64,000 nucleotides of DNA from a virus. Its lineage: Duplodnaviria > Caudoviricetes. This document shows positions 1-64,000 of this stretch, one piece after another. The position numbers were made by a program, and so were the translations under genes. Location of the stretch: IMG/VR virus record IMGVR_UViG_3300049740_002155; one strand, given 5' to 3'. Below the pieces are notes generated by a model. That model worked only from the letters and a program-made list of their open reading frames with translations. It did no database searches and had not been told where the DNA came from. Numbering within the stretch: the first letter of the stretch is position 1; each line of letters starts with the position of its first letter.

Positions 1-169
1 TTTTGACACGAAATCTAAGAGTAATTGGAACTGCGGTAGGATGCGCCTTTTCTAAGTCGGCAATACTAAACTTACCAGTTGGCCAATTAACTATTAACTT
101 CTTTTTCTTGGGAATTGAAACAGTTGTTTCAACACTAATATTTCTTTTTACTTGGGTTTCGTCAGTCAT
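1..169 (-). CDS. hypothetical small basic protein, 3'-truncated by window edge (possible winged-helix DNA-binding protein)
   Basis: Hand translation from ATG at 169: MTDETQVKRNISVETTVSIPKKKKLIVNWPTGKFSIADLEKAHPTAVPITLRFRVK, open to base 1. Preceded by GGAG SD (acGGAGttattATG). Not in the ORF track. Confidence 0.7.
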   Translation of the reverse strand, partial: MTDETQVKRNISVETTVSIPKKKKLIVNWPTGKFSIADLEKAHPTAVPITLRFRVK

Positions 170-184
170 AATAACTCCGTTCTA

Positions 185-367
185 TTATTGTTTAGATTCT
201 TCAACAGATGCCTTACGATACTCGGTTGCGAGTTTCTTAATTTCACCAATTGCTTTTCTTGCCCGAGTACCAGATGCTTTGATACCTGATTCCACGTTCT
301 TGTTGTGATTGTCCTCAAATGCTTCGTACAAAGCCTTGATTTGTTCATATAGTTCTTGTGATTTCAT
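185..367 (-). CDS. histone H1-like nucleoid protein (Hc1 family)
   Basis: 60 aa helical protein with GIKASGTRARKAIGEIKKLATEYRKAS, matching the G-x-K-A-[AS]-G-x-R-A-R-K...R-K-x-S core of Hc1-like proteins. Confidence 0.75.
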   Translation of the reverse strand: MKSQELYEQIKALYEAFEDNHNKNVESGIKASGTRARKAIGEIKKLATEYRKASVEESKQ

Positions 368-405
368 AATTTTTATTAGGGTTACTTTTATTGTTAAATA
401 ATATT

Positions 406-434
406 ATATTATAGTATTTTGAAATAGGTTGCAA
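406..434 (-). promoter_or_regulatory. sigma70-type promoter for Hc1-like gene
   Basis: Minus strand TTGCAA-N17-TAATAT. Confidence 0.55.
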
Positions 435-441
435 GTTTTTT

Positions 442-861
442 TTAAGCAAAGAATATTACATACTTATCATCCTCAACGGCAACTGACATATATCTGAATG
501 CCCATTTTTCTTGTTGCATTCTATTGACAAACTCCATATATGCACTTTCTGTTTTATCAATTTTAAAAAACTGACCAGATACTACATTAGTTTCGTACTT
601 CTGAATAAATGCACGATAATCAATAGCATTTGGATGCTGACTTAAAAAGTTTTCTGTGAATTTAGAAACCGACTCTTTGTTTTCGTCATAAAATTTTATT
701 ATATCATTCCGACAACTGCATCCGGGGTCAACCGAAAAACTCAAGACTTTATCTTCAATTGGTGGAAATGCTTTGATAAGTTCATTTAAATAATCTTCGG
801 ATTTCAAAATTAATTCCAAAACTAAAATGCTTCCATATGAGGTTATTGTTTGATTGTTCAT
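442..861 (-). CDS. hypothetical protein
   Basis: 139-aa ORF with own promoter; contains C-S-C (DPGCSCRN); no family recognised. Confidence 0.75.
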   Translation of the reverse strand: MNNQTITSYGSILVLELILKSEDYLNELIKAFPPIEDKVLSFSVDPGCSCRNDIIKFYDENKESVSKFTENFLSQHPNAIDYRAFIQKYETNVVSGQFFKIDKTESAYMEFVNRMQQEKWAFRYMSVAVEDDKYVIFFA

Positions 862-867
862 TTTTTT

Positions 868-896
868 AATTTACTGCAAATCATAATTTTAGTCAA
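868..896 (-). promoter_or_regulatory. sigma70-type promoter
   Basis: Minus strand TTGACT-N17-TAAATT directly upstream of ATG 861. Confidence 0.55.
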
Positions 897-939
897 CAAT
901 TATCTTGAAAAACTCAAAAACATATTATATTCTAAGTTC

Positions 940-1548
940 ATGTATCAATATGTAAGTGGTTCTGACAATCTTGTTCTTTTGCTTACGCACTACTGGACTC
1001 CATTAAATGTAACCTCTGTAAAAGAGGGTTTGAAAAAGTTAATGGGTGCAAAAGAGAGATTTCACAAAACAAGGCCTAAGGTCGTTGCCGTGGCAAGTGA
1101 TGGAAACACGTGTGACTGGGATACATGGATTGAATATAAACATGGATTTTATCCAGAACAACCATTTGTTCGTTCTGTTAATCACGTAATACCCGTTCCA
1201 ACTATACTACTCACTACCGCAAATTTTACATATAATACAAAAAAGAAACCTTCACTTAAATACCTTTACAAGAAATACGAAGGACGGTGTCAAATTTGTG
1301 GTGAACATTTTCCCCAAAACAAATTGACAATAGAACACATCAAACCAAAAAGCAAAGGTGGGGATAATGACTATTTCAATTTAACACTCACCTGTGTTAA
1401 GTGTAATTCAAGAAAAGGAAGTATATTTCCATACTACGATTATAAAGGAGATATTCTAAAAGCAAGTCCACCTAAACCATTTTATGAAGTTGGAAATGTA
1501 GTTCGTGAAGAGTGGAAACCATTTCTTTTTAAAAATTCCTCTTTTTAG
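940..1548 (+). CDS. HNH endonuclease (McrA-like family)
   Basis: CQICG...TIEHIKPKSKGGDNDYFNLTLTCVKCNSRKG HNH/zinc motif; N-terminal LLLTHYWTPLNV segment typical of this family; start moved to ATG 940. Confidence 0.9.
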   Translation: MYQYVSGSDNLVLLLTHYWTPLNVTSVKEGLKKLMGAKERFHKTRPKVVAVASDGNTCDWDTWIEYKHGFYPEQPFVRSVNHVIPVPTILLTTANFTYNTKKKPSLKYLYKKYEGRCQICGEHFPQNKLTIEHIKPKSKGGDNDYFNLTLTCVKCNSRKGSIFPYYDYKGDILKASPPKPFYEVGNVVREEWKPFLFKNSSF

Positions 1549-1551
1549 TGT

Positions 1552-1580
1552 TTGACATTTATTATAATTTTTAATATATT
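1552..1580 (+). promoter_or_regulatory. sigma70-type promoter of tRNA cluster
   Basis: TTGACA-N17-TATATT. Confidence 0.75.
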
Positions 1581-1678
1581 ACAAACATAATTTATACTTC
1601 CTATGTAGAGAACATAGGCATAACGTCCAATAAGGGGTGTCCAAACCGTATAACGAGAGGGGCAAGTGTTTCTTTTAC

Positions 1679-1753
1679 GCATCGGTGGCGGAATGGTGAC
1701 GCAAGGGACTGCAAATCCCTACCATGCAGGTTCGAGTCCTGTCCGATGCTCCA
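1679..1753 (+). tRNA. trnC: tRNA-Cys(GCA)
   Basis: Acceptor GCATCGG/CCGATGC, anticodon arm AGGGA-CTGCAAA-TCCCT, GTTCGA T-loop, U73, encoded CCA. Confidence 0.95.
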
Positions 1754-1766
1754 TAATCAATTTATT

Positions 1767-1842
1767 GCCACCTTAGCTCAGCTGGTAGAGCACCTGATTT
1801 GTAATCAGGATGTCGTCGGTTCGATTCCGACAGGTGGCTCCA
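1767..1842 (+). tRNA. trnT: tRNA-Thr(UGU)
   Basis: Acceptor GCCACCT/AGGTGGC, anticodon arm CCTGA-TTTGTAA-TCAGG, encoded CCA. Confidence 0.95.
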
Positions 1843-1853
1843 TTTTAATGTGT

Positions 1854-1930
1854 CGGGATATAGCGTAGCCTGGTATCGCGCTTGCTTTGGGAGCAAGAGG
1901 TCGCAGGTTCAAATCCTGCTATCCCGACCA
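1854..1930 (+). tRNA. trnP: tRNA-Pro(UGG)
   Basis: Acceptor CGGGATA/TATCCCG, anticodon arm CTTGC-TTTGGGA-GCAAG, encoded CCA. Confidence 0.95.
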
Positions 1931-1933
1931 AAT

Positions 1934-2010
1934 GTCCACATCGTCTAGTCAGGTCAGGACACCGGGTTTTCATCCCGGCAACCGGAGTTCGAGTCTCCGT
2001 GTGGATGCCA
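1934..2010 (+). tRNA. trnE: tRNA-Glu(UUC)
   Basis: Acceptor GTCCACA/TGTGGAT (G1:U72), anticodon arm CCGGG-TTTTCAT-CCCGG, encoded CCA. Confidence 0.93.
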
Positions 2011-2066
2011 ATTTTTTATATAAATGTATATGTATATAAATGCGTATATATACATACAATACTCTT

Positions 2067-2142
<76 letters not shown>

Positions 2143-2161
2143 ATTTTAAAGGGGCATCAAA

Positions 2162-2347
2162 ATGAAAGTAGAAATAGACAAAGAAACAAACGAAGTAATC
2201 ATTCGTTTACCGATAGAAAAGCAACCAAGAGATTCTGCAAGTGGTAAAACAAAAATCATTGCCAGTTCAAGTGGAAGAAACATTACAACCGAAACATATG
2301 ACGGAAAACAGTTGATGGTAACTGCAAGTGTTTATTATAAACCATAA
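2162..2347 (+). CDS. small hypothetical protein
   Basis: 61 aa, beta-rich, PRDSASGKTKIIASSSG motif reminiscent of a small conserved bacterial/phage hypothetical family. Confidence 0.75.
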   Translation: MKVEIDKETNEVIIRLPIEKQPRDSASGKTKIIASSSGRNITTETYDGKQLMVTASVYYKP

Positions 2348-2365
2348 CTTTTTTGTTATAGATAT

Positions 2366-2373
2366 ATATTTAT
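2366..2373 (+). promoter_or_regulatory. candidate phage late-promoter motif ATATTTAT (first of at least 15 intergenic copies)
   Basis: ATATTTAT on the coding strand 1-35 nt before starts at 2379, 3646, 5589, 15065(-), 19810(-), 22561(-), 24523, 34441, 38368, 53284, 55506, 59670, and further upstream of others (30969, 31587, 33394). Confidence 0.55.
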
Positions 2374-2378
2374 CATAC

Positions 2379-3302
2379 ATGAAGTCCGAAAATATCGTTT
2401 GTGAGGAGTGGAAAGGGTATAAACCTAATATGCCTGTTCAAGTTGTTGGTGTTAAAAACGGAAAAATTACTGGTAACGGTAGTGGAGTAGAAGTATTTAA
2501 AAACCTTAAAGATGCACAAAGTAGATATGATGATCTTGATCCAGAAGAAAACTCAATGAGATTTACTTGGGTAACCAAAGGAGAAGTTAAAGGAAAAGAT
2601 GCCGGACGATTTGAAACATGGAGAGCATATAAAATGTATTCTATGGAAGAGCAGATATTCCAAGATACAATGAAAGAAGCAAAATTTAATGCTCGTATTC
2701 TGCCTGCTAATTTAGAAGACCTTGAAATGAAAACTTTGATTGTTGCAATCGGTAGTACCGTTACTGGTTTGCTAGACAAAATCAAAAAGAACACAGGTTC
2801 TAATGCTAATCCAGTAAGTTTGCAAGTAATCAAAGGTGGAGATGCTATTAAGTCTGCCCTTAAAAGTCAAATGGATTTAAAAGGCAAAGAGGCACTTGTA
2901 GCATTTTTCAAAGAAACAAATAAACACTTTGCAGGCAACGCACCTGCATTATCTAGTATAGTAAGGAAATATAAATTGAAATCTGATAAATATAGTGGTA
3001 AGGTATTTGCAGAACAAGAAACTAAATTACGTGAACTTGTTCGTGGTTATTTAAAAAATAAATTGAATATGAACGAAGCAAAGAAAAGCAAAATGATTCC
3101 TATGGAAAAATATGGGGCTGCGTTCATGGTTGACAACGGACATCTTATGTCGGTTGCTATGAATCGTGACGGAAGTCTTGAAACGTTTGATGGTGATTTG
3201 GATTGGGGAGAAGTAACTGCTCCAGAATCTCAAAAGTTTCTTGATGACATTAATAAAAAGTTCAAGACGAAGTTCAAGATGGATGACTTTGCAGGTAGAT
3301 AA
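2379..3302 (+). CDS. hypothetical modular protein (possible head-internal protein)
   Basis: Long ORF; start moved to ATG 2379 behind ATATTTAT; appears built of segments separated by MEE/MKEAK/MNEAKK junctions. Confidence 0.75.
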   Translation: MKSENIVCEEWKGYKPNMPVQVVGVKNGKITGNGSGVEVFKNLKDAQSRYDDLDPEENSMRFTWVTKGEVKGKDAGRFETWRAYKMYSMEEQIFQDTMKEAKFNARILPANLEDLEMKTLIVAIGSTVTGLLDKIKKNTGSNANPVSLQVIKGGDAIKSALKSQMDLKGKEALVAFFKETNKHFAGNAPALSSIVRKYKLKSDKYSGKVFAEQETKLRELVRGYLKNKLNMNEAKKSKMIPMEKYGAAFMVDNGHLMSVAMNRDGSLETFDGDLDWGEVTAPESQKFLDDINKKFKTKFKMDDFAGR

Positions 3303-3631
3303 TGTATAAATTAGGTGAATCAAACATTCACGGACACGGTTTAATTGCCACCTACGATATAAAAGCAAATACTGATATTGGTTTAAGTCATATAGGGATT
3401 GGGTTTATAAACGAACGAGTTGTTGCAGGTGAAGCAACCGATATAGGCAACTTCCAAAATCATAGCAATACAAATAATTGTATTAATAAAATTGTCGGCA
3501 AAGATTTGCATATGTTTACACTCAAAGATGTAAAGTGCGGTGAAGAACTTACAATTAACTTTCATGAAAATACAGACATCTGTGCTAACATTGAAAACTC
3601 AGAAAATTGGAAGAAAAGTCAGTTTTTATAA
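3302..3631 (+). CDS. SET-domain protein (putative protein-lysine methyltransferase)
   Basis: SNIHGHGLIA (SAM-binding motif I), GNFQNHS (NHS motif), KDVKCGEELTINF (GEEL motif). Confidence 0.85.
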   Translation: MYKLGESNIHGHGLIATYDIKANTDIGLSHIGIGFINERVVAGEATDIGNFQNHSNTNNCINKIVGKDLHMFTLKDVKCGEELTINFHENTDICANIENSENWKKSQFL

Positions 3632-3645
3632 TATTTATAGATACT

Positions 3646-3972
3646 ATGGTAAATAAAAAAGAATTTAAAGGAAAACCGTTTTCTGGAGAAGATAGAGAAC
3701 AGGCAATAAAAGACATTGTTCCATCTAATATGGATGATAAAAGAACCGTGTGTAATGTAGTTCGTTTGATATTTGAAAATGCCCAAGATGAAGCATATAA
3801 TCTCGGAGCAATTCGTGAATTGGCATTAGAGGCACTGTGGATGGGTAAACGCATGAATGATAAACTTACTGAGTATCGTCAGAAGGAAATGTATGAAGAA
3901 TATCTTGACCAAAAAGATAGTCATCTTAATTCCAACTACGATATGTATCCTGCTCAAGGAAATTGGGATTGA
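3646..3972 (+). CDS. hypothetical protein
   Basis: Helical 108-aa ORF from ATG 3646 following ATATTTAT at 3631-3638. Confidence 0.7.
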   Translation: MVNKKEFKGKPFSGEDREQAIKDIVPSNMDDKRTVCNVVRLIFENAQDEAYNLGAIRELALEALWMGKRMNDKLTEYRQKEMYEEYLDQKDSHLNSNYDMYPAQGNWD

Positions 3973-3997
3973 TTTTGAATTCTATCCAATATATATT
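3969..3997 (+). promoter_or_regulatory. sigma70-type promoter
   Basis: TTGATT-N17-TATATT, 8 nt before ATG 4006. Confidence 0.5.
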
Positions 3998-4005
3998 GTA
4001 TTAGG

Positions 4006-5562
4006 ATGGAGTCACAAAAATGCACACAAAAAAAATGTAAATATCCAATAAGTTGCAAGCATAACGATATGTGCATGGAAATTGAAATGCAAAAAAGTGT
4101 TTCATCAAAGAAAATTAAAAAAACCTCAACTCAAAAAGTTGGGGTTATTTTGTGTCATGGTTTTTTATCAAAGCACGAACAAATGGTCCCACTTAGTGAT
4201 TTTGTTTTTGAAAATTTTGGTTGGGAAACTCATTTGGTAGAATTGAGTGGCCACGGATACGATTCTGATAATATTACAAAAGTAACTTGGAATGATTGGG
4301 TAGATGATGTAAAAAGTAAATATGAAAAAGTTTCCAAGGAGTGTGATAAAATTTACTTCATCGGATTTTCACTCGGTGGGTGTGTGGGTGCGTATGTGTC
4401 TACTTTAAAAAATGTTAGATTCTCTGGTATGGTATTAATTAACTGTCCGTTTGGTGTCAAGAATGTATTCAACAAACTTTTACCAGGTGTCATGATTTAC
4501 AATAAAATTTGTAAGAAATTGAATCTACAAAAAATAATGCTTGAGTGTATTACGAATCATAGTGAGATGCCTGAACTAAATCAACCATTAATTAATTTGT
4601 CGGCAACAAATGAACTCCGTAAAATGTCTAATGTTTCTAAAACTATATTAGATAGAATTCTATGTCCTGTGTTTCAAATACAAGAATATAACGATCCAAC
4701 TGTTTTTTATAGTAGTGGTGTTCGTGCTTTCAGAAAGATTGCGTCAACATATAAGAAATTATATACAACAAAATTAAATACACATCTTACGATTTACGAC
4801 AAAGGATTAGAATGTAGTGTATTTTGTAAAATAAAACAATTTCTTTCGGAAATAGAAGAGCATAAGTTTGTTAATATTGCTCACCGTGGTGCAAGTGGCA
4901 CTTGTACGGAAAATACACTTTCTGCGTTTGAAAAAGCAATTGAATATAATTGCGATATGGTTGAATTTGATGTTCAGTATATTGATAGAAAATTGTGCGT
5001 ATTTCACGATTACACTGCAAATAGAATGTTTGGTGTAGATAAAAAAATGAGTGATTTAAATTCAGGTGAATTTGATAAATTAATTTATGCTAATTGTGAA
5101 AGAATTCCTACTTTACAACAAGCACTTGATTGTATAAATGGAAGGTGTGGTGTTAATATTGAAGTTAAGGATAGTAGCATTGCAACTAATATTGTTGCTA
5201 TTGTTAGAGATTATCAAAAAAAGAAACAATGGAGGAATGTTGATATTGTATTAAGTTCGTTTAGTTGTGCAACCGTCAATTTGATAAGACGAAGTGATTC
5301 CGATATTAATGTGTCCCAATTATTTCACGAAGATAATGTCACACTAAGAGACATAAAGAATTTTAAGAAAGACTACTTTGAAAAAAATATATATTCTGTA
5401 AATTTGTATGTAGAAGATATTACGCAACCTATCGTTGAGTATTGTAATGAAAATAGCATGAAAATATATGTATATACCGTAAATGAACTTCGTGCTATAA
5501 GATTTTTACGTGAATTGGGTGTAAATGGTGTATTTACAGATTATCCCGAAAGAATACAATAA
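4006..5562 (+). CDS. alpha/beta-hydrolase (carboxylesterase/lysophospholipase-like) fused to glycerophosphodiester phosphodiesterase (GDPD)
   Basis: N-half: HGFLS, GHG, GFSLGG nucleophile elbow, YNDPTV Asp, THL His. C-half: IAHRGASG...ENTLSAF...VEFDV...VFHD...NIEVK...VYTVN...GVFTDYP. Confidence 0.9.
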   Translation: MESQKCTQKKCKYPISCKHNDMCMEIEMQKSVSSKKIKKTSTQKVGVILCHGFLSKHEQMVPLSDFVFENFGWETHLVELSGHGYDSDNITKVTWNDWVDDVKSKYEKVSKECDKIYFIGFSLGGCVGAYVSTLKNVRFSGMVLINCPFGVKNVFNKLLPGVMIYNKICKKLNLQKIMLECITNHSEMPELNQPLINLSATNELRKMSNVSKTILDRILCPVFQIQEYNDPTVFYSSGVRAFRKIASTYKKLYTTKLNTHLTIYDKGLECSVFCKIKQFLSEIEEHKFVNIAHRGASGTCTENTLSAFEKAIEYNCDMVEFDVQYIDRKLCVFHDYTANRMFGVDKKMSDLNSGEFDKLIYANCERIPTLQQALDCINGRCGVNIEVKDSSIATNIVAIVRDYQKKKQWRNVDIVLSSFSCATVNLIRRSDSDINVSQLFHEDNVTLRDIKNFKKDYFEKNIYSVNLYVEDITQPIVEYCNENSMKIYVYTVNELRAIRFLRELGVNGVFTDYPERIQ

Positions 5563-5588
5563 ATCTATTTTGATATATATTTATTGTC

Positions 5589-7205
5589 GTGGACATTATA
5601 GAGCATTATATAAAGAATTCATCTTTAGTTGATATCTCCAGTGATTTTGACGATGTATTATTTGAATCGACATTAAAAAATCATTTAGGAGATATGTTTA
5701 AAAGAAAAGACAAATTTATAGACATAGTAGATAGTGCAATTGCAGGTGACATCAATTTACTTGATGGTAAGGGAAAGGAGTTAAAGAAACCAAATGCAGA
5801 GCTATGGAAAACCTTAAAAAAACAACTTCAAAATGCCAAGAGTATAGAGGATATTAAAACATGGTCTAATCCACCTGGTTCAGAAAAAGGTGAATTTGAA
5901 AAATTATTTGGAGTAATTCCTTCTAATTTTGGAAAGGATCTAAATGGTCTAACAGGTAAATCTGGTGAACCAACAGGTGCAGAGTGGGAGCATTTAATTA
6001 CCTATCAATTTAATAAGTTAGTTGGTGCATCTGATCACAAGGAGTCTACCAAAGTTGCATTAGGATTTCCTAATTATTTAGAAACTGCAAAGAACGTAGC
6101 AGAAAACCTAAAAAAGGAAAGTGCAGTTGGTAGTGGTCAAATGACACAATTTGGTGGTGGTAGTAGTTCAAGTAATTGTTCTACTTGGTGGATTAACCAA
6201 GGTGGTTCAAACGGAACACCAAAAGCAGATATGATTACAAGTTCATGTGGTATATCGTTAAAAAAGAAAGGTGGTTCTCAACTAATGTCTGCGGGTACAG
6301 GTGAAACTTTGGCAACATTTAATACAGCACTTGGTTGGTTTAGTGGCGATAATGACGGTATCAAGAAAGTAAATGACCTTATAAATAAAATAGAAGATAA
6401 ATTTGATAAGATAACAACCCACTTAGGCAAACGAGAACTTGATAAACTATCTAAATTACCCGAGGATCAATGGCCAGAAAAAAGCAAGTCATCCATCGAG
6501 AAATATATTGAAGTGGAAGCATACCACAAAGAAATTAATCAGACTATTAAGGATTTTGATTTTCATAGTAACAAAAAATTTAGAGATTTCTTTGTTTACG
6601 AAGCAATGTCAGGACAAAGAAAATTTACAGGTGGGGAAAATGACGCAAGGGCAAGTTTGTGTGTAGAGTTTGATGGATCTACTGGTGCTTTATCAAAAGT
6701 TATTTCCACAACATCAGATGGTAAAAAGAATTTCACCGACCCACCCAAGGTTTCTTCTGATATTAGTAAACTTGCTTCTGGTGCAAAATTTTATGTTGCT
6801 TGGAAAAGTTCATCTGGTAATCCATATTCAACTTTTCGTGCAAATATATCCGAGGGACAAAATTCAACAATTGAAATTCCCACGATTTCGGAAATATTTA
6901 GAAAAACTTTAGCAGAAGACACTCTAATAATTGAATATAAGAAAAAACTTTTATCTGAAAATAAACAACTCAATGAGTTTCAGATACTAAAAAAGATGTG
7001 GTCTTCTGTAAAAGGTGCAGGTAAAAAGTTTCTGAATTGGATGCAGAGTATATACAAAAAGTTTTTGAAGAATATCAAAAAAACATTAAATAAAATTAAG
7101 AAACTTGGTAAAGATGCGTTTAATGCTGTTTTAAAGTTTGCAGGTATTGAGATTTCATCTGTGAGAGCAGATATTCCAAAAGACGTAGAGCAATTTATGT
7201 ATTGA
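5589..7205 (+). CDS. conserved phage protein, putative PD-(D/E)XK-like nuclease
   Basis: GAEWEHLI...TPKADMI...GISLKKKGGSQLMSAGTGETLATF: candidate E...D...SxK...E arrangement; basic amphipathic C-terminus; GTG start. Confidence 0.5.
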   Translation: MDIIEHYIKNSSLVDISSDFDDVLFESTLKNHLGDMFKRKDKFIDIVDSAIAGDINLLDGKGKELKKPNAELWKTLKKQLQNAKSIEDIKTWSNPPGSEKGEFEKLFGVIPSNFGKDLNGLTGKSGEPTGAEWEHLITYQFNKLVGASDHKESTKVALGFPNYLETAKNVAENLKKESAVGSGQMTQFGGGSSSSNCSTWWINQGGSNGTPKADMITSSCGISLKKKGGSQLMSAGTGETLATFNTALGWFSGDNDGIKKVNDLINKIEDKFDKITTHLGKRELDKLSKLPEDQWPEKSKSSIEKYIEVEAYHKEINQTIKDFDFHSNKKFRDFFVYEAMSGQRKFTGGENDARASLCVEFDGSTGALSKVISTTSDGKKNFTDPPKVSSDISKLASGAKFYVAWKSSSGNPYSTFRANISEGQNSTIEIPTISEIFRKTLAEDTLIIEYKKKLLSENKQLNEFQILKKMWSSVKGAGKKFLNWMQSIYKKFLKNIKKTLNKIKKLGKDAFNAVLKFAGIEISSVRADIPKDVEQFMY

Positions 7206-8804
7206 TTACTTCTTGTAAAACACAAAGATAGGTTCGTATTTTTGCAACTCTCCGTTTATCTTGCAACAATTCTTAACCGTTTCTGCTTTAACACCACGCA
7301 TTGTTGTCATAAGCATTTTAAGAGTTTCAACATACTCAAGTCCGTATTCCGCAAGAATATCACGACTATCTTTTTCTAATGGCATAAATCCATCTCCGTC
7401 TGCGATGTCTGCGATATTCCAAAGCAAGTATCTATCGTTCTTTAAATACTCGGCAGCCGTCTTTAAAGTAGGACGAAGAAAGTTGTCTCTCCAATCTTCA
7501 TACTCTGGAAACTTTTTGAAACTCTGAGATTCATCTGCTGAATATTGTTCACGATTAAAATATGGTGGACTCGTAAAAACTAAATCAAGTTTGCCTTTGT
7601 ATTTTTGGAAACTTGGATTGTTGGAAATTTCTTCACTTCCGTTTTGATAAACATCATACGTGTTACGGTGACCAAAGAACGGATTGCCTCCGTTTGTTTT
7701 GTCATTAAAGAAGTCGGCAAGATATTCGTAACGACTTTGATTTAGTTCGTCTATATAATTATCTGTGTTTGGATCAGTTCCTATATAATGAATTTGACGG
7801 TCGTGTACTGACATAGCACCAAGAATACGTCCACCCCAACCTGCACTTGGATCATATATATGAAGATTGCTTTTATCTTGAATGTGATCTGTGTACGTCT
7901 GATAAATATACTTTGCAGTCAACGGAGGAAAGTTTACTGCTGGTTGACTAAGACCAAGTTTAAATGCTTCCATTGCTGACGGAAAGATTCTTGAGTTCTT
8001 GTTGTAGTAACGAATACTGAATTTGAATTGTACTTCTTTTTCGTCTTCGATAATTACATCATTTATATTTTCTATATCGTCACCGAAGTTTGCAGTTCTT
8101 TCTAAATTTCTAATGTTGTTTAATTTAAGCAAACCTTCTTTGTATAATTTCTTGATTTGCTTTGCCGTTAACATTAAACTGCTTGCTTCATATGAATCAA
8201 ACTTTTTTTCTGTAAATAATTCTATTATCCAAAAATCATTGTCTGGGTGAAGGTGTTTTTCTTTTACAAAGTTACGAATCCATTGCTCTCCGTTTTCCGT
8301 TGGACACGGAACATCAAAATCATTTTTCTTTATTGTTTTTCCGTGGGCATAAAAAGAATCTCTACGAACTGTTCTTCTCATACAAGTATGAAAACTTTCA
8401 CGTTTAGCAGGATTGGCAAAGCAATCATAAACACTCCAAGATGTATGCTTACTTGAACCTATTTTAGTTTTAAGCATCGTTGGAAAGAACTGATCAACCA
8501 CAGTTGCAAACTTATTAAAGTTTTTGATGATAGTTTTTGTTCCATCCATTTCATCTGTATGTTGAAATTTGTAAACATCATAACCAGGCAACTTGTTAAA
8601 GTTTGCTATAATGTCTTTTTCGTTTTTACCTGTTCTTGGCGGAAGACCTTCATTGTCCCATGTTTCTACTATATAATTTCTAAGTTCATCAATCCACATT
8701 TCCAACTCTGCACCATTCTTTTGTAGCAGTTCGTGGAATGTTATATTTACTTTACATTCTGCTAAATTGTTTTTTTCGTAGAAATATTTTTTCATATTAT
8801 GCAC
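7206..8804 (-). CDS. SAM-dependent DNA amino-methyltransferase-like protein (N4-C/N6-A type)
   Basis: IYDPSAGWGGRILGA (motif I) followed by DLVFTSPPYFNREQYS (motif IV), with a long N-terminal extension. Confidence 0.85.
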   Translation of the reverse strand: MHNMKKYFYEKNNLAECKVNITFHELLQKNGAELEMWIDELRNYIVETWDNEGLPPRTGKNEKDIIANFNKLPGYDVYKFQHTDEMDGTKTIIKNFNKFATVVDQFFPTMLKTKIGSSKHTSWSVYDCFANPAKRESFHTCMRRTVRRDSFYAHGKTIKKNDFDVPCPTENGEQWIRNFVKEKHLHPDNDFWIIELFTEKKFDSYEASSLMLTAKQIKKLYKEGLLKLNNIRNLERTANFGDDIENINDVIIEDEKEVQFKFSIRYYNKNSRIFPSAMEAFKLGLSQPAVNFPPLTAKYIYQTYTDHIQDKSNLHIYDPSAGWGGRILGAMSVHDRQIHYIGTDPNTDNYIDELNQSRYEYLADFFNDKTNGGNPFFGHRNTYDVYQNGSEEISNNPSFQKYKGKLDLVFTSPPYFNREQYSADESQSFKKFPEYEDWRDNFLRPTLKTAAEYLKNDRYLLWNIADIADGDGFMPLEKDSRDILAEYGLEYVETLKMLMTTMRGVKAETVKNCCKINGELQKYEPIFVFYKK

Positions 8805-9624
8805 CTACATTCCAAAATAAAGCACCTTCTTTTGCATATTCTTTTACAAACTTCCATGCTTTAGCATCATATGTTGGAGCAGATGGAAATGGTGGCATTT
8901 CATTTTCTTTTATTGCTTTATCAAACTGATATTCTGATCTGTAATATTTTGCTCGTCCTATTTCTCTTTCATTCATTTTATGTCCAACAGATACTACATT
9001 AACAGGTATCTCAGGAAAAGCAAGTTGTAAACCACGACTAATCGTTCCACTTGACCCAACACTCCAAATTTCACTTGGTGGATTTTCGGATAAAGCATTT
9101 CTTGCAACTTTAATAATACTTGCTACAACCGTTGGGTGTTCTAATCCGATTGGAAATTCCATTCTATTTTCTGGATCGTCTGCTACATATTTTTTTGCTC
9201 TTGATTTAGTAACTGATAACATTCCCATATTTACCCACTCGTATATAGCACCCAAGTCCATTCCTCTTTTTTGATATTCATGATAGTTTTCTGGATTGCG
9301 TTTTGCCATAAACAATACAACTTTTTTGTTGTATTTCTGTGCAACTGCCGGTAAAGATATTTGTGCGTAACCCGTTGCAGGACAACATCCAAATACAATT
9401 TCTTTTGCGGAAGTTTCACGAATGAGTTTATCTACGAAACGAATTTTACTTCCGTGGTTTAGTAGATCATCTCTAACCACATCAATTCCTTCGTAGTTCA
9501 TAATAATCGGTTTTGGATTTGGGTCTTCCCAATCTTTAACCAAATCTAACAATTGATCTTCACTCCACATATTACCTGTGTTGTCTTCGTATACTGATTC
9601 TATAAATTTTGATAACATTACCAT
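8797..9624 (-). CDS. fold-type II PLP-dependent enzyme (TrpB/ACC-deaminase/D-cysteine desulfhydrase-like)
   Basis: VVRDDLLNHGSKIR with Schiff-base Lys, GYAQISL, Gly-rich phosphate loop VGSSGT, PTYDAKAW. Confidence 0.8.
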   Translation of the reverse strand: MVMLSKFIESVYEDNTGNMWSEDQLLDLVKDWEDPNPKPIIMNYEGIDVVRDDLLNHGSKIRFVDKLIRETSAKEIVFGCCPATGYAQISLPAVAQKYNKKVVLFMAKRNPENYHEYQKRGMDLGAIYEWVNMGMLSVTKSRAKKYVADDPENRMEFPIGLEHPTVVASIIKVARNALSENPPSEIWSVGSSGTISRGLQLAFPEIPVNVVSVGHKMNEREIGRAKYYRSEYQFDKAIKENEMPPFPSAPTYDAKAWKFVKEYAKEGALFWNVGA

Positions 9625-10088
9625 GATTTTGTATTTACTTTAATTGCTCGTTCTTCTGATAACTCATATCCCATGAGTTCTGCTAAAATTCTTGTTCGTT
9701 TTGATGGTCCGGGTACTCCGAATGTATTCACCATGAAATAGCATTTTTTTGCTTTTGTATAATCCACATCTTCAAAGTTGGGAAATTGATCAACTGCCAA
9801 ATCAACAACAGAATAATCTGGCCACATAATAAACCTATGCAATCCATCGTCTCCAGGTATGCCAGGTAACTTATATGGTTTAGAACCACGTGGTGATAAA
9901 TAATAATAAACAAATTCTGCAATTACATAACAATAGTTTTTAGTTGGATTGTCGTGTGTCCACCCTTCTTTCATTAACTTTGTTTTTAGATGCTTTTTTC
10001 CCATAACACGAAGTGCATCATGTAAAGTTTGTTTATTGACACCTGCTAACTCATACATAGCTTGCAGTCGTTCTTCTGAGATTTTCAT
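9618..10088 (-). CDS. hypothetical protein with putative papain/transglutaminase-like Cys-His-Asp triad
   Basis: NYCYVIAEFVYYYL...LHRFIM...VVDLAVDQF spacing. Confidence 0.55.
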   Translation of the reverse strand: MKISEERLQAMYELAGVNKQTLHDALRVMGKKHLKTKLMKEGWTHDNPTKNYCYVIAEFVYYYLSPRGSKPYKLPGIPGDDGLHRFIMWPDYSVVDLAVDQFPNFEDVDYTKAKKCYFMVNTFGVPGPSKRTRILAELMGYELSEERAIKVNTKSW

Positions 10089-11371
10089 TCAATATAATCG
10101 TCGGCATCTTTGGTGGGTGGATACAATGTACTACTTTCAACCAACCAGTCTCTAAAGTTTTGATTTGCTTTTAAATCAACAACCAGATGATAACGATCCT
10201 GTGATCCACCGTTAAATGCAGTATGTGGTTTCCTCATATCAAGATACCACAATTCTCCTTCTTTCATTTTATCAACCGTTTTTGTTCCGTCTGTGTTCCA
10301 AAGTGTGAATTGTACTTTTGGATTTGTTTGAATTGGGAAGTGAACTCTTGCCCATTGATTATCTGAAATACCTGCTTCTTTGTCTTGACGGTCTGTGTGA
10401 CGTTGTAACTCTCCTTCGCCACCCGCAAGTTTAAGAATTCTGATTCTTTCAAATTCATAAGGAAGAAGTTTTAAATATTCTTCTACTGCTGGTAGTTTTG
10501 CACGAAGTGGAGTATCTTCTACTTTCCATTTTAATTTTTCTGGATTATTCTTTTTCCACTTGTTGTTCATTTCACTTGGTTTGATAATGAAATCCCACTC
10601 ACCTCCATAACCAGATACTGTTACTCCTGACCATGAATCACTTTTATTGTAATTTGAATAATGATTAGAAAACTCGGAACTTACTTTATTTAATTGTTCC
10701 ATGATTTTTTTAGGATTAGGAACACCTGGCATTGCTAATCTTTGTAAGGCAATTTCTTGTGCAGGGTCTATTTGTGAGTGTTCACCACCTTTAAACCAAA
10801 ATCCATACATATCTGCGAAACTGCTTATAAGATTATCTTTTCTTGTATAACCAATAGATGCAAGAAGTTCACGAATTCTTTTGAGTTGCATATCACATTC
10901 AATGACTGTAACTCCTTCTTCAAAGAAGTTTCCTTTTGCTTCGTGCTTTTCAATTAGTTTACCTAACCATTCTTCGTAACCAGGATAACAAGCAACTTCT
11001 TGAATATAAGCATCATTTGAACTTAAAGTAATTTCACGACCTGTAAAACTTACTATCTTCTTTTTCTTGGAGTGCATTTTTGGAATATCAAAATATAAAA
11101 TACACGCACGAATAATTCCATTTTCATCTTCCACCCAATCAACTTTTTCATATGTATCTTCTTTATGACCAAGAAGTTTCTGATTCGTCATATTGTTTAT
11201 TTTTCTAAACGGATCACGTAATCTAGGTGAATCTTTATACGAGTCTTCTGGATGTTGTGTTTCCCAAAAGCAATTTAATAAGTTGTCGTAAATTGGACTA
11301 TCCTCATAGACCCACTTCTTTCCGTTGTGAAACGGCTTAGGATATTCAAGTTCAACATTTCTAAAATTCAT
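10085..11371 (-). CDS. two-domain protein: N-terminal unknown (possibly GNAT-like) domain + Asp/Asn beta-hydroxylase-like 2OG-Fe(II) dioxygenase
   Basis: C-terminal RIRILKL...RHTD (HxD)...RVHFPIQTN...MKEGELWYLDMRKPH (distal His)...DRYHLVVD (2OG-binding Arg). The GNAT call is tentative. Confidence 0.8.
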   Translation of the reverse strand: MNFRNVELEYPKPFHNGKKWVYEDSPIYDNLLNCFWETQHPEDSYKDSPRLRDPFRKINNMTNQKLLGHKEDTYEKVDWVEDENGIIRACILYFDIPKMHSKKKKIVSFTGREITLSSNDAYIQEVACYPGYEEWLGKLIEKHEAKGNFFEEGVTVIECDMQLKRIRELLASIGYTRKDNLISSFADMYGFWFKGGEHSQIDPAQEIALQRLAMPGVPNPKKIMEQLNKVSSEFSNHYSNYNKSDSWSGVTVSGYGGEWDFIIKPSEMNNKWKKNNPEKLKWKVEDTPLRAKLPAVEEYLKLLPYEFERIRILKLAGGEGELQRHTDRQDKEAGISDNQWARVHFPIQTNPKVQFTLWNTDGTKTVDKMKEGELWYLDMRKPHTAFNGGSQDRYHLVVDLKANQNFRDWLVESSTLYPPTKDADDYIE

Positions 11372-11392
11372 CTATATATTATATAAACAAAT

Positions 11393-12298
11393 TTATTTGG
11401 CGTCAACTATTTTTTTGATATAATCTTCTAGTTTAATTTTTGCGTTCCAACCAAGATGTTGGTAGGTTAGAGATGGAATTGCTTTTCCGTAGAATCTTTC
11501 ACCACGTCTTTCTGGAATCATAATATGTTTATGATTAAACATTTTTGCTACATCAATTATTTTATGTGGAATTCCTGTGCCAAGTGGGTATTCTCCTTGT
11601 TGTCCTTTTGTGGCTGCCAATACAACCCCATTTACAATATCGTCTATATGTGTAAAATCTCTTGACTGATTACCCGGTTCTACGACAGTGAGTGGTTCTC
11701 CTTTGGAATATTGTTCTTCAAATATACCAATAACGGTTGCGTAATCACCCGTTCTTACTTGTCCTGGACCATAAGCATTATAGAAATAAGTGATTTCAAA
11801 TTTAAGATTAAACCATTCTGCATAATTGTTGATTAGTTCAACCATTTTTGCTTTCATCCACGCATACGGAGAAAGATTTTCGTCTTTACCATCATTACCA
11901 AATTTACTTGAACTTGCTGAATAAACTAACTTTGCTTTTTTTGCGACACAATAATCAAGAACCATTTTAGTTCCTTGCATATTATAGTCCCAACAATTAT
12001 CAAACGAATCAAAACTTGTTACGATTCTTGAAAACTCACCAAAGTGGAAAACAACATCTGGTTCGAAGGCATCTGCAATATCCATCTTGGTATTGGTTAC
12101 GTCAAATTTTTTCGGAATTAAAGTTTGAGTATCTTTATTAAGATAAGTTACTTTTTTACTTTTAATATGATTGCTTTCAAATCCACTACTATAATTGTCA
12201 ATGCTTATAATCTGAATGTTCTTATATTTTCGTATAAGTTTGCGTATAAGTGCAGTACCAACAAAACCTGCACCACCTGTTATCAAGACTTTATTCAT
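11393..12298 (-). CDS. NAD-dependent epimerase/dehydratase (extended SDR)
   Basis: ITGGAGFVG, ASSS, SPYAWMK (YxxxK), FYNAYGPGQ, RDFTHIDD. Confidence 0.92.
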   Translation of the reverse strand: MNKVLITGGAGFVGTALIRKLIRKYKNIQIISIDNYSSGFESNHIKSKKVTYLNKDTQTLIPKKFDVTNTKMDIADAFEPDVVFHFGEFSRIVTSFDSFDNCWDYNMQGTKMVLDYCVAKKAKLVYSASSSKFGNDGKDENLSPYAWMKAKMVELINNYAEWFNLKFEITYFYNAYGPGQVRTGDYATVIGIFEEQYSKGEPLTVVEPGNQSRDFTHIDDIVNGVVLAATKGQQGEYPLGTGIPHKIIDVAKMFNHKHIMIPERRGERFYGKAIPSLTYQHLGWNAKIKLEDYIKKIVDAK

Positions 12299-12321
12299 AT
12301 AAATAAATAAATAGATTGAAA

Positions 12322-12729
12322 CTACTTCTTTTCTTTTAATCCAGTTAAATCACTTGAACTGCGTATTTTGTCACCGAGACCATCAACCATTTCAATGTTA
12401 TGTTTTTTACAAACAACACTTTCAGGGACTTCTCCGGTGCTTCTGTCTCCACCATTTGCAAAAATGTCTGGTTTGATTGCATCGAGAGAAGCACACACAC
12501 TTTTGTCTTCATCAATGCTGAGAAATGCTTCATCAACAATTCCAAGTGCTTCTACGATTTTTACTCGGTCTACTTCGTCCATAAATGGTTTGCCCTTTTT
12601 AAGAACACATTGATGATTGTTGTTTACGATAACAACAAGACGATCACCAAGTTTCTTTGCTAATTCAAGATATTCCAAATGCCCCACGTGAATTGGGTCA
12701 AAGTATCCACTAACTGCTACTGTTTTCAT
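12322..12729 (-). CDS. cytidylyltransferase/nucleotidyltransferase (TagD/RfaE-II-like)
   Basis: SGYFDPIHVGH (HxGH), KGKPFM, FANGGDR, DKIRSSS; start moved to ATG 12729. Confidence 0.9.
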   Translation of the reverse strand: MKTVAVSGYFDPIHVGHLEYLELAKKLGDRLVVIVNNNHQCVLKKGKPFMDEVDRVKIVEALGIVDEAFLSIDEDKSVCASLDAIKPDIFANGGDRSTGEVPESVVCKKHNIEMVDGLGDKIRSSSDLTGLKEKK

Positions 12730-12733
12730 TATG

Positions 12734-13105
12734 TTACTCCGATTCGTGTTTTTCTGGACGATCATAATCGTCTTGGACTCTTACAATGTCATCTTCACCA
12801 AAATAAGTTCCTGTTTGAACCTCCACCAAAATCATATCTTCTGAATCACTTGGGTTTGCCATACGATGTTTTGCTCCGAGTGGAATCAATACGGTTTCAC
12901 CTGGTTTGTAATCTTCCGTGACATCATCTAAGGTTATTCTTGCCACACCACTAACAATTGTCCATGCTTCTTGTCGTTTGTGATGATACTGATAACTTAG
13001 TCTTTGTCCTGGTTTTACAAAGATGCGTTTAACTTTGCAATATTCTGCGTCTAAAAGGATTTCGTAATTTCCCCACGGTCTTATACTTTCGTCTTGTTTG
13101 CTCAT
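12734..13105 (-). CDS. mannose-6-phosphate isomerase, type II cupin domain
   Basis: RPWGNY...KVKRIFVKPGQRLSYQYHHKRQEAW...HRMANP...EVQTGTYFGEDDIVRVQDDY. Confidence 0.92.
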   Translation of the reverse strand: MSKQDESIRPWGNYEILLDAEYCKVKRIFVKPGQRLSYQYHHKRQEAWTIVSGVARITLDDVTEDYKPGETVLIPLGAKHRMANPSDSEDMILVEVQTGTYFGEDDIVRVQDDYDRPEKHESE

Positions 13106-13109
13106 AATT

Positions 13110-13247
13110 TTATCCCCATCTGTCTGCTAAATCTTGTTCTGATATTTTATGTTTTTTTGGTTGTATGTATTTTATTGATTTGTTCAATATGATTATACTA
13201 TGTTTTTTTGTTTTAATAAATACTTTTTTTAGATTATCCATTTCCAT
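13110..13247 (-). CDS. small hypothetical protein (45 aa)
   Basis: MEMDNLKK...DLADRWG fills the gap and overlaps the upstream stop; real start probably ATG 13247. Confidence 0.45.
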   Translation of the reverse strand: MEMDNLKKVFIKTKKHSIIILNKSIKYIQPKKHKISEQDLADRWG

Positions 13248-14190
13248 ATATATCTTCAAACTTATCAATAAATTTTTTAAGTTCTGTTTTTGGTAATTCA
13301 TTTATACCGGCTGCTTTTTCACGACCACCACCTGTTGGGAAACTTAAAGCAAGTTTACTCGCACCTACTGGATTGTCTTTTGGGGAACGAATGCTAATAC
13401 GATAATCATCTTCATTGATATTTGTTAAAATTGCAAATGCTTTGCTTGGATTGTCTGTGGTCTGCTTGTTACTATATATACCCGAGTATCTGACGGATGC
13501 TTTTGTGTCTGGGAGTAAAATTATGCTTCCGGTGTCCGATGAGTATAATACTTCTGAGGAATTTAGTTCCTGCTCATCCAACTTCATCTGTGAGTTTATT
13601 TTGTTATATAGTTCAGATTTTTTTCTATATTCAAACGGAGATTCATAATCCTTTATGTCAAGATATACATCTTTAGGGTGAGCAGTTAAGTCTGACTCTT
13701 GATTTCCATACCCATTGTAATTCAATGTTTCTCCAATTTCTTTTAAATAACTCATGTATACTTCATTAAAACATGGATTTAGTTTTTCTGCTTGTTCGTG
13801 TAAGTTATCTCCGTATGCTCCACATATTGTCCAAGGACGATGTAACCCATCAATATATTTGTCCACCAAAATGTTGGTACAACAATTTGGGTTTGTATCT
13901 ACAAATATTTCAAAGTTGTCTCCGAGTTTAGTTTCACCGGGTTCGTGATGATCAAACCAACGAATTGTATTTCCGTTACTTAAAATTTTATTAACATGAT
14001 CTTTGTTTGATAATAACGATACATCAAATACGGTAAACTTTGATTTTTTTATGTCGGTGCAATGTCTCAGCAACTCAACATCTCGTTTGACTCCGGTAAA
14101 TACTTCCGAGTTTTGTGGATAGTGCATTCTATACTGATGTAGACTTATTATTCCGTCTGCATCTCCGTTGAAAAAATCAAAGTATTTCAT
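13234..14190 (-). CDS. DHH-family phosphoesterase
   Basis: FNGDADG, FDVS, WFDHH, DHHA1-like GGGREKAAG; this subtype resembles those of polysaccharide biosynthesis loci. Confidence 0.85.
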   Translation of the reverse strand: MKYFDFFNGDADGIISLHQYRMHYPQNSEVFTGVKRDVELLRHCTDIKKSKFTVFDVSLLSNKDHVNKILSNGNTIRWFDHHEPGETKLGDNFEIFVDTNPNCCTNILVDKYIDGLHRPWTICGAYGDNLHEQAEKLNPCFNEVYMSYLKEIGETLNYNGYGNQESDLTAHPKDVYLDIKDYESPFEYRKKSELYNKINSQMKLDEQELNSSEVLYSSDTGSIILLPDTKASVRYSGIYSNKQTTDNPSKAFAILTNINEDDYRISIRSPKDNPVGASKLALSFPTGGGREKAAGINELPKTELKKFIDKFEDIYGNG

Positions 14191-15065
14191 TTCTTTGTTT
14201 TCTTTTCTAACCCAACATCCGCAGAAACTGCACGTCCTTTATCTGCCATCCAATCTTTTTCTGGACGATCAAGTTCTTCGTTTCTTTTTATTACCGCATC
14301 AAGTATAGGAGTTGGTATTGAATTATCTTCTGCAAATTTTGCCAAAGCATTTGTGTCTTTTGGAAAGCAGGTTCCTCCAAATCCACGATGACCATCGTGA
14401 CCAGGAACTTTAGTATGACCAGTTCCGATTCTTTTATCTTGTGTTGCAATGCAACGCACGTTTTCATAATCAATGTCAAGTTCTGAGCATATTGATTCAA
14501 GTTCGTTAAAGAAACCAACCTTTACACTTAGAAATACATTTTTTAAATACTTTATCATTTCCGCTTCACTCGGTTTGCACTGAATTACATCTTTGTTTAC
14601 TACCGAACCACTTCCGTTATTATATGCAAGTTCAAACATACGTTTCATTTTTTCATATAAAAAAACATCCGTTGAACCAAGTATCCATTGGTCGCAATTT
14701 TTAAAATCTTCTTTCCAGTTTTTTTCAGTAAGAAATTCGGGCATAAATGCAACATCAAGTTCCTCACTTGTTCCAGGTGGAATAGTAGAACGAAGTACAA
14801 TATATTTTGAGTCATCAATTTCTTGAATTTCTTCGCAAACAGAACGCACAATGTCAAGATTTGCACTTCCGTCTGAATTCATTGGAGTAGGAACTGCAAC
14901 GAAAATAATTTCGGACTCCTCCACAAATGTTTCTATATCCAATGTTTTTGGATCTCTCTTTTCGGGAACCAAATCCCATACTAATACTTCTACGTGTGGT
15001 CTAAGCAATGTCATCGCATGACCCACGAAACCATTTCCAACAACTCCAATCTTCATATAACGCAT
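14187..15065 (-). CDS. ugd: UDP-glucose/GDP-mannose 6-dehydrogenase family, short form
   Basis: IGVVGNGFVG, FVAVPTP, LRSTIPPGT, PEFL, IKYLKNVFLSVKV, GFGGTCFPKD catalytic Cys; C-terminal UDP-binding domain absent. Confidence 0.9.
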   Translation of the reverse strand: MRYMKIGVVGNGFVGHAMTLLRPHVEVLVWDLVPEKRDPKTLDIETFVEESEIIFVAVPTPMNSDGSANLDIVRSVCEEIQEIDDSKYIVLRSTIPPGTSEELDVAFMPEFLTEKNWKEDFKNCDQWILGSTDVFLYEKMKRMFELAYNNGSGSVVNKDVIQCKPSEAEMIKYLKNVFLSVKVGFFNELESICSELDIDYENVRCIATQDKRIGTGHTKVPGHDGHRGFGGTCFPKDTNALAKFAEDNSIPTPILDAVIKRNEELDRPEKDWMADKGRAVSADVGLEKKTKK

Positions 15066-15121
15066 TCTCCGTTTTTTAAGTGCGATATAACCTTTTATTA
15101 TAAATATAAAAAAAGATATTA

Positions 15122-15931
15122 TTACTTAAATTTTCTTTTAATTCTATCGATTGCGTTTTTGTCGGAAACATTTGTGGAATTACCTAATGATGAACCAAAT
15201 ATTTTTAAAATTTCGTTTTTACTAAATTTCTTTTCGTCATCTGCTGAACGGATTTTTTCTTTTGCATCATGAACTCCTTTAATTATATTTGATGTCATTT
15301 GACTGCTTGTAATTCCTAACCAAGTAATAAGTCCTGGTATTTTACTTACGATCCAACCAATAAGTTGTGTAATTATCGGAAGAAGTGCAGGTCCTGCGAT
15401 TACTAAAACTGCAATTGCACCGACAATTCCAAACGTTGCAGTTAACCATCCCCAGAAAGAATCAAAGAATCCTTCTTTTTGTTCTTTTGCTTTTAATTCT
15501 CCTAAACTAATTAGTTTTTCTTCTGTATCCTTTAGGTCATGACCAAGCATTTGTTTTCTTCGTGCAAGTTTTATTACATCTTCTTCTCGGTCTGTCAAAT
15601 TTTTTACTGCTATTTCGTTTTCATTTACAACATCTTCAATGTGAATTTTATCTCCTGGTTGTGGAAGACCTACAATTTCCTGTGCCTTTCGTGTAAGATT
15701 AAGTGCAACTAAGTCTTCTTTTGATTTGTTTTCTGACAAAGAAAGTGCGTCAACTGCACCTGATATATATGCACTTGTGTGACGATCAAGTTCTGATTCT
15801 TTTCTTGATATTTCCCCTGCAATTTCTTGTCTATCTTGTTTAAGTCCCCAATTTGAAATCGTAAGGCATCCACTTGTAGAAAATGATAATATTAAAACAG
15901 AGAATACAACAACAATTTTTTTATAATCCAT
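15122..15931 (-). CDS. predicted lipoprotein with coiled-coil and internal/C-terminal TM segment (spanin-like topology)
   Basis: From ATG 15931: MDYKK-IVVVFSVLILSFSTSG-C signal peptide, helical region, hydrophobic FWGWLTATFGIVGAIAVLVIAGPALLPIITQLIGWIV. Confidence 0.6.
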   Translation of the reverse strand: MDYKKIVVVFSVLILSFSTSGCLTISNWGLKQDRQEIAGEISRKESELDRHTSAYISGAVDALSLSENKSKEDLVALNLTRKAQEIVGLPQPGDKIHIEDVVNENEIAVKNLTDREEDVIKLARRKQMLGHDLKDTEEKLISLGELKAKEQKEGFFDSFWGWLTATFGIVGAIAVLVIAGPALLPIITQLIGWIVSKIPGLITWLGITSSQMTSNIIKGVHDAKEKIRSADDEKKFSKNEILKIFGSSLGNSTNVSDKNAIDRIKRKFK

Positions 15932-16808
15932 GATTATATATAGTGTCGTTAATCTTTTTTTTAAAAAAACCAAGTTCCATATAAAAGTGTTTATTTGCGT
16001 TTTCTCTGAAGTTAATGATATTGTTTTTTAAAGATGAATCTGGTTGTTGGTAAAATCTATCCTCAACAACAACCATGTTTTTTAAAATGTATTGTTGTAC
16101 ATTCATGTTTTTTGATTTCATATATTTACAACATTCCATCACAAATGTATCATCGGGTCCATACCCTTTAAATGTATTTGGTATTCCAATGAGTTTCAAT
16201 AAATTTGCGGATATAACATTGAACCACCCACCTCCCCATTTGAATGTGTTACAGGATGTAAGTTTTACATCTCCATGATTTTTTTGTATAATCTTATTTG
16301 GATTGACTTTCTTATAGAAGTTATGAGATTTATTTAAATAAGTTTCATTTACGATACAATCCCATGTTGTGTCCCATAGTTTTACAACCTGTGGTGATAT
16401 TACAAAAAAATCACTATTTTGTCCTACGAGCTCAATAGCATTAATTTGATTTGCTAATATTTTTTTATCAAAATACAAGTCACAGTCTAAAAATAATATA
16501 TAGTCAGATTGCTTTGCTGTTGAAATTGTGCTTCTTCTGTGCTCATTGACTCCTAGAAAATTTTTATCACTGATTATTTTAAAATTAGGTTTTATCTTTG
16601 AGTTTAATTCACACTTAGAAAAAATGCTTATTAGATTTGATATATCAATTGATTTCATATTAACAATCTCTGTATTGATATTCAAGGAAACATCAAGTAT
16701 TATTTCTTCTAAATTTTTAACAAAATATGTGGCATCATTCAAACTCTCTACGATGCGTTGAAAGTTTTTAATTTCATGTGGAAATAAATGAATAGATATA
16801 AAAATCAT
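15921..16808 (-). CDS. glycosyltransferase (GT-A fold, GT2/GT7-like)
   Basis: YILFLDCDL (DxD), WGGGWF, FKGYGPDDT; start moved to ATG 16808 (ATGA overlap). Confidence 0.75.
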   Translation of the reverse strand: MIFISIHLFPHEIKNFQRIVESLNDATYFVKNLEEIILDVSLNINTEIVNMKSIDISNLISIFSKCELNSKIKPNFKIISDKNFLGVNEHRRSTISTAKQSDYILFLDCDLYFDKKILANQINAIELVGQNSDFFVISPQVVKLWDTTWDCIVNETYLNKSHNFYKKVNPNKIIQKNHGDVKLTSCNTFKWGGGWFNVISANLLKLIGIPNTFKGYGPDDTFVMECCKYMKSKNMNVQQYILKNMVVVEDRFYQQPDSSLKNNIINFRENANKHFYMELGFFKKKINDTIYNHGL

Positions 16809-18496
16809 GATAACAAAAGTTGCCAAGAATATAAAAGATATATTGCTTCCTCACACTTTCCATTATTGTTTGAAACGGATGCAAGGAGAGATTTGTATTT
16901 TTTAAGAGGATTTTTTAATATTACATTTTTACCGACATAAAAGCATTGCTTCGGATCATAGTCAACTGGTTTGGATGAATGATTCCATATATTATATCCA
17001 TCCGTTGTTTTCTTATACTCAATTGTATGATTTCCTATATATCGTTTTTGCCATGTGTCAAATGAATAATTTGAAAATTTGATCTCATTTTTTCGTGTGA
17101 TATGCTTATGTGGATTAAGTTTAATTGTGTTTCGTGTTTTTTCAAAAGGTGTATACTTGCATTCATCGTTTAAAGAATTAGTTTCGTTTGTTAGGTAATT
17201 GACTTGATCAAAATATTTTTTGTATACAAGTTCGTTTACAAAGAAAACTACATCTGGTAAATTTTCGTAATTTTCTATAATATAGTTCAAATAAAACTTT
17301 CCGTAATTGTAGTGTTTTTCTTTTTTTATATTGTCGTATAAGTGTGTTTCACATTTTATCTTTTTTAAATTAAAACTTTTGTTAAAAAATCTAACACCAC
17401 ACACCGAGAATTCACCATTTTTTTTAGTCAATTCTTTTTTTGATTTGGGTTTTATGTTTTTTAACTTATTTACAAAATCAAATGAATTGTCATTAATTGA
17501 AAACTCACGATAATATTTCTTTATGAGCACAAGAATTTTGTTTTTAAAATGATAATTTTCTAAACTATTTTGTAAGTGATCATCTTCTTTCCGTGAATAG
17601 AAATAGTTTTTAAGTAGTTCAAGTAGTTTTTTGTTTTTAATTTTATATAATGTTTTGGTTTCTTCTAAATCACAACTTGGATTATACTTAGATGCCCTCA
17701 GTAAATGCTCACGACTTGAATACTGACGATTTATAAAATTTCCATGATATCCAATTTCAAACTCAACGCCAAGTGGTTCTATGCTTATTACCTTTTTTGT
17801 TGTGTGTCTCCATTTAATAAAATCTTTTTTAAATTCGTCCAATTCTTTAAAGAATCTATCATCTGATATAAATTGTGTAAATTCTTTAAATTCCAAATAG
17901 CCAATGAAGTTGAGGAAATCTCCTGAACCAAAGACTGCCTTGTCATATAAAGGTTTGTCTGTATCTTTAAATAGTTTGCTTGGGTATATATAGCCATAAC
18001 CCGGTTCCCCTTTTCTGTATAATAATATGTCATATAGCGAATGCTCGTTTCTTGATATAAAATATGACATTGAACAATCAAGAGCATAATCACCAAAGTG
18101 ATTTTTATGCTTTCTCATAGTGGAGCAAATTTGTACGATTTTATTTTCATTTAGTGTAGATTTAAGTTTATCAAACCAATTTGGGTTAACCGGAACTATG
18201 TCTGCATCTACCCACCCCACAAAATCATATTTATTTTTTATTTTATTCAATCCGATGTTAAGTAGTTGTTCCTTTTGCCAAAATATTTGAGTTGATTTTA
18301 TGCTTGTAATATTGTGACAATTTTTATTTACTCTGTAAATTGAATTGTCTTGATATGCTTCAATTACATATAAATCATAAAGTTCATCTTTATTCATTTT
18401 GTCGTAAAACATCAAAAAGTTTATATATTTTGATAGATAGTTACACGGGTTGAAATAACAACAAACCAAAGCAATCTTATTTTTTAATACTTCCAT
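16805..18496 (-). CDS. glycosyltransferase-like protein (GT-A-like N-domain + second GT-like C-domain)
   Basis: WQKEQLLNIG, VGWVDADI (DxD), YDKAVFGSGD; C-part YLNYIIENYENLPDVVFF. Confidence 0.6.
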   Translation of the reverse strand: MEVLKNKIALVCCYFNPCNYLSKYINFLMFYDKMNKDELYDLYVIEAYQDNSIYRVNKNCHNITSIKSTQIFWQKEQLLNIGLNKIKNKYDFVGWVDADIVPVNPNWFDKLKSTLNENKIVQICSTMRKHKNHFGDYALDCSMSYFISRNEHSLYDILLYRKGEPGYGYIYPSKLFKDTDKPLYDKAVFGSGDFLNFIGYLEFKEFTQFISDDRFFKELDEFKKDFIKWRHTTKKVISIEPLGVEFEIGYHGNFINRQYSSREHLLRASKYNPSCDLEETKTLYKIKNKKLLELLKNYFYSRKEDDHLQNSLENYHFKNKILVLIKKYYREFSINDNSFDFVNKLKNIKPKSKKELTKKNGEFSVCGVRFFNKSFNLKKIKCETHLYDNIKKEKHYNYGKFYLNYIIENYENLPDVVFFVNELVYKKYFDQVNYLTNETNSLNDECKYTPFEKTRNTIKLNPHKHITRKNEIKFSNYSFDTWQKRYIGNHTIEYKKTTDGYNIWNHSSKPVDYDPKQCFYVGKNVILKNPLKKYKSLLASVSNNNGKCEEAIYLLYSWQLLLS

Positions 18497-19109
18497 CTGA
18501 ATTGTAATTGCTTGAATATAAACTATTATTATACTCTTGTTTTTGTATACCCTTAATATGCATTAGATCAAGGCCAACATCTTTTGGCAAATTTGTTGAG
18601 GATGTGTGTCCGGAGATATATTCATGAACTGGACGAGTCCATCTTATAGACTTTTTGTTTTTAAAAATTCTTGTTTGATAATCTGGATAATTAATTCTAC
18701 TCTGTGTGTCAATTTTCCAATTCCACTTTTTAATATGATGTGTTTGAATTCCTTTTACGAAGTTAATTCGTGGAACTCTAAATAATTCTATTTCGTTATT
18801 TGCTATCAATATTTTTTTAATGTTCAATAGAAGTAGTTCACTTGGATATTCATCTGCATCAATTTGAAATATATATTCACCGTTACACCTCTCTATTAAA
18901 TAATTTTTATGCTTTGCATAGTCTTTGTTTAATTTATGATAATATACATTTTCATGCTTTTCTAAAATATTTTTCGTTTCATCGTTAGTTGAATAATCGT
19001 CTAAAATTACTACTTCATCATTTAAATCTTTTTTTGAATTTAGTAGTTTTAAAAGTTGATCTAAGCACTCAACCTCGTTATGTGTGCAGATTGCGTATGA
19101 TATATTCAT
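18477..19109 (-). CDS. GT2-family glycosyltransferase
   Basis: ISYAICTHNE, VILDDYSTND, YIFQIDADE, YPDYQTRIF, WTRPVHE. Confidence 0.88.
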   Translation of the reverse strand: MNISYAICTHNEVECLDQLLKLLNSKKDLNDEVVILDDYSTNDETKNILEKHENVYYHKLNKDYAKHKNYLIERCNGEYIFQIDADEYPSELLLLNIKKILIANNEIELFRVPRINFVKGIQTHHIKKWNWKIDTQSRINYPDYQTRIFKNKKSIRWTRPVHEYISGHTSSTNLPKDVGLDLMHIKGIQKQEYNNSLYSSNYNSDGSIKK

Positions 19110-19810
19110 TTTTCTTCTATGGGTGGTATTTCCGAAGAAGTTGCTTCTGCGTCTTTTACGAAATCTTCAACTTCTCTAAATACTTTTACAAAGGTATTCA
19201 CATCACCAAATCTTTCTAATACAACACTTTTAAATTTTTTATCGGATATTTTATCTAACTTAAACCCCAAGGCCTCTTCAACTATCTTCTTCTCTCTCTG
19301 CAATTCATTGATATTATCTTGTCTACTTATTAATGTTTGTTGCATATCTTTTTTACCAGAAAACAACTTTGAGAAATCTAGATATCCAAGTTTTATTTGA
19401 GTCATGTTTGTTGTAATATAAGTACGATAACATTCCCTTTTTTGCAGTATCCTTTTTATCGTGGACGAATAAAATGGTTGAGGTCGATTTATTATTTCTT
19501 TGACTGGTGATTTTATTTCATATCTTCTTTTTAGCAAACTGATAGTATCTGTAACCAGTATGTTATTTAAAAAAGTTTTAAATTCTGTCCAAGGTAATAT
19601 CTCTAAATTTAATCCGTGTAATTTAAGTGATTTTTGATCACGATATGTATTCAGTACAAAAACAATCCTAAAAAGTTTTCTTCGTGTCGTTTTATCTTCA
19701 TCGGATGGGTTGTATTTAAATGTAATAACTTGTCCAGGTTTTATTCTGGCTACATTTGTGTTTTTAAAACCACCAACTAATCTTGTTAAATATGCTCTGT
19801 AAAAACTCAT
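19106..19810 (-). CDS. hypothetical protein, resembles T4 gp2-like DNA end-protector family
   Basis: PGQVITFKYNP...RIVFVLN...LHGLNLEILP pattern similar to the gp2-type G..F.Y.P...G.NL..LP. Confidence 0.4.
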   Translation of the reverse strand: MSFYRAYLTRLVGGFKNTNVARIKPGQVITFKYNPSDEDKTTRRKLFRIVFVLNTYRDQKSLKLHGLNLEILPWTEFKTFLNNILVTDTISLLKRRYEIKSPVKEIINRPQPFYSSTIKRILQKRECYRTYITTNMTQIKLGYLDFSKLFSGKKDMQQTLISRQDNINELQREKKIVEEALGFKLDKISDKKFKSVVLERFGDVNTFVKVFREVEDFVKDAEATSSEIPPIEEK

Positions 19811-19831
19811 TGCATATATAAATATATAGAA

Positions 19832-21067
19832 TTAGGATATATCAGGTAAGTCTAATTCAACTTCTACTGGAATATTTTCTATCTCCGGAATTATTAGTTC
19901 TTCATATTGCTTGAACACAGACTCTTTAGAAAACTTCTTTAGATTTGTTTTCTGCAATAGAACTGCCTGTTTTTTATGAGTATCATAATCATCAAATATT
20001 TTTTTCATAGAATTGGCAGAATCTGTTTCGTTTATATTTGCCCAAGTTGAATCTTCGCAAAATAAGTCGTTGCTTATTCCCACCTTTATTTGAGAGCAGT
20101 TTACTAACTCGGATTTGTCACTATCAAGAAAGTCTAAATGACCAGACCAGTTTGGTGCTATTACGGGACATCCACACAAAGTTGCTTCTAATATGGGTCT
20201 TCCAAATCCCTCACCCCGGGTGTGTGTTACGAATGCTTTTATTTTATCATGTGAGTATAAACTCTTTAATTCGGCTGCATTTAATTCACCATGTAAAAGA
20301 TAAACATTGGGACGTGCTTCTGGAGTAAAGTTATCAAGTTGTTCTTTGATTTTATCCTGAATATCATAATAGTCAGATGTACTGAAGTTTGTTCCGTTAG
20401 TTTTTAGAACTAGTGCAGGTCGTTTATCGTATGATGCAAATGCAGTTCCGAATGATTTTATTAAAGATGATATATTCTTTCTACCACCATCGTCTGTTGG
20501 TGATGATGTCCATTGTCCCACAAATAAAAAACAAAAGTCTTCGTTTATTTCGTCAAGTTCCTTTACGGGTACATCTGTGGTTGTTTCATAAAAAGAACCA
20601 ACTGCGTATTCAGGTACTACATCTATGTTGGTTTCTAGCTTTATATTCTCTTTTTCGTATATAGAGTTCTCGAATGACTCTTTTGTAAATGTAGATGGAA
20701 CTATCACTTTGTCCATTTGGTTACATCCACGAATGAACGGCAAGTTTACTTTTGATGTTTCAACTCCGGCAGTTATTCCAATGTTATATGTACCCAATCG
20801 TTTGAATTCTGGCGGGAGACCTAATTGAATATATACATCATAAAAGTCATATACATCTTTTGAGTCAACAAACATATTTTTAAGTTTGTCGTTTAATTCT
20901 TCGTTTGCTTGTAAACCAGTCTGTGGATTGTGACCCCACGGAGTTCCAATCATGTGTATTTCGTAATCATCTGCGTAGTTGGTTAAAAACTCGGCAAACT
21001 CTCTCGCATGATCACCGTACCCACTTCGTGATAAAATTGGAGAGACATATAATAATTTTTTTTTCAT
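19832..21067 (-). CDS. GT4-family (GT-B) glycosyltransferase
   Basis: SRSGYG, FLFVGQW, HTRGEGFGRPILEA, APNWSGHLDF. Confidence 0.88.
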   Translation of the reverse strand: MKKKLLYVSPILSRSGYGDHAREFAEFLTNYADDYEIHMIGTPWGHNPQTGLQANEELNDKLKNMFVDSKDVYDFYDVYIQLGLPPEFKRLGTYNIGITAGVETSKVNLPFIRGCNQMDKVIVPSTFTKESFENSIYEKENIKLETNIDVVPEYAVGSFYETTTDVPVKELDEINEDFCFLFVGQWTSSPTDDGGRKNISSLIKSFGTAFASYDKRPALVLKTNGTNFSTSDYYDIQDKIKEQLDNFTPEARPNVYLLHGELNAAELKSLYSHDKIKAFVTHTRGEGFGRPILEATLCGCPVIAPNWSGHLDFLDSDKSELVNCSQIKVGISNDLFCEDSTWANINETDSANSMKKIFDDYDTHKKQAVLLQKTNLKKFSKESVFKQYEELIIPEIENIPVEVELDLPDIS

Positions 21068-21068
21068 T

Positions 21069-22328
21069 TTATATTTTCTTTAATTTAATTTTATTCACTG
21101 GTTTAAATTTTTTGATTGTAGATTTGAGTATATTTGCAATTCCATTTGTCATTCGTTCCATCGGAAATGTTTTCTCAACAAACTCTCTTCCACGTTTACC
21201 CATACCCAAACGATCCATTTTATTCAACGAATAAATTGATATAAGTGCTTTAGCAACATCGTCTGATGATATAAAGTCTTCATAAATAAACGGAGTTGAT
21301 TCGTCACCCGACAACTTTCTAACACTTGGTTCAATGTGAATTCCCCAATCATTGTTTTTTACAATTTGTGATGAAAGTCCACCTGTATTTGTACAAATTA
21401 TTGGTGTTCCGGCTGCAAGTGACTCAAGTGTCGTTAATCCAAAACCTTCGTTACTGGCCGTATTTACAGTTACATCAAATGTATTGTACATTCTATTTAA
21501 TATAGTTTCTTCAACCTTTGCATTAGAAAACAGTATATTTCTATTGGGGTACAATTGCTCTGAGAGTTTTACTATATCGTGATTTCCTTCACCTACTCTG
21601 TTTGTATGAATCATTAAAACTGTTTTGTCTGCCTGATTCGGTTTAAGTAGACTGCAAAACTTATCATACGACTCCATCAATAAAGGTAGTTGCTTTCGTC
21701 TCATATTTGCGTTATTGCAGAATATTGCAAACTCACAACCTTCACTTAATAAATTATATTTACTTTCGGCTATGTGCTTTTCCGAAAGTTTATTAAATAC
21801 ATCAAGGGCAACTCCATGTGGAACATATTCACATATAATTTTGTTGGTATCAATTAATTCTGATATGAGGTTGTAAGTTAATTCACTTATACAAGCAATT
21901 CCATCGCAACTATCATAGTATTTTTTATTAAATATTGGTAGTGGATCGTTGTCCCATACATGATAATAAATCATGGGACATATTTGACGAACTTGATTGT
22001 CTAACGCAAACAACCACTTATAATACCTCGGATCGGTCATAAATAATATTGCATCAGGTTTTTCGTTTTCTAGTATTTTAAATAGCAACTCTTCATTGCC
22101 ATAACCAGATGTGCAATATAATCTAACATACACATCGTTAATGTTGCAAAGTTTTTCTATTGACTGCGATACATCAATTATACTTCCCGACTCTGGATGT
22201 TTTTTTCTGGCTGCAATTTGAATCCAATCAAACTCTTCTGCGTTATTTAGTATAATGTTTTTACAAACATTCGCAACACCAGACGGATACCTTATGTCAT
22301 CCCCTATAAGTAATATTTTAGACTTCAC
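21069..22328 (-). CDS. GT4-family (GT-B) glycosyltransferase
   Basis: SGVANV, NMRRKQ, ASNEGFGLTTLESLAAGTPII; GTG start. Confidence 0.9.
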   Translation of the reverse strand: MKSKILLIGDDIRYPSGVANVCKNIILNNAEEFDWIQIAARKKHPESGSIIDVSQSIEKLCNINDVYVRLYCTSGYGNEELLFKILENEKPDAILFMTDPRYYKWLFALDNQVRQICPMIYYHVWDNDPLPIFNKKYYDSCDGIACISELTYNLISELIDTNKIICEYVPHGVALDVFNKLSEKHIAESKYNLLSEGCEFAIFCNNANMRRKQLPLLMESYDKFCSLLKPNQADKTVLMIHTNRVGEGNHDIVKLSEQLYPNRNILFSNAKVEETILNRMYNTFDVTVNTASNEGFGLTTLESLAAGTPIICTNTGGLSSQIVKNNDWGIHIEPSVRKLSGDESTPFIYEDFISSDDVAKALISIYSLNKMDRLGMGKRGREFVEKTFPMERMTNGIANILKSTIKKFKPVNKIKLKKI

Positions 22329-22363
22329 CCATCTACTATTACTTTTTTTTATTAAAATGTCAA

Positions 22364-22561
22364 CTAATATTTTTTATTATCAGTAATTGGTGTAGCTGCG
22401 TCAATAGTCTTTTTAAATTCAGAATCAGTCAGATACAAATGAATTGCTCTATTTACGAGTTTTTGCAGAGTCATATCTGAATTCAAAGTCTCCATTTTAA
22501 ATTCTTTGTATTTGTCCGAAAGGACTTTTACAGTTGTAAGTTTGTAATTTGCATCATTCAT
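22364..22561 (-). CDS. small ribbon-helix-helix-like DNA-binding protein
   Basis: LTTVKV strand followed by two helices (KYKEFKMETL; LQKLVNRAIHLYL). Confidence 0.55.
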   Translation of the reverse strand: MNDANYKLTTVKVLSDKYKEFKMETLNSDMTLQKLVNRAIHLYLTDSEFKKTIDAATPITDNKKY

Positions 22562-22618
22562 TTGAATATAAATATATCGTAAAAAAGTTTTAATACTAAA
22601 AAAATTATAAAAACTATT

Positions 22619-23317
22619 TTACCACTTGGGGGGATTGAGTGGGCAACGACTACTTGACAATAGCAATTTTCCACTACCACAACCACACTTTGTACACTTA
22701 GCATGATTGGATGCTTGATTTTCTACCCAATATGAACAAGACCTACACGTATTAATTCTGTTATTCCATTCAGATGCATTCACAACAGGACGACCTGTTT
22801 TTCTCCATGACATCAATGAATGTGCGAGATTCTTGGGTAAATTCTTGAATCCAAGTTTCTCTGCTTCTTGTTCATAACTTTCTTTAAACGGTAGTTCACT
22901 TTCATTGTGATTGGTTACAGATTGTGAAATCTGACGATTAGGTTCATTTGGTACTTCTGTCTGAGTTTGCTTTGTGAGTGAATCATAGTTTTGTTCATCT
23001 ATATAAGACTTTAAATGGTCTTTAAACTCCGTTGGTACATTAAAACGTGGATCATCTAAATCACCCAACGGAGTCTCTTGACTTGATAATTGTTCATCTA
23101 TACTCGGTGGATTGTGTGCATCAACCTTATCCTTATCAAGTAGATTATGTGAATCTCGTTTTGCGACAGATTCTAATTGCAGTTGATTATCTTGGCCAAT
23201 ACTTGGTGCAACATCTTCAATATCATCTGATGTTTTTTCTACTTCTACATACTCTGCCTTTTCAAAGTCTGAGACTTGACGACCGTTACGTTTGTACCTT
23301 TGATATAACTTTCCCAT
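22619..23317 (-). CDS. hypothetical protein with C-terminal Cys-rich (zinc-binding) domain
   Basis: RINTCRSCSYW...CTKCGCGSGK...RCPLNPPKW after a long acidic disordered region. Confidence 0.7.
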   Translation of the reverse strand: MGKLYQRYKRNGRQVSDFEKAEYVEVEKTSDDIEDVAPSIGQDNQLQLESVAKRDSHNLLDKDKVDAHNPPSIDEQLSSQETPLGDLDDPRFNVPTEFKDHLKSYIDEQNYDSLTKQTQTEVPNEPNRQISQSVTNHNESELPFKESYEQEAEKLGFKNLPKNLAHSLMSWRKTGRPVVNASEWNNRINTCRSCSYWVENQASNHAKCTKCGCGSGKLLLSSSRCPLNPPKW

Positions 23318-23364
23318 AATTTATGTTCCAAAAATAATTTTTACCTTAAATACTTATATAGTAC

Positions 23365-23667
23365 ATGGATTCAAATATAATTAAAATTCCAAGCACAAAT
23401 AGTGAACTTGATGCTGACTTGTCTAAGAATAAAGAAAAATATATGGACTTCATTTATGAAAAATTTATAGAGATTTTAAAAATAAATGATATTCCAACAC
23501 AAGTCAAGATTTTTAACTTTGAAAAAACCGACCTACAAGTCATTGTTAAATATCCTAATTACATATCTAACATTGACAATCTCTTAAACTATTATATAAA
23601 CAAGGAGGAATATGAAAAATGTAATAAGCTAGCTAAATTAAAAAATAGAATAGTGGATACTAATTAG
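23365..23667 (+). CDS. hypothetical protein with UvrB/UvrC-like C-terminal motif
   Basis: LLNYYINKEEYEKCNKLAKL. Confidence 0.6.
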   Translation: MDSNIIKIPSTNSELDADLSKNKEKYMDFIYEKFIEILKINDIPTQVKIFNFEKTDLQVIVKYPNYISNIDNLLNYYINKEEYEKCNKLAKLKNRIVDTN

Positions 23668-23714
23668 TAGTAGTAGTATATAGCATTATAAACAATTTAA
23701 CAGGGGGAAATACG

Positions 23715-24458
23715 ATGTCAAGCAAAAAGAACGAATCAAGTTCAAATGGATATAAATCGGACTCACAACTCCAAGAAAAAATCAGAAACAACGAGAAACC
23801 AAGAACATTAAAAATCAAACACAAAAAATTTACTGACAAGCAGAAAAATTTTGTAGAAATTGGTTTGGCAGAAAATACAAATTTAATGTTCATAAACGGG
23901 CCAGCCGGTAGTGCCAAGACATATATTAGCATTTATTGTGGTCTTAAATTATTATCAGAACAAAAAGTAGAAGAACTTGTCTATATAAGAAACGCAGTAG
24001 AAAGTTCTGATCACAAATTAGGTTTTTTACCAGGTGCACAGGATGATAAAATGGCTCCTTACCTCGAACCTCTTAAAGATAAATTAGAAGAATTTCTTAG
24101 TATAGTTGACATAAAGTATTTACAGGAAGAACAACGTATATACGGAGTACCTGTTGGATTTTTGCGTGGAGCAAGTTGGATTGACAAATTTGTTGTTGTA
24201 GACGAGGCACAAAACATGACAGAAAAAGAACTTATCACTATAATGACACGGGTCGGTGAAAATACACGGGTATTTATATGTGGTGACACCATGCAAAGTG
24301 ACATCGGAAATAAATCTGGTTTTGCTAATATACAGAATTTATTTAATGACCAAGCATCGAAAGAGCAGGGAATTCACACTTTTGAGTTTGACGAAAACGA
24401 TATTATACGCAGTGAACTCGTTAAATTCATAGTTAGAAAGATAAAAAGTTTAAGATAA
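23715..24458 (+). CDS. phoH: PhoH-family ATPase
   Basis: GPAGSAKT Walker A, LGFLPG, KMAPYLEP, FLRGASW, DEAQN, CGDTMQSD, DIIRSELVK. Confidence 0.95.
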   Translation: MSSKKNESSSNGYKSDSQLQEKIRNNEKPRTLKIKHKKFTDKQKNFVEIGLAENTNLMFINGPAGSAKTYISIYCGLKLLSEQKVEELVYIRNAVESSDHKLGFLPGAQDDKMAPYLEPLKDKLEEFLSIVDIKYLQEEQRIYGVPVGFLRGASWIDKFVVVDEAQNMTEKELITIMTRVGENTRVFICGDTMQSDIGNKSGFANIQNLFNDQASKEQGIHTFEFDENDIIRSELVKFIVRKIKSLR

Positions 24459-24522
24459 GTCATATTTATTGAAATATAAAAAATATATGTATATTTATTT
24501 ATAGACAACGATTTCTTGAAAA

Positions 24523-26262
24523 ATGGCCAACCAAAAGATAACAGATTTAAACAAGCACGACAAACTAAGTGGTGATGACTTATTTATTGTAGTTGATAAA
24601 GACGAATACGGAACATCACCAACAGGTGAAACAAAATCTATAAATGCAAAGACCTTAGCCGAGCAACTTGCGGAAATAAAACACTCAGATGTTGGAATTA
24701 GATTTAGTGAACTATCAGATGTACCAAATGAGTATACTGAAAGTGCAGGTTCTTTTGTAAAAATAAATGATAGTGGAGATGGGGTATCATTTACAGAGTC
24801 ACCTGGTCACTCTGAAATAACAATTAATTTTGAAGAGTTATTTCAAAATATAGAAAGCAATCAGATAATTCTATATAGAGTTGGTGATGTTTTAATGAGA
24901 GACCCCTCCACAAATACATTCAAACACGCATCATCTGACAATCCAGACTCTTCTGAAGTAGTGGGTATTATCAGAAAGATTAAAAAAGATATAGACGGTG
25001 AAGTGTTAAGTGTCAATATTGCATTTGGTGGTCATGTTACATTTGAAGAACCTGTTCATGTTGAGAAAAGTCAAATTGATGCAACGAAGGCAGTAGCAAC
25101 CGAATCTGTTTTAGTCGGTGGTAAAACCTATTTCTTAGGAAGAATAGGTAAACTTGCAGACTACGATCCATCTATCCAGGTAAACGATAGTGATCCACAC
25201 GTTTCTAAACCTTTGTTAATAGCAACAGGTCCTCAATCGGGTGTATTTGTAAACTATCGTGGATTGCTTTCGGAGAAGACAGACGAACCACATAAGTTTG
25301 TAATTGAATATAGTGCAAGTTGTTCCAAAATAAAAGTTGGGGATATAGTACGAGTTCGTAGAAGAATAAAACGAAATGTGAATGGAGGTTTTGGTAGTGC
25401 AATTGAAAGTGGTGACAATGCGTTTGAGGGTTTGCCTGAAAACATTAGACCTGCGTTTTTAGATTTTGAAAGTGGGGAATCTCCTTATGTTTTGGCAAAT
25501 TCTGCGTCACAACAAGCAGAATTGGAATCTGAAGATGCGTATGCTTGTGATTTTGTCGGAATTGTAACCATTGCATCATCAGACTATTTTCAAGTTCAAA
25601 CAAGTGGAATGATTACGTTTGAAATGCCAAGCACAATTGTTTCGGATGATTCGTCAGTCATTGAGAAATCAAATGCGATATTTAAAAGAGGATACACATA
25701 TTATTTAGAATCATTTGATGTAAATTCCGACCAAAATACTAATATATACACAAAGAGACTGCGTAGAACAATTTATGATTACAATATAGAAGAAATAAAC
25801 GACTTCTACGGAAATAACATAGTAGACTCAAACATAGAGGACGTGGTTACTGGAGTTTCACCTTTTAGAAATACAACCATTGATAATCCTTTTAAAAGAG
25901 ATCCTGAAACACAAAAAGTAACTGCATATTGCAAACCAGTTTTTTATGCAGTTTCCGAAAATCAAATCCTTTTATTAAATCACCCTGTTTACCCACAACC
26001 ATTTGATGCGTGTAACGCAATAAACCCAACAGTAAACCAACCATGTCGTGAATTGCAGACCACTAAAAGTTTCGTAGTAAACCAAAACACAACAGATGTA
26101 AATGAGTATTTAAACGAACGATGGAAAGATGCAAATAAAGGTGACCTGGCAGAGATGAGTCGCATTGACTTTAGTTCTAATGAAATAATAAATGAAGTGT
26201 GGAGAAAACTTGAAGAAGGAAACGTTGGTGGTATGTGGCAAATGATAGAAGGAGAAGAATAA
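24523..26262 (+). CDS. virion structural protein (fibre/decoration-like) with two cement-like beta domains
   Basis: MANQKITDL...DDLFIVVD N-terminus typical of phage fibres; two VGD.V/L...VVGI...G..TF...YFL/YYL...KP repeats. Confidence 0.6.
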   Translation: MANQKITDLNKHDKLSGDDLFIVVDKDEYGTSPTGETKSINAKTLAEQLAEIKHSDVGIRFSELSDVPNEYTESAGSFVKINDSGDGVSFTESPGHSEITINFEELFQNIESNQIILYRVGDVLMRDPSTNTFKHASSDNPDSSEVVGIIRKIKKDIDGEVLSVNIAFGGHVTFEEPVHVEKSQIDATKAVATESVLVGGKTYFLGRIGKLADYDPSIQVNDSDPHVSKPLLIATGPQSGVFVNYRGLLSEKTDEPHKFVIEYSASCSKIKVGDIVRVRRRIKRNVNGGFGSAIESGDNAFEGLPENIRPAFLDFESGESPYVLANSASQQAELESEDAYACDFVGIVTIASSDYFQVQTSGMITFEMPSTIVSDDSSVIEKSNAIFKRGYTYYLESFDVNSDQNTNIYTKRLRRTIYDYNIEEINDFYGNNIVDSNIEDVVTGVSPFRNTTIDNPFKRDPETQKVTAYCKPVFYAVSENQILLLNHPVYPQPFDACNAINPTVNQPCRELQTTKSFVVNQNTTDVNEYLNERWKDANKGDLAEMSRIDFSSNEIINEVWRKLEEGNVGGMWQMIEGEE

Positions 26263-26612
26263 TGGGATCGTTATACGACATAGGAAATTTTAGATATAAG
26301 CATTTTACATTTTATTCACCATGTGAAGGTCAAGTTGATTGTTTTCCGTTTGAGAACCAATCTGCACTAATTGATACTGAAATAAAAAACTTTTTAAATA
26401 AAGTGTGGCCATATCGTGGAGTTTTAATAGGAGATTCTTCAGAAGGAGATTATGCGTTTGTTACTTACATACACAAAGAAGTTGACTCACAACAAAATCC
26501 AACTCAGATTGTAGATAATATATACACATATACTCGCATACAACTTGGAAGTGGTGAACCACAATGGGTACAAGCAACAACTCCAAAAAAGACATTAGAA
26601 AGAACATCATAG
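26262..26612 (+). CDS. hypothetical protein
   Basis: TAATG overlap with the previous stop; start at ATG 26262. Confidence 0.7.
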   Translation: MGSLYDIGNFRYKHFTFYSPCEGQVDCFPFENQSALIDTEIKNFLNKVWPYRGVLIGDSSEGDYAFVTYIHKEVDSQQNPTQIVDNIYTYTRIQLGSGEPQWVQATTPKKTLERTS

Positions 26613-26616
26613 AAAA

Positions 26617-28788
26617 ATGGCTACACTACAACACAGATCAGCATTTAATTTAAGAGGAAGTCTTCCATTGGGAGGAAGTGCAGTTCAGTCAACAGACTCT
26701 GGATGTGACGCAGAAGTTTTGGAAAACATACACGAACAAGTTCGTAAGGCTGCAAACGACTACACATGGGAAGCAAATCGCATAGCAATAAAAGCAAAAC
26801 TAAAATATACCTGCCCAAAAGTAGGAGATGCTGTAAGATGGGACCCGTCTATAAACGGATATAACTTATCATATGCTATGTTTGACACAAACAATCCGTT
26901 TGACCAAGAACATCTAGTTGAAGTGGTTGGTGTTGTTGAATCAGTCACAACAGACTGTACAGGTGACGGAGTTGACTTTACCGATGATGAAACAGAAACA
27001 AATGCGGTAATTGTATTAAGTGGTCAGATTTCGTTTGACTCTCTTCCAAATGAGTCGGCATTAAGTCCGGGTGTAGTTTATTATTTATGGGATAAAGGAA
27101 ATCCTCAAAATCTTGCACTTGGAAACAATGTGGTCAATGACACAAACGAACCGGTAATAAGTAAACCTTTATTTTTATCAACGGGAACTCACTCTGCGGT
27201 TGTTCTAACATATAGACCTCTCACAGGTTCACCAACTGGTGGAAAACCCCGTTCCGAGACATATGACATTGAAGTTAAGAACATTCCAAGTGGTTGGAGA
27301 GTTCGTGTAAAAAATACATCAGTTGTTTCGTCAAAGCACCCACTTGTAGTACAATTGGATTATGATAGAGCAATCGGTCCACGTGATAATCTTAACGGAA
27401 ACGAAGTTTACTCTATGTTTAAGCACATTGGAATCTTACATGATCAAGTTGTAGCAAGTACAACGGTTGATGAAAATGGCATGACAACATTATTAAACGA
27501 AATCACATTTGATGTAGATATTAATTCGGAGTTTGGTATAAGTGGTGGAATTGCAGGTAATGCAGAAAATGGAGTAAACGGAGTTGGTCGTTTAACGGTT
27601 TCTTTGAAATCTAACACAACAGGATCAATGAGCACAAGTGCGTTGGCATCACTCATATCAATGCAGACTACACCGAGATATATTCGCAAACCATCTGTTA
27701 AAATTTCAACAAAGTGTAACGATACAAATGCACTCGGCAACATCACAACAAACGATCCAGACATCCGTGACTTAAAAGTCACACCTGACGGAACAACTCA
27801 AAATGATATTCAAGAGGGAATTGTTTATGAAATTGAACTTCTTGAGGCAGGTGGGAATTGGGTATACAACGGTGATGAAAATGCAAAGAATTATATTGAA
27901 ATGTCAGAACCACTTCACTTTGAAATTAGTAGTTCTGCACTAGAAAAACCGATTAGAAGTTCAATTGAACTGCACCATCCAGATAAAACAAACGGAAACG
28001 GTGCGGCGGTAGAAATAATACCAGTTAATGATTCTGGAAAGGGAGTAACCAAAAGTAAAGTTTTCCTCAAGTTTATAAATGCAGACGGAACGGACTTACA
28101 CAAAAACCATTGGGCATATTCACTCGGAGTTGCGGGTCGTTCGTGTGACGATAAGATATGTTGCGATACTACCACACATATGAATATTGATGTAGAACGC
28201 ATTGGTCTTACCAATCCAGATGCTCCATTGAGTGACCTACTTGAAACCGATGATTCATACATGAACAACGTTGGTGGTGCGAGACTATACACACTCGACC
28301 CTGATAAAATACCTGCACTTACAAACTTTGCATCACCGAACACTCTCATTGCATCTTTCAAGAACACAAGAGAAGGAACGGTATTGTGCTACTCAGCAGA
28401 TATTCAGTCCGGAAGTGAACCAAGGTTTATGGCAATTTACTTTAATGACGCAAAACGCACACCTTCACTTGACAGAACATCAAAGGCATATGACCCAAGA
28501 TATGTTTGCATTGAAATTGGAGGTCAGGAAACATTACAAGACCAAGTGATGACCCTCACATTAAAACGTGATACGGACGATCAAGTATGTGTAGAATTTA
28601 TTTTCGATGGTAGTGCTACTGGAAATCACTATACATTTGAAGAACTTTATGCTGAAGGAAAAATTAAGAGTTGGGGAAGCAAACTTGACAAACACAATTA
28701 TTTTGGAGACACAGCTGTAAACGTTTCCACGGACGGTTCGTTCGGAAACGAGGACACAACCGCTGGTTCGGAGACAGATGAATACTAA
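26617..28788 (+). CDS. virion structural protein, N-domain paralogous to 24523 protein
   Basis: KVGDAVRWD...VEVVGVV...SGQISF...LSPGVVYYL...SKPLFLSTG..SAVVLTYRP. Confidence 0.55.
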   Translation: MATLQHRSAFNLRGSLPLGGSAVQSTDSGCDAEVLENIHEQVRKAANDYTWEANRIAIKAKLKYTCPKVGDAVRWDPSINGYNLSYAMFDTNNPFDQEHLVEVVGVVESVTTDCTGDGVDFTDDETETNAVIVLSGQISFDSLPNESALSPGVVYYLWDKGNPQNLALGNNVVNDTNEPVISKPLFLSTGTHSAVVLTYRPLTGSPTGGKPRSETYDIEVKNIPSGWRVRVKNTSVVSSKHPLVVQLDYDRAIGPRDNLNGNEVYSMFKHIGILHDQVVASTTVDENGMTTLLNEITFDVDINSEFGISGGIAGNAENGVNGVGRLTVSLKSNTTGSMSTSALASLISMQTTPRYIRKPSVKISTKCNDTNALGNITTNDPDIRDLKVTPDGTTQNDIQEGIVYEIELLEAGGNWVYNGDENAKNYIEMSEPLHFEISSSALEKPIRSSIELHHPDKTNGNGAAVEIIPVNDSGKGVTKSKVFLKFINADGTDLHKNHWAYSLGVAGRSCDDKICCDTTTHMNIDVERIGLTNPDAPLSDLLETDDSYMNNVGGARLYTLDPDKIPALTNFASPNTLIASFKNTREGTVLCYSADIQSGSEPRFMAIYFNDAKRTPSLDRTSKAYDPRYVCIEIGGQETLQDQVMTLTLKRDTDDQVCVEFIFDGSATGNHYTFEELYAEGKIKSWGSKLDKHNYFGDTAVNVSTDGSFGNEDTTAGSETDEY

Positions 28789-30154
28789 TGAAGTAACAAT
28801 TGTAGTACCTGTCTATAAACTGGGACCTTTGCGTTTTAATAATTTTTGCTTTTTAATTCGCAAATTAAACGAAGTTGGGTGTTCTGTAGTTGTAGTAGAA
28901 CAAAACTCTGATAAAGCAGGAGCAGTTGAGCAAATATGTCTCGGTTACAACAATGTTAGTCATACAATAGCCTCGGTTGAGGGAAATGAAATCAACAAAT
29001 CAATTTTAATTAACACAGCATTTAAAAGAGTTTACACAGATTTTATGTGGATGGTTGATGGTGATTTCTATACTGACTTTTGTGAGGTTCTGTCCGGTGT
29101 GGACTCAAGTTCAGACTTTGTAGTTCCATTTAGTGATGTGTTGTTTTTAGATAAATCAGAAACAATTGACTTACAAACGCAAAATACAATATCACTTGAT
29201 ACAGAAAAAAAATATAAAACTAACAACCAAGAGGGAAAATTTTCGTTTATAGTAAGAAGTTCTACCTTTTCAAGTTGTGATGGTATGAACGAAAACTTTT
29301 TCGGGTGGGGATTTCAAGATTTAGATTTTGTAGAAAATCGTCTTACCGGTGAGGAAATTAAGTCAAGGGTTATGGTACAGGGGTATCATATGTTCCACCT
29401 CCCACAATCAAAAACAAACATAGATGTTAATAAAAAACTTTATTTAAATTACAAAGAAGTTAGCATTAAAAATGTTGTAAAACAAAAACTTAAAGAGTAT
29501 GTCGGTCATGCAAATTCACTTGACCAAAGAAAGACAGATTTTTACACAAAAAAACTAAAATTAAAACCAGGATCGCAGGCAAGTGAACCTAATAAGAAAA
29601 TAGTAAAAAAAGTAATTACAAAGTGGAAAAAACCAGAGTACGGAATTTTGTATTCTACAAACTCAAAAATATATTATCCTACAAACGATGTAATAACAAT
29701 TAGAGATTCTTCGTTGGTTGAATATAAGAACATAAACGGTCATTTTTCTAAACTAAATGCGAACAGACATTATTTGTATTATTATTTTGAATATATTTGT
29801 CATGTTTATGGAATGTTTAGTTCTGGTGATATTATTTTGTTTGCAAACGATGGATTTTGTAAAACAACCGAGCAGGTGAATAGTTTTTCAAATAAACTAA
29901 AACAAATAAAGCAAGGTGATGTGATAAATACACATAATGAAGAATTTATGTATTTATACAAAGAGCAAAATATAAAAGATGGAAATCTTATTAAAAAATA
30001 TTCACCACAGGGGTGCTTTTTAATAAAGTCTGACCTTATTTTAAAAAAGAAATTTGATTACTACTATAATATCTACACACAACTTGAAAAAGCATCAGCA
30101 GACGATTTGGTGAAAAAGTCCCAAAATCTTTCTAGTTTTTTCCTTGACTATTAA
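28778..30154 (+). CDS. glycosyltransferase (GT2 N-domain with GT7-like C motif)
   Basis: IVVPVY, NKSILIN, WMVDGDF (DxD), GMNENFFGWGFQDLDF. Confidence 0.82.
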   Translation: MNTNEVTIVVPVYKLGPLRFNNFCFLIRKLNEVGCSVVVVEQNSDKAGAVEQICLGYNNVSHTIASVEGNEINKSILINTAFKRVYTDFMWMVDGDFYTDFCEVLSGVDSSSDFVVPFSDVLFLDKSETIDLQTQNTISLDTEKKYKTNNQEGKFSFIVRSSTFSSCDGMNENFFGWGFQDLDFVENRLTGEEIKSRVMVQGYHMFHLPQSKTNIDVNKKLYLNYKEVSIKNVVKQKLKEYVGHANSLDQRKTDFYTKKLKLKPGSQASEPNKKIVKKVITKWKKPEYGILYSTNSKIYYPTNDVITIRDSSLVEYKNINGHFSKLNANRHYLYYYFEYICHVYGMFSSGDIILFANDGFCKTTEQVNSFSNKLKQIKQGDVINTHNEEFMYLYKEQNIKDGNLIKKYSPQGCFLIKSDLILKKKFDYYYNIYTQLEKASADDLVKKSQNLSSFFLDY

Positions 30155-30172
30155 AAAAAGTCTTAGTAATAT
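30144..30172 (+). promoter_or_regulatory. sigma70-type promoter
   Basis: TTGACT-N17-TAATAT, 9 nt before ATG 30182. Confidence 0.6.
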
Positions 30173-30181
30173 AGATTCTGT

Positions 30182-30850
30182 ATGAAAAATTATACCGAAT
30201 CTGAATTAGAAGAAAACTATAAGGCATTTTTAAAGTTTATAGAAGATACCTTTGAAGGTGAACGACAAGAAAAGTTGTTATATATGTACGGAACAGACGA
30301 TGGTTGTCTTGGGTTGCGGGCATTAATTGCACCTGCAAGTGGAACAATACATTACCATAATTGCTATGATGGTGGTTATATTGATCATGTTATGAATGTG
30401 TGTAAAGCAGCCATGGGTCAGAAAGTTCTACTTCAGAGTTTAGGTGCGAGAATTGATTTTACTGATGATGAATTGATGTTTTCTGCTCTTAATCACGATC
30501 TTGGAAAATTAGGATCACTTGACGGTGAACAATATCAACGTAACGATAGTGAGTGGCACGTCAAAAATCAAGGTAAGGTTTATAAAATGAACACAGACTT
30601 ACACTGGATGGGTGTGACAGACAGAAGTTTATTTCTATTACAACACTTTGAAATAAAGTATAATCAAAAAGAGTGTTTAGCAATCAAACTATCAGACGGA
30701 ATGTATGATGATGCTAATATTGACTATCTAAAATCATTTAATCCTGGCAATGGTCTTAAAACAGAACTTCCACGGGTTGTTCACTGGGCAGATCATATGT
30801 CGTGTGTTTTAGAGAAATCACTAACAGACCAAAACTTTAAGTTTGAATAA
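30182..30850 (+). CDS. HD-domain phosphohydrolase (YhaM-like HD domain)
   Basis: HYHNCYDGGYIDHV, ALNHDLGK, VHWADH. Confidence 0.85.
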   Translation: MKNYTESELEENYKAFLKFIEDTFEGERQEKLLYMYGTDDGCLGLRALIAPASGTIHYHNCYDGGYIDHVMNVCKAAMGQKVLLQSLGARIDFTDDELMFSALNHDLGKLGSLDGEQYQRNDSEWHVKNQGKVYKMNTDLHWMGVTDRSLFLLQHFEIKYNQKECLAIKLSDGMYDDANIDYLKSFNPGNGLKTELPRVVHWADHMSCVLEKSLTDQNFKFE

Positions 30851-30856
30851 AAAAAT

Positions 30857-30885
30857 TTGACATTATTATACTTTTTTAGTATATT
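30857..30885 (+). promoter_or_regulatory. sigma70-type promoter of hsp20, overlapping an ATATTTAT motif (30881-30888)
   Basis: TTGACA-N17-TATATT. Confidence 0.75.
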
Positions 30886-30894
30886 TATTTTATA

Positions 30895-30944
30895 GAGTAA
30901 TGCTCAAATGAGGTTACTCGGCGGATGCCCAAATCGGGATTCGT
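30895..30944 (+). promoter_or_regulatory. two-hairpin structured 5' leader of hsp20
   Basis: GAGTAA-tg-CTCA-aa-TGAG-g-TTACTC and GCGGAT-g-CCC-aaatc-GGG-ATTCGT. Confidence 0.5.
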
Positions 30945-30968
30945 AACTATAATAAAAGGAAAAATAAA

Positions 30969-31463
30969 ATGAAAAAGTTCGGATATAAGTCCAACGGAAC
31001 AGGACTTGATAAACACGTTCCAAATTTAAGAGACGAATTTTTAACACCATTCGACTCAATTTTTGACAAAGTAGTCAATCAAGCATTTCCAAACTTCGGA
31101 CAGGAATTCGGAGTAAATTTTTTTGGAAATAGTTCGTACCCACGGGTGAATGTAGCAGACACAAAAAACGATGTAAGAATTGAAGCAGAAATTGCAGGTC
31201 TTTCACGTGATGATGTTTCTGTTGAATACGAAGACGGTCTTCTTATCATTTCGGGTGAAAAGAAAACTGAAATTGAGGATCCAGAAGTAAAGTATGTTTA
31301 CAAGGAACTAAAAAGGTCTTCCTTTAAACGATCATTCAAAGTCGATGACGCAACACTTGAGGTTGATAAAATATCAGCAAAGTTTGACAATGGCATTCTA
31401 AATGTTACTATTCCAAAAAAAGAAGTAATTGAAACAAAAGCAAAGAAGGTTAAAATTCTCTGA
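30969..31463 (+). CDS. hsp20: small heat-shock protein Hsp20/alpha-crystallin
   Basis: YPRVNV, IEAEIAGL, LIISGEK, FKRSF, ISAKFDNGILNVTIPK, C-terminal IxI-like VKIL; SD AAGGA. Confidence 0.95.
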   Translation: MKKFGYKSNGTGLDKHVPNLRDEFLTPFDSIFDKVVNQAFPNFGQEFGVNFFGNSSYPRVNVADTKNDVRIEAEIAGLSRDDVSVEYEDGLLIISGEKKTEIEDPEVKYVYKELKRSSFKRSFKVDDATLEVDKISAKFDNGILNVTIPKKEVIETKAKKVKIL

Positions 31464-31487
31464 AATAGAATAATATAAACTTAACTT

Positions 31488-31520
31488 AAAGAGGGTAAAC
31501 AAAATTTACCCTCTTTTTTT
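31488..31520 (+). terminator. rho-independent terminator after hsp20
   Basis: AAAGAGGGTAAA-CAAAA-TTTACCCTCTTT followed by a T run. Confidence 0.85.
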
Positions 31521-31586
31521 ATAATTATATTATATTTATACATATTAGATTTATGAGTAAAATTAAAGAAGGAGATATGTATTAAT

Positions 31587-32681
31587 ATGAGAGTATTTAC
31601 TGCTATCATAGGAGGACTTGCACTTGCGGTGGCAGGAACAGCTGCTTTCTTTTCGGTGCGTGGTATTGGATTATTATTTGCAGGTGCGGCCATTGCAGCC
31701 ATGGTTATGGCGGGAGTTCTTGAAGCAGGAAAACTTGCAATGACTTCTTTTTTGTATCGTTATTGGGAAAGAATTCCAAGAATGTTAAAATGGTATTGTA
31801 CAATTGCAGTTGTCGTTTTGATCGGAATTACCTCGTTGGGTATTTATGGATTTTTAAGTGATGCTTATGATGACACACGATCAAGAGTGGAAATGCATGA
31901 AAATAACATAGAAACACTTAACAAAGAAATAGTAGTTATCGAAACAGAGATTGAAACACTTAAAAATACAGATGTTACGGTAGAAGATAAAAAAACCGAA
32001 ACAATAGCTGGGTTTCAAAAGATATATGATGATTTTGTAGCAGATGGAAGAAAACGACAAGAAGCACTTGCTAATAGAAACAAAACTGACACAGAAGCAA
32101 GAGGTCTTCGTAGACAACAATTAATGGATCGTCTTGCGGTATTGGATAAATCTAAAAGTGAATTAGAATCAAAAGGTGGTGGGTTATTTAGTAACAACAA
32201 AAAGAAAATAGAAGAATTAAGAGTAGCACAGCAACCTGAAAGAGATTCCATCGCAACATCATTGTCAGCAATAACAGAAGAAGAAACTTCCGCAACAAAA
32301 TCATATAATGATGCTCTTGCAAAGATTGATGATCAGATTTCAAGTGAATACGACAAATTTGTGGAAAAAGTAAATGGTCTTCGTGACACAACAAACGATT
32401 TGGATAATGTGACTATTATAGAAGACAAATACGACAAAATAAAAGAAAACCAAGCAGAGATACTTAAGGAAAAAGAAGGAATTCGTGCAACTGATATTGG
32501 TAGTTTTCGTTTTATTGCAGAATCATTTGGAATGCCAGTAGACCAAGTTGTAAAGTGGTTTATTATTGTAATTGTTTTGGTGTTTGATCCTGTCGCAGTT
32601 GCACTTGTGTTGGCATACAACATTATGGTAGGTGGAAAAATGACTCTCGGAGAAGAGTTACCGAAAAAAAAAATTGGATAG
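31587..32681 (+). CDS. membrane protein (three N-terminal TMs, long coiled coil, C-terminal TM); short in-frame form
   Basis: Hydrophobic N-terminus, heptad-rich middle, [21 protein letters not shown]; ends right after an A10 run (CCG AAA AAA AAA ATT GGA TAG). Confidence 0.85.
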
Positions 32682-33328
32682 ATAATTTACCATTTGCCGA
32701 TAAATTTCAAGAAGAAGGTGATTTCATAGAAGAAGTAGTTGAAGATGCTCCAACTCCAACTCCGTCACCTACACCAACTCCAACTGAAACACCAACCCCA
32801 ACCCCAACTCCGTCACCTACACCAACCCCAACTCCGTCACCTATACCAACTCCAACTCCAACCGAAACACCAACCCCAACTCCGTCACCGACTCCAACTC
32901 CAACTCCGTCACCTATACCAACTCCAACTCCAACCGAAACACCAACCCCAACTCCGTCACCGACTCCAACTCCAACTCCGTCACCTACACCGACTCCAAC
33001 TCCAACTGAAACACCAACTCCAACTCCGTCACCTACACCGACTCCAACTCCAACTGAAACACCAACTCCAACTCCGTCACCCACACCGACTCCAAGTCAA
33101 CAATTGGTTCGCAGACCAGCAAACTCGGTTGTTCGTAATGATGATAATGTGATTTCAACACCAATGTACGACACAGAAGAACAAAACAACAAAGGACCTT
33201 ATTATGTACCTTGGAAGAAGACATCAATGGAAGCACATGATAAATATTTTGCAAAAAAAATATATAAAAATAAAAAATATTTACCGGATAGTACACTAGG
33301 AAATGTACCAACAGACGAAGAATCCTAA
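32672..33328 (+). other. start-less -1-frame C-terminal extension of the 31587 membrane protein (acidic + Pro/Thr repeat + basic tail)
   Basis: Frame open from 32588 to TAA 33328, with no ATG/GTG/TTG before 33104; reads [26 protein letters not shown]-(PT/PS)n-SQQLVRRP...DEES. Confidence 0.75.
32750..33094 (+). repeat. coding tandem repeat (CCAACT-type hexamers) encoding about 115 aa of Pro/Thr/Ser/Glu
   Basis: CCAACT/CCGTCA/CCTACA/GAAACA units; 72-bp higher-order duplication starting at 32831 and 32903. Confidence 0.95.
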
Positions 33329-33358
33329 TTTTAGTTTGGGGTTATATTTATTAAACAC

Positions 33359-33388
33359 TTGACTTTTCCTATTATTTTGTATTAAACT
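33359..33388 (+). promoter_or_regulatory. possible sigma70-type promoter upstream of the sigma-factor operon
   Basis: TTGACT-N18-TAAACT. Confidence 0.4.
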
Positions 33389-33393
33389 TAGGT

Positions 33394-33657
33394 ATGTATA
33401 TAAATATTTATTTAATAATTTTGGTAGTGATAGTGTCCACTATATTGTTATATACAATATTCAATCTATATAGAAAAAATTATATATATGAAAATTGGAT
33501 TTTTGAAACAAACGATTCTCTGAAAGATATACTCGATAAATGGCGAGTGATAGACTCTAAACAAATGTTTGAAAAGGATGATGAAGTCGGAGTGGTTTAT
33601 GAAGACATAGACGAACTTATCAAAGAAATAGAAACAAGGACAACCTATAATGGCTAA
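33394..33657 (+). CDS. small membrane-anchored hypothetical protein
   Basis: N-terminal hydrophobic helix; overlaps the sigma gene; exact start uncertain. Confidence 0.7.
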   Translation: MYINIYLIILVVIVSTILLYTIFNLYRKNYIYENWIFETNDSLKDILDKWRVIDSKQMFEKDDEVGVVYEDIDELIKEIETRTTYNG

Positions 33658-34402
33658 TGAGAAAACAGAAAACACCACAAAAAAAGTAGTAAAACGAAGA
33701 AGACGAAAAAAAGGAAAAAGTAATATATACTTCTCACAAGAAACAGAAGATGCAATAGTTGAATATAATGCTTCGGATGATGAAAAAGAAAGAAATGACA
33801 TCTATAACGACAGAATAAGATACGCATTTGAAAAATTAGCCGAAAATATTTTAAATACATTTAAGTTCTCTTACTTTCAATGCAGCCATGAAGAAGTACA
33901 ACAAGAAGTTGTAAGCAACCTTGTAAGTAATATACACAAATACAAACAAGGAAACGGAAAGGCCTTCTCCTATTTTAGTATCATTGCAAAAAACTTTTTG
34001 ATTTTATATAACAACGGGAATTACAAAAAATTTAAAAGACACATGAGTGTTGATGACGATGAGATTGTGTATGAACGAAAAGAACTTACAGTAAATCCTC
34101 GTAATGAAACAAAAAGGAAAGAGGTGAATGAGTTCATTGGTTTAATGATTAATTATTATGACGCAAACCTTGAGAAGATGTTTAAGAAACCACAGGAATT
34201 AAAAATTGCGGCTGCGGTAGTAGAAATATTTAGAAGATGTGACTCAATTGAAAACTTTAATAAGAAAGCCATATATTTGTATATACGGGAGATGACTGAT
34301 TGCAAAACTCAAAATATTACAAAAGTTGTAAACAAAATGAGAGATGTGCAGACAAACATTACTAGATCGTATATAGAAAATGGGTATATTGACACTAACT
34401 AA
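33650..34402 (+). CDS. phage RNA polymerase sigma factor (gp55-like late sigma)
   Basis: IYFSQETEDAIVEYN...AFEKLAENI...EVVSNLV...KAFSYFSIIAKNFL, a sigma region-2-like pattern comparable to gp55-type AFAYFTQI. Confidence 0.7.
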   Translation: MANEKTENTTKKVVKRRRRKKGKSNIYFSQETEDAIVEYNASDDEKERNDIYNDRIRYAFEKLAENILNTFKFSYFQCSHEEVQQEVVSNLVSNIHKYKQGNGKAFSYFSIIAKNFLILYNNGNYKKFKRHMSVDDDEIVYERKELTVNPRNETKRKEVNEFIGLMINYYDANLEKMFKKPQELKIAAAVVEIFRRCDSIENFNKKAIYLYIREMTDCKTQNITKVVNKMRDVQTNITRSYIENGYIDTN

Positions 34403-34440
34403 TTATACAAAAAATATATACATCTATATTTATATTTATT

Positions 34441-34860
34441 ATGGATTCGGATGTAGAAATTTTTAAAGGAAAAACATTTTCATCTCTTGTCAAAGACATT
34501 TATTTTAACTCTAGTCATAAAAAGGAGCAAATAAATCAATTGATAAAAGATTTACGTGAAATGGTAAAGGACATTGGGTCGGCTACGGTTATAGCACCCA
34601 TGATAAAAGATTATATTGATGTTGGGATTAAGAACGATGATCAGTTGGTTAAATTATCTGCGGTGTTACAAAGATTTATAGCAGGTACATCAGCAGGAGA
34701 TATAGACGGTGGTTCGGGTGGAATATTGTCAGATGAGGAAAAAGAACAACTATTGAGTAGTGTTAAAAAAGAAATTGATGAACTTGAAAAAAATAATAAT
34801 TTAGTAGAAAACAAAATAGACAATGCAGAGCAACTAAAGAAAAAAATAGTTGAGTCTTAA
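34441..34860 (+). CDS. conserved hypothetical helical protein
   Basis: IFKGKTFSSLVKDIY...PMIKDYIDVGIKNDDQLVKL; coiled-coil end. Confidence 0.75.
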   Translation: MDSDVEIFKGKTFSSLVKDIYFNSSHKKEQINQLIKDLREMVKDIGSATVIAPMIKDYIDVGIKNDDQLVKLSAVLQRFIAGTSAGDIDGGSGGILSDEEKEQLLSSVKKEIDELEKNNNLVENKIDNAEQLKKKIVES

Positions 34861-34861
34861 A

Positions 34862-37800
34862 ATGGCATATAGCAAGTATAAGAAAAAGTCTGTAACGAAG
34901 GAGTTGAATACCAATCACCTGGCAACTCATAGATATCTACACAGTACAACACCAGACAATGTTCAGTTTTATGAATTAGAATCGGCTGTGGTACTGGATG
35001 TTATACGGAACGAAGATCATCCGATATTTTCTGATTCTGAATTAAAACCAGTAATTTCTCAAGATGAGTGGCCAGAAGGTTGGAACACTCAAGATCAAAT
35101 TGATTATTCGTGGATTGGTCGCATTAAAGTTAGAATGATTCATAGCCAGAATAAAGCACCCATTAACGAATTATCTTGGGTTCTGCCTATGGATGGAACT
35201 ATTAAAGAATATCCACTTGTAAACGAAATAGTAATAGTAGCAAAGTATGTAAACAATTTATATTATACAAGAAGATTAAATTCACGAAACTTTTTAAATA
35301 ATTCCGCAGACTTTAGAACAGAACCAAGGTTTGGTGCAAATAACCGACTAACTGCACAGAATTGCCCAAATCTAAAAGGGGCATTAAATTCATCAAATAT
35401 TAGCAAGGCATCAAATAAATATGGACAATTTCTCGGAAAGTATTTTAAAGCAAATAATATAGTTCGTCCGTTAAAAAACTACGAAGGTGACACTATAATT
35501 GAAAGTAGATTTGGTTCAAGCATAAGATTTGGTTGTTATGAAGATAATCCTGAAATAGATGCAGGAACCTCCGAGGGGAATGGAGACGCATATAACAATA
35601 ATCTTGGCAATCCAATGATATTAATAAGGAATCGTCAAAAACCCAGAGCAGGTGAAGAGGATACATATTCGCATACAATATTAGAGGATATAAATCACGA
35701 TGGTTCTTCCATACACATTACTAGTGGAAAAACAAAAAGCAAATTTGCACCAACACTTGTTGGACCCGAGGGAGACAGTGGGGGTGGAGAAGAAGAAACA
35801 CCTGAAAAGTTTGGTGGGTTATCTAATTTGGCAAATTCATCAGTAGGTACTGGAATTGATCCGTCAAATTCACTTGCACAGGCCGCATCTACTGCCGGGG
35901 CAGTTGGTCAGGCGGGTTTAAATATGGCAGAGACAGCTGGTAAAGCATATGTTGACCAACAATTAGCAGGTCCTATGATGGCTGCACAACTAGGTGGTGC
36001 GGCTATGGACGCAGCGGGTGGAATCTCAGGTGGTGGGGGTGTAGGAGGAGGTTCTGGTGTAACAAGTGGCAACACCGGAGCAACCGGACCAGGAGCAGCC
36101 GCACAGAAAGCATCACAGGGAGATTGGTCGGGTTCTATTGGAGCAAGTATGGGGACTGCAATTGGAACAGAGGACGGACAAAAAGTAGGAAACCGACTCG
36201 GTAACATGGGAATTGAAGATGCATCAAAGTTGGTAAATGTAAAAGGTGTTTCGTCTGGAACCGGATCATCTGCACTGGTTGGTGGAAGTGTTGGTGCTTC
36301 CGGTGCTATCGGGTCTGGTGGTGTTTCACACCCAATTGGCACGAATAAAGGAAAAAGTAATTTCATAAAAGGTGTTGGTCTTGGTAACTTTTCACTCAAT
36401 TCAACATATGAACAAGGAATAATTGGAGCAGTGAAAACTGCAAATAAAGTCGGAAAGTCAACATTACTTAAAAAAACGAAAGCAGGAAGGGCATTGTCAG
36501 CTGCTTCGTCTCTTGGGATTGGAATACCGGGTGCCAATGATCTTGGAATTAACTCGGGTGATAGTGCAATGTTTAAAATATTTAAACTTGCTTCGTTTGG
36601 TGTTAAGTCAATATGTGCTGGTTTAAAAAATAAAAAAGGATATGGTTCTGATACCGAAGAGTCTTTGGGGTGGTTGTTATCGTTTGGAATAAATCTAGAA
36701 CTACTTGCAATTTTAATGGCAATATTTGATCGTCTTAGAAATCTTAAATTTAATTTTGGTGCAATGTTTTCATTTGATCTTAATAGTCTTAAATTCGATT
36801 TGTGTGATTGGGTAAATCAAGTTGAGTTTGGAAATTCACTGACAGATACACTTAAAGGTGAGACGGGTAAATTTCTTGGTGGGGCAACCTCGGGTGCAGG
36901 TTTAATGGGTGGGGTTGGTGGTGGACTTTTAGGTGGTCTAACCGGAGATGCTTCCAATAAAGATAAGACGGCTGCACTTGGAATGGATTTGCAATCAAAA
37001 GGAACACTTGGTGCTTTTACCAAAAGAGATCCCGACTTTGCTCAACAATTTCAACTTATTACTGACGAAGAAAAGGCACAACTCAAAGCAGCCGGGTCTA
37101 GTTTTGGTTCAATGGGGTTGTCGTTAAAAAAAGGAAACAACCAAGTTGCCACTATGGGATTTGATCCGATTACTGGTCTTTTTAGAAATAAACAAGCAGG
37201 ACCTGGAAGCATACTGAGTGCAAGTGTAGACCCAGGTGCAGCCAGTTCGTCAAAAATAGCAAGCAATCTTGGTGCAATAAGTTATATGTCCGGAACCGGT
37301 GGAATTCAATATGGAGCATCTGTTGATGAGATTAACACAGGAAATGCTACAAAAGAAATTAAAGACCCACTCGGTGAGAAAAACCAGCAAACTTCACAAC
37401 CTCAACAACAAACTCCACAACCTACTTCTCAGACAACAACACCAAATAACCAAACAACACAACCAGCATCAACGGATCAGAGTTCGCAACCATCTGCTCC
37501 CCAAAGCAATCAACAAGCAGGTGGTGGTGGCCAAAGTCCACAATCGTCTAGTGGAACATCTTCGACACCTAATACACAACTTGCATCCGATCCAAACACC
37601 CAATCATCACCCAACGCATCGACCACCACATCACCATCTGCGAGTAATGGAGTGACGGCTGCTCCACAAAATCCAAGTTCTGTAACATCATTTCACACGG
37701 GTGATGAAATAACAAAAGCAGATTTAGCAGGAACTCCTTTGCAGAATGCAGATTTAAATGCCGTATCTTTATTGCATCCCAATGACCTTGCGGTATTAAA

Positions 37801-38335
37801 AGACTCAAAAGCAGTTAATGACTCACTAAAACAAGCACAGGAAGCAAAAGATCAGACATTTAACTCAGAAATGGAAAAATCTGAAAAGCAAGCAAAAGAA
37901 GAGGGTGGTGGGAATTTAATTTTCGGTCAACCTATCGGTGAACTTACTGGTAATCAAATCATATTAAACTCAGAACGAATATTGTTGTCATCAAAAAGTG
38001 CAGAAATGGTACAATATGCAAAGGGTAAGTATGCAGTTGCAACCGATGGGGAATTAACAATGAATGCAGTGCAGAGAATTGTAACAGTTACTGCTGTACA
38101 TACATCTGTTGTTTCCCCAACTATTCACTTGGGAGAATATTATACATTTAACCATCCAGTTTTAAAGGGTGATATTGCAGTCAATTGGTTGAGTTCATTG
38201 TGTGGTTGGTTAAGCTCACACACTCACCACGACCCATATATTTCAACGAGTAGTCCGGCTCAACAAGGACAATTGTCTGGATTAAGAGCAAGATTGCCAA
38301 CATTATTAAGTACACGTGTATTTATAGCTGGATAA
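34862..38335 (+). CDS. gp5-like baseplate hub/central spike protein with large low-complexity insertion
   Basis: OB-fold-like GRIKVRM...YPLVNEIV, EGDTIIESRFGSSIRFG, EDINHDGSSIHITS; C-terminal GNQIILNSERI...IHLG...HTHH; start ATG 34862. Confidence 0.7.
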   Translation: MAYSKYKKKSVTKELNTNHLATHRYLHSTTPDNVQFYELESAVVLDVIRNEDHPIFSDSELKPVISQDEWPEGWNTQDQIDYSWIGRIKVRMIHSQNKAPINELSWVLPMDGTIKEYPLVNEIVIVAKYVNNLYYTRRLNSRNFLNNSADFRTEPRFGANNRLTAQNCPNLKGALNSSNISKASNKYGQFLGKYFKANNIVRPLKNYEGDTIIESRFGSSIRFGCYEDNPEIDAGTSEGNGDAYNNNLGNPMILIRNRQKPRAGEEDTYSHTILEDINHDGSSIHITSGKTKSKFAPTLVGPEGDSGGGEEETPEKFGGLSNLANSSVGTGIDPSNSLAQAASTAGAVGQAGLNMAETAGKAYVDQQLAGPMMAAQLGGAAMDAAGGISGGGGVGGGSGVTSGNTGATGPGAAAQKASQGDWSGSIGASMGTAIGTEDGQKVGNRLGNMGIEDASKLVNVKGVSSGTGSSALVGGSVGASGAIGSGGVSHPIGTNKGKSNFIKGVGLGNFSLNSTYEQGIIGAVKTANKVGKSTLLKKTKAGRALSAASSLGIGIPGANDLGINSGDSAMFKIFKLASFGVKSICAGLKNKKGYGSDTEESLGWLLSFGINLELLAILMAIFDRLRNLKFNFGAMFSFDLNSLKFDLCDWVNQVEFGNSLTDTLKGETGKFLGGATSGAGLMGGVGGGLLGGLTGDASNKDKTAALGMDLQSKGTLGAFTKRDPDFAQQFQLITDEEKAQLKAAGSSFGSMGLSLKKGNNQVATMGFDPITGLFRNKQAGPGSILSASVDPGAASSSKIASNLGAISYMSGTGGIQYGASVDEINTGNATKEIKDPLGEKNQQTSQPQQQTPQPTSQTTTPNNQTTQPASTDQSSQPSAPQSNQQAGGGGQSPQSSSGTSSTPNTQLASDPNTQSSPNASTTTSPSASNGVTAAPQNPSSVTSFHTGDEITKADLAGTPLQNADLNAVSLLHPNDLAVLKDSKAVNDSLKQAQEAKDQTFNSEMEKSEKQAKEEGGGNLIFGQPIGELTGNQIILNSERILLSSKSAEMVQYAKGKYAVATDGELTMNAVQRIVTVTAVHTSVVSPTIHLGEYYTFNHPVLKGDIAVNWLSSLCGWLSSHTHHDPYISTSSPAQQGQLSGLRARLPTLLSTRVFIAG

Positions 38336-38367
38336 AATATATATTGATATATTTATTTATAATTATT

Positions 38368-38772
38368 ATGAAGAAGACAGAACTAAAAAACCTAATAAAA
38401 GAAGCAGTTCGTGAAGAACTAAGAAGTTACTTACCAAAACTAATCAGTGAACTGAGAACAAAACAAACGAACGAAAAACCTACGGATATTGTAGAAGAAA
38501 CAAAAAAGTCATTGTTAAAGGTAAGAAATACAGAAACTAAACCTCTAAAGAGTTTTTCTAAAAATCCTGCGATTAATCAAATACTAAATGAAACAGTCGG
38601 AGGTGTGCCACAAGAAGGTTCTATGGTTTCAGGTGGACAGACATCGTTTTCCGATACCAACGGAAATCAAGTAGATGTAAATACATTACCTGACCACTTA
38701 TCCTCCGCATTGACAAGAAATTATTCGGACATAATGAAACTTGTTGATAAAAAACGAGGAAAGATTACATGA
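38368..38772 (+). CDS. conserved hypothetical virion-module protein
   Basis: MKKTELKNLIKEAVREEL; start ATG 38368 behind ATATTTAT. Confidence 0.75.
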   Translation: MKKTELKNLIKEAVREELRSYLPKLISELRTKQTNEKPTDIVEETKKSLLKVRNTETKPLKSFSKNPAINQILNETVGGVPQEGSMVSGGQTSFSDTNGNQVDVNTLPDHLSSALTRNYSDIMKLVDKKRGKIT

Positions 38773-39161
38773 GTGGAGTTGGGCTAGGAATAAAAATTCC
38801 GTATACACGGGATAATCAGTTTGGTTACTTTGCACAGGTCGAGACCGACCTTGAAAAAGCAAGAACTAATCTAAAAATGTTATTAATGACATCAAAGGGA
38901 GAACGACCCATGATGCCCACATACGGAAGTGACTTAAAAAAGATTTTGTTTTCGCAAAATACGGAAGGTGCGGTTGATCTTGAGTTTGAAGATGCAGTCA
39001 TATCAGCAACAAGTACATGGATGCCTTCGGTTATTATATCTAATGTAAGTGTTGACCGAGACCCAATTAATAATCCATATCAAGCAACAATAATAATACA
39101 ATTTGAACTATCAAACATTCCAGACTCGGAACAAACACTTGACCTACAACTTGAGATTTAA
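38769..39161 (+). CDS. baseplate wedge subunit gp25-like (GPW/gp25)
   Basis: ARTNLKMLLMTSKGERPMMPTYGSDL...WMPSVII. Confidence 0.92.
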   Translation: MSGVGLGIKIPYTRDNQFGYFAQVETDLEKARTNLKMLLMTSKGERPMMPTYGSDLKKILFSQNTEGAVDLEFEDAVISATSTWMPSVIISNVSVDRDPINNPYQATIIIQFELSNIPDSEQTLDLQLEI

Positions 39162-39163
39162 TT

Positions 39164-41137
39164 ATGGCAACTGACATGGACATTTTTGGCAACACAAAGG
39201 GTAAAGACATAAATTACCTTAGTAGAGATTTTAATTCATTTAAGACAAATTTGGTTCAATATATAAAATCATACTATCCAGGTTCATATTCAGATTTTAG
39301 TGAAAACTCAACGGGTATGATGTTCGTAGAACTCACGGCTTATGTGGGTGATGTTCTTTCTTATTATATAGACTATCAATTTAAAGAGGGTTTTCTTCAA
39401 TTTGCATCTGAACGAAAAAATATAATGACACTTGCAAATTATTTGGGATACAGACCCAAACCGGCAGTACCTGCATCTACTAATGTAGAGATTATGCATA
39501 TCGTACCAGCAAGGTTGGATAACAAGGGAAAAAATATACCAGATATGAGGTATTCTTTGAATATTGAACCAGGAATGGAGGTACGTTCAAATGATAATGC
39601 AGATGTTGTTTTTAGAACTACACAGGCCATATCCTTTGCAGAAAATAGTCCTGATTCACCACTGACAATTAAAGTCTTTGAAAGAGATACCTCGGGACAA
39701 CCAGTTTATTATTTGCTTAAAAAAATAGCACACGTATCAAGTGGAACACTCATACGAAAGAAAATTCAAGTGGGAGAGGCATCACCTTTTTATGAGGTTG
39801 AACTTGGAGAAGAAAATGTGCTTGAAATTCTATCAGTAACGGATTCAGACGGAAACGCATATTACCAAGTTCCTTATTTAGCCCAAAGTACTGTGTTAAT
39901 TGAAGAACCTAATAATGAAAGAAATAGTCCACTTTACTCTAGGTATGCAACCAGTGTACCTTATATACTAAAATATATAAAAACATCTCGTAGATATGTG
40001 GTACATACAAATACCGACAATTCAACTACATTGGAATTCGGAAAGGGTGACGATAAAATTGATGATGAAATTATAATTCCAAGAATGAGTAATGTAGGAC
40101 GCACGATGAATGAAAACAGATCGGTAATGGATATGGGATATGATCCAAGTAATTTCTTAAAAACGGATTCTTACGGAGAAGCACCTGCAAATACAGAACT
40201 TACGATTGACTATTATATTGGTGGTGGAACTACTTCTAATGTTGCAAGTAATACATTAAACACAATAAGTCTTGTAAAATACACAGAAACAAGTGAATAC
40301 TTAAATCAAAGTGAACGTTCGGTTTTAGAGGGAATAAAGAATAGTCTTAAAGTAAACAATCCAAATCCCGCACGTGGTGGTAAGGGAAGTGAGAGTGATG
40401 AAGAAATACGACTCAAAGGGTTGTCATCATTTCCAGCACAATTACGAGCAGTAACCCGTGATGACTATGTTGTAAGGGCATATTCAATGCCATCTAAATT
40501 TGGAAGTGTGGCAAAAGCATTTGTGACAAAAGATGGAATATTGGATACAAACTCACAACTTGATGTTATAAAAAATAATGAAACAGAAAACGATGTAACT
40601 CCTGAATCAATCAATAGAGTTTATGGGGAAATCAATAATCCATTTGCAATAAATATGTATATATTAAGTTACGATGCGGATAAAAAATTAACAGAACCAA
40701 ATGACTTAGTATTTAAAAACCTAACAAGTTATATATCACAATACAGAATGTTGACAGATGGAATAAACATTACAAACGCATTTGTAATTAATATTGGTAT
40801 ATATTTTGAAATTTCTGTTTTGCATAATTTTAACCAAAAAGAAGTATTAGATACCTGTCTGATTGAATTAACCGATTACTTTGAAGTAGACAATTGGCAA
40901 ATATCACAACCAATTGAATTAAGTAGTATAGAAATAATGATTTCAAAAATCAATGGAGTGCGTACGGTTGGTAGTCTGAGGGTGGTTAACTTAACATCAA
41001 ACGAAGGAAACTATTCAGCAAATGAATACGACATTGAGGCCGCAACAATAAATAAGATTTTATACCCATCGATGGACCCATCCATATTTGAAGTCAAATT
41101 TCCAAGCAGAGATATTGTAGGGAGGGTGGTGTCGTGA
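39164..41137 (+). CDS. baseplate wedge subunit gp6-like (baseplate J)
   Basis: YLSRDFNSFK, DFSENSTGMMFVE, YVGDVLSYYID, LANYLGY, LEFGKG, YYIGGG, ARGGKGSES, RAVTRDDY. Confidence 0.92.
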   Translation: MATDMDIFGNTKGKDINYLSRDFNSFKTNLVQYIKSYYPGSYSDFSENSTGMMFVELTAYVGDVLSYYIDYQFKEGFLQFASERKNIMTLANYLGYRPKPAVPASTNVEIMHIVPARLDNKGKNIPDMRYSLNIEPGMEVRSNDNADVVFRTTQAISFAENSPDSPLTIKVFERDTSGQPVYYLLKKIAHVSSGTLIRKKIQVGEASPFYEVELGEENVLEILSVTDSDGNAYYQVPYLAQSTVLIEEPNNERNSPLYSRYATSVPYILKYIKTSRRYVVHTNTDNSTTLEFGKGDDKIDDEIIIPRMSNVGRTMNENRSVMDMGYDPSNFLKTDSYGEAPANTELTIDYYIGGGTTSNVASNTLNTISLVKYTETSEYLNQSERSVLEGIKNSLKVNNPNPARGGKGSESDEEIRLKGLSSFPAQLRAVTRDDYVVRAYSMPSKFGSVAKAFVTKDGILDTNSQLDVIKNNETENDVTPESINRVYGEINNPFAINMYILSYDADKKLTEPNDLVFKNLTSYISQYRMLTDGINITNAFVINIGIYFEISVLHNFNQKEVLDTCLIELTDYFEVDNWQISQPIELSSIEIMISKINGVRTVGSLRVVNLTSNEGNYSANEYDIEAATINKILYPSMDPSIFEVKFPSRDIVGRVVS

Positions 41138-42351
41138 ATTTATTTTATTATCCAAAAAAAGACTCAACAATTTATAGTCAAAGTTCTATACGTGAACTGA
41201 ACTTCGGAAAGTCAGAGATTTTAGAATTAAGAAATGACTGGTCAATGGGACGTGGGTCAGATATTTCACGCATTCTATTACAATTCGATATTCCATTTTC
41301 TTTGCAAAATTATACCAATTTTAAGAATTTAAGATTTTATTTAAAACTCAACATTACTCAGTCCGAAGAACTGACGGATGACACAAACATTTGTATCCAT
41401 CCTGTATCGGATGAATGGCAAAGTGGAACTGGAATAGGGTTTGACGCAGATCCAGAATATCATGCGGTAAATTGGTTGTTTAAAACCGACTCTAATCTAT
41501 GGAATACAGAAAACCAAGGTGGTGGTAGTTATTACACTCACATTAAAAGATGCGAAGCTGATAAAAGACCTTTAGTGTCAATATATAAATTTGAAAACAA
41601 AACATCCGACGTAGAGGTGGACGTAACTGACATAGTAAAATGTTGGATTCTCGGTGACATTAAAAACAATGGTTTTTTAGTCAAATTTGAAAGTGAGGGA
41701 CGAAGTGAAAGAAGTCAGTCAATAAAATTTTATTCAAGTAATACAAATACAATATACTCACCGATACTAAAGGCCTGTTATGTTGATTATGTTAGTGTTG
41801 AAACCACAGACACAGCAATCGGATCAGGAAGTTTATCCGGATCATTAAGTTCATTTGAATTTAACATTCCAACATCATCTAGTTTAGAATTATATGAAGA
41901 AGATGTAGATGAAAACGTAGTAATTGGAACGTGTGAACAATTTGTAGAAGAACCCACACTAATAAAAAAACCAGAACCATCTGTATCGGGTGATATTACG
42001 GCAAAAATAAAAACAATAAGAAAAAAATATTTTAATAATGAACAAGTTAAGTTTAATGTCTCGGTTAGAAATAAAAACCCAATTAAAACATTTTCAAACA
42101 AAGCAAGGTATGGTGGAGATAGCATAACTGATTATGATATGTTTTATAGTGTACGAGATGCAGAAACTCATGAAATAATAATTGATTATACCGACTTTTC
42201 ACGGATAAGTAACTCAACAGATGGTCATTTTTTCATATTAGATTTAAGTGGTTTGCATATAGGAAGGTACTATAAGATAATGCTTATGGTCACAGGTGAG
42301 AATGGAACTGAAGTGTTTGATGATACACGTGTATTTGAGATAGGAAGTTAA
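41134..42351 (+). CDS. baseplate-associated structural protein (DNRLRE-like beta-sandwich N-domain)
   Basis: KDSTIYS...NFGKSEILEL...SRILLQFD...VDVTDIV...NNGFLVK...KFYSS...P.L; GTG start. Confidence 0.6.
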   Translation: MNLFYYPKKDSTIYSQSSIRELNFGKSEILELRNDWSMGRGSDISRILLQFDIPFSLQNYTNFKNLRFYLKLNITQSEELTDDTNICIHPVSDEWQSGTGIGFDADPEYHAVNWLFKTDSNLWNTENQGGGSYYTHIKRCEADKRPLVSIYKFENKTSDVEVDVTDIVKCWILGDIKNNGFLVKFESEGRSERSQSIKFYSSNTNTIYSPILKACYVDYVSVETTDTAIGSGSLSGSLSSFEFNIPTSSSLELYEEDVDENVVIGTCEQFVEEPTLIKKPEPSVSGDITAKIKTIRKKYFNNEQVKFNVSVRNKNPIKTFSNKARYGGDSITDYDMFYSVRDAETHEIIIDYTDFSRISNSTDGHFFILDLSGLHIGRYYKIMLMVTGENGTEVFDDTRVFEIGS

Positions 42352-42353
42352 GC

Positions 42354-42944
42354 ATGAAAAAACTACCAGAGTATCTCAAAGAAGAAAAATTTAATCAAAG
42401 AAATCTTCAAACATTATTAACTGAAGGAAACTTGGAAAACAAGATTGACACTTTTAACACTATATCCTTTTCAACTGATGAGATAAATGAAGACTCACAA
42501 CTGGAAGATTTTCTTTTATTAATTCCAACCGAAAAAAGAAGACCAATCCCACCACAGGTTGAGACATATATACCAACACAGGTTACTGATTATGCACAGG
42601 ATGTAGCAACTAATCCGGACGAAGAGGTTAGTGTGATTGATGGTGTGGAGGATATACAACAAGAAATGGAAAATATGCTTACATCTGAACAGGCATTACA
42701 AGCACAAATAGACGAACTAAGCAACAGATTGGATGACGAGATTGGTAATTCTGTTAAATTAAAAGAAGATGCAGCCGAAACATTTACGGCCGCAAAAGAT
42801 ATAATAGTATCACAAAGAATTGCAGCCGGAGAAGGAAGTGCACCAAGTGAATTTTCGGATGTTTTTCCATTTCTACCAAAATCAGCAGAAGAAAGACAAA
42901 ACGAAGGAGTCGATCCATTTCCATTTATGGGTGGATATGAATAG
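42354..42944 (+). CDS. hypothetical acidic coiled-coil structural protein
   Basis: ORF within baseplate operon with 2-nt and 11-nt gaps. Confidence 0.75.
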   Translation: MKKLPEYLKEEKFNQRNLQTLLTEGNLENKIDTFNTISFSTDEINEDSQLEDFLLLIPTEKRRPIPPQVETYIPTQVTDYAQDVATNPDEEVSVIDGVEDIQQEMENMLTSEQALQAQIDELSNRLDDEIGNSVKLKEDAAETFTAAKDIIVSQRIAAGEGSAPSEFSDVFPFLPKSAEERQNEGVDPFPFMGGYE

Positions 42945-42955
42945 GAGTAAATACA

Positions 42956-45900
42956 ATGGTGGATTTTATGAAATATATCCAACAGACTCCGTCTGATAAT
43001 AAAAAACTCACACGTGGTTTTAGTGTTAATGAGTCAACCTTATCCATTGGGTTTGAGAATGAACCAACACAATATAACTTTGGTTTGTCTCCAAAAGATT
43101 CAATTGAATTCAGTGTATTTTCATCGGAGGGTATACGTTTGGCTTGGAAAGTTGTTGATGATGAACCAAACTTTGAAGTATTAAACCTTGATTATACAAA
43201 CTTAGATGGAGATAGAATAAGTGGTCAAGCAAGACTATTTACAAGCAACTATCCATCTATTGATGGAAGTGTAGTAGTATCGCCGAGCATTGACGCCAGG
43301 TCGGTTGGAATTGACTCTGGTTACTACTATATGCGTTATTCTTTTTTAAATGATATAGTTGGTTCAAGTGCCAATAAAAGTAAATTGTTAATAAAGGAAA
43401 TATCAAATTCACGAACAGAAATAAAAGTAATTCCAGAGTGCCTAAAAACATCTCTTCGTGCAGAGGATATATCGTTATCTTTTGATTATATAAATTTCAC
43501 CACAAAAAAACTACCGGTTTCTCATTTATATAACTTCACGGATAAACTTCTCAGAGAAGATAAAAATCTATTATCTCAGGAATTTGATACGGAAATGTCA
43601 GAAATTATATCTGATTACGAAGACTCCATTGAGTTAACTCTTGAAATGCTTGGTACAACTACACGAAAGCAAGTCTTCATAGAAATAGACTCTGTCAGAA
43701 AAAGAGTTTTTGAGTTGTATAAGAATACATTAATTTCAGAATATAATGAGGTATACACACGAACAGATTTTTATGTTCAGTATATAAATTGCATTAACTA
43801 TGAAATATCCAAACAAAAACGATTAGCAGATTCAAGTGTTGATCCACGTATAATTGATTTATATAAGTCTGTGTTAGTCACACTATATGATTCAGATTAT
43901 TTAAATAGATTGTTCGTAGATAGATTTGAACTTTACTTCAACAATTATGCTAATTTTGGCCAAGGTGAGTTATTCCCAATACTTGGAACACAACTTGCAA
44001 ATGAAAATATAGGTGATGAAGACAAACACACACCACTCATTATAAAACTATCAGATGCACTTCCTGCGAATATAACGGTTGGGTCTCGATTGTATATTTC
44101 AAACAAACTATATTCAGACGATGTAGTACAGAAAGTAACTTACTTTAAAGAAATTAAGTCAAGTCTTACAAAGTTAAGAGGACCAAATAGAAGTCAGATT
44201 ATCAAGAATAACGGTACTAAAGAATATACAAAGGAAGAACTTGATACCGAGTCGGGGGTAGATGAAATAGATGAATCAACGACAAAGATTTCTACATATT
44301 TCAACAAAAATATAAATACAGGAATTACAAGTTTTGAAGAATTTTCGGACTTTGTAAAGTTCTCTTCGGCAAAAAGACAACTTGATTTGTTTATACAAAG
44401 ATTTTCTAAGATTTCAAAATTAATAAATGTTATATCTTCATATGAATATTCAATCGAGACACTTGCTAAGAAAGTAGAAGATAACTTATTACCAGAAAAA
44501 GAAGCAAGCAGTTCTATTTCAATATTACAAAAACTAGAACTTAAAGAAAAACTAAAAGAACTTGACACAGAATTGTTGTCTCTGTCTGAGTATGAGAGAT
44601 ATTTACTTTATACAGATTCACCAAGAGCATATCCACGAACCGATAATGTCTATGTTAGTGGCATAACTGGAAAAAACCGACTTGCAAATGGTCGGTATGA
44701 AAAATATTCATTTTTTAATGATAAGAACTCTTTTAAGCATTGGTTAGGTGACTGGTATCTTTGGTGGGACGCAACTTCGTTTGAGTGGGTATTATCGGTT
44801 GATCCTTATTCACGAAAAGAAACTTTCTTTTCTTTTAAAAGTGAGTCATACTTTTTTGAAACAGATGTAAGGTGGGGAAATCATCTAGGTTTTGGTGGAG
44901 ACGAATATGTAAAAATATCCAAAGAAACATTAGAATACGGACCCGAAAAGGGAAAACTCGCACCTGAGTATATCCCAGATGACATATCAAAATGGTCAAC
45001 TGCAAGTAGAGGATATGCTTGGTATATAGACATGGCAACTGAGGCTGCTTACTACGACAAAAGCAATGACGATTTCTTGGGTTTAAATATACCTGAATTT
45101 TTAATAAGAGATGACCAAAACGAAGATTTCCTAAAATTATTAAGTGCAGTTGGTACGATTTTTGATGTAATTGACAACTACATCAAGAACATGGGAAATT
45201 CAAGAGAAATACGGAACAATCCTGAAAAAGGAATACCAGATGAACTTGTTTATTATTTTTTAAATTCCTTCGGAATAAATTTCACAGGAAAAAATACAAG
45301 AGGTGATGTAGTATCAAAACTTAAAATAAAAGACAAAGAAAGCACAGAGTATAAACGTAATCAGATATGGAGACGTATTTTAAATAATTTACCTTTAATA
45401 TTAAAAACAAAAGGAACCCGTGAGTCGATTGAGGCACTTATGCGTTGCTATGATATACCAGAGCAATTATTTGTAACACGTGAATACGGTGGTGCGTCAC
45501 TAGAAGACTCTTCATCAAATTTTTCCGAGTTTTCTTTTGACACATACGATTATAGTTTATCTATTGAAAATGAAGATGAATATCTTGAAGTGCCTTGGAA
45601 TCACAATGATTTAAAACCAAAATCAATTGAGTTTAAATTATTTATAAGTTCGGAGTCGCAGATCAACAAAACATCAGCCGATGACGAGACAACAGAAACC
45701 TACGCACGTGAATTTCAAACTATAATTTCAAACGAAAATTGGAAGTTTGGAATTATGAGATTTTCTGACTACGATGAAGGTTGGTGGAGATTTTATATAT
45801 CGTATCAAGTAGACGGTGAGTCGCAGGAAACACATAAACTAATACCAGATTTAGATAAAAATCCACTTGATATAAAACACTCGGATGGATACGATGTACT

Positions 45901-48900
45901 AATTCAGGTATCAAGAGCTTTCCGTCAGTTGAAAAGAAAAACTTTGCGGATCATAATTAAAAGACACAGTGATGGTGAAATTGTATTAACAGAAACTGCT
46001 GATATTATTATTGATGAAAAAATCTTTTTGAATTTCTCAAAGGCAAAGGATATTTACATTGGAAATTATTTAGGTAGTAGTTTCAAGGGGCAGTTTGATC
46101 GTCTGCGTATATATAACGAAGAAATTACAGAAGACGATTTTGAGCAACATATTAAATACGGACAATCTTACAGTTTGAGAACAACGGATAAATCTGTTGA
46201 AGATACCTTGTTACTTAAAACTAATTTTGACCAACCACATGATATTTCTCTTGAAACAAATTATAAGTTTGGTTATGGAATTATACCAAACTCTTCGTTA
46301 AAAGAATCACACCCAAAATATATAAAATGCTACAATTTTAAAAAGACACAATATCCGTTTGAATTTGTCGGTGCATATAAAAAAGAATTTGCAGGATTGC
46401 CAAACTTCGGAGCCCAAGTTTTTAATAATAAAAAGATAAGAAGAGAAGAACTAAGTTTAAATTCAAATTTAAATCCATTTAATAGAGTAACAAATAAATC
46501 CTTGGATCGGGTTGGGGTTGATACAAATAAACTTGGAGTGTTTTTTGGAAAAAGTGTAACACTTAACGAAGAAATAATAAAGTTTTTTGGTAAAATAAAA
46601 CTGGGAGATTACATAGGGAACCCAGAGGACTATAACAAACGGACATATAATGAATTAAAAAAACTAAGAAATCTATTTTTCAAACATGGGTTTGGTAAAG
46701 TTGACTGGAACAATTATATAAACAGTATCAAAGGATATTTTGACGAGTCCTTTTTTGATAACATAGAAAAGATAGTACCTGCGAGAAGTATACTAGTAAG
46801 TGGTCTTTTGGTAGAACCACTGTTGCTTGAAAGACCAAAGGTCAAGGGAACGGACTTAAACACAAATCTTGAATCAAATGTTGATAGATTTAATATTATA
46901 GAATCAACTGAAAAAATAAAACCACTAAAGAATATAAGACTTTCTGCTAAACACACAAACAAGAATATAGTAGAATTTGCAAACGCAAAAGTTTACGGAC
47001 AACGAAAAACAGATGAGAACGCAATATGCTTAAATTCAGATTTTGTGTATAAGAAAATAAAAGGAAAAACACACAAAACCGAGTTGTTTGAGAATATTGA
47101 TTATGGCAATTTACAAAGTGTTGCGTCCAATTTTGGTCATGTGAGTATAGATGGTAGGGATTATCGTGTTGAAAAAGATGAATTTACACTGAGTCATCAC
47201 ACAAGTTTTACAAACGGTCTCGTAGACTATACAATTGCAAATAAAGTAAAAATAACAATAAAAATTACTAATGATAACTCTAATCACTTTTCTTCTGCGG
47301 AGGGCGAGTTCTTCTCTGGTAAAAACCTAAATGGACAACGTCTTTTTGCAAACAATGCAGAGACCTGGTTCATTTACTTTGAACCTTATATTAATCTATG
47401 GGTTCTTGTAAACAAAGACCCACGTACAAGTGCAAATACAAATGAAATAATTTCAGACGGTTCTGTTAAGAGAATTTACTGCACAACACAAGGTACGGAA
47501 TTTCCTACAAATTTCTACATAAACTCCTATACTGATGTAGTAAGAACACTGTCAGGTTCATTTGAGTCGTGGGGTGATATGTTTACAATTTCCGGAGCAA
47601 CCGGAAAATTACCACTTAACACAAATAGGATTTATCGTGCTACATCGTTGGTAAATATATTAAACGATAAATTTATTAATTTATCGGGGGGAATACTCGG
47701 TGTTGTTGATTGTGAAATAAACGGAGTTTTTGACGGAAAGTATAATGAAATTTTAGATGACGGAACACTTGTAATACACAAAAAAGGAAGTTATATATTT
47801 AGAGGACTGAGGCAAAAGATTAAATTTGACGGAACTTTCTCAGGAACTTTAAAAAGAGGATTTGTTGGATCAACTGAAACTCAGTCAGACTTTGTAATTC
47901 GAAGTGGTTATGTAAATGGAAAGAGATACGGTGGATGTTATTTTTCTGATAAAAAATTATATGGAAATATAAACGATGTCATTGAAAATGATTTAAGGTA
48001 TACTGATTTAGATTTAAGTATTTTTGATTCAAATAAGATAAACACCACATCTCAAACATTTAAGAATATTAAATTAGTACCCGTTCCTAATAAAATAGAA
48101 TACAATGTTGACGAGAGTAAATTTGGTGTAAGTAAAAAAGTAAACATAGAAAGAAACTCCACCAACCAAGTATATAATATTGGATCGTTTCGATATAGAA
48201 AAACACTTGGTACATATTCTAACTGCTTTTACCACAGAACCAAGGATGTTTTTGTTCCTGCTTTATTTCACGAATTCGATATAAAATTAAATACTAAGAT
48301 AAAAACGAATCAAATAAGAGAGGTAAAAGTAATTGGTTATACTGATTTGATGGCAGACATTAGAACGCAGGAAAATATATCCTACAAAAGAAAATTTAAA
48401 ACTGAGGTTATTAAAAATGAAACATATACAATTAGTATGTGTTTTGACTTTATATATAAAATGGAAACTAACGATTACAAAGTTAGTCCTATTATCTATT
48501 CCCGTGGTAGAAATCTTGAAAATAATAATTACTATCGAATAACATTTGATGAATATGGTGATACTATAAGAGTAAAAGAAAATTTCTTTGATGAGAGTTG
48601 GGATTCTCTTGACAAAATATATGAAATTGATGATTTTCGATTTTTATTATCAAAAGAAGATATTATGGCTGAGTTTGAAAATACAAATTCTTCACTTTTT
48701 TATGTTGAGATTGATGATAAAAACTCAATTGCATTCTTAGCAAACCACGACTCGGAAGAAACAACGTCAATTGATTTTCACTCACTTGACTTTGTAAAAA
48801 ATGCGACTGAAAAAAATATAAAAGGGGAGATTGAAATATTAAATACACGTGATTTATATAACCAAACTGGTAAAATATACGGTGAACAGGAACAGGGGGT

Positions 48901-51900
48901 GAGTTATGATACACTTGAAATAAAACACAATAGGCATCATCTCATAAGTAATAACATAAAGGTTGGTGATACAATTAGACTTGATGTTTATGGAAAAAAC
49001 AAAACCAAGTATGCGATTCAGACTAACCGAGAACTTACACCTGACGAAGTGGATGACTCCGAAGCAATAATTTATACAGTAGATACCTTAGATTGTCATA
49101 TCACATATGACATCAATGAAAACTTTTTAAGGTATACGGCCGAAACACTTCCATTAAAATATCATTCTTATTTTACACAAGAAAGTCCGTCTAATTACTT
49201 TTTAATAATGCCAAAGTCTGAGTATAATGGATTTGAACTAAGTGGGTATAATGGAAAGTGGAAATCTGCCAATGGGATGTATAAACAGAGTTTTATGCTA
49301 AATGATAAATACACATACACAAACGTACATTCAGAGTGGATTGTATTTTGGAGCAAAGTCACTCCTAATTGTGAAAAAGATGGTGTAAATGGTGCATGGG
49401 TTTTAGCAAAAGAGGAAGAGTCGGGATTCACAGACAGAATTCAAAGTGATTTGGAAACTGACAAAATAAAACTATGGATGTATGGATTTGTTCGTGGAGA
49501 ATTTGCATCTGAAATTGAATACATAACAAGTCCGACAATTAATGTAGATACATTCAGTTCAGACTTTGGTGGAGATGCTGAAGAATTTTTACTTAAACAA
49601 GAAGCATCTGTACTATATACAAAGGACCTGTGTTCGGACGAAGATTATGTAAAAAACAAAATAAAAGATAGCAATCAGAATGTGGATACCTCATTTGTTA
49701 TTATTCCTAATAAAGAAGCATTTAGATTTGCAGAAAAATACGGAAAGAATACATTAAGTGTAAAGGATCAAATACTTGCCTGGAGTTTAAATATTAAGAG
49801 TGTAGAAAGCAAGTTACCCGCACGTGGTTTATACGACAAAGTAAAGCCAATGAAAGAAGTTGATGTACAGGTTGATGTGGAATATAATCAGAACTTTGAT
49901 AGAGTAGTTCCGTACGTAAGGTTGATAGGAGCAGATGTTAGTTCAACTCAATATAGAATGGTAGAAGGTGACTACTATCTTACCACACAAGAAATAAATA
50001 ATTATCCTGTTTATAGAAATCCACATGGATTTTTGATGAAACGAGATAGATATGTTGATGAGGAAACCGGTGATGCAAATTATTTGTGGGTGATCGCACA
50101 AGACGCACAACCACTAACCACTAAAAATGAAGATCTAACCAACAAGAACCGACTTGTTTTTATTTCATATAACGGAACTTGTGCGAGTGATGATTTTAAT
50201 TTTAGAGTTGGTTATGATATGAATCCAAATGTAGATACCACCCGTGACAGAAATGATATGCTGGCAGATGCTTTTAGGGATGCCGTATTACTTGATGATC
50301 AAGAAGTAAATGTTAGGTGGGGATATGACAGAAACGAACAAGCCTGCTCTACCTGTGAGGATATAGCAACACCAGATTTTAAAATTACAGTAAGTCCAGA
50401 TAATTTATATACATCATATGCAGGAAAAAAGAAGTTTATTACAATTTACCAAGGGGAGGTTGATGCAGAAGTTGGTATCAATGAATTAAATCCAAATATA
50501 TCTGCAAAGCAATTCGGTGGATTATATAGTCACGTCACTGGAAGTTATTGTGATTCTGAAATTTGCTATCATCAAGAAAGTGGTGGATCGGTTATGAAGA
50601 AATCACCTGCGGGTTGGATCATAGAACCAACGGTAGTTGGAAGTGGTAACAAGTTTACGACATACATATCAAGCAATCATATAGATGTAAAATCAAAGGG
50701 GTTGATATTTCAACATCCAAAATACGGAATGTATAAGTCAGAAAGTGGGGAGTTGGCATTTATTTATTACGAAAAAAATGAATATTCAGACATCAAAATA
50801 TGCATTGATTCTGATAATGAAAATTTAAGATCAAAATTTTCTAAAACAACTTATGTGCAAAATAATAGAGTTGTGTATCAAAATGAAAATGGTTGGTTGG
50901 TATTCTATAATATAGAAGAAGTTTCGGGTGATGAATATTGGTGCATAAATGATACTTTATCTGATAGAAATGTAAAATACAAAGCAGATATTAGATGGAA
51001 AAATGAACTTAATTTTAAAGAAGGGGACCGTCATTATGATGAGGAGTTTGGTGTCTATTACCAAAAGACTACAAATATAGACTATAATGAAAAAAATGCA
51101 ATTGTAGTAAATATGAAGATTAATCTCGATGAAGAAAATCCAACTAACATATTGAACTTGGATAGATTTGATGTTAATACATTTAGTTATCGTTTAACAT
51201 ACGACTCCACATTTAGACAAGAATCAACCGCATTGGAAATTCTACCAGTGTTATCAAGGGTTGAAAATAAGTATATATCGGAACTACCTGTGTCAATAAA
51301 TTATGATCCTGAAACATTTTATCTGGAGTATCCTAATTTGGTTGATATTCATGTTTTATCTGATGGGTCGTTTGAATATAATGAAACAGGTAATACTAAT
51401 TTAACACTTTCATTAAATTCTTTTGGAACGACTAAAAACTTTGATATGAAGATTGATATTGAAAATACATTTGGTCATGTCAAAGTTGATTCGACCGATA
51501 TGTTCTCTGCGGACTTTAAACGGAACAATACTGATCAAGAAAGAGAGGACGGATATATTGACATAAATAAACTATATGAAAAGTATTATATTGACGAAGT
51601 AAACTATACACTTGAAGTTGGTGTAAAAACGAGAAGAGAACCAATCGTGGTAGAAAAGAATATAAGAAAAATAAATCAACAAAGCAAATTTGAAGAATTA
51701 TTTTTGGATGATTCCGATGAAGATGAACGTGAAATTAAGATTACATTTGATGAAGACCTTAGTTATAAGGTAAATAAAAATTATGCTTTAACTGACATTA
51801 CAAAATTAAAAGTAAACAATGATATTGTATCAAGAAATATTTCAAAAGATCATCTATCATATAAAAGAAGATTTAAAAGAACCACGACACAAAACAATGT

Positions 51901-52222
51901 TTCAACAACTATTTCACAAGAAGGAATACAAGATTTTACATCACCAATAACAAGAACCCGTAGAGTATTTCCAAGAACTGACTTTAATAGTGGTTCGTTT
52001 GATTCATTTTGGTTTATTGATGATATACCTGTTGCTAATCAGACCGATGAGCAAAAACCTGTAATCATTAGAAAGGGTGTGTATGAACTACCAACTGATG
52101 TTCTTGATAAACTTGAATTTTATTATTCATTTAATGATTCGGATGTAGAATTTGTTGAGGCATTTCCAACTCACACTCCGTCACCAACTAAAACAGAAAC
52201 CAAAACACCAACTGATGACTAA
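42956..52222 (+). CDS. giant (3088 aa) baseplate/tail protein (gp7/P2 gpI-like segment, LamG-like region, repeated beta modules)
   Basis: NNLPLILKTKGTRESIEALMRCY (tail protein I-like), FKGQFDRLRIY (LamG-like); position after gp25/gp6. Confidence 0.7.
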   Translation: MVDFMKYIQQTPSDNKKLTRGFSVNESTLSIGFENEPTQYNFGLSPKDSIEFSVFSSEGIRLAWKVVDDEPNFEVLNLDYTNLDGDRISGQARLFTSNYPSIDGSVVVSPSIDARSVGIDSGYYYMRYSFLNDIVGSSANKSKLLIKEISNSRTEIKVIPECLKTSLRAEDISLSFDYINFTTKKLPVSHLYNFTDKLLREDKNLLSQEFDTEMSEIISDYEDSIELTLEMLGTTTRKQVFIEIDSVRKRVFELYKNTLISEYNEVYTRTDFYVQYINCINYEISKQKRLADSSVDPRIIDLYKSVLVTLYDSDYLNRLFVDRFELYFNNYANFGQGELFPILGTQLANENIGDEDKHTPLIIKLSDALPANITVGSRLYISNKLYSDDVVQKVTYFKEIKSSLTKLRGPNRSQIIKNNGTKEYTKEELDTESGVDEIDESTTKISTYFNKNINTGITSFEEFSDFVKFSSAKRQLDLFIQRFSKISKLINVISSYEYSIETLAKKVEDNLLPEKEASSSISILQKLELKEKLKELDTELLSLSEYERYLLYTDSPRAYPRTDNVYVSGITGKNRLANGRYEKYSFFNDKNSFKHWLGDWYLWWDATSFEWVLSVDPYSRKETFFSFKSESYFFETDVRWGNHLGFGGDEYVKISKETLEYGPEKGKLAPEYIPDDISKWSTASRGYAWYIDMATEAAYYDKSNDDFLGLNIPEFLIRDDQNEDFLKLLSAVGTIFDVIDNYIKNMGNSREIRNNPEKGIPDELVYYFLNSFGINFTGKNTRGDVVSKLKIKDKESTEYKRNQIWRRILNNLPLILKTKGTRESIEALMRCYDIPEQLFVTREYGGASLEDSSSNFSEFSFDTYDYSLSIENEDEYLEVPWNHNDLKPKSIEFKLFISSESQINKTSADDETTETYAREFQTIISNENWKFGIMRFSDYDEGWWRFYISYQVDGESQETHKLIPDLDKNPLDIKHSDGYDVLIQVSRAFRQLKRKTLRIIIKRHSDGEIVLTETADIIIDEKIFLNFSKAKDIYIGNYLGSSFKGQFDRLRIYNEEITEDDFEQHIKYGQSYSLRTTDKSVEDTLLLKTNFDQPHDISLETNYKFGYGIIPNSSLKESHPKYIKCYNFKKTQYPFEFVGAYKKEFAGLPNFGAQVFNNKKIRREELSLNSNLNPFNRVTNKSLDRVGVDTNKLGVFFGKSVTLNEEIIKFFGKIKLGDYIGNPEDYNKRTYNELKKLRNLFFKHGFGKVDWNNYINSIKGYFDESFFDNIEKIVPARSILVSGLLVEPLLLERPKVKGTDLNTNLESNVDRFNIIESTEKIKPLKNIRLSAKHTNKNIVEFANAKVYGQRKTDENAICLNSDFVYKKIKGKTHKTELFENIDYGNLQSVASNFGHVSIDGRDYRVEKDEFTLSHHTSFTNGLVDYTIANKVKITIKITNDNSNHFSSAEGEFFSGKNLNGQRLFANNAETWFIYFEPYINLWVLVNKDPRTSANTNEIISDGSVKRIYCTTQGTEFPTNFYINSYTDVVRTLSGSFESWGDMFTISGATGKLPLNTNRIYRATSLVNILNDKFINLSGGILGVVDCEINGVFDGKYNEILDDGTLVIHKKGSYIFRGLRQKIKFDGTFSGTLKRGFVGSTETQSDFVIRSGYVNGKRYGGCYFSDKKLYGNINDVIENDLRYTDLDLSIFDSNKINTTSQTFKNIKLVPVPNKIEYNVDESKFGVSKKVNIERNSTNQVYNIGSFRYRKTLGTYSNCFYHRTKDVFVPALFHEFDIKLNTKIKTNQIREVKVIGYTDLMADIRTQENISYKRKFKTEVIKNETYTISMCFDFIYKMETNDYKVSPIIYSRGRNLENNNYYRITFDEYGDTIRVKENFFDESWDSLDKIYEIDDFRFLLSKEDIMAEFENTNSSLFYVEIDDKNSIAFLANHDSEETTSIDFHSLDFVKNATEKNIKGEIEILNTRDLYNQTGKIYGEQEQGVSYDTLEIKHNRHHLISNNIKVGDTIRLDVYGKNKTKYAIQTNRELTPDEVDDSEAIIYTVDTLDCHITYDINENFLRYTAETLPLKYHSYFTQESPSNYFLIMPKSEYNGFELSGYNGKWKSANGMYKQSFMLNDKYTYTNVHSEWIVFWSKVTPNCEKDGVNGAWVLAKEEESGFTDRIQSDLETDKIKLWMYGFVRGEFASEIEYITSPTINVDTFSSDFGGDAEEFLLKQEASVLYTKDLCSDEDYVKNKIKDSNQNVDTSFVIIPNKEAFRFAEKYGKNTLSVKDQILAWSLNIKSVESKLPARGLYDKVKPMKEVDVQVDVEYNQNFDRVVPYVRLIGADVSSTQYRMVEGDYYLTTQEINNYPVYRNPHGFLMKRDRYVDEETGDANYLWVIAQDAQPLTTKNEDLTNKNRLVFISYNGTCASDDFNFRVGYDMNPNVDTTRDRNDMLADAFRDAVLLDDQEVNVRWGYDRNEQACSTCEDIATPDFKITVSPDNLYTSYAGKKKFITIYQGEVDAEVGINELNPNISAKQFGGLYSHVTGSYCDSEICYHQESGGSVMKKSPAGWIIEPTVVGSGNKFTTYISSNHIDVKSKGLIFQHPKYGMYKSESGELAFIYYEKNEYSDIKICIDSDNENLRSKFSKTTYVQNNRVVYQNENGWLVFYNIEEVSGDEYWCINDTLSDRNVKYKADIRWKNELNFKEGDRHYDEEFGVYYQKTTNIDYNEKNAIVVNMKINLDEENPTNILNLDRFDVNTFSYRLTYDSTFRQESTALEILPVLSRVENKYISELPVSINYDPETFYLEYPNLVDIHVLSDGSFEYNETGNTNLTLSLNSFGTTKNFDMKIDIENTFGHVKVDSTDMFSADFKRNNTDQEREDGYIDINKLYEKYYIDEVNYTLEVGVKTRREPIVVEKNIRKINQQSKFEELFLDDSDEDEREIKITFDEDLSYKVNKNYALTDITKLKVNNDIVSRNISKDHLSYKRRFKRTTTQNNVSTTISQEGIQDFTSPITRTRRVFPRTDFNSGSFDSFWFIDDIPVANQTDEQKPVIIRKGVYELPTDVLDKLEFYYSFNDSDVEFVEAFPTHTPSPTKTETKTPTDD

Positions 52223-53216
52223 ATTATATAAAGTAAAAGATATTACCGACAAGGTAAAGGACACAGAGTTGTATGGTCATGTAGCAAATAAACTACAAAA
52301 TGATTTGACTACACGATTTGCTGTGTTGCGTAATTTTAGTGATGAAAAAAATGATACAATTCCCACGGAACGAATGGAAATAAAAAATATTTCATCAGGA
52401 GTTGAATCAGAATTGTTTTACACAAACGAACTTACATTATCGTGTTGGATCTATTTAACCGGGGAATCTGAGGCAAGTTGTGGTGTAATGACCAATGGAG
52501 ATAATACAAACAGATGTGGGTTGTTGATAAACGCAAATGAGGAAACGGGTGACGATTCCGAATCAGGACCGATTGGATACACTTGGGAAAATAAATTAGA
52601 ACAAAACTCAGACGGAGATGGTGTGTGGTCAATACAAGACTTTACATTTGGTATCGGTTTACCAAAACAAAAATGGACTCATTTGGTAATAATGATATAT
52701 CCTTCGGGAAAAGCAAGATTGTTTATTGATAATATTTATCGTGCTTCATTTGACGAGGGGATAGTAAGAGATAAGGTTTCGTTTTCTAAAATTGAACTTG
52801 GAAGATTTAATGGATATGCTGATAATATTATGTGCTTTTCGACTACACTTGATTACGGAAATGTAGATATTGACCAAGAAGCAGTATCAGATTTTGCTAC
52901 ACTTTATTATACAAGCAGAACTGAACCAAAAAAAGCAATAGTGGAGACACCAATTGTACCAAAAAAACAAACTGCTGATAATATACCTTTTTTTTATATG
53001 CAATCTGATGAGTATATAGAGGCCGCAACACTGTACGACGAAAATACACGGAAAAAGATAGAAAGTGGTATGACAAGGAAAGAAGCAATTGATTCACAGA
53101 CGCAAGAAGAACTAATGGTACAAAAATATGCAATTGAGGGTGGGGTTAATGATAAAACTCGGGTTTATGCAGATAATGAGTTCATGACATTTCCCGGAGA
53201 ACTAAAGAAATTGTAA
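52215..53216 (+). CDS. LamG/concanavalin A-like domain protein
   Basis: LTLSCWIY, KQKWTHLVIM, ARLFIDN, FNGYADNI; start ATG 52215 overlapping the upstream stop. Confidence 0.8.
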   Translation: MTKLYKVKDITDKVKDTELYGHVANKLQNDLTTRFAVLRNFSDEKNDTIPTERMEIKNISSGVESELFYTNELTLSCWIYLTGESEASCGVMTNGDNTNRCGLLINANEETGDDSESGPIGYTWENKLEQNSDGDGVWSIQDFTFGIGLPKQKWTHLVIMIYPSGKARLFIDNIYRASFDEGIVRDKVSFSKIELGRFNGYADNIMCFSTTLDYGNVDIDQEAVSDFATLYYTSRTEPKKAIVETPIVPKKQTADNIPFFYMQSDEYIEAATLYDENTRKKIESGMTRKEAIDSQTQEELMVQKYAIEGGVNDKTRVYADNEFMTFPGELKKL

Positions 53217-53283
53217 ATTGTGACTTTAATGTAAATAAAAAACCAATATATAAATATTTATTAGAAAGAATATATATATTGTT

Positions 53284-53976
53284 ATGGGTTATTTAAATAA
53301 TGAAACTATTACAGTTGAGGCAACACTCACAAAACGGGGTCGTGCGTTATTAGCATCAGACTCTGGATTAAATATTACAAGTTTTGCATTGGCTGACGAT
53401 GAAATTGACTACAAATTGTATGATCCGAACCATCCAGGTGGTTCTCAGTATTATGATGCAGCTATTAGAAATATGCCAATATTCGAACCACTTTCAGACG
53501 AAACACAGGCATTAAAATATAAATTGGTAACTTTACCAGCAGGTACTCAGTATATTCCATTGATAAAACTTGGTCAACAGAGTATCACACTTGACAAAAA
53601 CTACAACGGAGTTGTTTCAATATCACCAACCACAGATCCTGTATATAACACTACACTTGGATACACGGCAGTATTGTCTGATAAAAGAGTTGGTTCTATA
53701 ACAGGTTCTGGTGTAGACGGAACGGCAGCTGCCTCTTCTGCATTGTTTCTCGGAGATACTTCAAGTGACCAAGCACAAACAGTAGTCGGTTTGACATTTA
53801 CATTTAGACCAAATTCTGCAATCGACAAAGACAGAACTGCAACCTTAACAATAATAGGAAACGAAAGTGGCGGGTCGGTCACGATACCTGTACGAGTTTT
53901 CACAGATGATTTAGCAGAAAGTGGATTGTCAGATTCACTTGGACTCGATTCGTCATCTACAAGTTCAAGTTACTGA
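53284..53976 (+). CDS. conserved virion structural protein
   Basis: MGYLNNETITVEATLTKRGRALLA...ITSFALADDEIDY, a pattern resembling tail-collar/baseplate proteins. Confidence 0.65.
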   Translation: MGYLNNETITVEATLTKRGRALLASDSGLNITSFALADDEIDYKLYDPNHPGGSQYYDAAIRNMPIFEPLSDETQALKYKLVTLPAGTQYIPLIKLGQQSITLDKNYNGVVSISPTTDPVYNTTLGYTAVLSDKRVGSITGSGVDGTAAASSALFLGDTSSDQAQTVVGLTFTFRPNSAIDKDRTATLTIIGNESGGSVTIPVRVFTDDLAESGLSDSLGLDSSSTSSSY

Positions 53977-53977
53977 T

Positions 53978-55474
53978 ATGATATATAAGCAAATAGAAGA
54001 ATCGGATAAAGTTTTTGGACGATCACTGAGAGTTTCTTCTGGAACTTTCAATGAGGGGTTTCAACTTAAGTCAATGCACATTGATCAAGATGAACTTACC
54101 ACCAAGATGGCGAAGTATGTTTTAACTGGTGCAGGTTCTGCATCAAATATATCAGACGCAGAACTTAGTAATTTAGATGCAGATGAACTTGAAGCATTTT
54201 CTTCTGATACAATATATGATTCTTACGAGAGTGCTTTTTTATTACAAGGTTATTCCCCACACATTGTTGCAACACAAAATTATCAACATGGACATTGGAC
54301 TGATGTTTCTTTTGGTGATTACTACGCAAATGTTTATGATGAGCAAACCAAACTTGGTGATATAGAAAATGAAAATGCTCAAGTACAATTTTCTGTTTCT
54401 TATGGTCACAAGCATGGTCATGGTAGCAGACAAGGTAATAGATCAGCATCTGTTACACAGGCAATATATAATCAATATAGAAATATTTTACTTGGACCTG
54501 GTGACGATTCATTTACATTCACATCAGACAACTCTGCTCTTTCGGGTGCGGACAGAGATTCTTTTTTTGTTATTAACTTTGCATCATCTGCACTTAAAGA
54601 TAAAATAGATGAAGGAAACCTTGAATTTACTCTTAGTCTAAATGCAAGGTTTGAATATACACTTGATAACAATAGAACATTCATTGAACAAACTTTTACC
54701 CAAACATTTAGAGACGATTCTCGTTTTGAAACCGAGATATTATCTACAACCGGTGAGAAAAAAGTAGAAAAATCTTTTAACATAGTTAAGGGTACACTCG
54801 CAGATGGTGCTCCACAGACGGTAGACAAATATGCCGTAGGAACTGGTGACGGAGCAGGTGAGGGTTTCGGATTAATGTATCCTGATCTTGGATTGATTAT
54901 TTTAAATCCATATGCACTTGCGTGTGAATTTGGTACTAGAATAGAAACATGGTACGATGAATGGTACTCAACATCAAAAACAAATATTTTTCCTTCAAAA
55001 GAAAATAATGTTGGAAGAGCAATTTCATGGTCAGGAAACATAAACCCAACATCAACTGATTCAAGTGTATCTGATGATTTAAAACTGGGAATCGAGAGAA
55101 ACCATCAGAACTTTTTAAAATTGTTCTATATGCTAAAGAGTGGAGGTGACTTTAAATCAAGAAGCAGTGAACTCGTCCCATCCAAGCACTATTTTATACG
55201 AGTGCGAAATACTGATTTTAATTATAGTAACAACCCAAGTTATATAATTCAATCAAAAGAGGCAAGAGAACTTGCGTCAACAACTGGTATGCCACTTGAG
55301 TATTATACTGGTAGATTGCGGTATGATAATTTTGTCAACGATCCGAGAACATATATTACTACAATAGGATTGTATAATGATAACAATGAACTACTTGCCG
55401 TGGCAAAAATGAGTGTACCTGTATTAAAAACATTTGATTCCGAAACTTTAATAAAAGTAAGATTAGATTTCTAA
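53978..55474 (+). CDS. conserved virion structural protein
   Basis: C-terminal PRTYITTIGLYNDNNELLAVAKMSVP (tail-fibre attachment-like motif); start ATG 53978. Confidence 0.7.
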   Translation: MIYKQIEESDKVFGRSLRVSSGTFNEGFQLKSMHIDQDELTTKMAKYVLTGAGSASNISDAELSNLDADELEAFSSDTIYDSYESAFLLQGYSPHIVATQNYQHGHWTDVSFGDYYANVYDEQTKLGDIENENAQVQFSVSYGHKHGHGSRQGNRSASVTQAIYNQYRNILLGPGDDSFTFTSDNSALSGADRDSFFVINFASSALKDKIDEGNLEFTLSLNARFEYTLDNNRTFIEQTFTQTFRDDSRFETEILSTTGEKKVEKSFNIVKGTLADGAPQTVDKYAVGTGDGAGEGFGLMYPDLGLIILNPYALACEFGTRIETWYDEWYSTSKTNIFPSKENNVGRAISWSGNINPTSTDSSVSDDLKLGIERNHQNFLKLFYMLKSGGDFKSRSSELVPSKHYFIRVRNTDFNYSNNPSYIIQSKEARELASTTGMPLEYYTGRLRYDNFVNDPRTYITTIGLYNDNNELLAVAKMSVPVLKTFDSETLIKVRLDF

Positions 55475-55505
55475 GTATTTTCTAAGAAAAATATATTTAT
55501 ATTTT

Positions 55506-58500
55506 ATGATAAAGAATCTACGTGTGTCTGACAAAACTGTCAGAAAATTTAAGTCGGCTAAGTCTTGGAAGTATTCTACAATTGACTCTTTATCTAATTT
55601 AGTTTTAGAACAAACGAAAACAGATGGAACACAAGTACCGATTAGTCTTGATACTACACAATCAATAGCACTTGAACAGGCATCCAATAAGGCAAAAGTA
55701 AAAATAAAGTTTGGAAAAAAAACCGATGGTAGATTTTATCCAGATGATCACGAATTTCACAATCCAGATATTGAATTAAAAAACACAGATGGGTCTTATT
55801 ACAGAACTGTTTACGATTCAGTCAAACATTTATTTTACAATAGTTATGGCATTTATGACAATGAAGAGGATATTAAAAATCCATTAATGGTATTTGGATC
55901 ACAAACAGGTCATTACAAAACAGACGGAGATGACGGAGATGTATTGAGAGACGATACCGATAGATACGAGAAACGAAAATTGACAGATAATGTTCTTGTA
56001 ATAGAATTTACAAAGAATCAATTTGGTGAAACAATTAAGCCAAATAATTTCAAAATTAAAGATTACAGTTCTCCGTATGGTACAATTGAAATAGAAGATG
56101 ATGGTTGCACTAACTTAGTTGTAAGTAATTCTTCGTTTAATGAAATTACTGAAATTTCACACGCAAACTCAGATAAAATTGAATTTCCCAACTTAAAACC
56201 AAAGTTTGACTCTGAGACACTATCATTTGGAAAAAATATAGTTGCCGAGAGTGACTATGTGTTATCTGGTAGTCCAATGGATCAAGATTCTCCAACAGAT
56301 TTTCTTACAGGTAGTGCTTCGTTGTTTAAATATGATAAATCTAAAAAGCAATTTAGAAGAATAAGAAAATTTAAATGCCCGTTTACACAAGAAGGTTTGC
56401 TATATGAGTCAAAACAAAACTCAAATGGTTTTTTAGTCACGGAGTTAGGAAACTTAATTGCGTCTGACGATTATTCACAAAATGATAATTTTGGTGGTGC
56501 GGTTGAATTAAAAAATGGTACGTGTGCAATCGGGAGTTCTCGTTCACATATTACATCTGCCTGCAACGAGGCAAGACAGGGTCATGTCTTTATTTACGAC
56601 ATAAACAAAGGAGGAACTGAACACTGGGGACTTGTAAATATATTAGAAGGTACACCGGGTTCTGAGTTTGGTTCATCAATTTCAATAAGTGGCAACTATA
56701 TGGCAATAGGAGCACCTGGTATGTATCATTGCGAAGGTGCGATTTACATTTTTGAAAAGTCTATTAGAGATAAAACATCACCTTGGTATAGAATATCAGA
56801 CTCACACGATGATTTATGCTTTAATGAAAAATCAAATAACTTCTTAGGTTTCCCTGTATGCGATAAACTTAAAGAATTGAATGAAACCATATATAGATGG
56901 AAAATACAATCCGCATCTCCACACGAAACACCAATGACTTATTTTTCAGAAAAAGGTGAAGACATCTGCGATGATTATGAAATTGCAACATTCAACGATG
57001 AAACCCTGAGTTACTATGGAAATGACTTAGGAATGCCTACTAGTAGATTTTATAAGTTTGACGAGGATAGATATACACCACATTACGGCGAGGGTGATGT
57101 TATGTGGAAACTCGTAACTATTATACGACAACCCGGAACCGATATGCTTGGTCAAAAAGTAAAATTGTACGGAAGCACACTTATTTCATCGACACCAAAT
57201 ACAGATAATCAGGAAGTTTATGTTTTTAGAAAAAGACCAAAACAAGAAACTTCTTGTGATGAGTGGGTGTATACTCAAAAAATTACAAGAACAGGCACCT
57301 ACAACTATGACCGAAATAAAGTAAATATGTCAAGTTCTTTTGACAACATAAACTTTAATATAAATAAAAATTCAATTACAATTGATGTAAAAACCAAATC
57401 TATTGATAAAAAAACATCACCAGGATTTATATGGAGATTGAATGAAGTATTTGGTTCTGGTGAAGACTTATATAGCAGTAAGATTTTTCACGGTGGTCGG
57501 ACTGAATTGACCGAACAATTAAAACTGGAGAATCTTCCATATGGTGACCATGTTTTATATGTAGGCAGATATGATGGAAATTTTTTAGTTGATACTCCAG
57601 CAGCCATTAACTTTTCAATCAACCCAACTCCGATTACTCCACAAGAAAGACACGAACAGGTAAAATATCCGTTTACATATAAAGAACCAAAGAAGCATGA
57701 ATTTGGAATTACACTTGAGACAAACGGTAGGTATTTATTTATAGGTGACTCAAGAGATAGAATTTATTCGGATTCTGATTTCAATAGTATTTTCAAAAAA
57801 GATTTTAACGCAGGTTCTGTATATTTTTACTCAATGGAGGAAAGTTCAATTGAATTTATAAGAAAAATATATGAGGATGACGATGATGAAAGACGATACT
57901 CAAGTTCGTTTGGAAGTAGTCTTTCTATGATAGGAAGAGATTTGTTAATTGGATCACCGTGCCTTGAACAAACAAAAATTTCAATAATTGATAATGGAAA
58001 AAGTTTTGTCATACCAGATTTTTCACATGGTGCTGAAAACAACGAAGAAACTTCTTTTATTGTAGGTGAGTCTATGTTTACTAAATTTGAGCACGAATTT
58101 ATTGGTGACGATTTTGTAGATTTAAAACTTAAAATAGATGTTGCTTCAATTGACGCATTATCAATGGAATCACTTGATGATTTTGAAATAAAAGCATCTT
58201 TTCTTTCCGAAGAAGAAAGTTTGGTTGATGGAGAACACGGAACATTTACCCGTGGTATATATCGTGATAAAACTGAATATGATGGAGACTATGTAACTTT
58301 CTATTTAAAAGTATTGGGTCATAAATTCGATCCAGACGAGGAGGTCGAATTTATATACTATATCCACAGAAATAGTATTCAAGGAACTGCAACTTATTGC
58401 AAAATAACAAGTGAAAACACTCTTGAAAAAATAAAAAACATAAAAACAATAAAGCAAAAAAATGGAGTGATGGGAAGTTACGGTACATCTGTTGCACTAA

Positions 58501-59618
58501 GTTCTGATTTTATATTTGTAGGTGAACCTATTGTTGGTGATTGGCCAATTGACTCGATTGAAGGGTTTGGTGAAGAATCTATTGTTTCATTTGATGGTTG
58601 TTCTCATGTATTTACTTCATCCGGTGATATCGTTTGGGGTAATTTAGAAAAGCAAGATATATTCGTAGAAGGAAAAATAATTAGTTACGATATCAGAACA
58701 ATAAGAGATAATGTTAAAATACACGTTGGAAACATTTTCTACAAAAATGGAATTGCAGTGATAACAGAACTTGGAAATTATTTTAAAGAAATGCTTACCC
58801 GGGGTGGCCGCAGAGGTTTTGAAATTTTATTTGACGGAGTAAATTCAATTTATGAGAATGAAATATTATGTAAAGTAAATCCAAATGAATTTAATATTAG
58901 TACAAACCCAACTTCCGTAACATATTCAGATATTCCTTTTGACGTTACAGGTGATAAGAAATTTACGATACTTGATGTATCCTACATTTATAGATACATA
59001 ATGGGTACATTTAGAAAAATAGTTGTAGAATCAAGTGATGACGAAGAAGTACGAGATTCCTTGGTGCTTGAACAAGATAAAAAGTGGCCAAACGAGGATG
59101 TATTGTTAAGTGAGTCGGAAGATGTCATCTTAATGAATACATTTATGAATATTACAAAAGATAATGTATTAAATCCAGAAGAAGAGTTGAATATACTTGA
59201 ACGAATAGATACTATTTTTAATATGGGTGCAGACGGATTGGATATTGATGGTGACGGTGCCGTTACTGCTAATGATGCAAAACTTCTTGCTAGATACTTT
59301 GTAGGTCGTAAAGGAAATTCATTAGTTGACGGCTTAATAAATCCACTTGATGATACTATAACACGATACAAACCCTTCCAAATTATTCAGTATTTGGATA
59401 TAAAGACAGGAAAAGATAGAGGTAGACGAATTATGCAGGATTTCTTAGATTATGATGAAAATGATAAAAACGATACAACAGGTAGTTATCTTGCACCATT
59501 TGCTACTACTATTGGTTTATATGACGGACCTGATCTGGTAATGACTGCAAAACTTGGTTCACCTATTAAGATAGTTCCAAACTATCCTATAAATTTTTTG
59601 ATAAAATACGACTCTTAG
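55506..59618 (+). CDS. virion protein with FG-GAP beta-propeller, dockerin/EF-hand-like pair and tail-attachment C-terminus
   Basis: Seven FG-GAP-like blades (e.g. EFGSSISISGNYMAIGAPG); DVTGDKKFTILDV and DIDGDGAVTANDA; ends PFATTIGLYDGPDLVMTAKLGSP. Confidence 0.75.
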   Translation: MIKNLRVSDKTVRKFKSAKSWKYSTIDSLSNLVLEQTKTDGTQVPISLDTTQSIALEQASNKAKVKIKFGKKTDGRFYPDDHEFHNPDIELKNTDGSYYRTVYDSVKHLFYNSYGIYDNEEDIKNPLMVFGSQTGHYKTDGDDGDVLRDDTDRYEKRKLTDNVLVIEFTKNQFGETIKPNNFKIKDYSSPYGTIEIEDDGCTNLVVSNSSFNEITEISHANSDKIEFPNLKPKFDSETLSFGKNIVAESDYVLSGSPMDQDSPTDFLTGSASLFKYDKSKKQFRRIRKFKCPFTQEGLLYESKQNSNGFLVTELGNLIASDDYSQNDNFGGAVELKNGTCAIGSSRSHITSACNEARQGHVFIYDINKGGTEHWGLVNILEGTPGSEFGSSISISGNYMAIGAPGMYHCEGAIYIFEKSIRDKTSPWYRISDSHDDLCFNEKSNNFLGFPVCDKLKELNETIYRWKIQSASPHETPMTYFSEKGEDICDDYEIATFNDETLSYYGNDLGMPTSRFYKFDEDRYTPHYGEGDVMWKLVTIIRQPGTDMLGQKVKLYGSTLISSTPNTDNQEVYVFRKRPKQETSCDEWVYTQKITRTGTYNYDRNKVNMSSSFDNINFNINKNSITIDVKTKSIDKKTSPGFIWRLNEVFGSGEDLYSSKIFHGGRTELTEQLKLENLPYGDHVLYVGRYDGNFLVDTPAAINFSINPTPITPQERHEQVKYPFTYKEPKKHEFGITLETNGRYLFIGDSRDRIYSDSDFNSIFKKDFNAGSVYFYSMEESSIEFIRKIYEDDDDERRYSSSFGSSLSMIGRDLLIGSPCLEQTKISIIDNGKSFVIPDFSHGAENNEETSFIVGESMFTKFEHEFIGDDFVDLKLKIDVASIDALSMESLDDFEIKASFLSEEESLVDGEHGTFTRGIYRDKTEYDGDYVTFYLKVLGHKFDPDEEVEFIYYIHRNSIQGTATYCKITSENTLEKIKNIKTIKQKNGVMGSYGTSVALSSDFIFVGEPIVGDWPIDSIEGFGEESIVSFDGCSHVFTSSGDIVWGNLEKQDIFVEGKIISYDIRTIRDNVKIHVGNIFYKNGIAVITELGNYFKEMLTRGGRRGFEILFDGVNSIYENEILCKVNPNEFNISTNPTSVTYSDIPFDVTGDKKFTILDVSYIYRYIMGTFRKIVVESSDDEEVRDSLVLEQDKKWPNEDVLLSESEDVILMNTFMNITKDNVLNPEEELNILERIDTIFNMGADGLDIDGDGAVTANDAKLLARYFVGRKGNSLVDGLINPLDDTITRYKPFQIIQYLDIKTGKDRGRRIMQDFLDYDENDKNDTTGSYLAPFATTIGLYDGPDLVMTAKLGSPIKIVPNYPINFLIKYDS

Positions 59619-59669
59619 AGTTTTTTTTTAATATTTATTAACATACAAACTTAAATTGGAGATTAAATT

Positions 59670-60185
59670 ATGATTACAACACCACCACCAACCGGTTTTA
59701 GAGAATTTAGAACACAAGCAGATCGTGCTTCAAACAAACTTAGTTTAGAAGACCGTCTTCAAAATTATGATACAATGTATCGTCAATCCGCACCAAGTCC
59801 ATCTGGAAAAGGAGCACCTGGAATTGATGACCAAACAAAGGGTCCTGAAGGAGACGGAGCAAACTTTTTTGGTTACGGAAGTAGCGTCGCAACAAATCCA
59901 TTCGGAGAAGCAGGAAGTGTAGTTTCAAACGCAAATGCAACCGGGTCCGTAAAAATTAAAGGATTTACTACAAAAAAGAGTGCAGGTAACAAGGTAACTG
60001 ACTATGGTCATGGTAATCCTGGTGATGCAGCTGACGGAAGTTTTTATCGTGATAGTAAAATCAACTCAGCAGATGATCCATATATAAACTACATCAAAGG
60101 ATTTACTGGAACTCAACGTGATAACAATGGAAGTTCTACTGCGGGTAGAAGTCGTTCCAACGTTGGTGGTTCAAGTTCACGATAA
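59670..60185 (+). CDS. hypothetical Gly/Ser-rich protein
   Basis: 171-aa ORF with GGAG SD and upstream ATATTTAT. Confidence 0.7.
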   Translation: MITTPPPTGFREFRTQADRASNKLSLEDRLQNYDTMYRQSAPSPSGKGAPGIDDQTKGPEGDGANFFGYGSSVATNPFGEAGSVVSNANATGSVKIKGFTTKKSAGNKVTDYGHGNPGDAADGSFYRDSKINSADDPYINYIKGFTGTQRDNNGSSTAGRSRSNVGGSSSR

Positions 60186-60191
60186 ATAATA

Positions 60192-60220
60192 TTGATTTTT
60201 CTTATATTTTGTCATAACAT
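60192..60220 (+). promoter_or_regulatory. sigma70-type promoter of the resolvase/primase/nuclease operon
   Basis: TTGATT-N17-TAACAT. Confidence 0.45.
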
Positions 60221-60225
60221 AGTTT

Positions 60226-60753
60226 ATGCAAGATATAAAAGTATCTCTTGGACTAGACATTAGTTCAACGACAATAGGTTATTGTTATTCATCTTCTGAA
60301 CAGAAAATAAATCAAGCAGGATACATTTCTGTTCATAAAGAAATCTCCATAAGAAACAAAGCACAAAAGGTTGCGGAAGAATTAAGAAAAATTCAACTGC
60401 AACCTTTTGTTATTATTGTAGAAGATTCACTTAGTGGATTTGGTGGTGGAAGAACGAGTCAACAGACTATTGTAAAATTAGCAAAGTGTAATGCCATAAT
60501 AAGTTATGTTGTAGAAGAGTTATATAATTTAGAAGTACAACATATTAATGTATCTACGATGCGTAAAGCAGTATTTGGAAAAAGCAGAGAAAAAGGATTA
60601 GATAGTAAAACATTTGTAAAGTGCAACCTTGAAAATATGCTTGATTTATCCGACTTTATTCACTATAATTCTAAGAATAATTATGATAAAAAAAACTACG
60701 ATATGCTTGATGCCGTGGTCGCATCTCTGCATCATTGGTATTCTTTAAAATAG
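60226..60753 (+). CDS. RuvC-like Holliday junction resolvase
   Basis: LGLDISSTTIGY, IIVED, STMRKAV, DMLDAVV: RNase H-fold acidic tetrad. Confidence 0.85.
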   Translation: MQDIKVSLGLDISSTTIGYCYSSSEQKINQAGYISVHKEISIRNKAQKVAEELRKIQLQPFVIIVEDSLSGFGGGRTSQQTIVKLAKCNAIISYVVEELYNLEVQHINVSTMRKAVFGKSREKGLDSKTFVKCNLENMLDLSDFIHYNSKNNYDKKNYDMLDAVVASLHHWYSLK

Positions 60754-61682
60754 TGGGCATCTCTGAACAAAAACTTCTCAATCTTCTGCAAAAAGTATTA
60801 GGAACTGGAAAAATCGTCTCTAAAGACGAGGCTATGTTTATGTGTCCATTTTCACATCATAGAAAACCCAAACTTGCTATTAATTTATCTACACAAAGGT
60901 GGCAAAGTTGGATTGATACAAATGCAAAAGGCAGATCAATCTATGGTTTATTCAAAAAGATGAATGTTGCTCCACAATATCTTACGGAATTATCTAGAAT
61001 TGTAAAGATACCAAAAAACACACAACAAACCGAAGAGGAAGAGATAAAAGTTCACCTTCCATACGAATTTACATCGTTGCAGTATGACACCAAAAAAACA
61101 AGAGCATCAAAGGTTGCGTTTAATTACCTAAGACAACGAAACATATTTTCTTATGATATAGAAAGATATAATATTGGATATTGTGAAAGTGGTGATTATG
61201 CCAATAGAATCATAGTACCATCATATGATTGTGACAATAATTTAAATTATTTTATAGCAAGAGATTTTACAGGAACTGCGTATTTACGATACAAAAATCC
61301 ACCAGTCAGTAAAGATGTTGTGGTGTTTGAGAATCAAATTGATTTCTCTGAACCACTTATTTTTTGTGAGGGTGTATTTGATGCTATGGCAATTCGTAGA
61401 AATGCAATTCCACTATTGGGGAAGAATATTCCAAGTAAACTAAAAACAAAATTAGTTGAGCATGGAGTTTCTGAAGTATGTATCGTTCTTGATAATGATG
61501 CATTCAAAAACGCATTACAAATTTCCGAAACATTGATGAACGAAAATGTTCGTGTCAAATTGGTAAAAATGGGAAATGACGATGCGGCGGACATTGGGTT
61601 TAATAAAATAATTCATAAAATTAGAAATGCAGAACTTCTTGATTTTAGTGAATTGATGAAGCAAAAGTTATGCATGAACTAA
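60753..61682 (+). CDS. DnaG-type DNA primase (Toprim)
   Basis: RIIVPSY, FIARD, YKNP, FCEGVFDA, VLDNDA; probable GTG start at 60753 (TAGTG overlap). Confidence 0.92.
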   Translation: MGISEQKLLNLLQKVLGTGKIVSKDEAMFMCPFSHHRKPKLAINLSTQRWQSWIDTNAKGRSIYGLFKKMNVAPQYLTELSRIVKIPKNTQQTEEEEIKVHLPYEFTSLQYDTKKTRASKVAFNYLRQRNIFSYDIERYNIGYCESGDYANRIIVPSYDCDNNLNYFIARDFTGTAYLRYKNPPVSKDVVVFENQIDFSEPLIFCEGVFDAMAIRRNAIPLLGKNIPSKLKTKLVEHGVSEVCIVLDNDAFKNALQISETLMNENVRVKLVKMGNDDAADIGFNKIIHKIRNAELLDFSELMKQKLCMN

Positions 61683-62374
61683 AAACAAATTTAAAGAATG
61701 TTGAAAAAGTATATCATCTCGCAGACATTCATATAAGAAACGTAAAAAGACACAATGAATATTCATTGGTATTTGAAAACTTTTACAAACAAGTAAAAGA
61801 AGATAATCTTGATAATGCGATAATTTTTATTGGTGGGGATATTGCTCATGCCAAAACAGAAATGAGTCCAGAGTTGATTCACCAAATATCTTCATTTTTA
61901 AGAGAGTGTTCTAAACTTCATCCAACGATTGTAATTGCAGGAAATCATGATTGTAATTTGAATAATCCTGATCGTCTTGACGTACTATCACCTATACTTG
62001 ATATGATGGACGATGACAATTTGTTTTATTTAAAAGATACTGGTGTATATAAATTAGGTGATGTTGCTATTGGAGTTTTTGGGATATTTGAAGAACCAGG
62101 TGAATATATCAAAGGTTCTGACATAAAAGATGATTCTATTAAAACCAAGATTGCGGTATACCACGGTGCGGTAAAAAGAAGTAGAACCGATATAGGATAT
62201 GTAGTTATGGGTGGTGATATTAATCTACCTATGTTTAATGGATATGATATTGTTATGCTTGGGGATATACACAAGTATCAAGTTTTGCAGGAGTATCAAA
62301 CTGAGCATAGATTTATTCCTGAGAGTAAGATAGATGAATATAAATTAGAAGGATGGTGCGTTAGTGATGACTAA
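61670..62374 (+). CDS. Mre11/SbcD/gp47-like nuclease, N-terminal fragment (motifs I-IV)
   Basis: HLADIH, GGDIAH, AGNHD, YHGAV, LGDIHK, then stops; lacks the Y-x-G-S motif and capping region. Confidence 0.9.
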   Translation: MHELKTNLKNVEKVYHLADIHIRNVKRHNEYSLVFENFYKQVKEDNLDNAIIFIGGDIAHAKTEMSPELIHQISSFLRECSKLHPTIVIAGNHDCNLNNPDRLDVLSPILDMMDDDNLFYLKDTGVYKLGDVAIGVFGIFEEPGEYIKGSDIKDDSIKTKIAVYHGAVKRSRTDIGYVVMGGDINLPMFNGYDIVMLGDIHKYQVLQEYQTEHRFIPESKIDEYKLEGWCVSDD

Positions 62375-63299
62375 TATACTCATAAGATGTAGAAACATAC
62401 AAATCGGTGATACTTTGTTTGCAAGTAGTGTTGCAAAAAAACTGAAAGAAGAAAACCCAAACTGCGTAGTTCATTATGACATTTCTTTTTTACAACCAAT
62501 TGAGTTGATGATGAACAATCCATATATCGATGGGGTGTTTTATAAAGAATCTGCGGATATTCAATATGATGTAGTTTACAATCTAATTGATACAGATTTT
62601 GTAATTGATCCATATATATCGGCCGTTTCTCAACTTCAAAGGTTGTGCAATATTAAAAACTTCGACGATACCTTTGAAATTTATACAAACCCTCACCTTG
62701 ATTATTCTATAAAGAAAAGTATTCAAGAATTAAAAAACATAAATGAATTAGAAGATGGTGTAATTTTGGTAGGATATCAAGTAGATTGGGAACGAAAAAG
62801 TTATTTGTTTACAGAAGATGAATATGAAAAAGCAGAAGGTGCAGAAGATGGATCAGGATACGGAAGTGGCAAACGAAATATTTATGATATAATAAATCCA
62901 CTAGAGGTTAACTCAGATGTTTTGTTGCTTGCACTTGGTATAGAGGAAAAAATTTCCAAGCACTATCCCGAAATAAACTCTACAAACAAATTTTCTTTTA
63001 CTGCAAGTTTAATTAAAAATTGCGACTATGTAATTGGTGCTGAAGGGTGTATTACAAATATGTCATCGGCAATTGGAACAAAAACTATTATTACAACTGA
63101 TTACATTCATCAGTTGTTCGGTCCCAAAGGAATTAACTGGTTAAAGCAAGGAAGAGATTTTTCTAATTTAGAAAAAAGAACTCCGTTTTTAGGACCTCAT
63201 GTGTATTTTCCAAATAATGGTCATGTGCATCTTAGTCCATATCTTACTGATTACGAGGTAGGGGAAGAAATTTTAGAAATTGTAACGAATGGAAGATAA
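62364..63299 (+). CDS. GT9 (heptosyltransferase-like, GT-B) glycosyltransferase nested in the split nuclease locus
   Basis: IQIGDTLFASSVAKKLKEENP; LIKNCDYVIGAEGCITNMSSAIGTKTI. Confidence 0.72.
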   Translation: MMTNILIRCRNIQIGDTLFASSVAKKLKEENPNCVVHYDISFLQPIELMMNNPYIDGVFYKESADIQYDVVYNLIDTDFVIDPYISAVSQLQRLCNIKNFDDTFEIYTNPHLDYSIKKSIQELKNINELEDGVILVGYQVDWERKSYLFTEDEYEKAEGAEDGSGYGSGKRNIYDIINPLEVNSDVLLLALGIEEKISKHYPEINSTNKFSFTASLIKNCDYVIGAEGCITNMSSAIGTKTIITTDYIHQLFGPKGINWLKQGRDFSNLEKRTPFLGPHVYFPNNGHVHLSPYLTDYEVGEEILEIVTNGR

Positions 63300-64000
63300 A
63301 GAAACATACATAAAAGTAACAAGACATAATCCCGAAAAACCGGTTGTGGTTTATTCGGGTAGTATGATACAACAAAACCACGGGGAGTTGCCTTCTGGCC
63401 ATGGTTATGTTTTATGGGATTTGAAAAATAGAACACACCAACAATATGATGTACATAATGAATATGGTTATTATACGGTTACGGTTCGTGATGGAAAGTG
63501 TGTTAGTGATTTATCTAAACTACCAAATAAAGCAAGATTGCGTGTCAAGGTGTACAATACAACCGCAACTGAGACAAAGGAGATTATTGCAGAAATACGA
63601 AAGCAAACTAGTATAACGGATTTAAATGTTACACGATGTGATGCAATTTCCGAAGCAAAAAAATTTGATCGTGACAACAAATTTGATTTCGGTGACATAT
63701 CTCTTGCACAGATTCAAAATGATTTAATTGAAGATTATCTAACTCGTAATTTTGTGGTTGATGAAGAGCAAATAAAAACTGCTCTTGACATTAATAAAGA
63801 AGTAAATGAAAAGTTGGTAATTAAAGAGATACTTAAAAACTGTATTTGGAAACCAAAGAAGTTTGAGTTTGGAAATATGTTTAGTTACGGCGATGGAAAT
63901 GTAATTGACTTTTCTAATATGAAAAGTGTTATGGGGTTGTTTGCTTCTAATGCAAGTGGTAAAAGTAGTGTAATGAGTGCATTGAGTTTTTGTTTATTTG
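63289..64000 (+). CDS. C-terminal part of Mre11/SbcD nuclease fused to Rad50/SbcC/gp46 ATPase (3'-truncated by window edge)
   Basis: Hand translation from ATG 63289: MEDKETYIKVTRHNPEKPVVVYSGSMIQQNHGE...HGYVLWD...WKPKKFEFGNMFSYG...GLFASNASGKSSVMSALSFCLF (Walker A). Not in the ORF track. Confidence 0.92.
   Translation, partial: MEDKETYIKVTRHNPEKPVVVYSGSMIQQNHGELPSGHGYVLWDLKNRTHQQYDVHNEYGYYTVTVRDGKCVSDLSKLPNKARLRVKVYNTTATETKEIIAEIRKQTSITDLNVTRCDAISEAKKFDRDNKFDFGDISLAQIQNDLIEDYLTRNFVVDEEQIKTALDINKEVNEKLVIKEILKNCIWKPKKFEFGNMFSYGDGNVIDFSNMKSVMGLFASNASGKSSVMSALSFCLF

Follow-up and report, generated by a model that had tools for sequence, protein, structure and literature searches.

TYW2 transfers a 3-amino-3-carboxypropyl (acp) group by means of a Trm5-like methyltransferase (MTase) fold, the 2OG enzyme TYW5 hydroxylates that same side chain, and spermidine synthase uses an MTase fold for aminopropyl transfer. 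To our knowledge, acp modifications have so far been found only in RNA.

In phages M6 and ViI, thymidine hypermodification proceeds from 5-hmdU by way of the 5-HMUDK kinase and an amino acid:DNA transferase (AADT) to the PLP decarboxylase gp52 or gp226 (PMC8989533). M6 gp52 has been proven to decarboxylate thymidine that carries an amino acid within DNA, with K36 as the lysine proposed for aldimine formation (PMC8989533). A second precedent is provided by CmoX, a phage DNA C5-carboxymethyltransferase with carboxy-SAM as donor and cytosine C5 as target; together with CmoA/CmoB, it shows that phage enzymes with an MTase fold are able to equip DNA with a SAM-derived group other than methyl, on which further hypermodification can build (PMC12783734). 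The ParB-MTases of Erythrobacter phage vB_EliS_R6L (gp1) and Microcystis phage Mae-JY30 are annotated only as 'DNA modification methylase'.

Here we describe a four-gene cassette from a marine T4-like phage, located in a 64,000-nucleotide stretch of DNA (the window), that probably decorates a DNA base in a way not described before. Our literature search found no paper on a module of MTase, PLP enzyme, hydroxylase and YunG-like protein.

Organisation of the locus

The cassette comprises four minus-strand ORFs (11371>10085, 10088>9618, 9624>8797 and 8804>7206), for which our coordinates and strand reproduce the first-pass annotation exactly. It forms the 3' end of a minus-strand gene array of ~15 kb (22328>7206) and directly adjoins ~11 kb of sugar genes that run in the same direction, an arrangement shared by the window and the nearest related loci (L006-L010). 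Five phage tRNAs are also encoded in the window. The features are as follows.

10085..11371, minus strand: P0001, 428 aa, with a C-terminal 2OG/Fe(II) hydroxylase domain (PF05118, ligand motifs)
10085-10696, minus strand: P0001 hydroxylase domain, residues ~226-428, Asp/Arg beta-hydroxylase family (Pfam PF05118)
9618..10088, minus strand: P0002, 156 aa, small YunG-like protein with Cys53/His84/Asp96 (alignment, weak PF24585)
8797..9624, minus strand: P0003, 275 aa, fold-type II PLP enzyme of the phage gp52-like family (AF2/Foldseek, phrog_7093, hhalign)
7206..8804, minus strand: P0004, 532 aa, class I SAM-binding amino-methyltransferase-fold enzyme (motifs, PF01555, phrogs, AF2)
7935-8804, minus strand: P0004 conserved N-terminal domain, residues 1-290, fold family unrecognised (orthologue conservation)
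7206-7934, minus strand: P0004 SAM-binding MTase-fold domain, residues 291-532 (motif I at 318, motif IV at 411)
11378..11406, minus strand: sigma-70-like promoter candidate TTGACG-17-TATAAT (11/12), directly upstream of P0001, the first cassette gene

Consecutive ORFs overlap by 4, 7 and 8 nt, in agreement with the 4-8 nt reported earlier, although the last value depends on the start chosen for P0004: an alternative ATG at 8795, three codons in, agrees better with the consensus of orthologues, and with it a 1 nt gap would take the place of the 8 nt overlap. The promoter-like sequence is the top sigma-70-like site within 6800-12500; as the total number of such sites in that interval is not above shuffled expectation, it is to be read as a candidate only. 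The catalytic motifs claimed for the hydroxylase, the small protein, the PLP enzyme and the MTase are all present and are invariant in orthologues.

The four proteins

The profile and structure comparison proposed in the first-pass annotation for the PLP enzyme, run here against M6 gp52, established homology over 219 columns, near full length (hhalign 97.5%, E 5.8e-12), and in the reverse search of the genome with gp52, P0003 was the sole match (E 2.7e-6). The AF2 model of P0003 (pLDDT 90.8) has a fold-type II (TrpB/ACC-deaminase-like) PLP fold, for which Foldseek places 1j0a first (E 3e-10, TMq 0.73), followed by D-Cys desulfhydrase and TrpB; 1j0a is also the template used in the literature for ViI gp226. 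P0003 matches phrog_7093 (E 1e-39) and, with 38% identity, the PLP insert of R6L gp1 (hhalign 100%, E 6.5e-46). The Schiff-base lysine Lys60 (GSKIR) and the phosphate loop S191-S192-G193-T194 are invariant among 15 sequences, K60 aligns with K36 of gp52, and a C-terminal signature, PFP..P.YD.KAW..FWN.G, is common to gp52 and the P0003 sub-family. The PLP family is almost wholly viral, and other members adjoin UDG-superfamily, kinase and exonuclease genes.

P0004 carries motif I (D318-P-S320-A-G322-W323-G-G325-R326) followed, at a spacing of 93 aa, by motif IV (T411-S412-P413-P414-Y415), both invariant among 20 sequences. Its match to PF01555 scores 23.6 bits, under the gathering cut-off of 26.7, and covers profile positions 2-59 only; the nearest Atlas clusters are viral families carrying PF01555, and phrog_12517 and phrog_498 are also matched. 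In the AF2 model (pLDDT 81) the MTase domain most closely resembles aTrm11, TrmN and Trm14 (Z 14-15), with METTL5 also among the best structural matches, and these tRNA/rRNA amino-MTases score only slightly above generic MTases; BpsA, at Z 11.9, does no better than the generic enzymes. We found no feature in the P0004 sequence that separates acp transfer from methyl transfer. Since the genome holds a second gene of the same MTase subfamily without a PLP partner, this subfamily may simply methylate.

P0004 is also related to the ParB-linked MTase of Mae-JY30 (hhalign 90.8%, E 1.2e-6). The R6L and Mae-JY30 proteins share with the cassette the PLP sub-family, inserted or adjacent, and their MTases, of a related sub-family, have the extended motif S/C-PPY...E.YS.D. 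In contrast to them, PLP enzyme and MTase are separate proteins in this phage, P0004 has a distinct conserved N-terminal domain of 290 aa in place of ParB, and the cassette additionally encodes a hydroxylase and a YunG-like protein.

P0001 exceeds the Pfam cut-off for PF05118 (38.7 against 22.6 bits), and H325-T-D327, H383 and R393, the last presumably the 2OG ligand, are invariant among 20 sequences; no family was recognised for its N-terminal ~225 aa. By profile comparison its nearest solved relatives are amino-acid hydroxylases, the closest being L-proline cis-4-hydroxylase (4p7w, E 2e-10). The only homologue in a cultured phage is LilMcDreamy gp4 (hhalign 99.9%), which lies directly after an amino acid:DNA transferase. 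There, the Pfam-confirmed transferase and a ParB-like gene precede gp4, and terminase is just downstream.

The small protein P0002 retains C53, H84 and D96 in all seven aligned sequences. All seven family members match PF24585 (YunG) weakly and below cut-off (best E 6.2e-6); P0002 reaches 16.5 bits where the cut-off is 27, and the Atlas feature search agrees. The acyl-transfer role earlier suggested for this Cys-His-Asp protein thus found no support, and we describe it only as a distant YunG-like protein.

Co-occurrence and fusion of the cassette genes

In the 25 dereplicated viral loci whose flanking sequence sufficed, the long MTase gene adjoins the PLP gene in 21 and the hydroxylase gene does so in 18; in 17/25 both are present and collinear. 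The small protein occurs in merely five. Co-occurrence was borne out, but the "four-enzyme" unit first described reduces to two core enzymes, the MTase fold and the PLP enzyme, often joined by the hydroxylase and now and then by the small protein. The MTase, PLP and hydroxylase genes stay together in diverged marine T4-like phages whether or not the sugar genes are next to them. In L011-L017 the cassette gene order is rotated and sugar genes are not beside it, the only sugar-type neighbour being an NTase homologue ~3 kb upstream in L015 and L017; in T4-like contigs the cassette adjoins gp46/gp47, UvsW and UvsY. Some cassettes contain an inserted PAPS reductase gene.

Fusions tie the same proteins together, and all four are known from other sequences in a form fused with the PLP domain. 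The architectures include MTase-hydroxylase-PLP, hydroxylase-YunG-PLP, YunG-PLP and MTase-PLP; the P0002-type domain is joined to a PLP domain in at least nine representatives, and the two triple fusions that were checked are intact ORFs. PLP and PF01555 are combined in 88 long proteins, and the PLP fusions include ParB as well as N6_N4 DNA-MTase domains, with MTase partners of several folds (PF01555, a protein named RsmD at source, and FtsJ/VP39-like). In R6L gp1 the PLP domain is inserted in the ParB-MTase between motif I and motif IV. Fused PLP-MTase forms precede terminase; stand-alone fused proteins have no further partner, and PLP + MTase pairs or fusions also exist with neither hydroxylase nor candidate transferase. 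As judged from this recurrence, both collinear and as fused polypeptides, the grouping of the cassette genes is not due to chance, and we are highly confident that they act as one functional unit.

Search for the 5-hmdU route

The absence of a recognisable 5-hmU kinase and amino acid:DNA transferase, noted earlier for the window, holds across the whole 161 kb phage record. Searches of the record with M6 gp54, gp51 and Pam3 aGPT-Pplases gave no match at E <= 0.1, with sensitivity limited by the use of single-sequence queries. A ThyA-family hydroxymethylase (PF00303) had no match in the record while positive controls worked, ThyX and an rSAM isomerase were not detected there, and PF12851 (Tet_JBP, T-dioxygenase) likewise had no match, its control also being without a match anywhere. 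As the record is ~80% complete, missing genes prove little. With no hmdU route, kinase or transferase detectable, the MTase-fold protein P0004 is therefore the likely starter, and since it binds SAM and bears the motif of an amino-MTase, modification probably falls on an exocyclic nitrogen and not on the thymine C5-methyl.

Proposed pathway

It is very likely that the cassette hypermodifies a nucleic-acid base, and we favour DNA as the probable target. The link to DNA, drawn from sequence comparison, rests on the homology of P0003 to gp52, the context of LilMcDreamy gp4, the ParB and N6_N4 fusions, and the terminase and UDG/kinase/exonuclease neighbours. The hypermodification pathway proposed in the first-pass annotation thus gains support from the co-occurrence and fusions and from the gp52 homology; its DNA target and chemistry are what we infer. 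A new DNA hypermodification route that combines MTase-fold and PLP enzymes, with a side chain derived from SAM or otherwise amino-acid-like, is a serious prospect that falls a little short of an even call, and SAM-derived acp or aminopropyl chemistry is put forward tentatively. That P0004 is the first DNA aminocarboxypropyl/aminopropyl transferase, giving with P0003 and P0001 an N-linked (hydroxy)aminopropyl purine or cytosine, is possible if on balance doubtful.

In this model, the route would start elsewhere than from a 5-hydroxymethyl-pyrimidine and would most likely act on the phage's own DNA, with P0004 and P0003 as its core, P0001 as a frequent tailoring step and P0002 as an occasional one. 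In the SPPY site of P0004, SAM would be attacked by the exocyclic amine of A, C or G, so that acp is moved instead of methyl and methylthioadenosine is released. P0003 would next bind the adduct through its free alpha-amine, as a Schiff base, and by decarboxylation leave an aminopropyl-type cationic side chain, as modelled on gp52 acting on C-alpha-glycinyl-thymidine, and P0001 would hydroxylate a side-chain carbon. In a variant leading to the same product, P0003 would first make decarboxylated SAM and P0004 would act as an aminopropyl transferase. The acp of SAM is the suggested donor because fused PLP-MTase proteins stand without a partner and acp is the only amino-acid-bearing group open to a SAM-binding fold. 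We also counted the fusion of the PLP domain to several MTase folds towards SAM as donor, and the amino-acid-hydroxylating relatives of P0001 towards a SAM-derived side chain.

Such a pathway would resemble those of M6 and ViI in using a gp52-family enzyme with an aligned catalytic lysine, in sculpting an amino-acid-like side chain on the base after replication, and in a hydroxylase family also found in an AADT-containing cluster. It would differ in its starter, an MTase-fold SAM enzyme; our searches of the record detected neither a dUMP hydroxymethylase or T-dioxygenase nor an hmdU kinase, an AADT or an rSAM isomerase. The chemistry would be that of TYW2, TYW5 and spermidine synthase, namely acp or aminopropyl transfer from SAM or decarboxylated SAM by an MTase fold and 2OG/Fe(II) hydroxylation of the side chain; the proposed likeness is one of chemistry, and those systems have tRNA or polyamine targets and no PLP step. 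CmoA/CmoB and CmoX differ from the cassette in enzyme families, donor and target atom, and also have no PLP enzyme. If the proposed pathway is correct, it would constitute a new class of DNA hypermodification made wholly from SAM, widespread in ocean T4-like phages and present also on cellular mobile elements.

Alternative explanations

P0004 might instead be an ordinary N6-A/N4-C methyltransferase whose N-methyl product is oxidised by the hydroxylase to a reactive hydroxymethyl or iminium species; a free amino acid would be coupled to this species, with the YunG-like thiol protein as a possible catalyst, and then decarboxylated by the PLP enzyme. The SPPY and DPSAGWGG motifs are typical of amino-methyltransferases, the viral PF01555 families lie nearest to P0004, the 2OG oxygenase is frequent, and cytosine hypermodification offers a parallel in its succession of MTase, TET and transferase (PMC8256090). 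However, it leaves the PLP enzyme without a substrate wherever hydroxylase and candidate transferase are both missing, P0001 belongs to the amino-acid-hydroxylating PF05118 group rather than to AlkB or TET, and the small protein is infrequent; we consider this route improbable.

The same enzymology could also be directed at RNA, for example as an acp- or aminopropyl-type change on phage or host tRNA or rRNA. We counted against DNA that the best matches of P0004 are tRNA/rRNA amino-MTases (the tRNA m2G enzymes Trm11, TrmN and Trm14, and METTL5) and that some PLP fusions involve RNA-type MTase folds (RsmD, FtsJ/VP39-like); the phage tRNAs, and acp as a so far RNA-only modification in established knowledge, point the same way. 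Yet the characterised relative of P0003 works on DNA (PMC8989533), the hydroxylase homologue adjoins an amino acid:DNA transferase, and PLP fusions bear ParB and PF01555 domains. With neighbours that are terminase or DNA recombination and replication genes, and no THUMP/PUA or other RNA-binding domain detected in the cassette by domain searches, an RNA target seems unlikely.

A small-molecule role, with P0004 as a plain DNA methyltransferase and the PLP enzyme and hydroxylase acting on free amino acids, SAM or by-products to support or regulate methylation, would suit the habits of fold-type II enzymes, which mostly use free amino acids (ACC deaminase, D-Cys desulfhydrase, TrpB), as well as the free-proline hydroxylase closest to P0001 and the inserted PAPS reductase genes. 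We nevertheless rate it as quite improbable, given the sub-family homology specifically to gp52, shared C-terminal signature included, the almost entirely viral PLP family, and the PLP insertion inside an MTase catalytic domain and triple fusions, which are hard to square with loosely coupled metabolism. It is very improbable that the cassette tailors an amino sugar or glycan as part of the adjacent glycan/nucleotide-sugar cluster, contiguous and co-directional as the two are here and in L006-L010, since the cassette persists intact without a sugar gene array in L011-L017 and in T4-like contigs, has DNA-metabolism neighbours other than the NTase homologue of L015 and L017, and carries its own promoter candidate.

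Layout and genomic setting of the cassette

All four minus-strand genes proposed by the first-pass annotation, each overlapping its neighbor, were borne out by our analysis, the successive junctions measuring 4, 7 and 8 nt. An ATG three codons into P0004 (8795) fits the orthologue consensus better and would replace the last overlap with a gap of 1 nt; the genes are closely packed with either start. No terminator-like site was found on the minus strand within the cassette. The cassette and its surroundings in the window are as follows.

11406-11378, minus: highest-scoring sigma-70-like site in this region (TTGACG-17-TATAAT, 11/12), directly upstream of P0001
11371-10085, minus: P0001, 2OG/Fe(II) hydroxylase, 428 aa
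10088-9618, minus: P0002, small protein, 156 aa
9624-8797, minus: P0003, PLP enzyme, 275 aa
8804-7206, minus: P0004, long SAM-binding MTase-fold enzyme, 532 aa
11393-22328, minus: about 11 kb of nucleotide-sugar and glycosyltransferase genes, upstream of the cassette
5589-7205, plus: 538 aa ORF, tail-to-tail with P0004 with zero gap
1679-2142, plus: five tRNA genes (Cys-GCA, Thr-TGT, Pro-TGG, Glu-TTC, Ala-TGC)

The cassette closes a long minus-strand gene array at its 3' end, and the upstream genes of the array encode an SDR epimerase, an RfaE-domain-II-like nucleotidyltransferase, a cupin (Man6P isomerase C), a DHH-like protein, UDP-glucose dehydrogenase, a DUF3431-like protein of 563 aa, one GT2 and two GT4 glycosyltransferases. 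Among relatives, only the closest (L006-L010) have this sugar array adjoining the cassette, and we reject a role for the cassette in a glycan pathway because it moves without the sugar genes. The convergent 538 aa ORF has no family match and shares 31-33% identity with its counterparts in relatives, compared with 91-99% for the flanking genes, and is therefore considered hypervariable.

The window covers bases 35388-99387 of the 161 kb IMG/VR record, which we assign to a marine T4-like phage because its major capsid protein is of the T4 type (Gp23, E 3e-84). IMG/VR labels the record a provirus, yet its content, with Gp23, is T4-like; the structural gene region includes an ORF of 3088 aa (42956-52222, plus). 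The phage is found in seawater metagenomes of many studies. Metatranscriptome contigs from three studies carry parts of all four cassette genes at 90-99% identity, although these were not taken as expression since they come from related strains and may reflect DNA carry-over.

The four proteins form one unit

The conserved gene set, neighborhood counts and gene fusions together indicate that the four cassette proteins form one unit. A gene-neighborhood search, which the first-pass annotation had proposed, showed that the families co-occur. The PLP family is present on 362 viral contigs; among 43 dereplicated clusters, 25 had enough flanking sequence to be counted, and in these the PLP gene has an adjacent MTase domain in 21 clusters and a hydroxylase in 18, the two occurring together in 17; P0002 is present in 5. 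Close relatives (L006-L010) keep the cassette order and also carry the sugar genes, while relatives with 74-80% PLP identity have a rotated order (MTase, hydroxylase, small protein, PLP) and no sugar gene array. At about 60% identity the order becomes hydroxylase, [small ORF], PLP, [PAPS reductase], long MTase, directly after gp47/gp46 and with gp23, UvsY and UvsW nearby. In some cassettes (L022:8791-9486, L049) a PAPS-reductase-family gene stands between PLP and MTase, and another, gp7 of Erythrobacter phage R6L (L004:2386-3429), lies near the ParB-MTase-PLP gene of that phage. At the position of P0002, locus L022 has a 118 aa ORF that proved unrelated and was rejected as a homologue. Scanning a genome collection returned three MAG contigs only, and no cultured organism.

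In the R6L ParB-MTase, the PLP domain sits between motif I and motif IV, which are 320 aa apart as opposed to 69-93 aa elsewhere; in Microcystis phage Mae-JY30, ParB and MTase genes are followed by a PLP gene. A length-restricted search recovered 88 long proteins with a PLP domain, most combining PF00291 with PF01555, some with ParB in addition, and a few with RsmD-named or FtsJ/VP39-like folds. The family is large: clustered at 50% identity, an exhaustive profile search gave 1,446 representatives, of which 991 reached E <= 1e-10. The best matches included MTase-hydroxylase-PLP proteins (P0217, P0230) and a hydroxylase-YunG-PLP protein (P0221), along with nine fusions of YunG to PLP and seven of MTase to PLP. 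On the contigs that carry them, P0217 and P0221 proved to be intact ORFs, in surroundings that look like cellular mobile elements. At locus L100, an MTase gene lies directly 5' of the fusion gene.

The PLP enzyme resembles a known DNA-modifying decarboxylase

The predicted PLP lysine motif is present and invariant in 15 sequences (K60 in GSKIR), as is an S191-S192-G193-T194 loop. P0003 has no Pfam match and corresponds to phrog_7093 (E 1e-39); its AlphaFold model (pLDDT 90.8) is a fold-type II PLP enzyme, with the ACC-deaminase homologue 1j0a, Cj0600, D-cysteine desulfhydrase and TrpB as top PDB matches. The profile comparison that had been suggested for this enzyme aligned a family profile with phage M6 gp52 over 219 columns (97.5% probability, E 5.8e-12), placing K60 on gp52 K36 and revealing a shared C-terminal signature, PFP..P.YD.KAW...FWN.G. 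In reverse searches of the phage genome, the P0003 gene was the only significant match both to gp52 (E 2.7e-6) and to the PLP enzyme of the Pam3 aGPT-Pplase cluster (E 1e-9). M6 gp52 has been shown by experiment to be a PLP decarboxylase of C-alpha-glycinyl-thymidine in DNA, and its homologue ViI gp226 was likewise modeled on 1j0a (PMC8989533). Tblastn from gp52 or P0003 did not reach ViI gp226. Profiles of P0003, P0002 and P0004 against the sequences of solved structures gave nothing usable, and the predicted complex of P0004 with P0003 scored 0.00, which speaks neither for nor against binding.

Partner enzymes

Both MTase motifs anticipated for P0004 (DPSAGWGGR at 318, TSPPY at 411) are invariant in 20 sequences. 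In the predicted model, the C-terminal part is a class I SAM-MTase fold whose best structural matches (aTrm11, TrmN, Trm14 and METTL5, Z about 13-15) are exocyclic-nitrogen amino-MTases. Among Atlas clusters, those nearest to P0004 are viral families with PF01555, and the protein is related to the ParB-linked MTase of Mae-JY30 (hhalign 90.8%). Residues 1-290 are conserved among orthologues; they had no Pfam match, their Atlas leads did not exceed 0.83, and fold searches with the whole model gave no signal that could be separated out for them. Adjoining a family B DNA polymerase gene, upstream of the window in the same genome, are three further N6_N4-type MTase genes.

L002:1375-2601, minus: N6_N4-type MTase
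L003:1324-2220, minus: N6_N4-type MTase
L003:3-1400, minus: N6_N4-type MTase

One of these, of 408 aa, is paralogous to the P0004 MTase domain (hhalign 99.7%) and differs from P0004 in its N-terminus. A 273 aa ORF of L002 beside the paralogous MTase was considered as a second PLP enzyme and rejected.

In P0001, the expected hydroxylase motif (H325-T-D327, H383, R393) is invariant in 20 sequences and a PF05118 domain scores above threshold; among solved structures, profile comparison places P0001 nearest to the amino-acid hydroxylases L-proline cis-4-hydroxylase (E 2e-10) and proline 3-hydroxylase. The N-terminal region has no Pfam match, and its assignment as a GNAT is not supported, the Atlas hint being weak (0.87, from a family on 15% of members). 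P0002 appears from its sequence to be a distant YunG-like protein, in which the reported C53, H84 and D96 are invariant across seven sequences.

DNA as the likely target and a possible pathway

Several lines of sequence evidence point to DNA as the target of the cassette: the characterized member of the PLP family acts on DNA, ParB and PF01555 domains occur among the fusion partners, and a terminase gene lies downstream of fused PLP forms. The company kept by a cultured-phage homologue of P0001, which follows an amino acid:DNA transferase gene, and by PLP family members outside the cassette, described in the last section, points the same way. RNA as the target would accord with the closest structural neighbors of the P0004 MTase domain, which are RNA enzymes, and with the RNA-type MTase folds of some PLP fusions.

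P0003 and P0001, the proposed tailoring enzymes, come from families that modify amino-acid side chains carried by bases in DNA. In the phage genome, about 80% complete, our searches found neither the usual 5-hmU kinase nor an amino acid:DNA transferase (AADT), as the first-pass annotation had noted for the window, and also no ThyA-family hydroxymethylase, ThyX or rSAM isomerase; Tet_JBP was not found in a search run without a positive control. PLP and MTase-fold enzymes occur as pairs, and as single fused proteins, with no other partner. A PLP decarboxylase requires a free alpha-amino acid moiety, and to our knowledge the 3-amino-3-carboxypropyl (acp) group of SAM is the only such group that a SAM-binding fold could deliver. 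For these reasons, we propose an acp route, in which P0004 would move the acp group of SAM onto an exocyclic amine, P0003 would decarboxylate the adduct, and P0001 would hydroxylate the side chain. In a variant of this model, SAM would be decarboxylated first and the aminopropyl group transferred afterwards. TYW2, TYW5 and spermidine synthase provide chemical precedents. No sequence feature proving acp over methyl transfer was found, and the P0004-subfamily paralogue elsewhere in the genome, which has no PLP partner, is a caveat to the route.

We read the cassette as a candidate pathway of phage DNA hypermodification that would begin with a new kind of starter enzyme and probably end in a new product. 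Almost all phage DNA hypermodifications known to us begin from 5-hydroxymethyl-pyrimidines or 7-deazaguanine, and neither a PLP-MTase module nor acp in DNA was described in any paper that a literature search returned. An MTase-fold SAM starter, if true, would be a new entry point and would probably yield a new base, most likely cationic. The cassette is common among uncultured marine T4-like phages, and the modification could therefore affect the sequencing, restriction and counting of ocean viromes. Its enzymes are few, small and soluble-looking, and two genes or one fused gene should suffice, so that the question is open to direct testing and the system might find use in DNA labeling.

Related neighborhoods in other phages

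The sole cultured-phage homologue of the P0001 hydroxylase is gp4 of mycobacteriophage LilMcDreamy (hhalign 99.9%, E 6e-35).

L098:1-3759: LilMcDreamy genes 1-4, gene 3 being a Pfam ADDT amino acid:DNA transferase and gene 4 the P0001-family hydroxylase

Gene 4 is preceded by a ParB-like gene, a weak Tet_JBP-like gene and the Pfam-confirmed AADT (47 bits), with a terminase just after; gene 2 is annotated as a queuine tRNA-ribosyltransferase, its own match being weak Tet_JBP only. ParB-dependent T-dioxygenase hypermodification clusters have the same architecture (PMC13229309). Genes 1-4 look like a thymidine hypermodification cluster not described before; the phage is in culture, and the cluster may offer experimental access to P0001-type hydroxylases.

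Outside the cassette, PLP family members lie beside UDG-superfamily, exonuclease and P-loop kinase genes, as at two loci that have no long MTase.

L085:4376-11043: PLP member beside a P-loop kinase (AAA_33/Zeta-like), a DNMK-like gene and an Anp1-like GT
L091:3998-10147: PLP member beside a UDG-superfamily protein, an exonuclease and a GT1-like protein

These two neighborhoods may represent additional hypermodification pathways.
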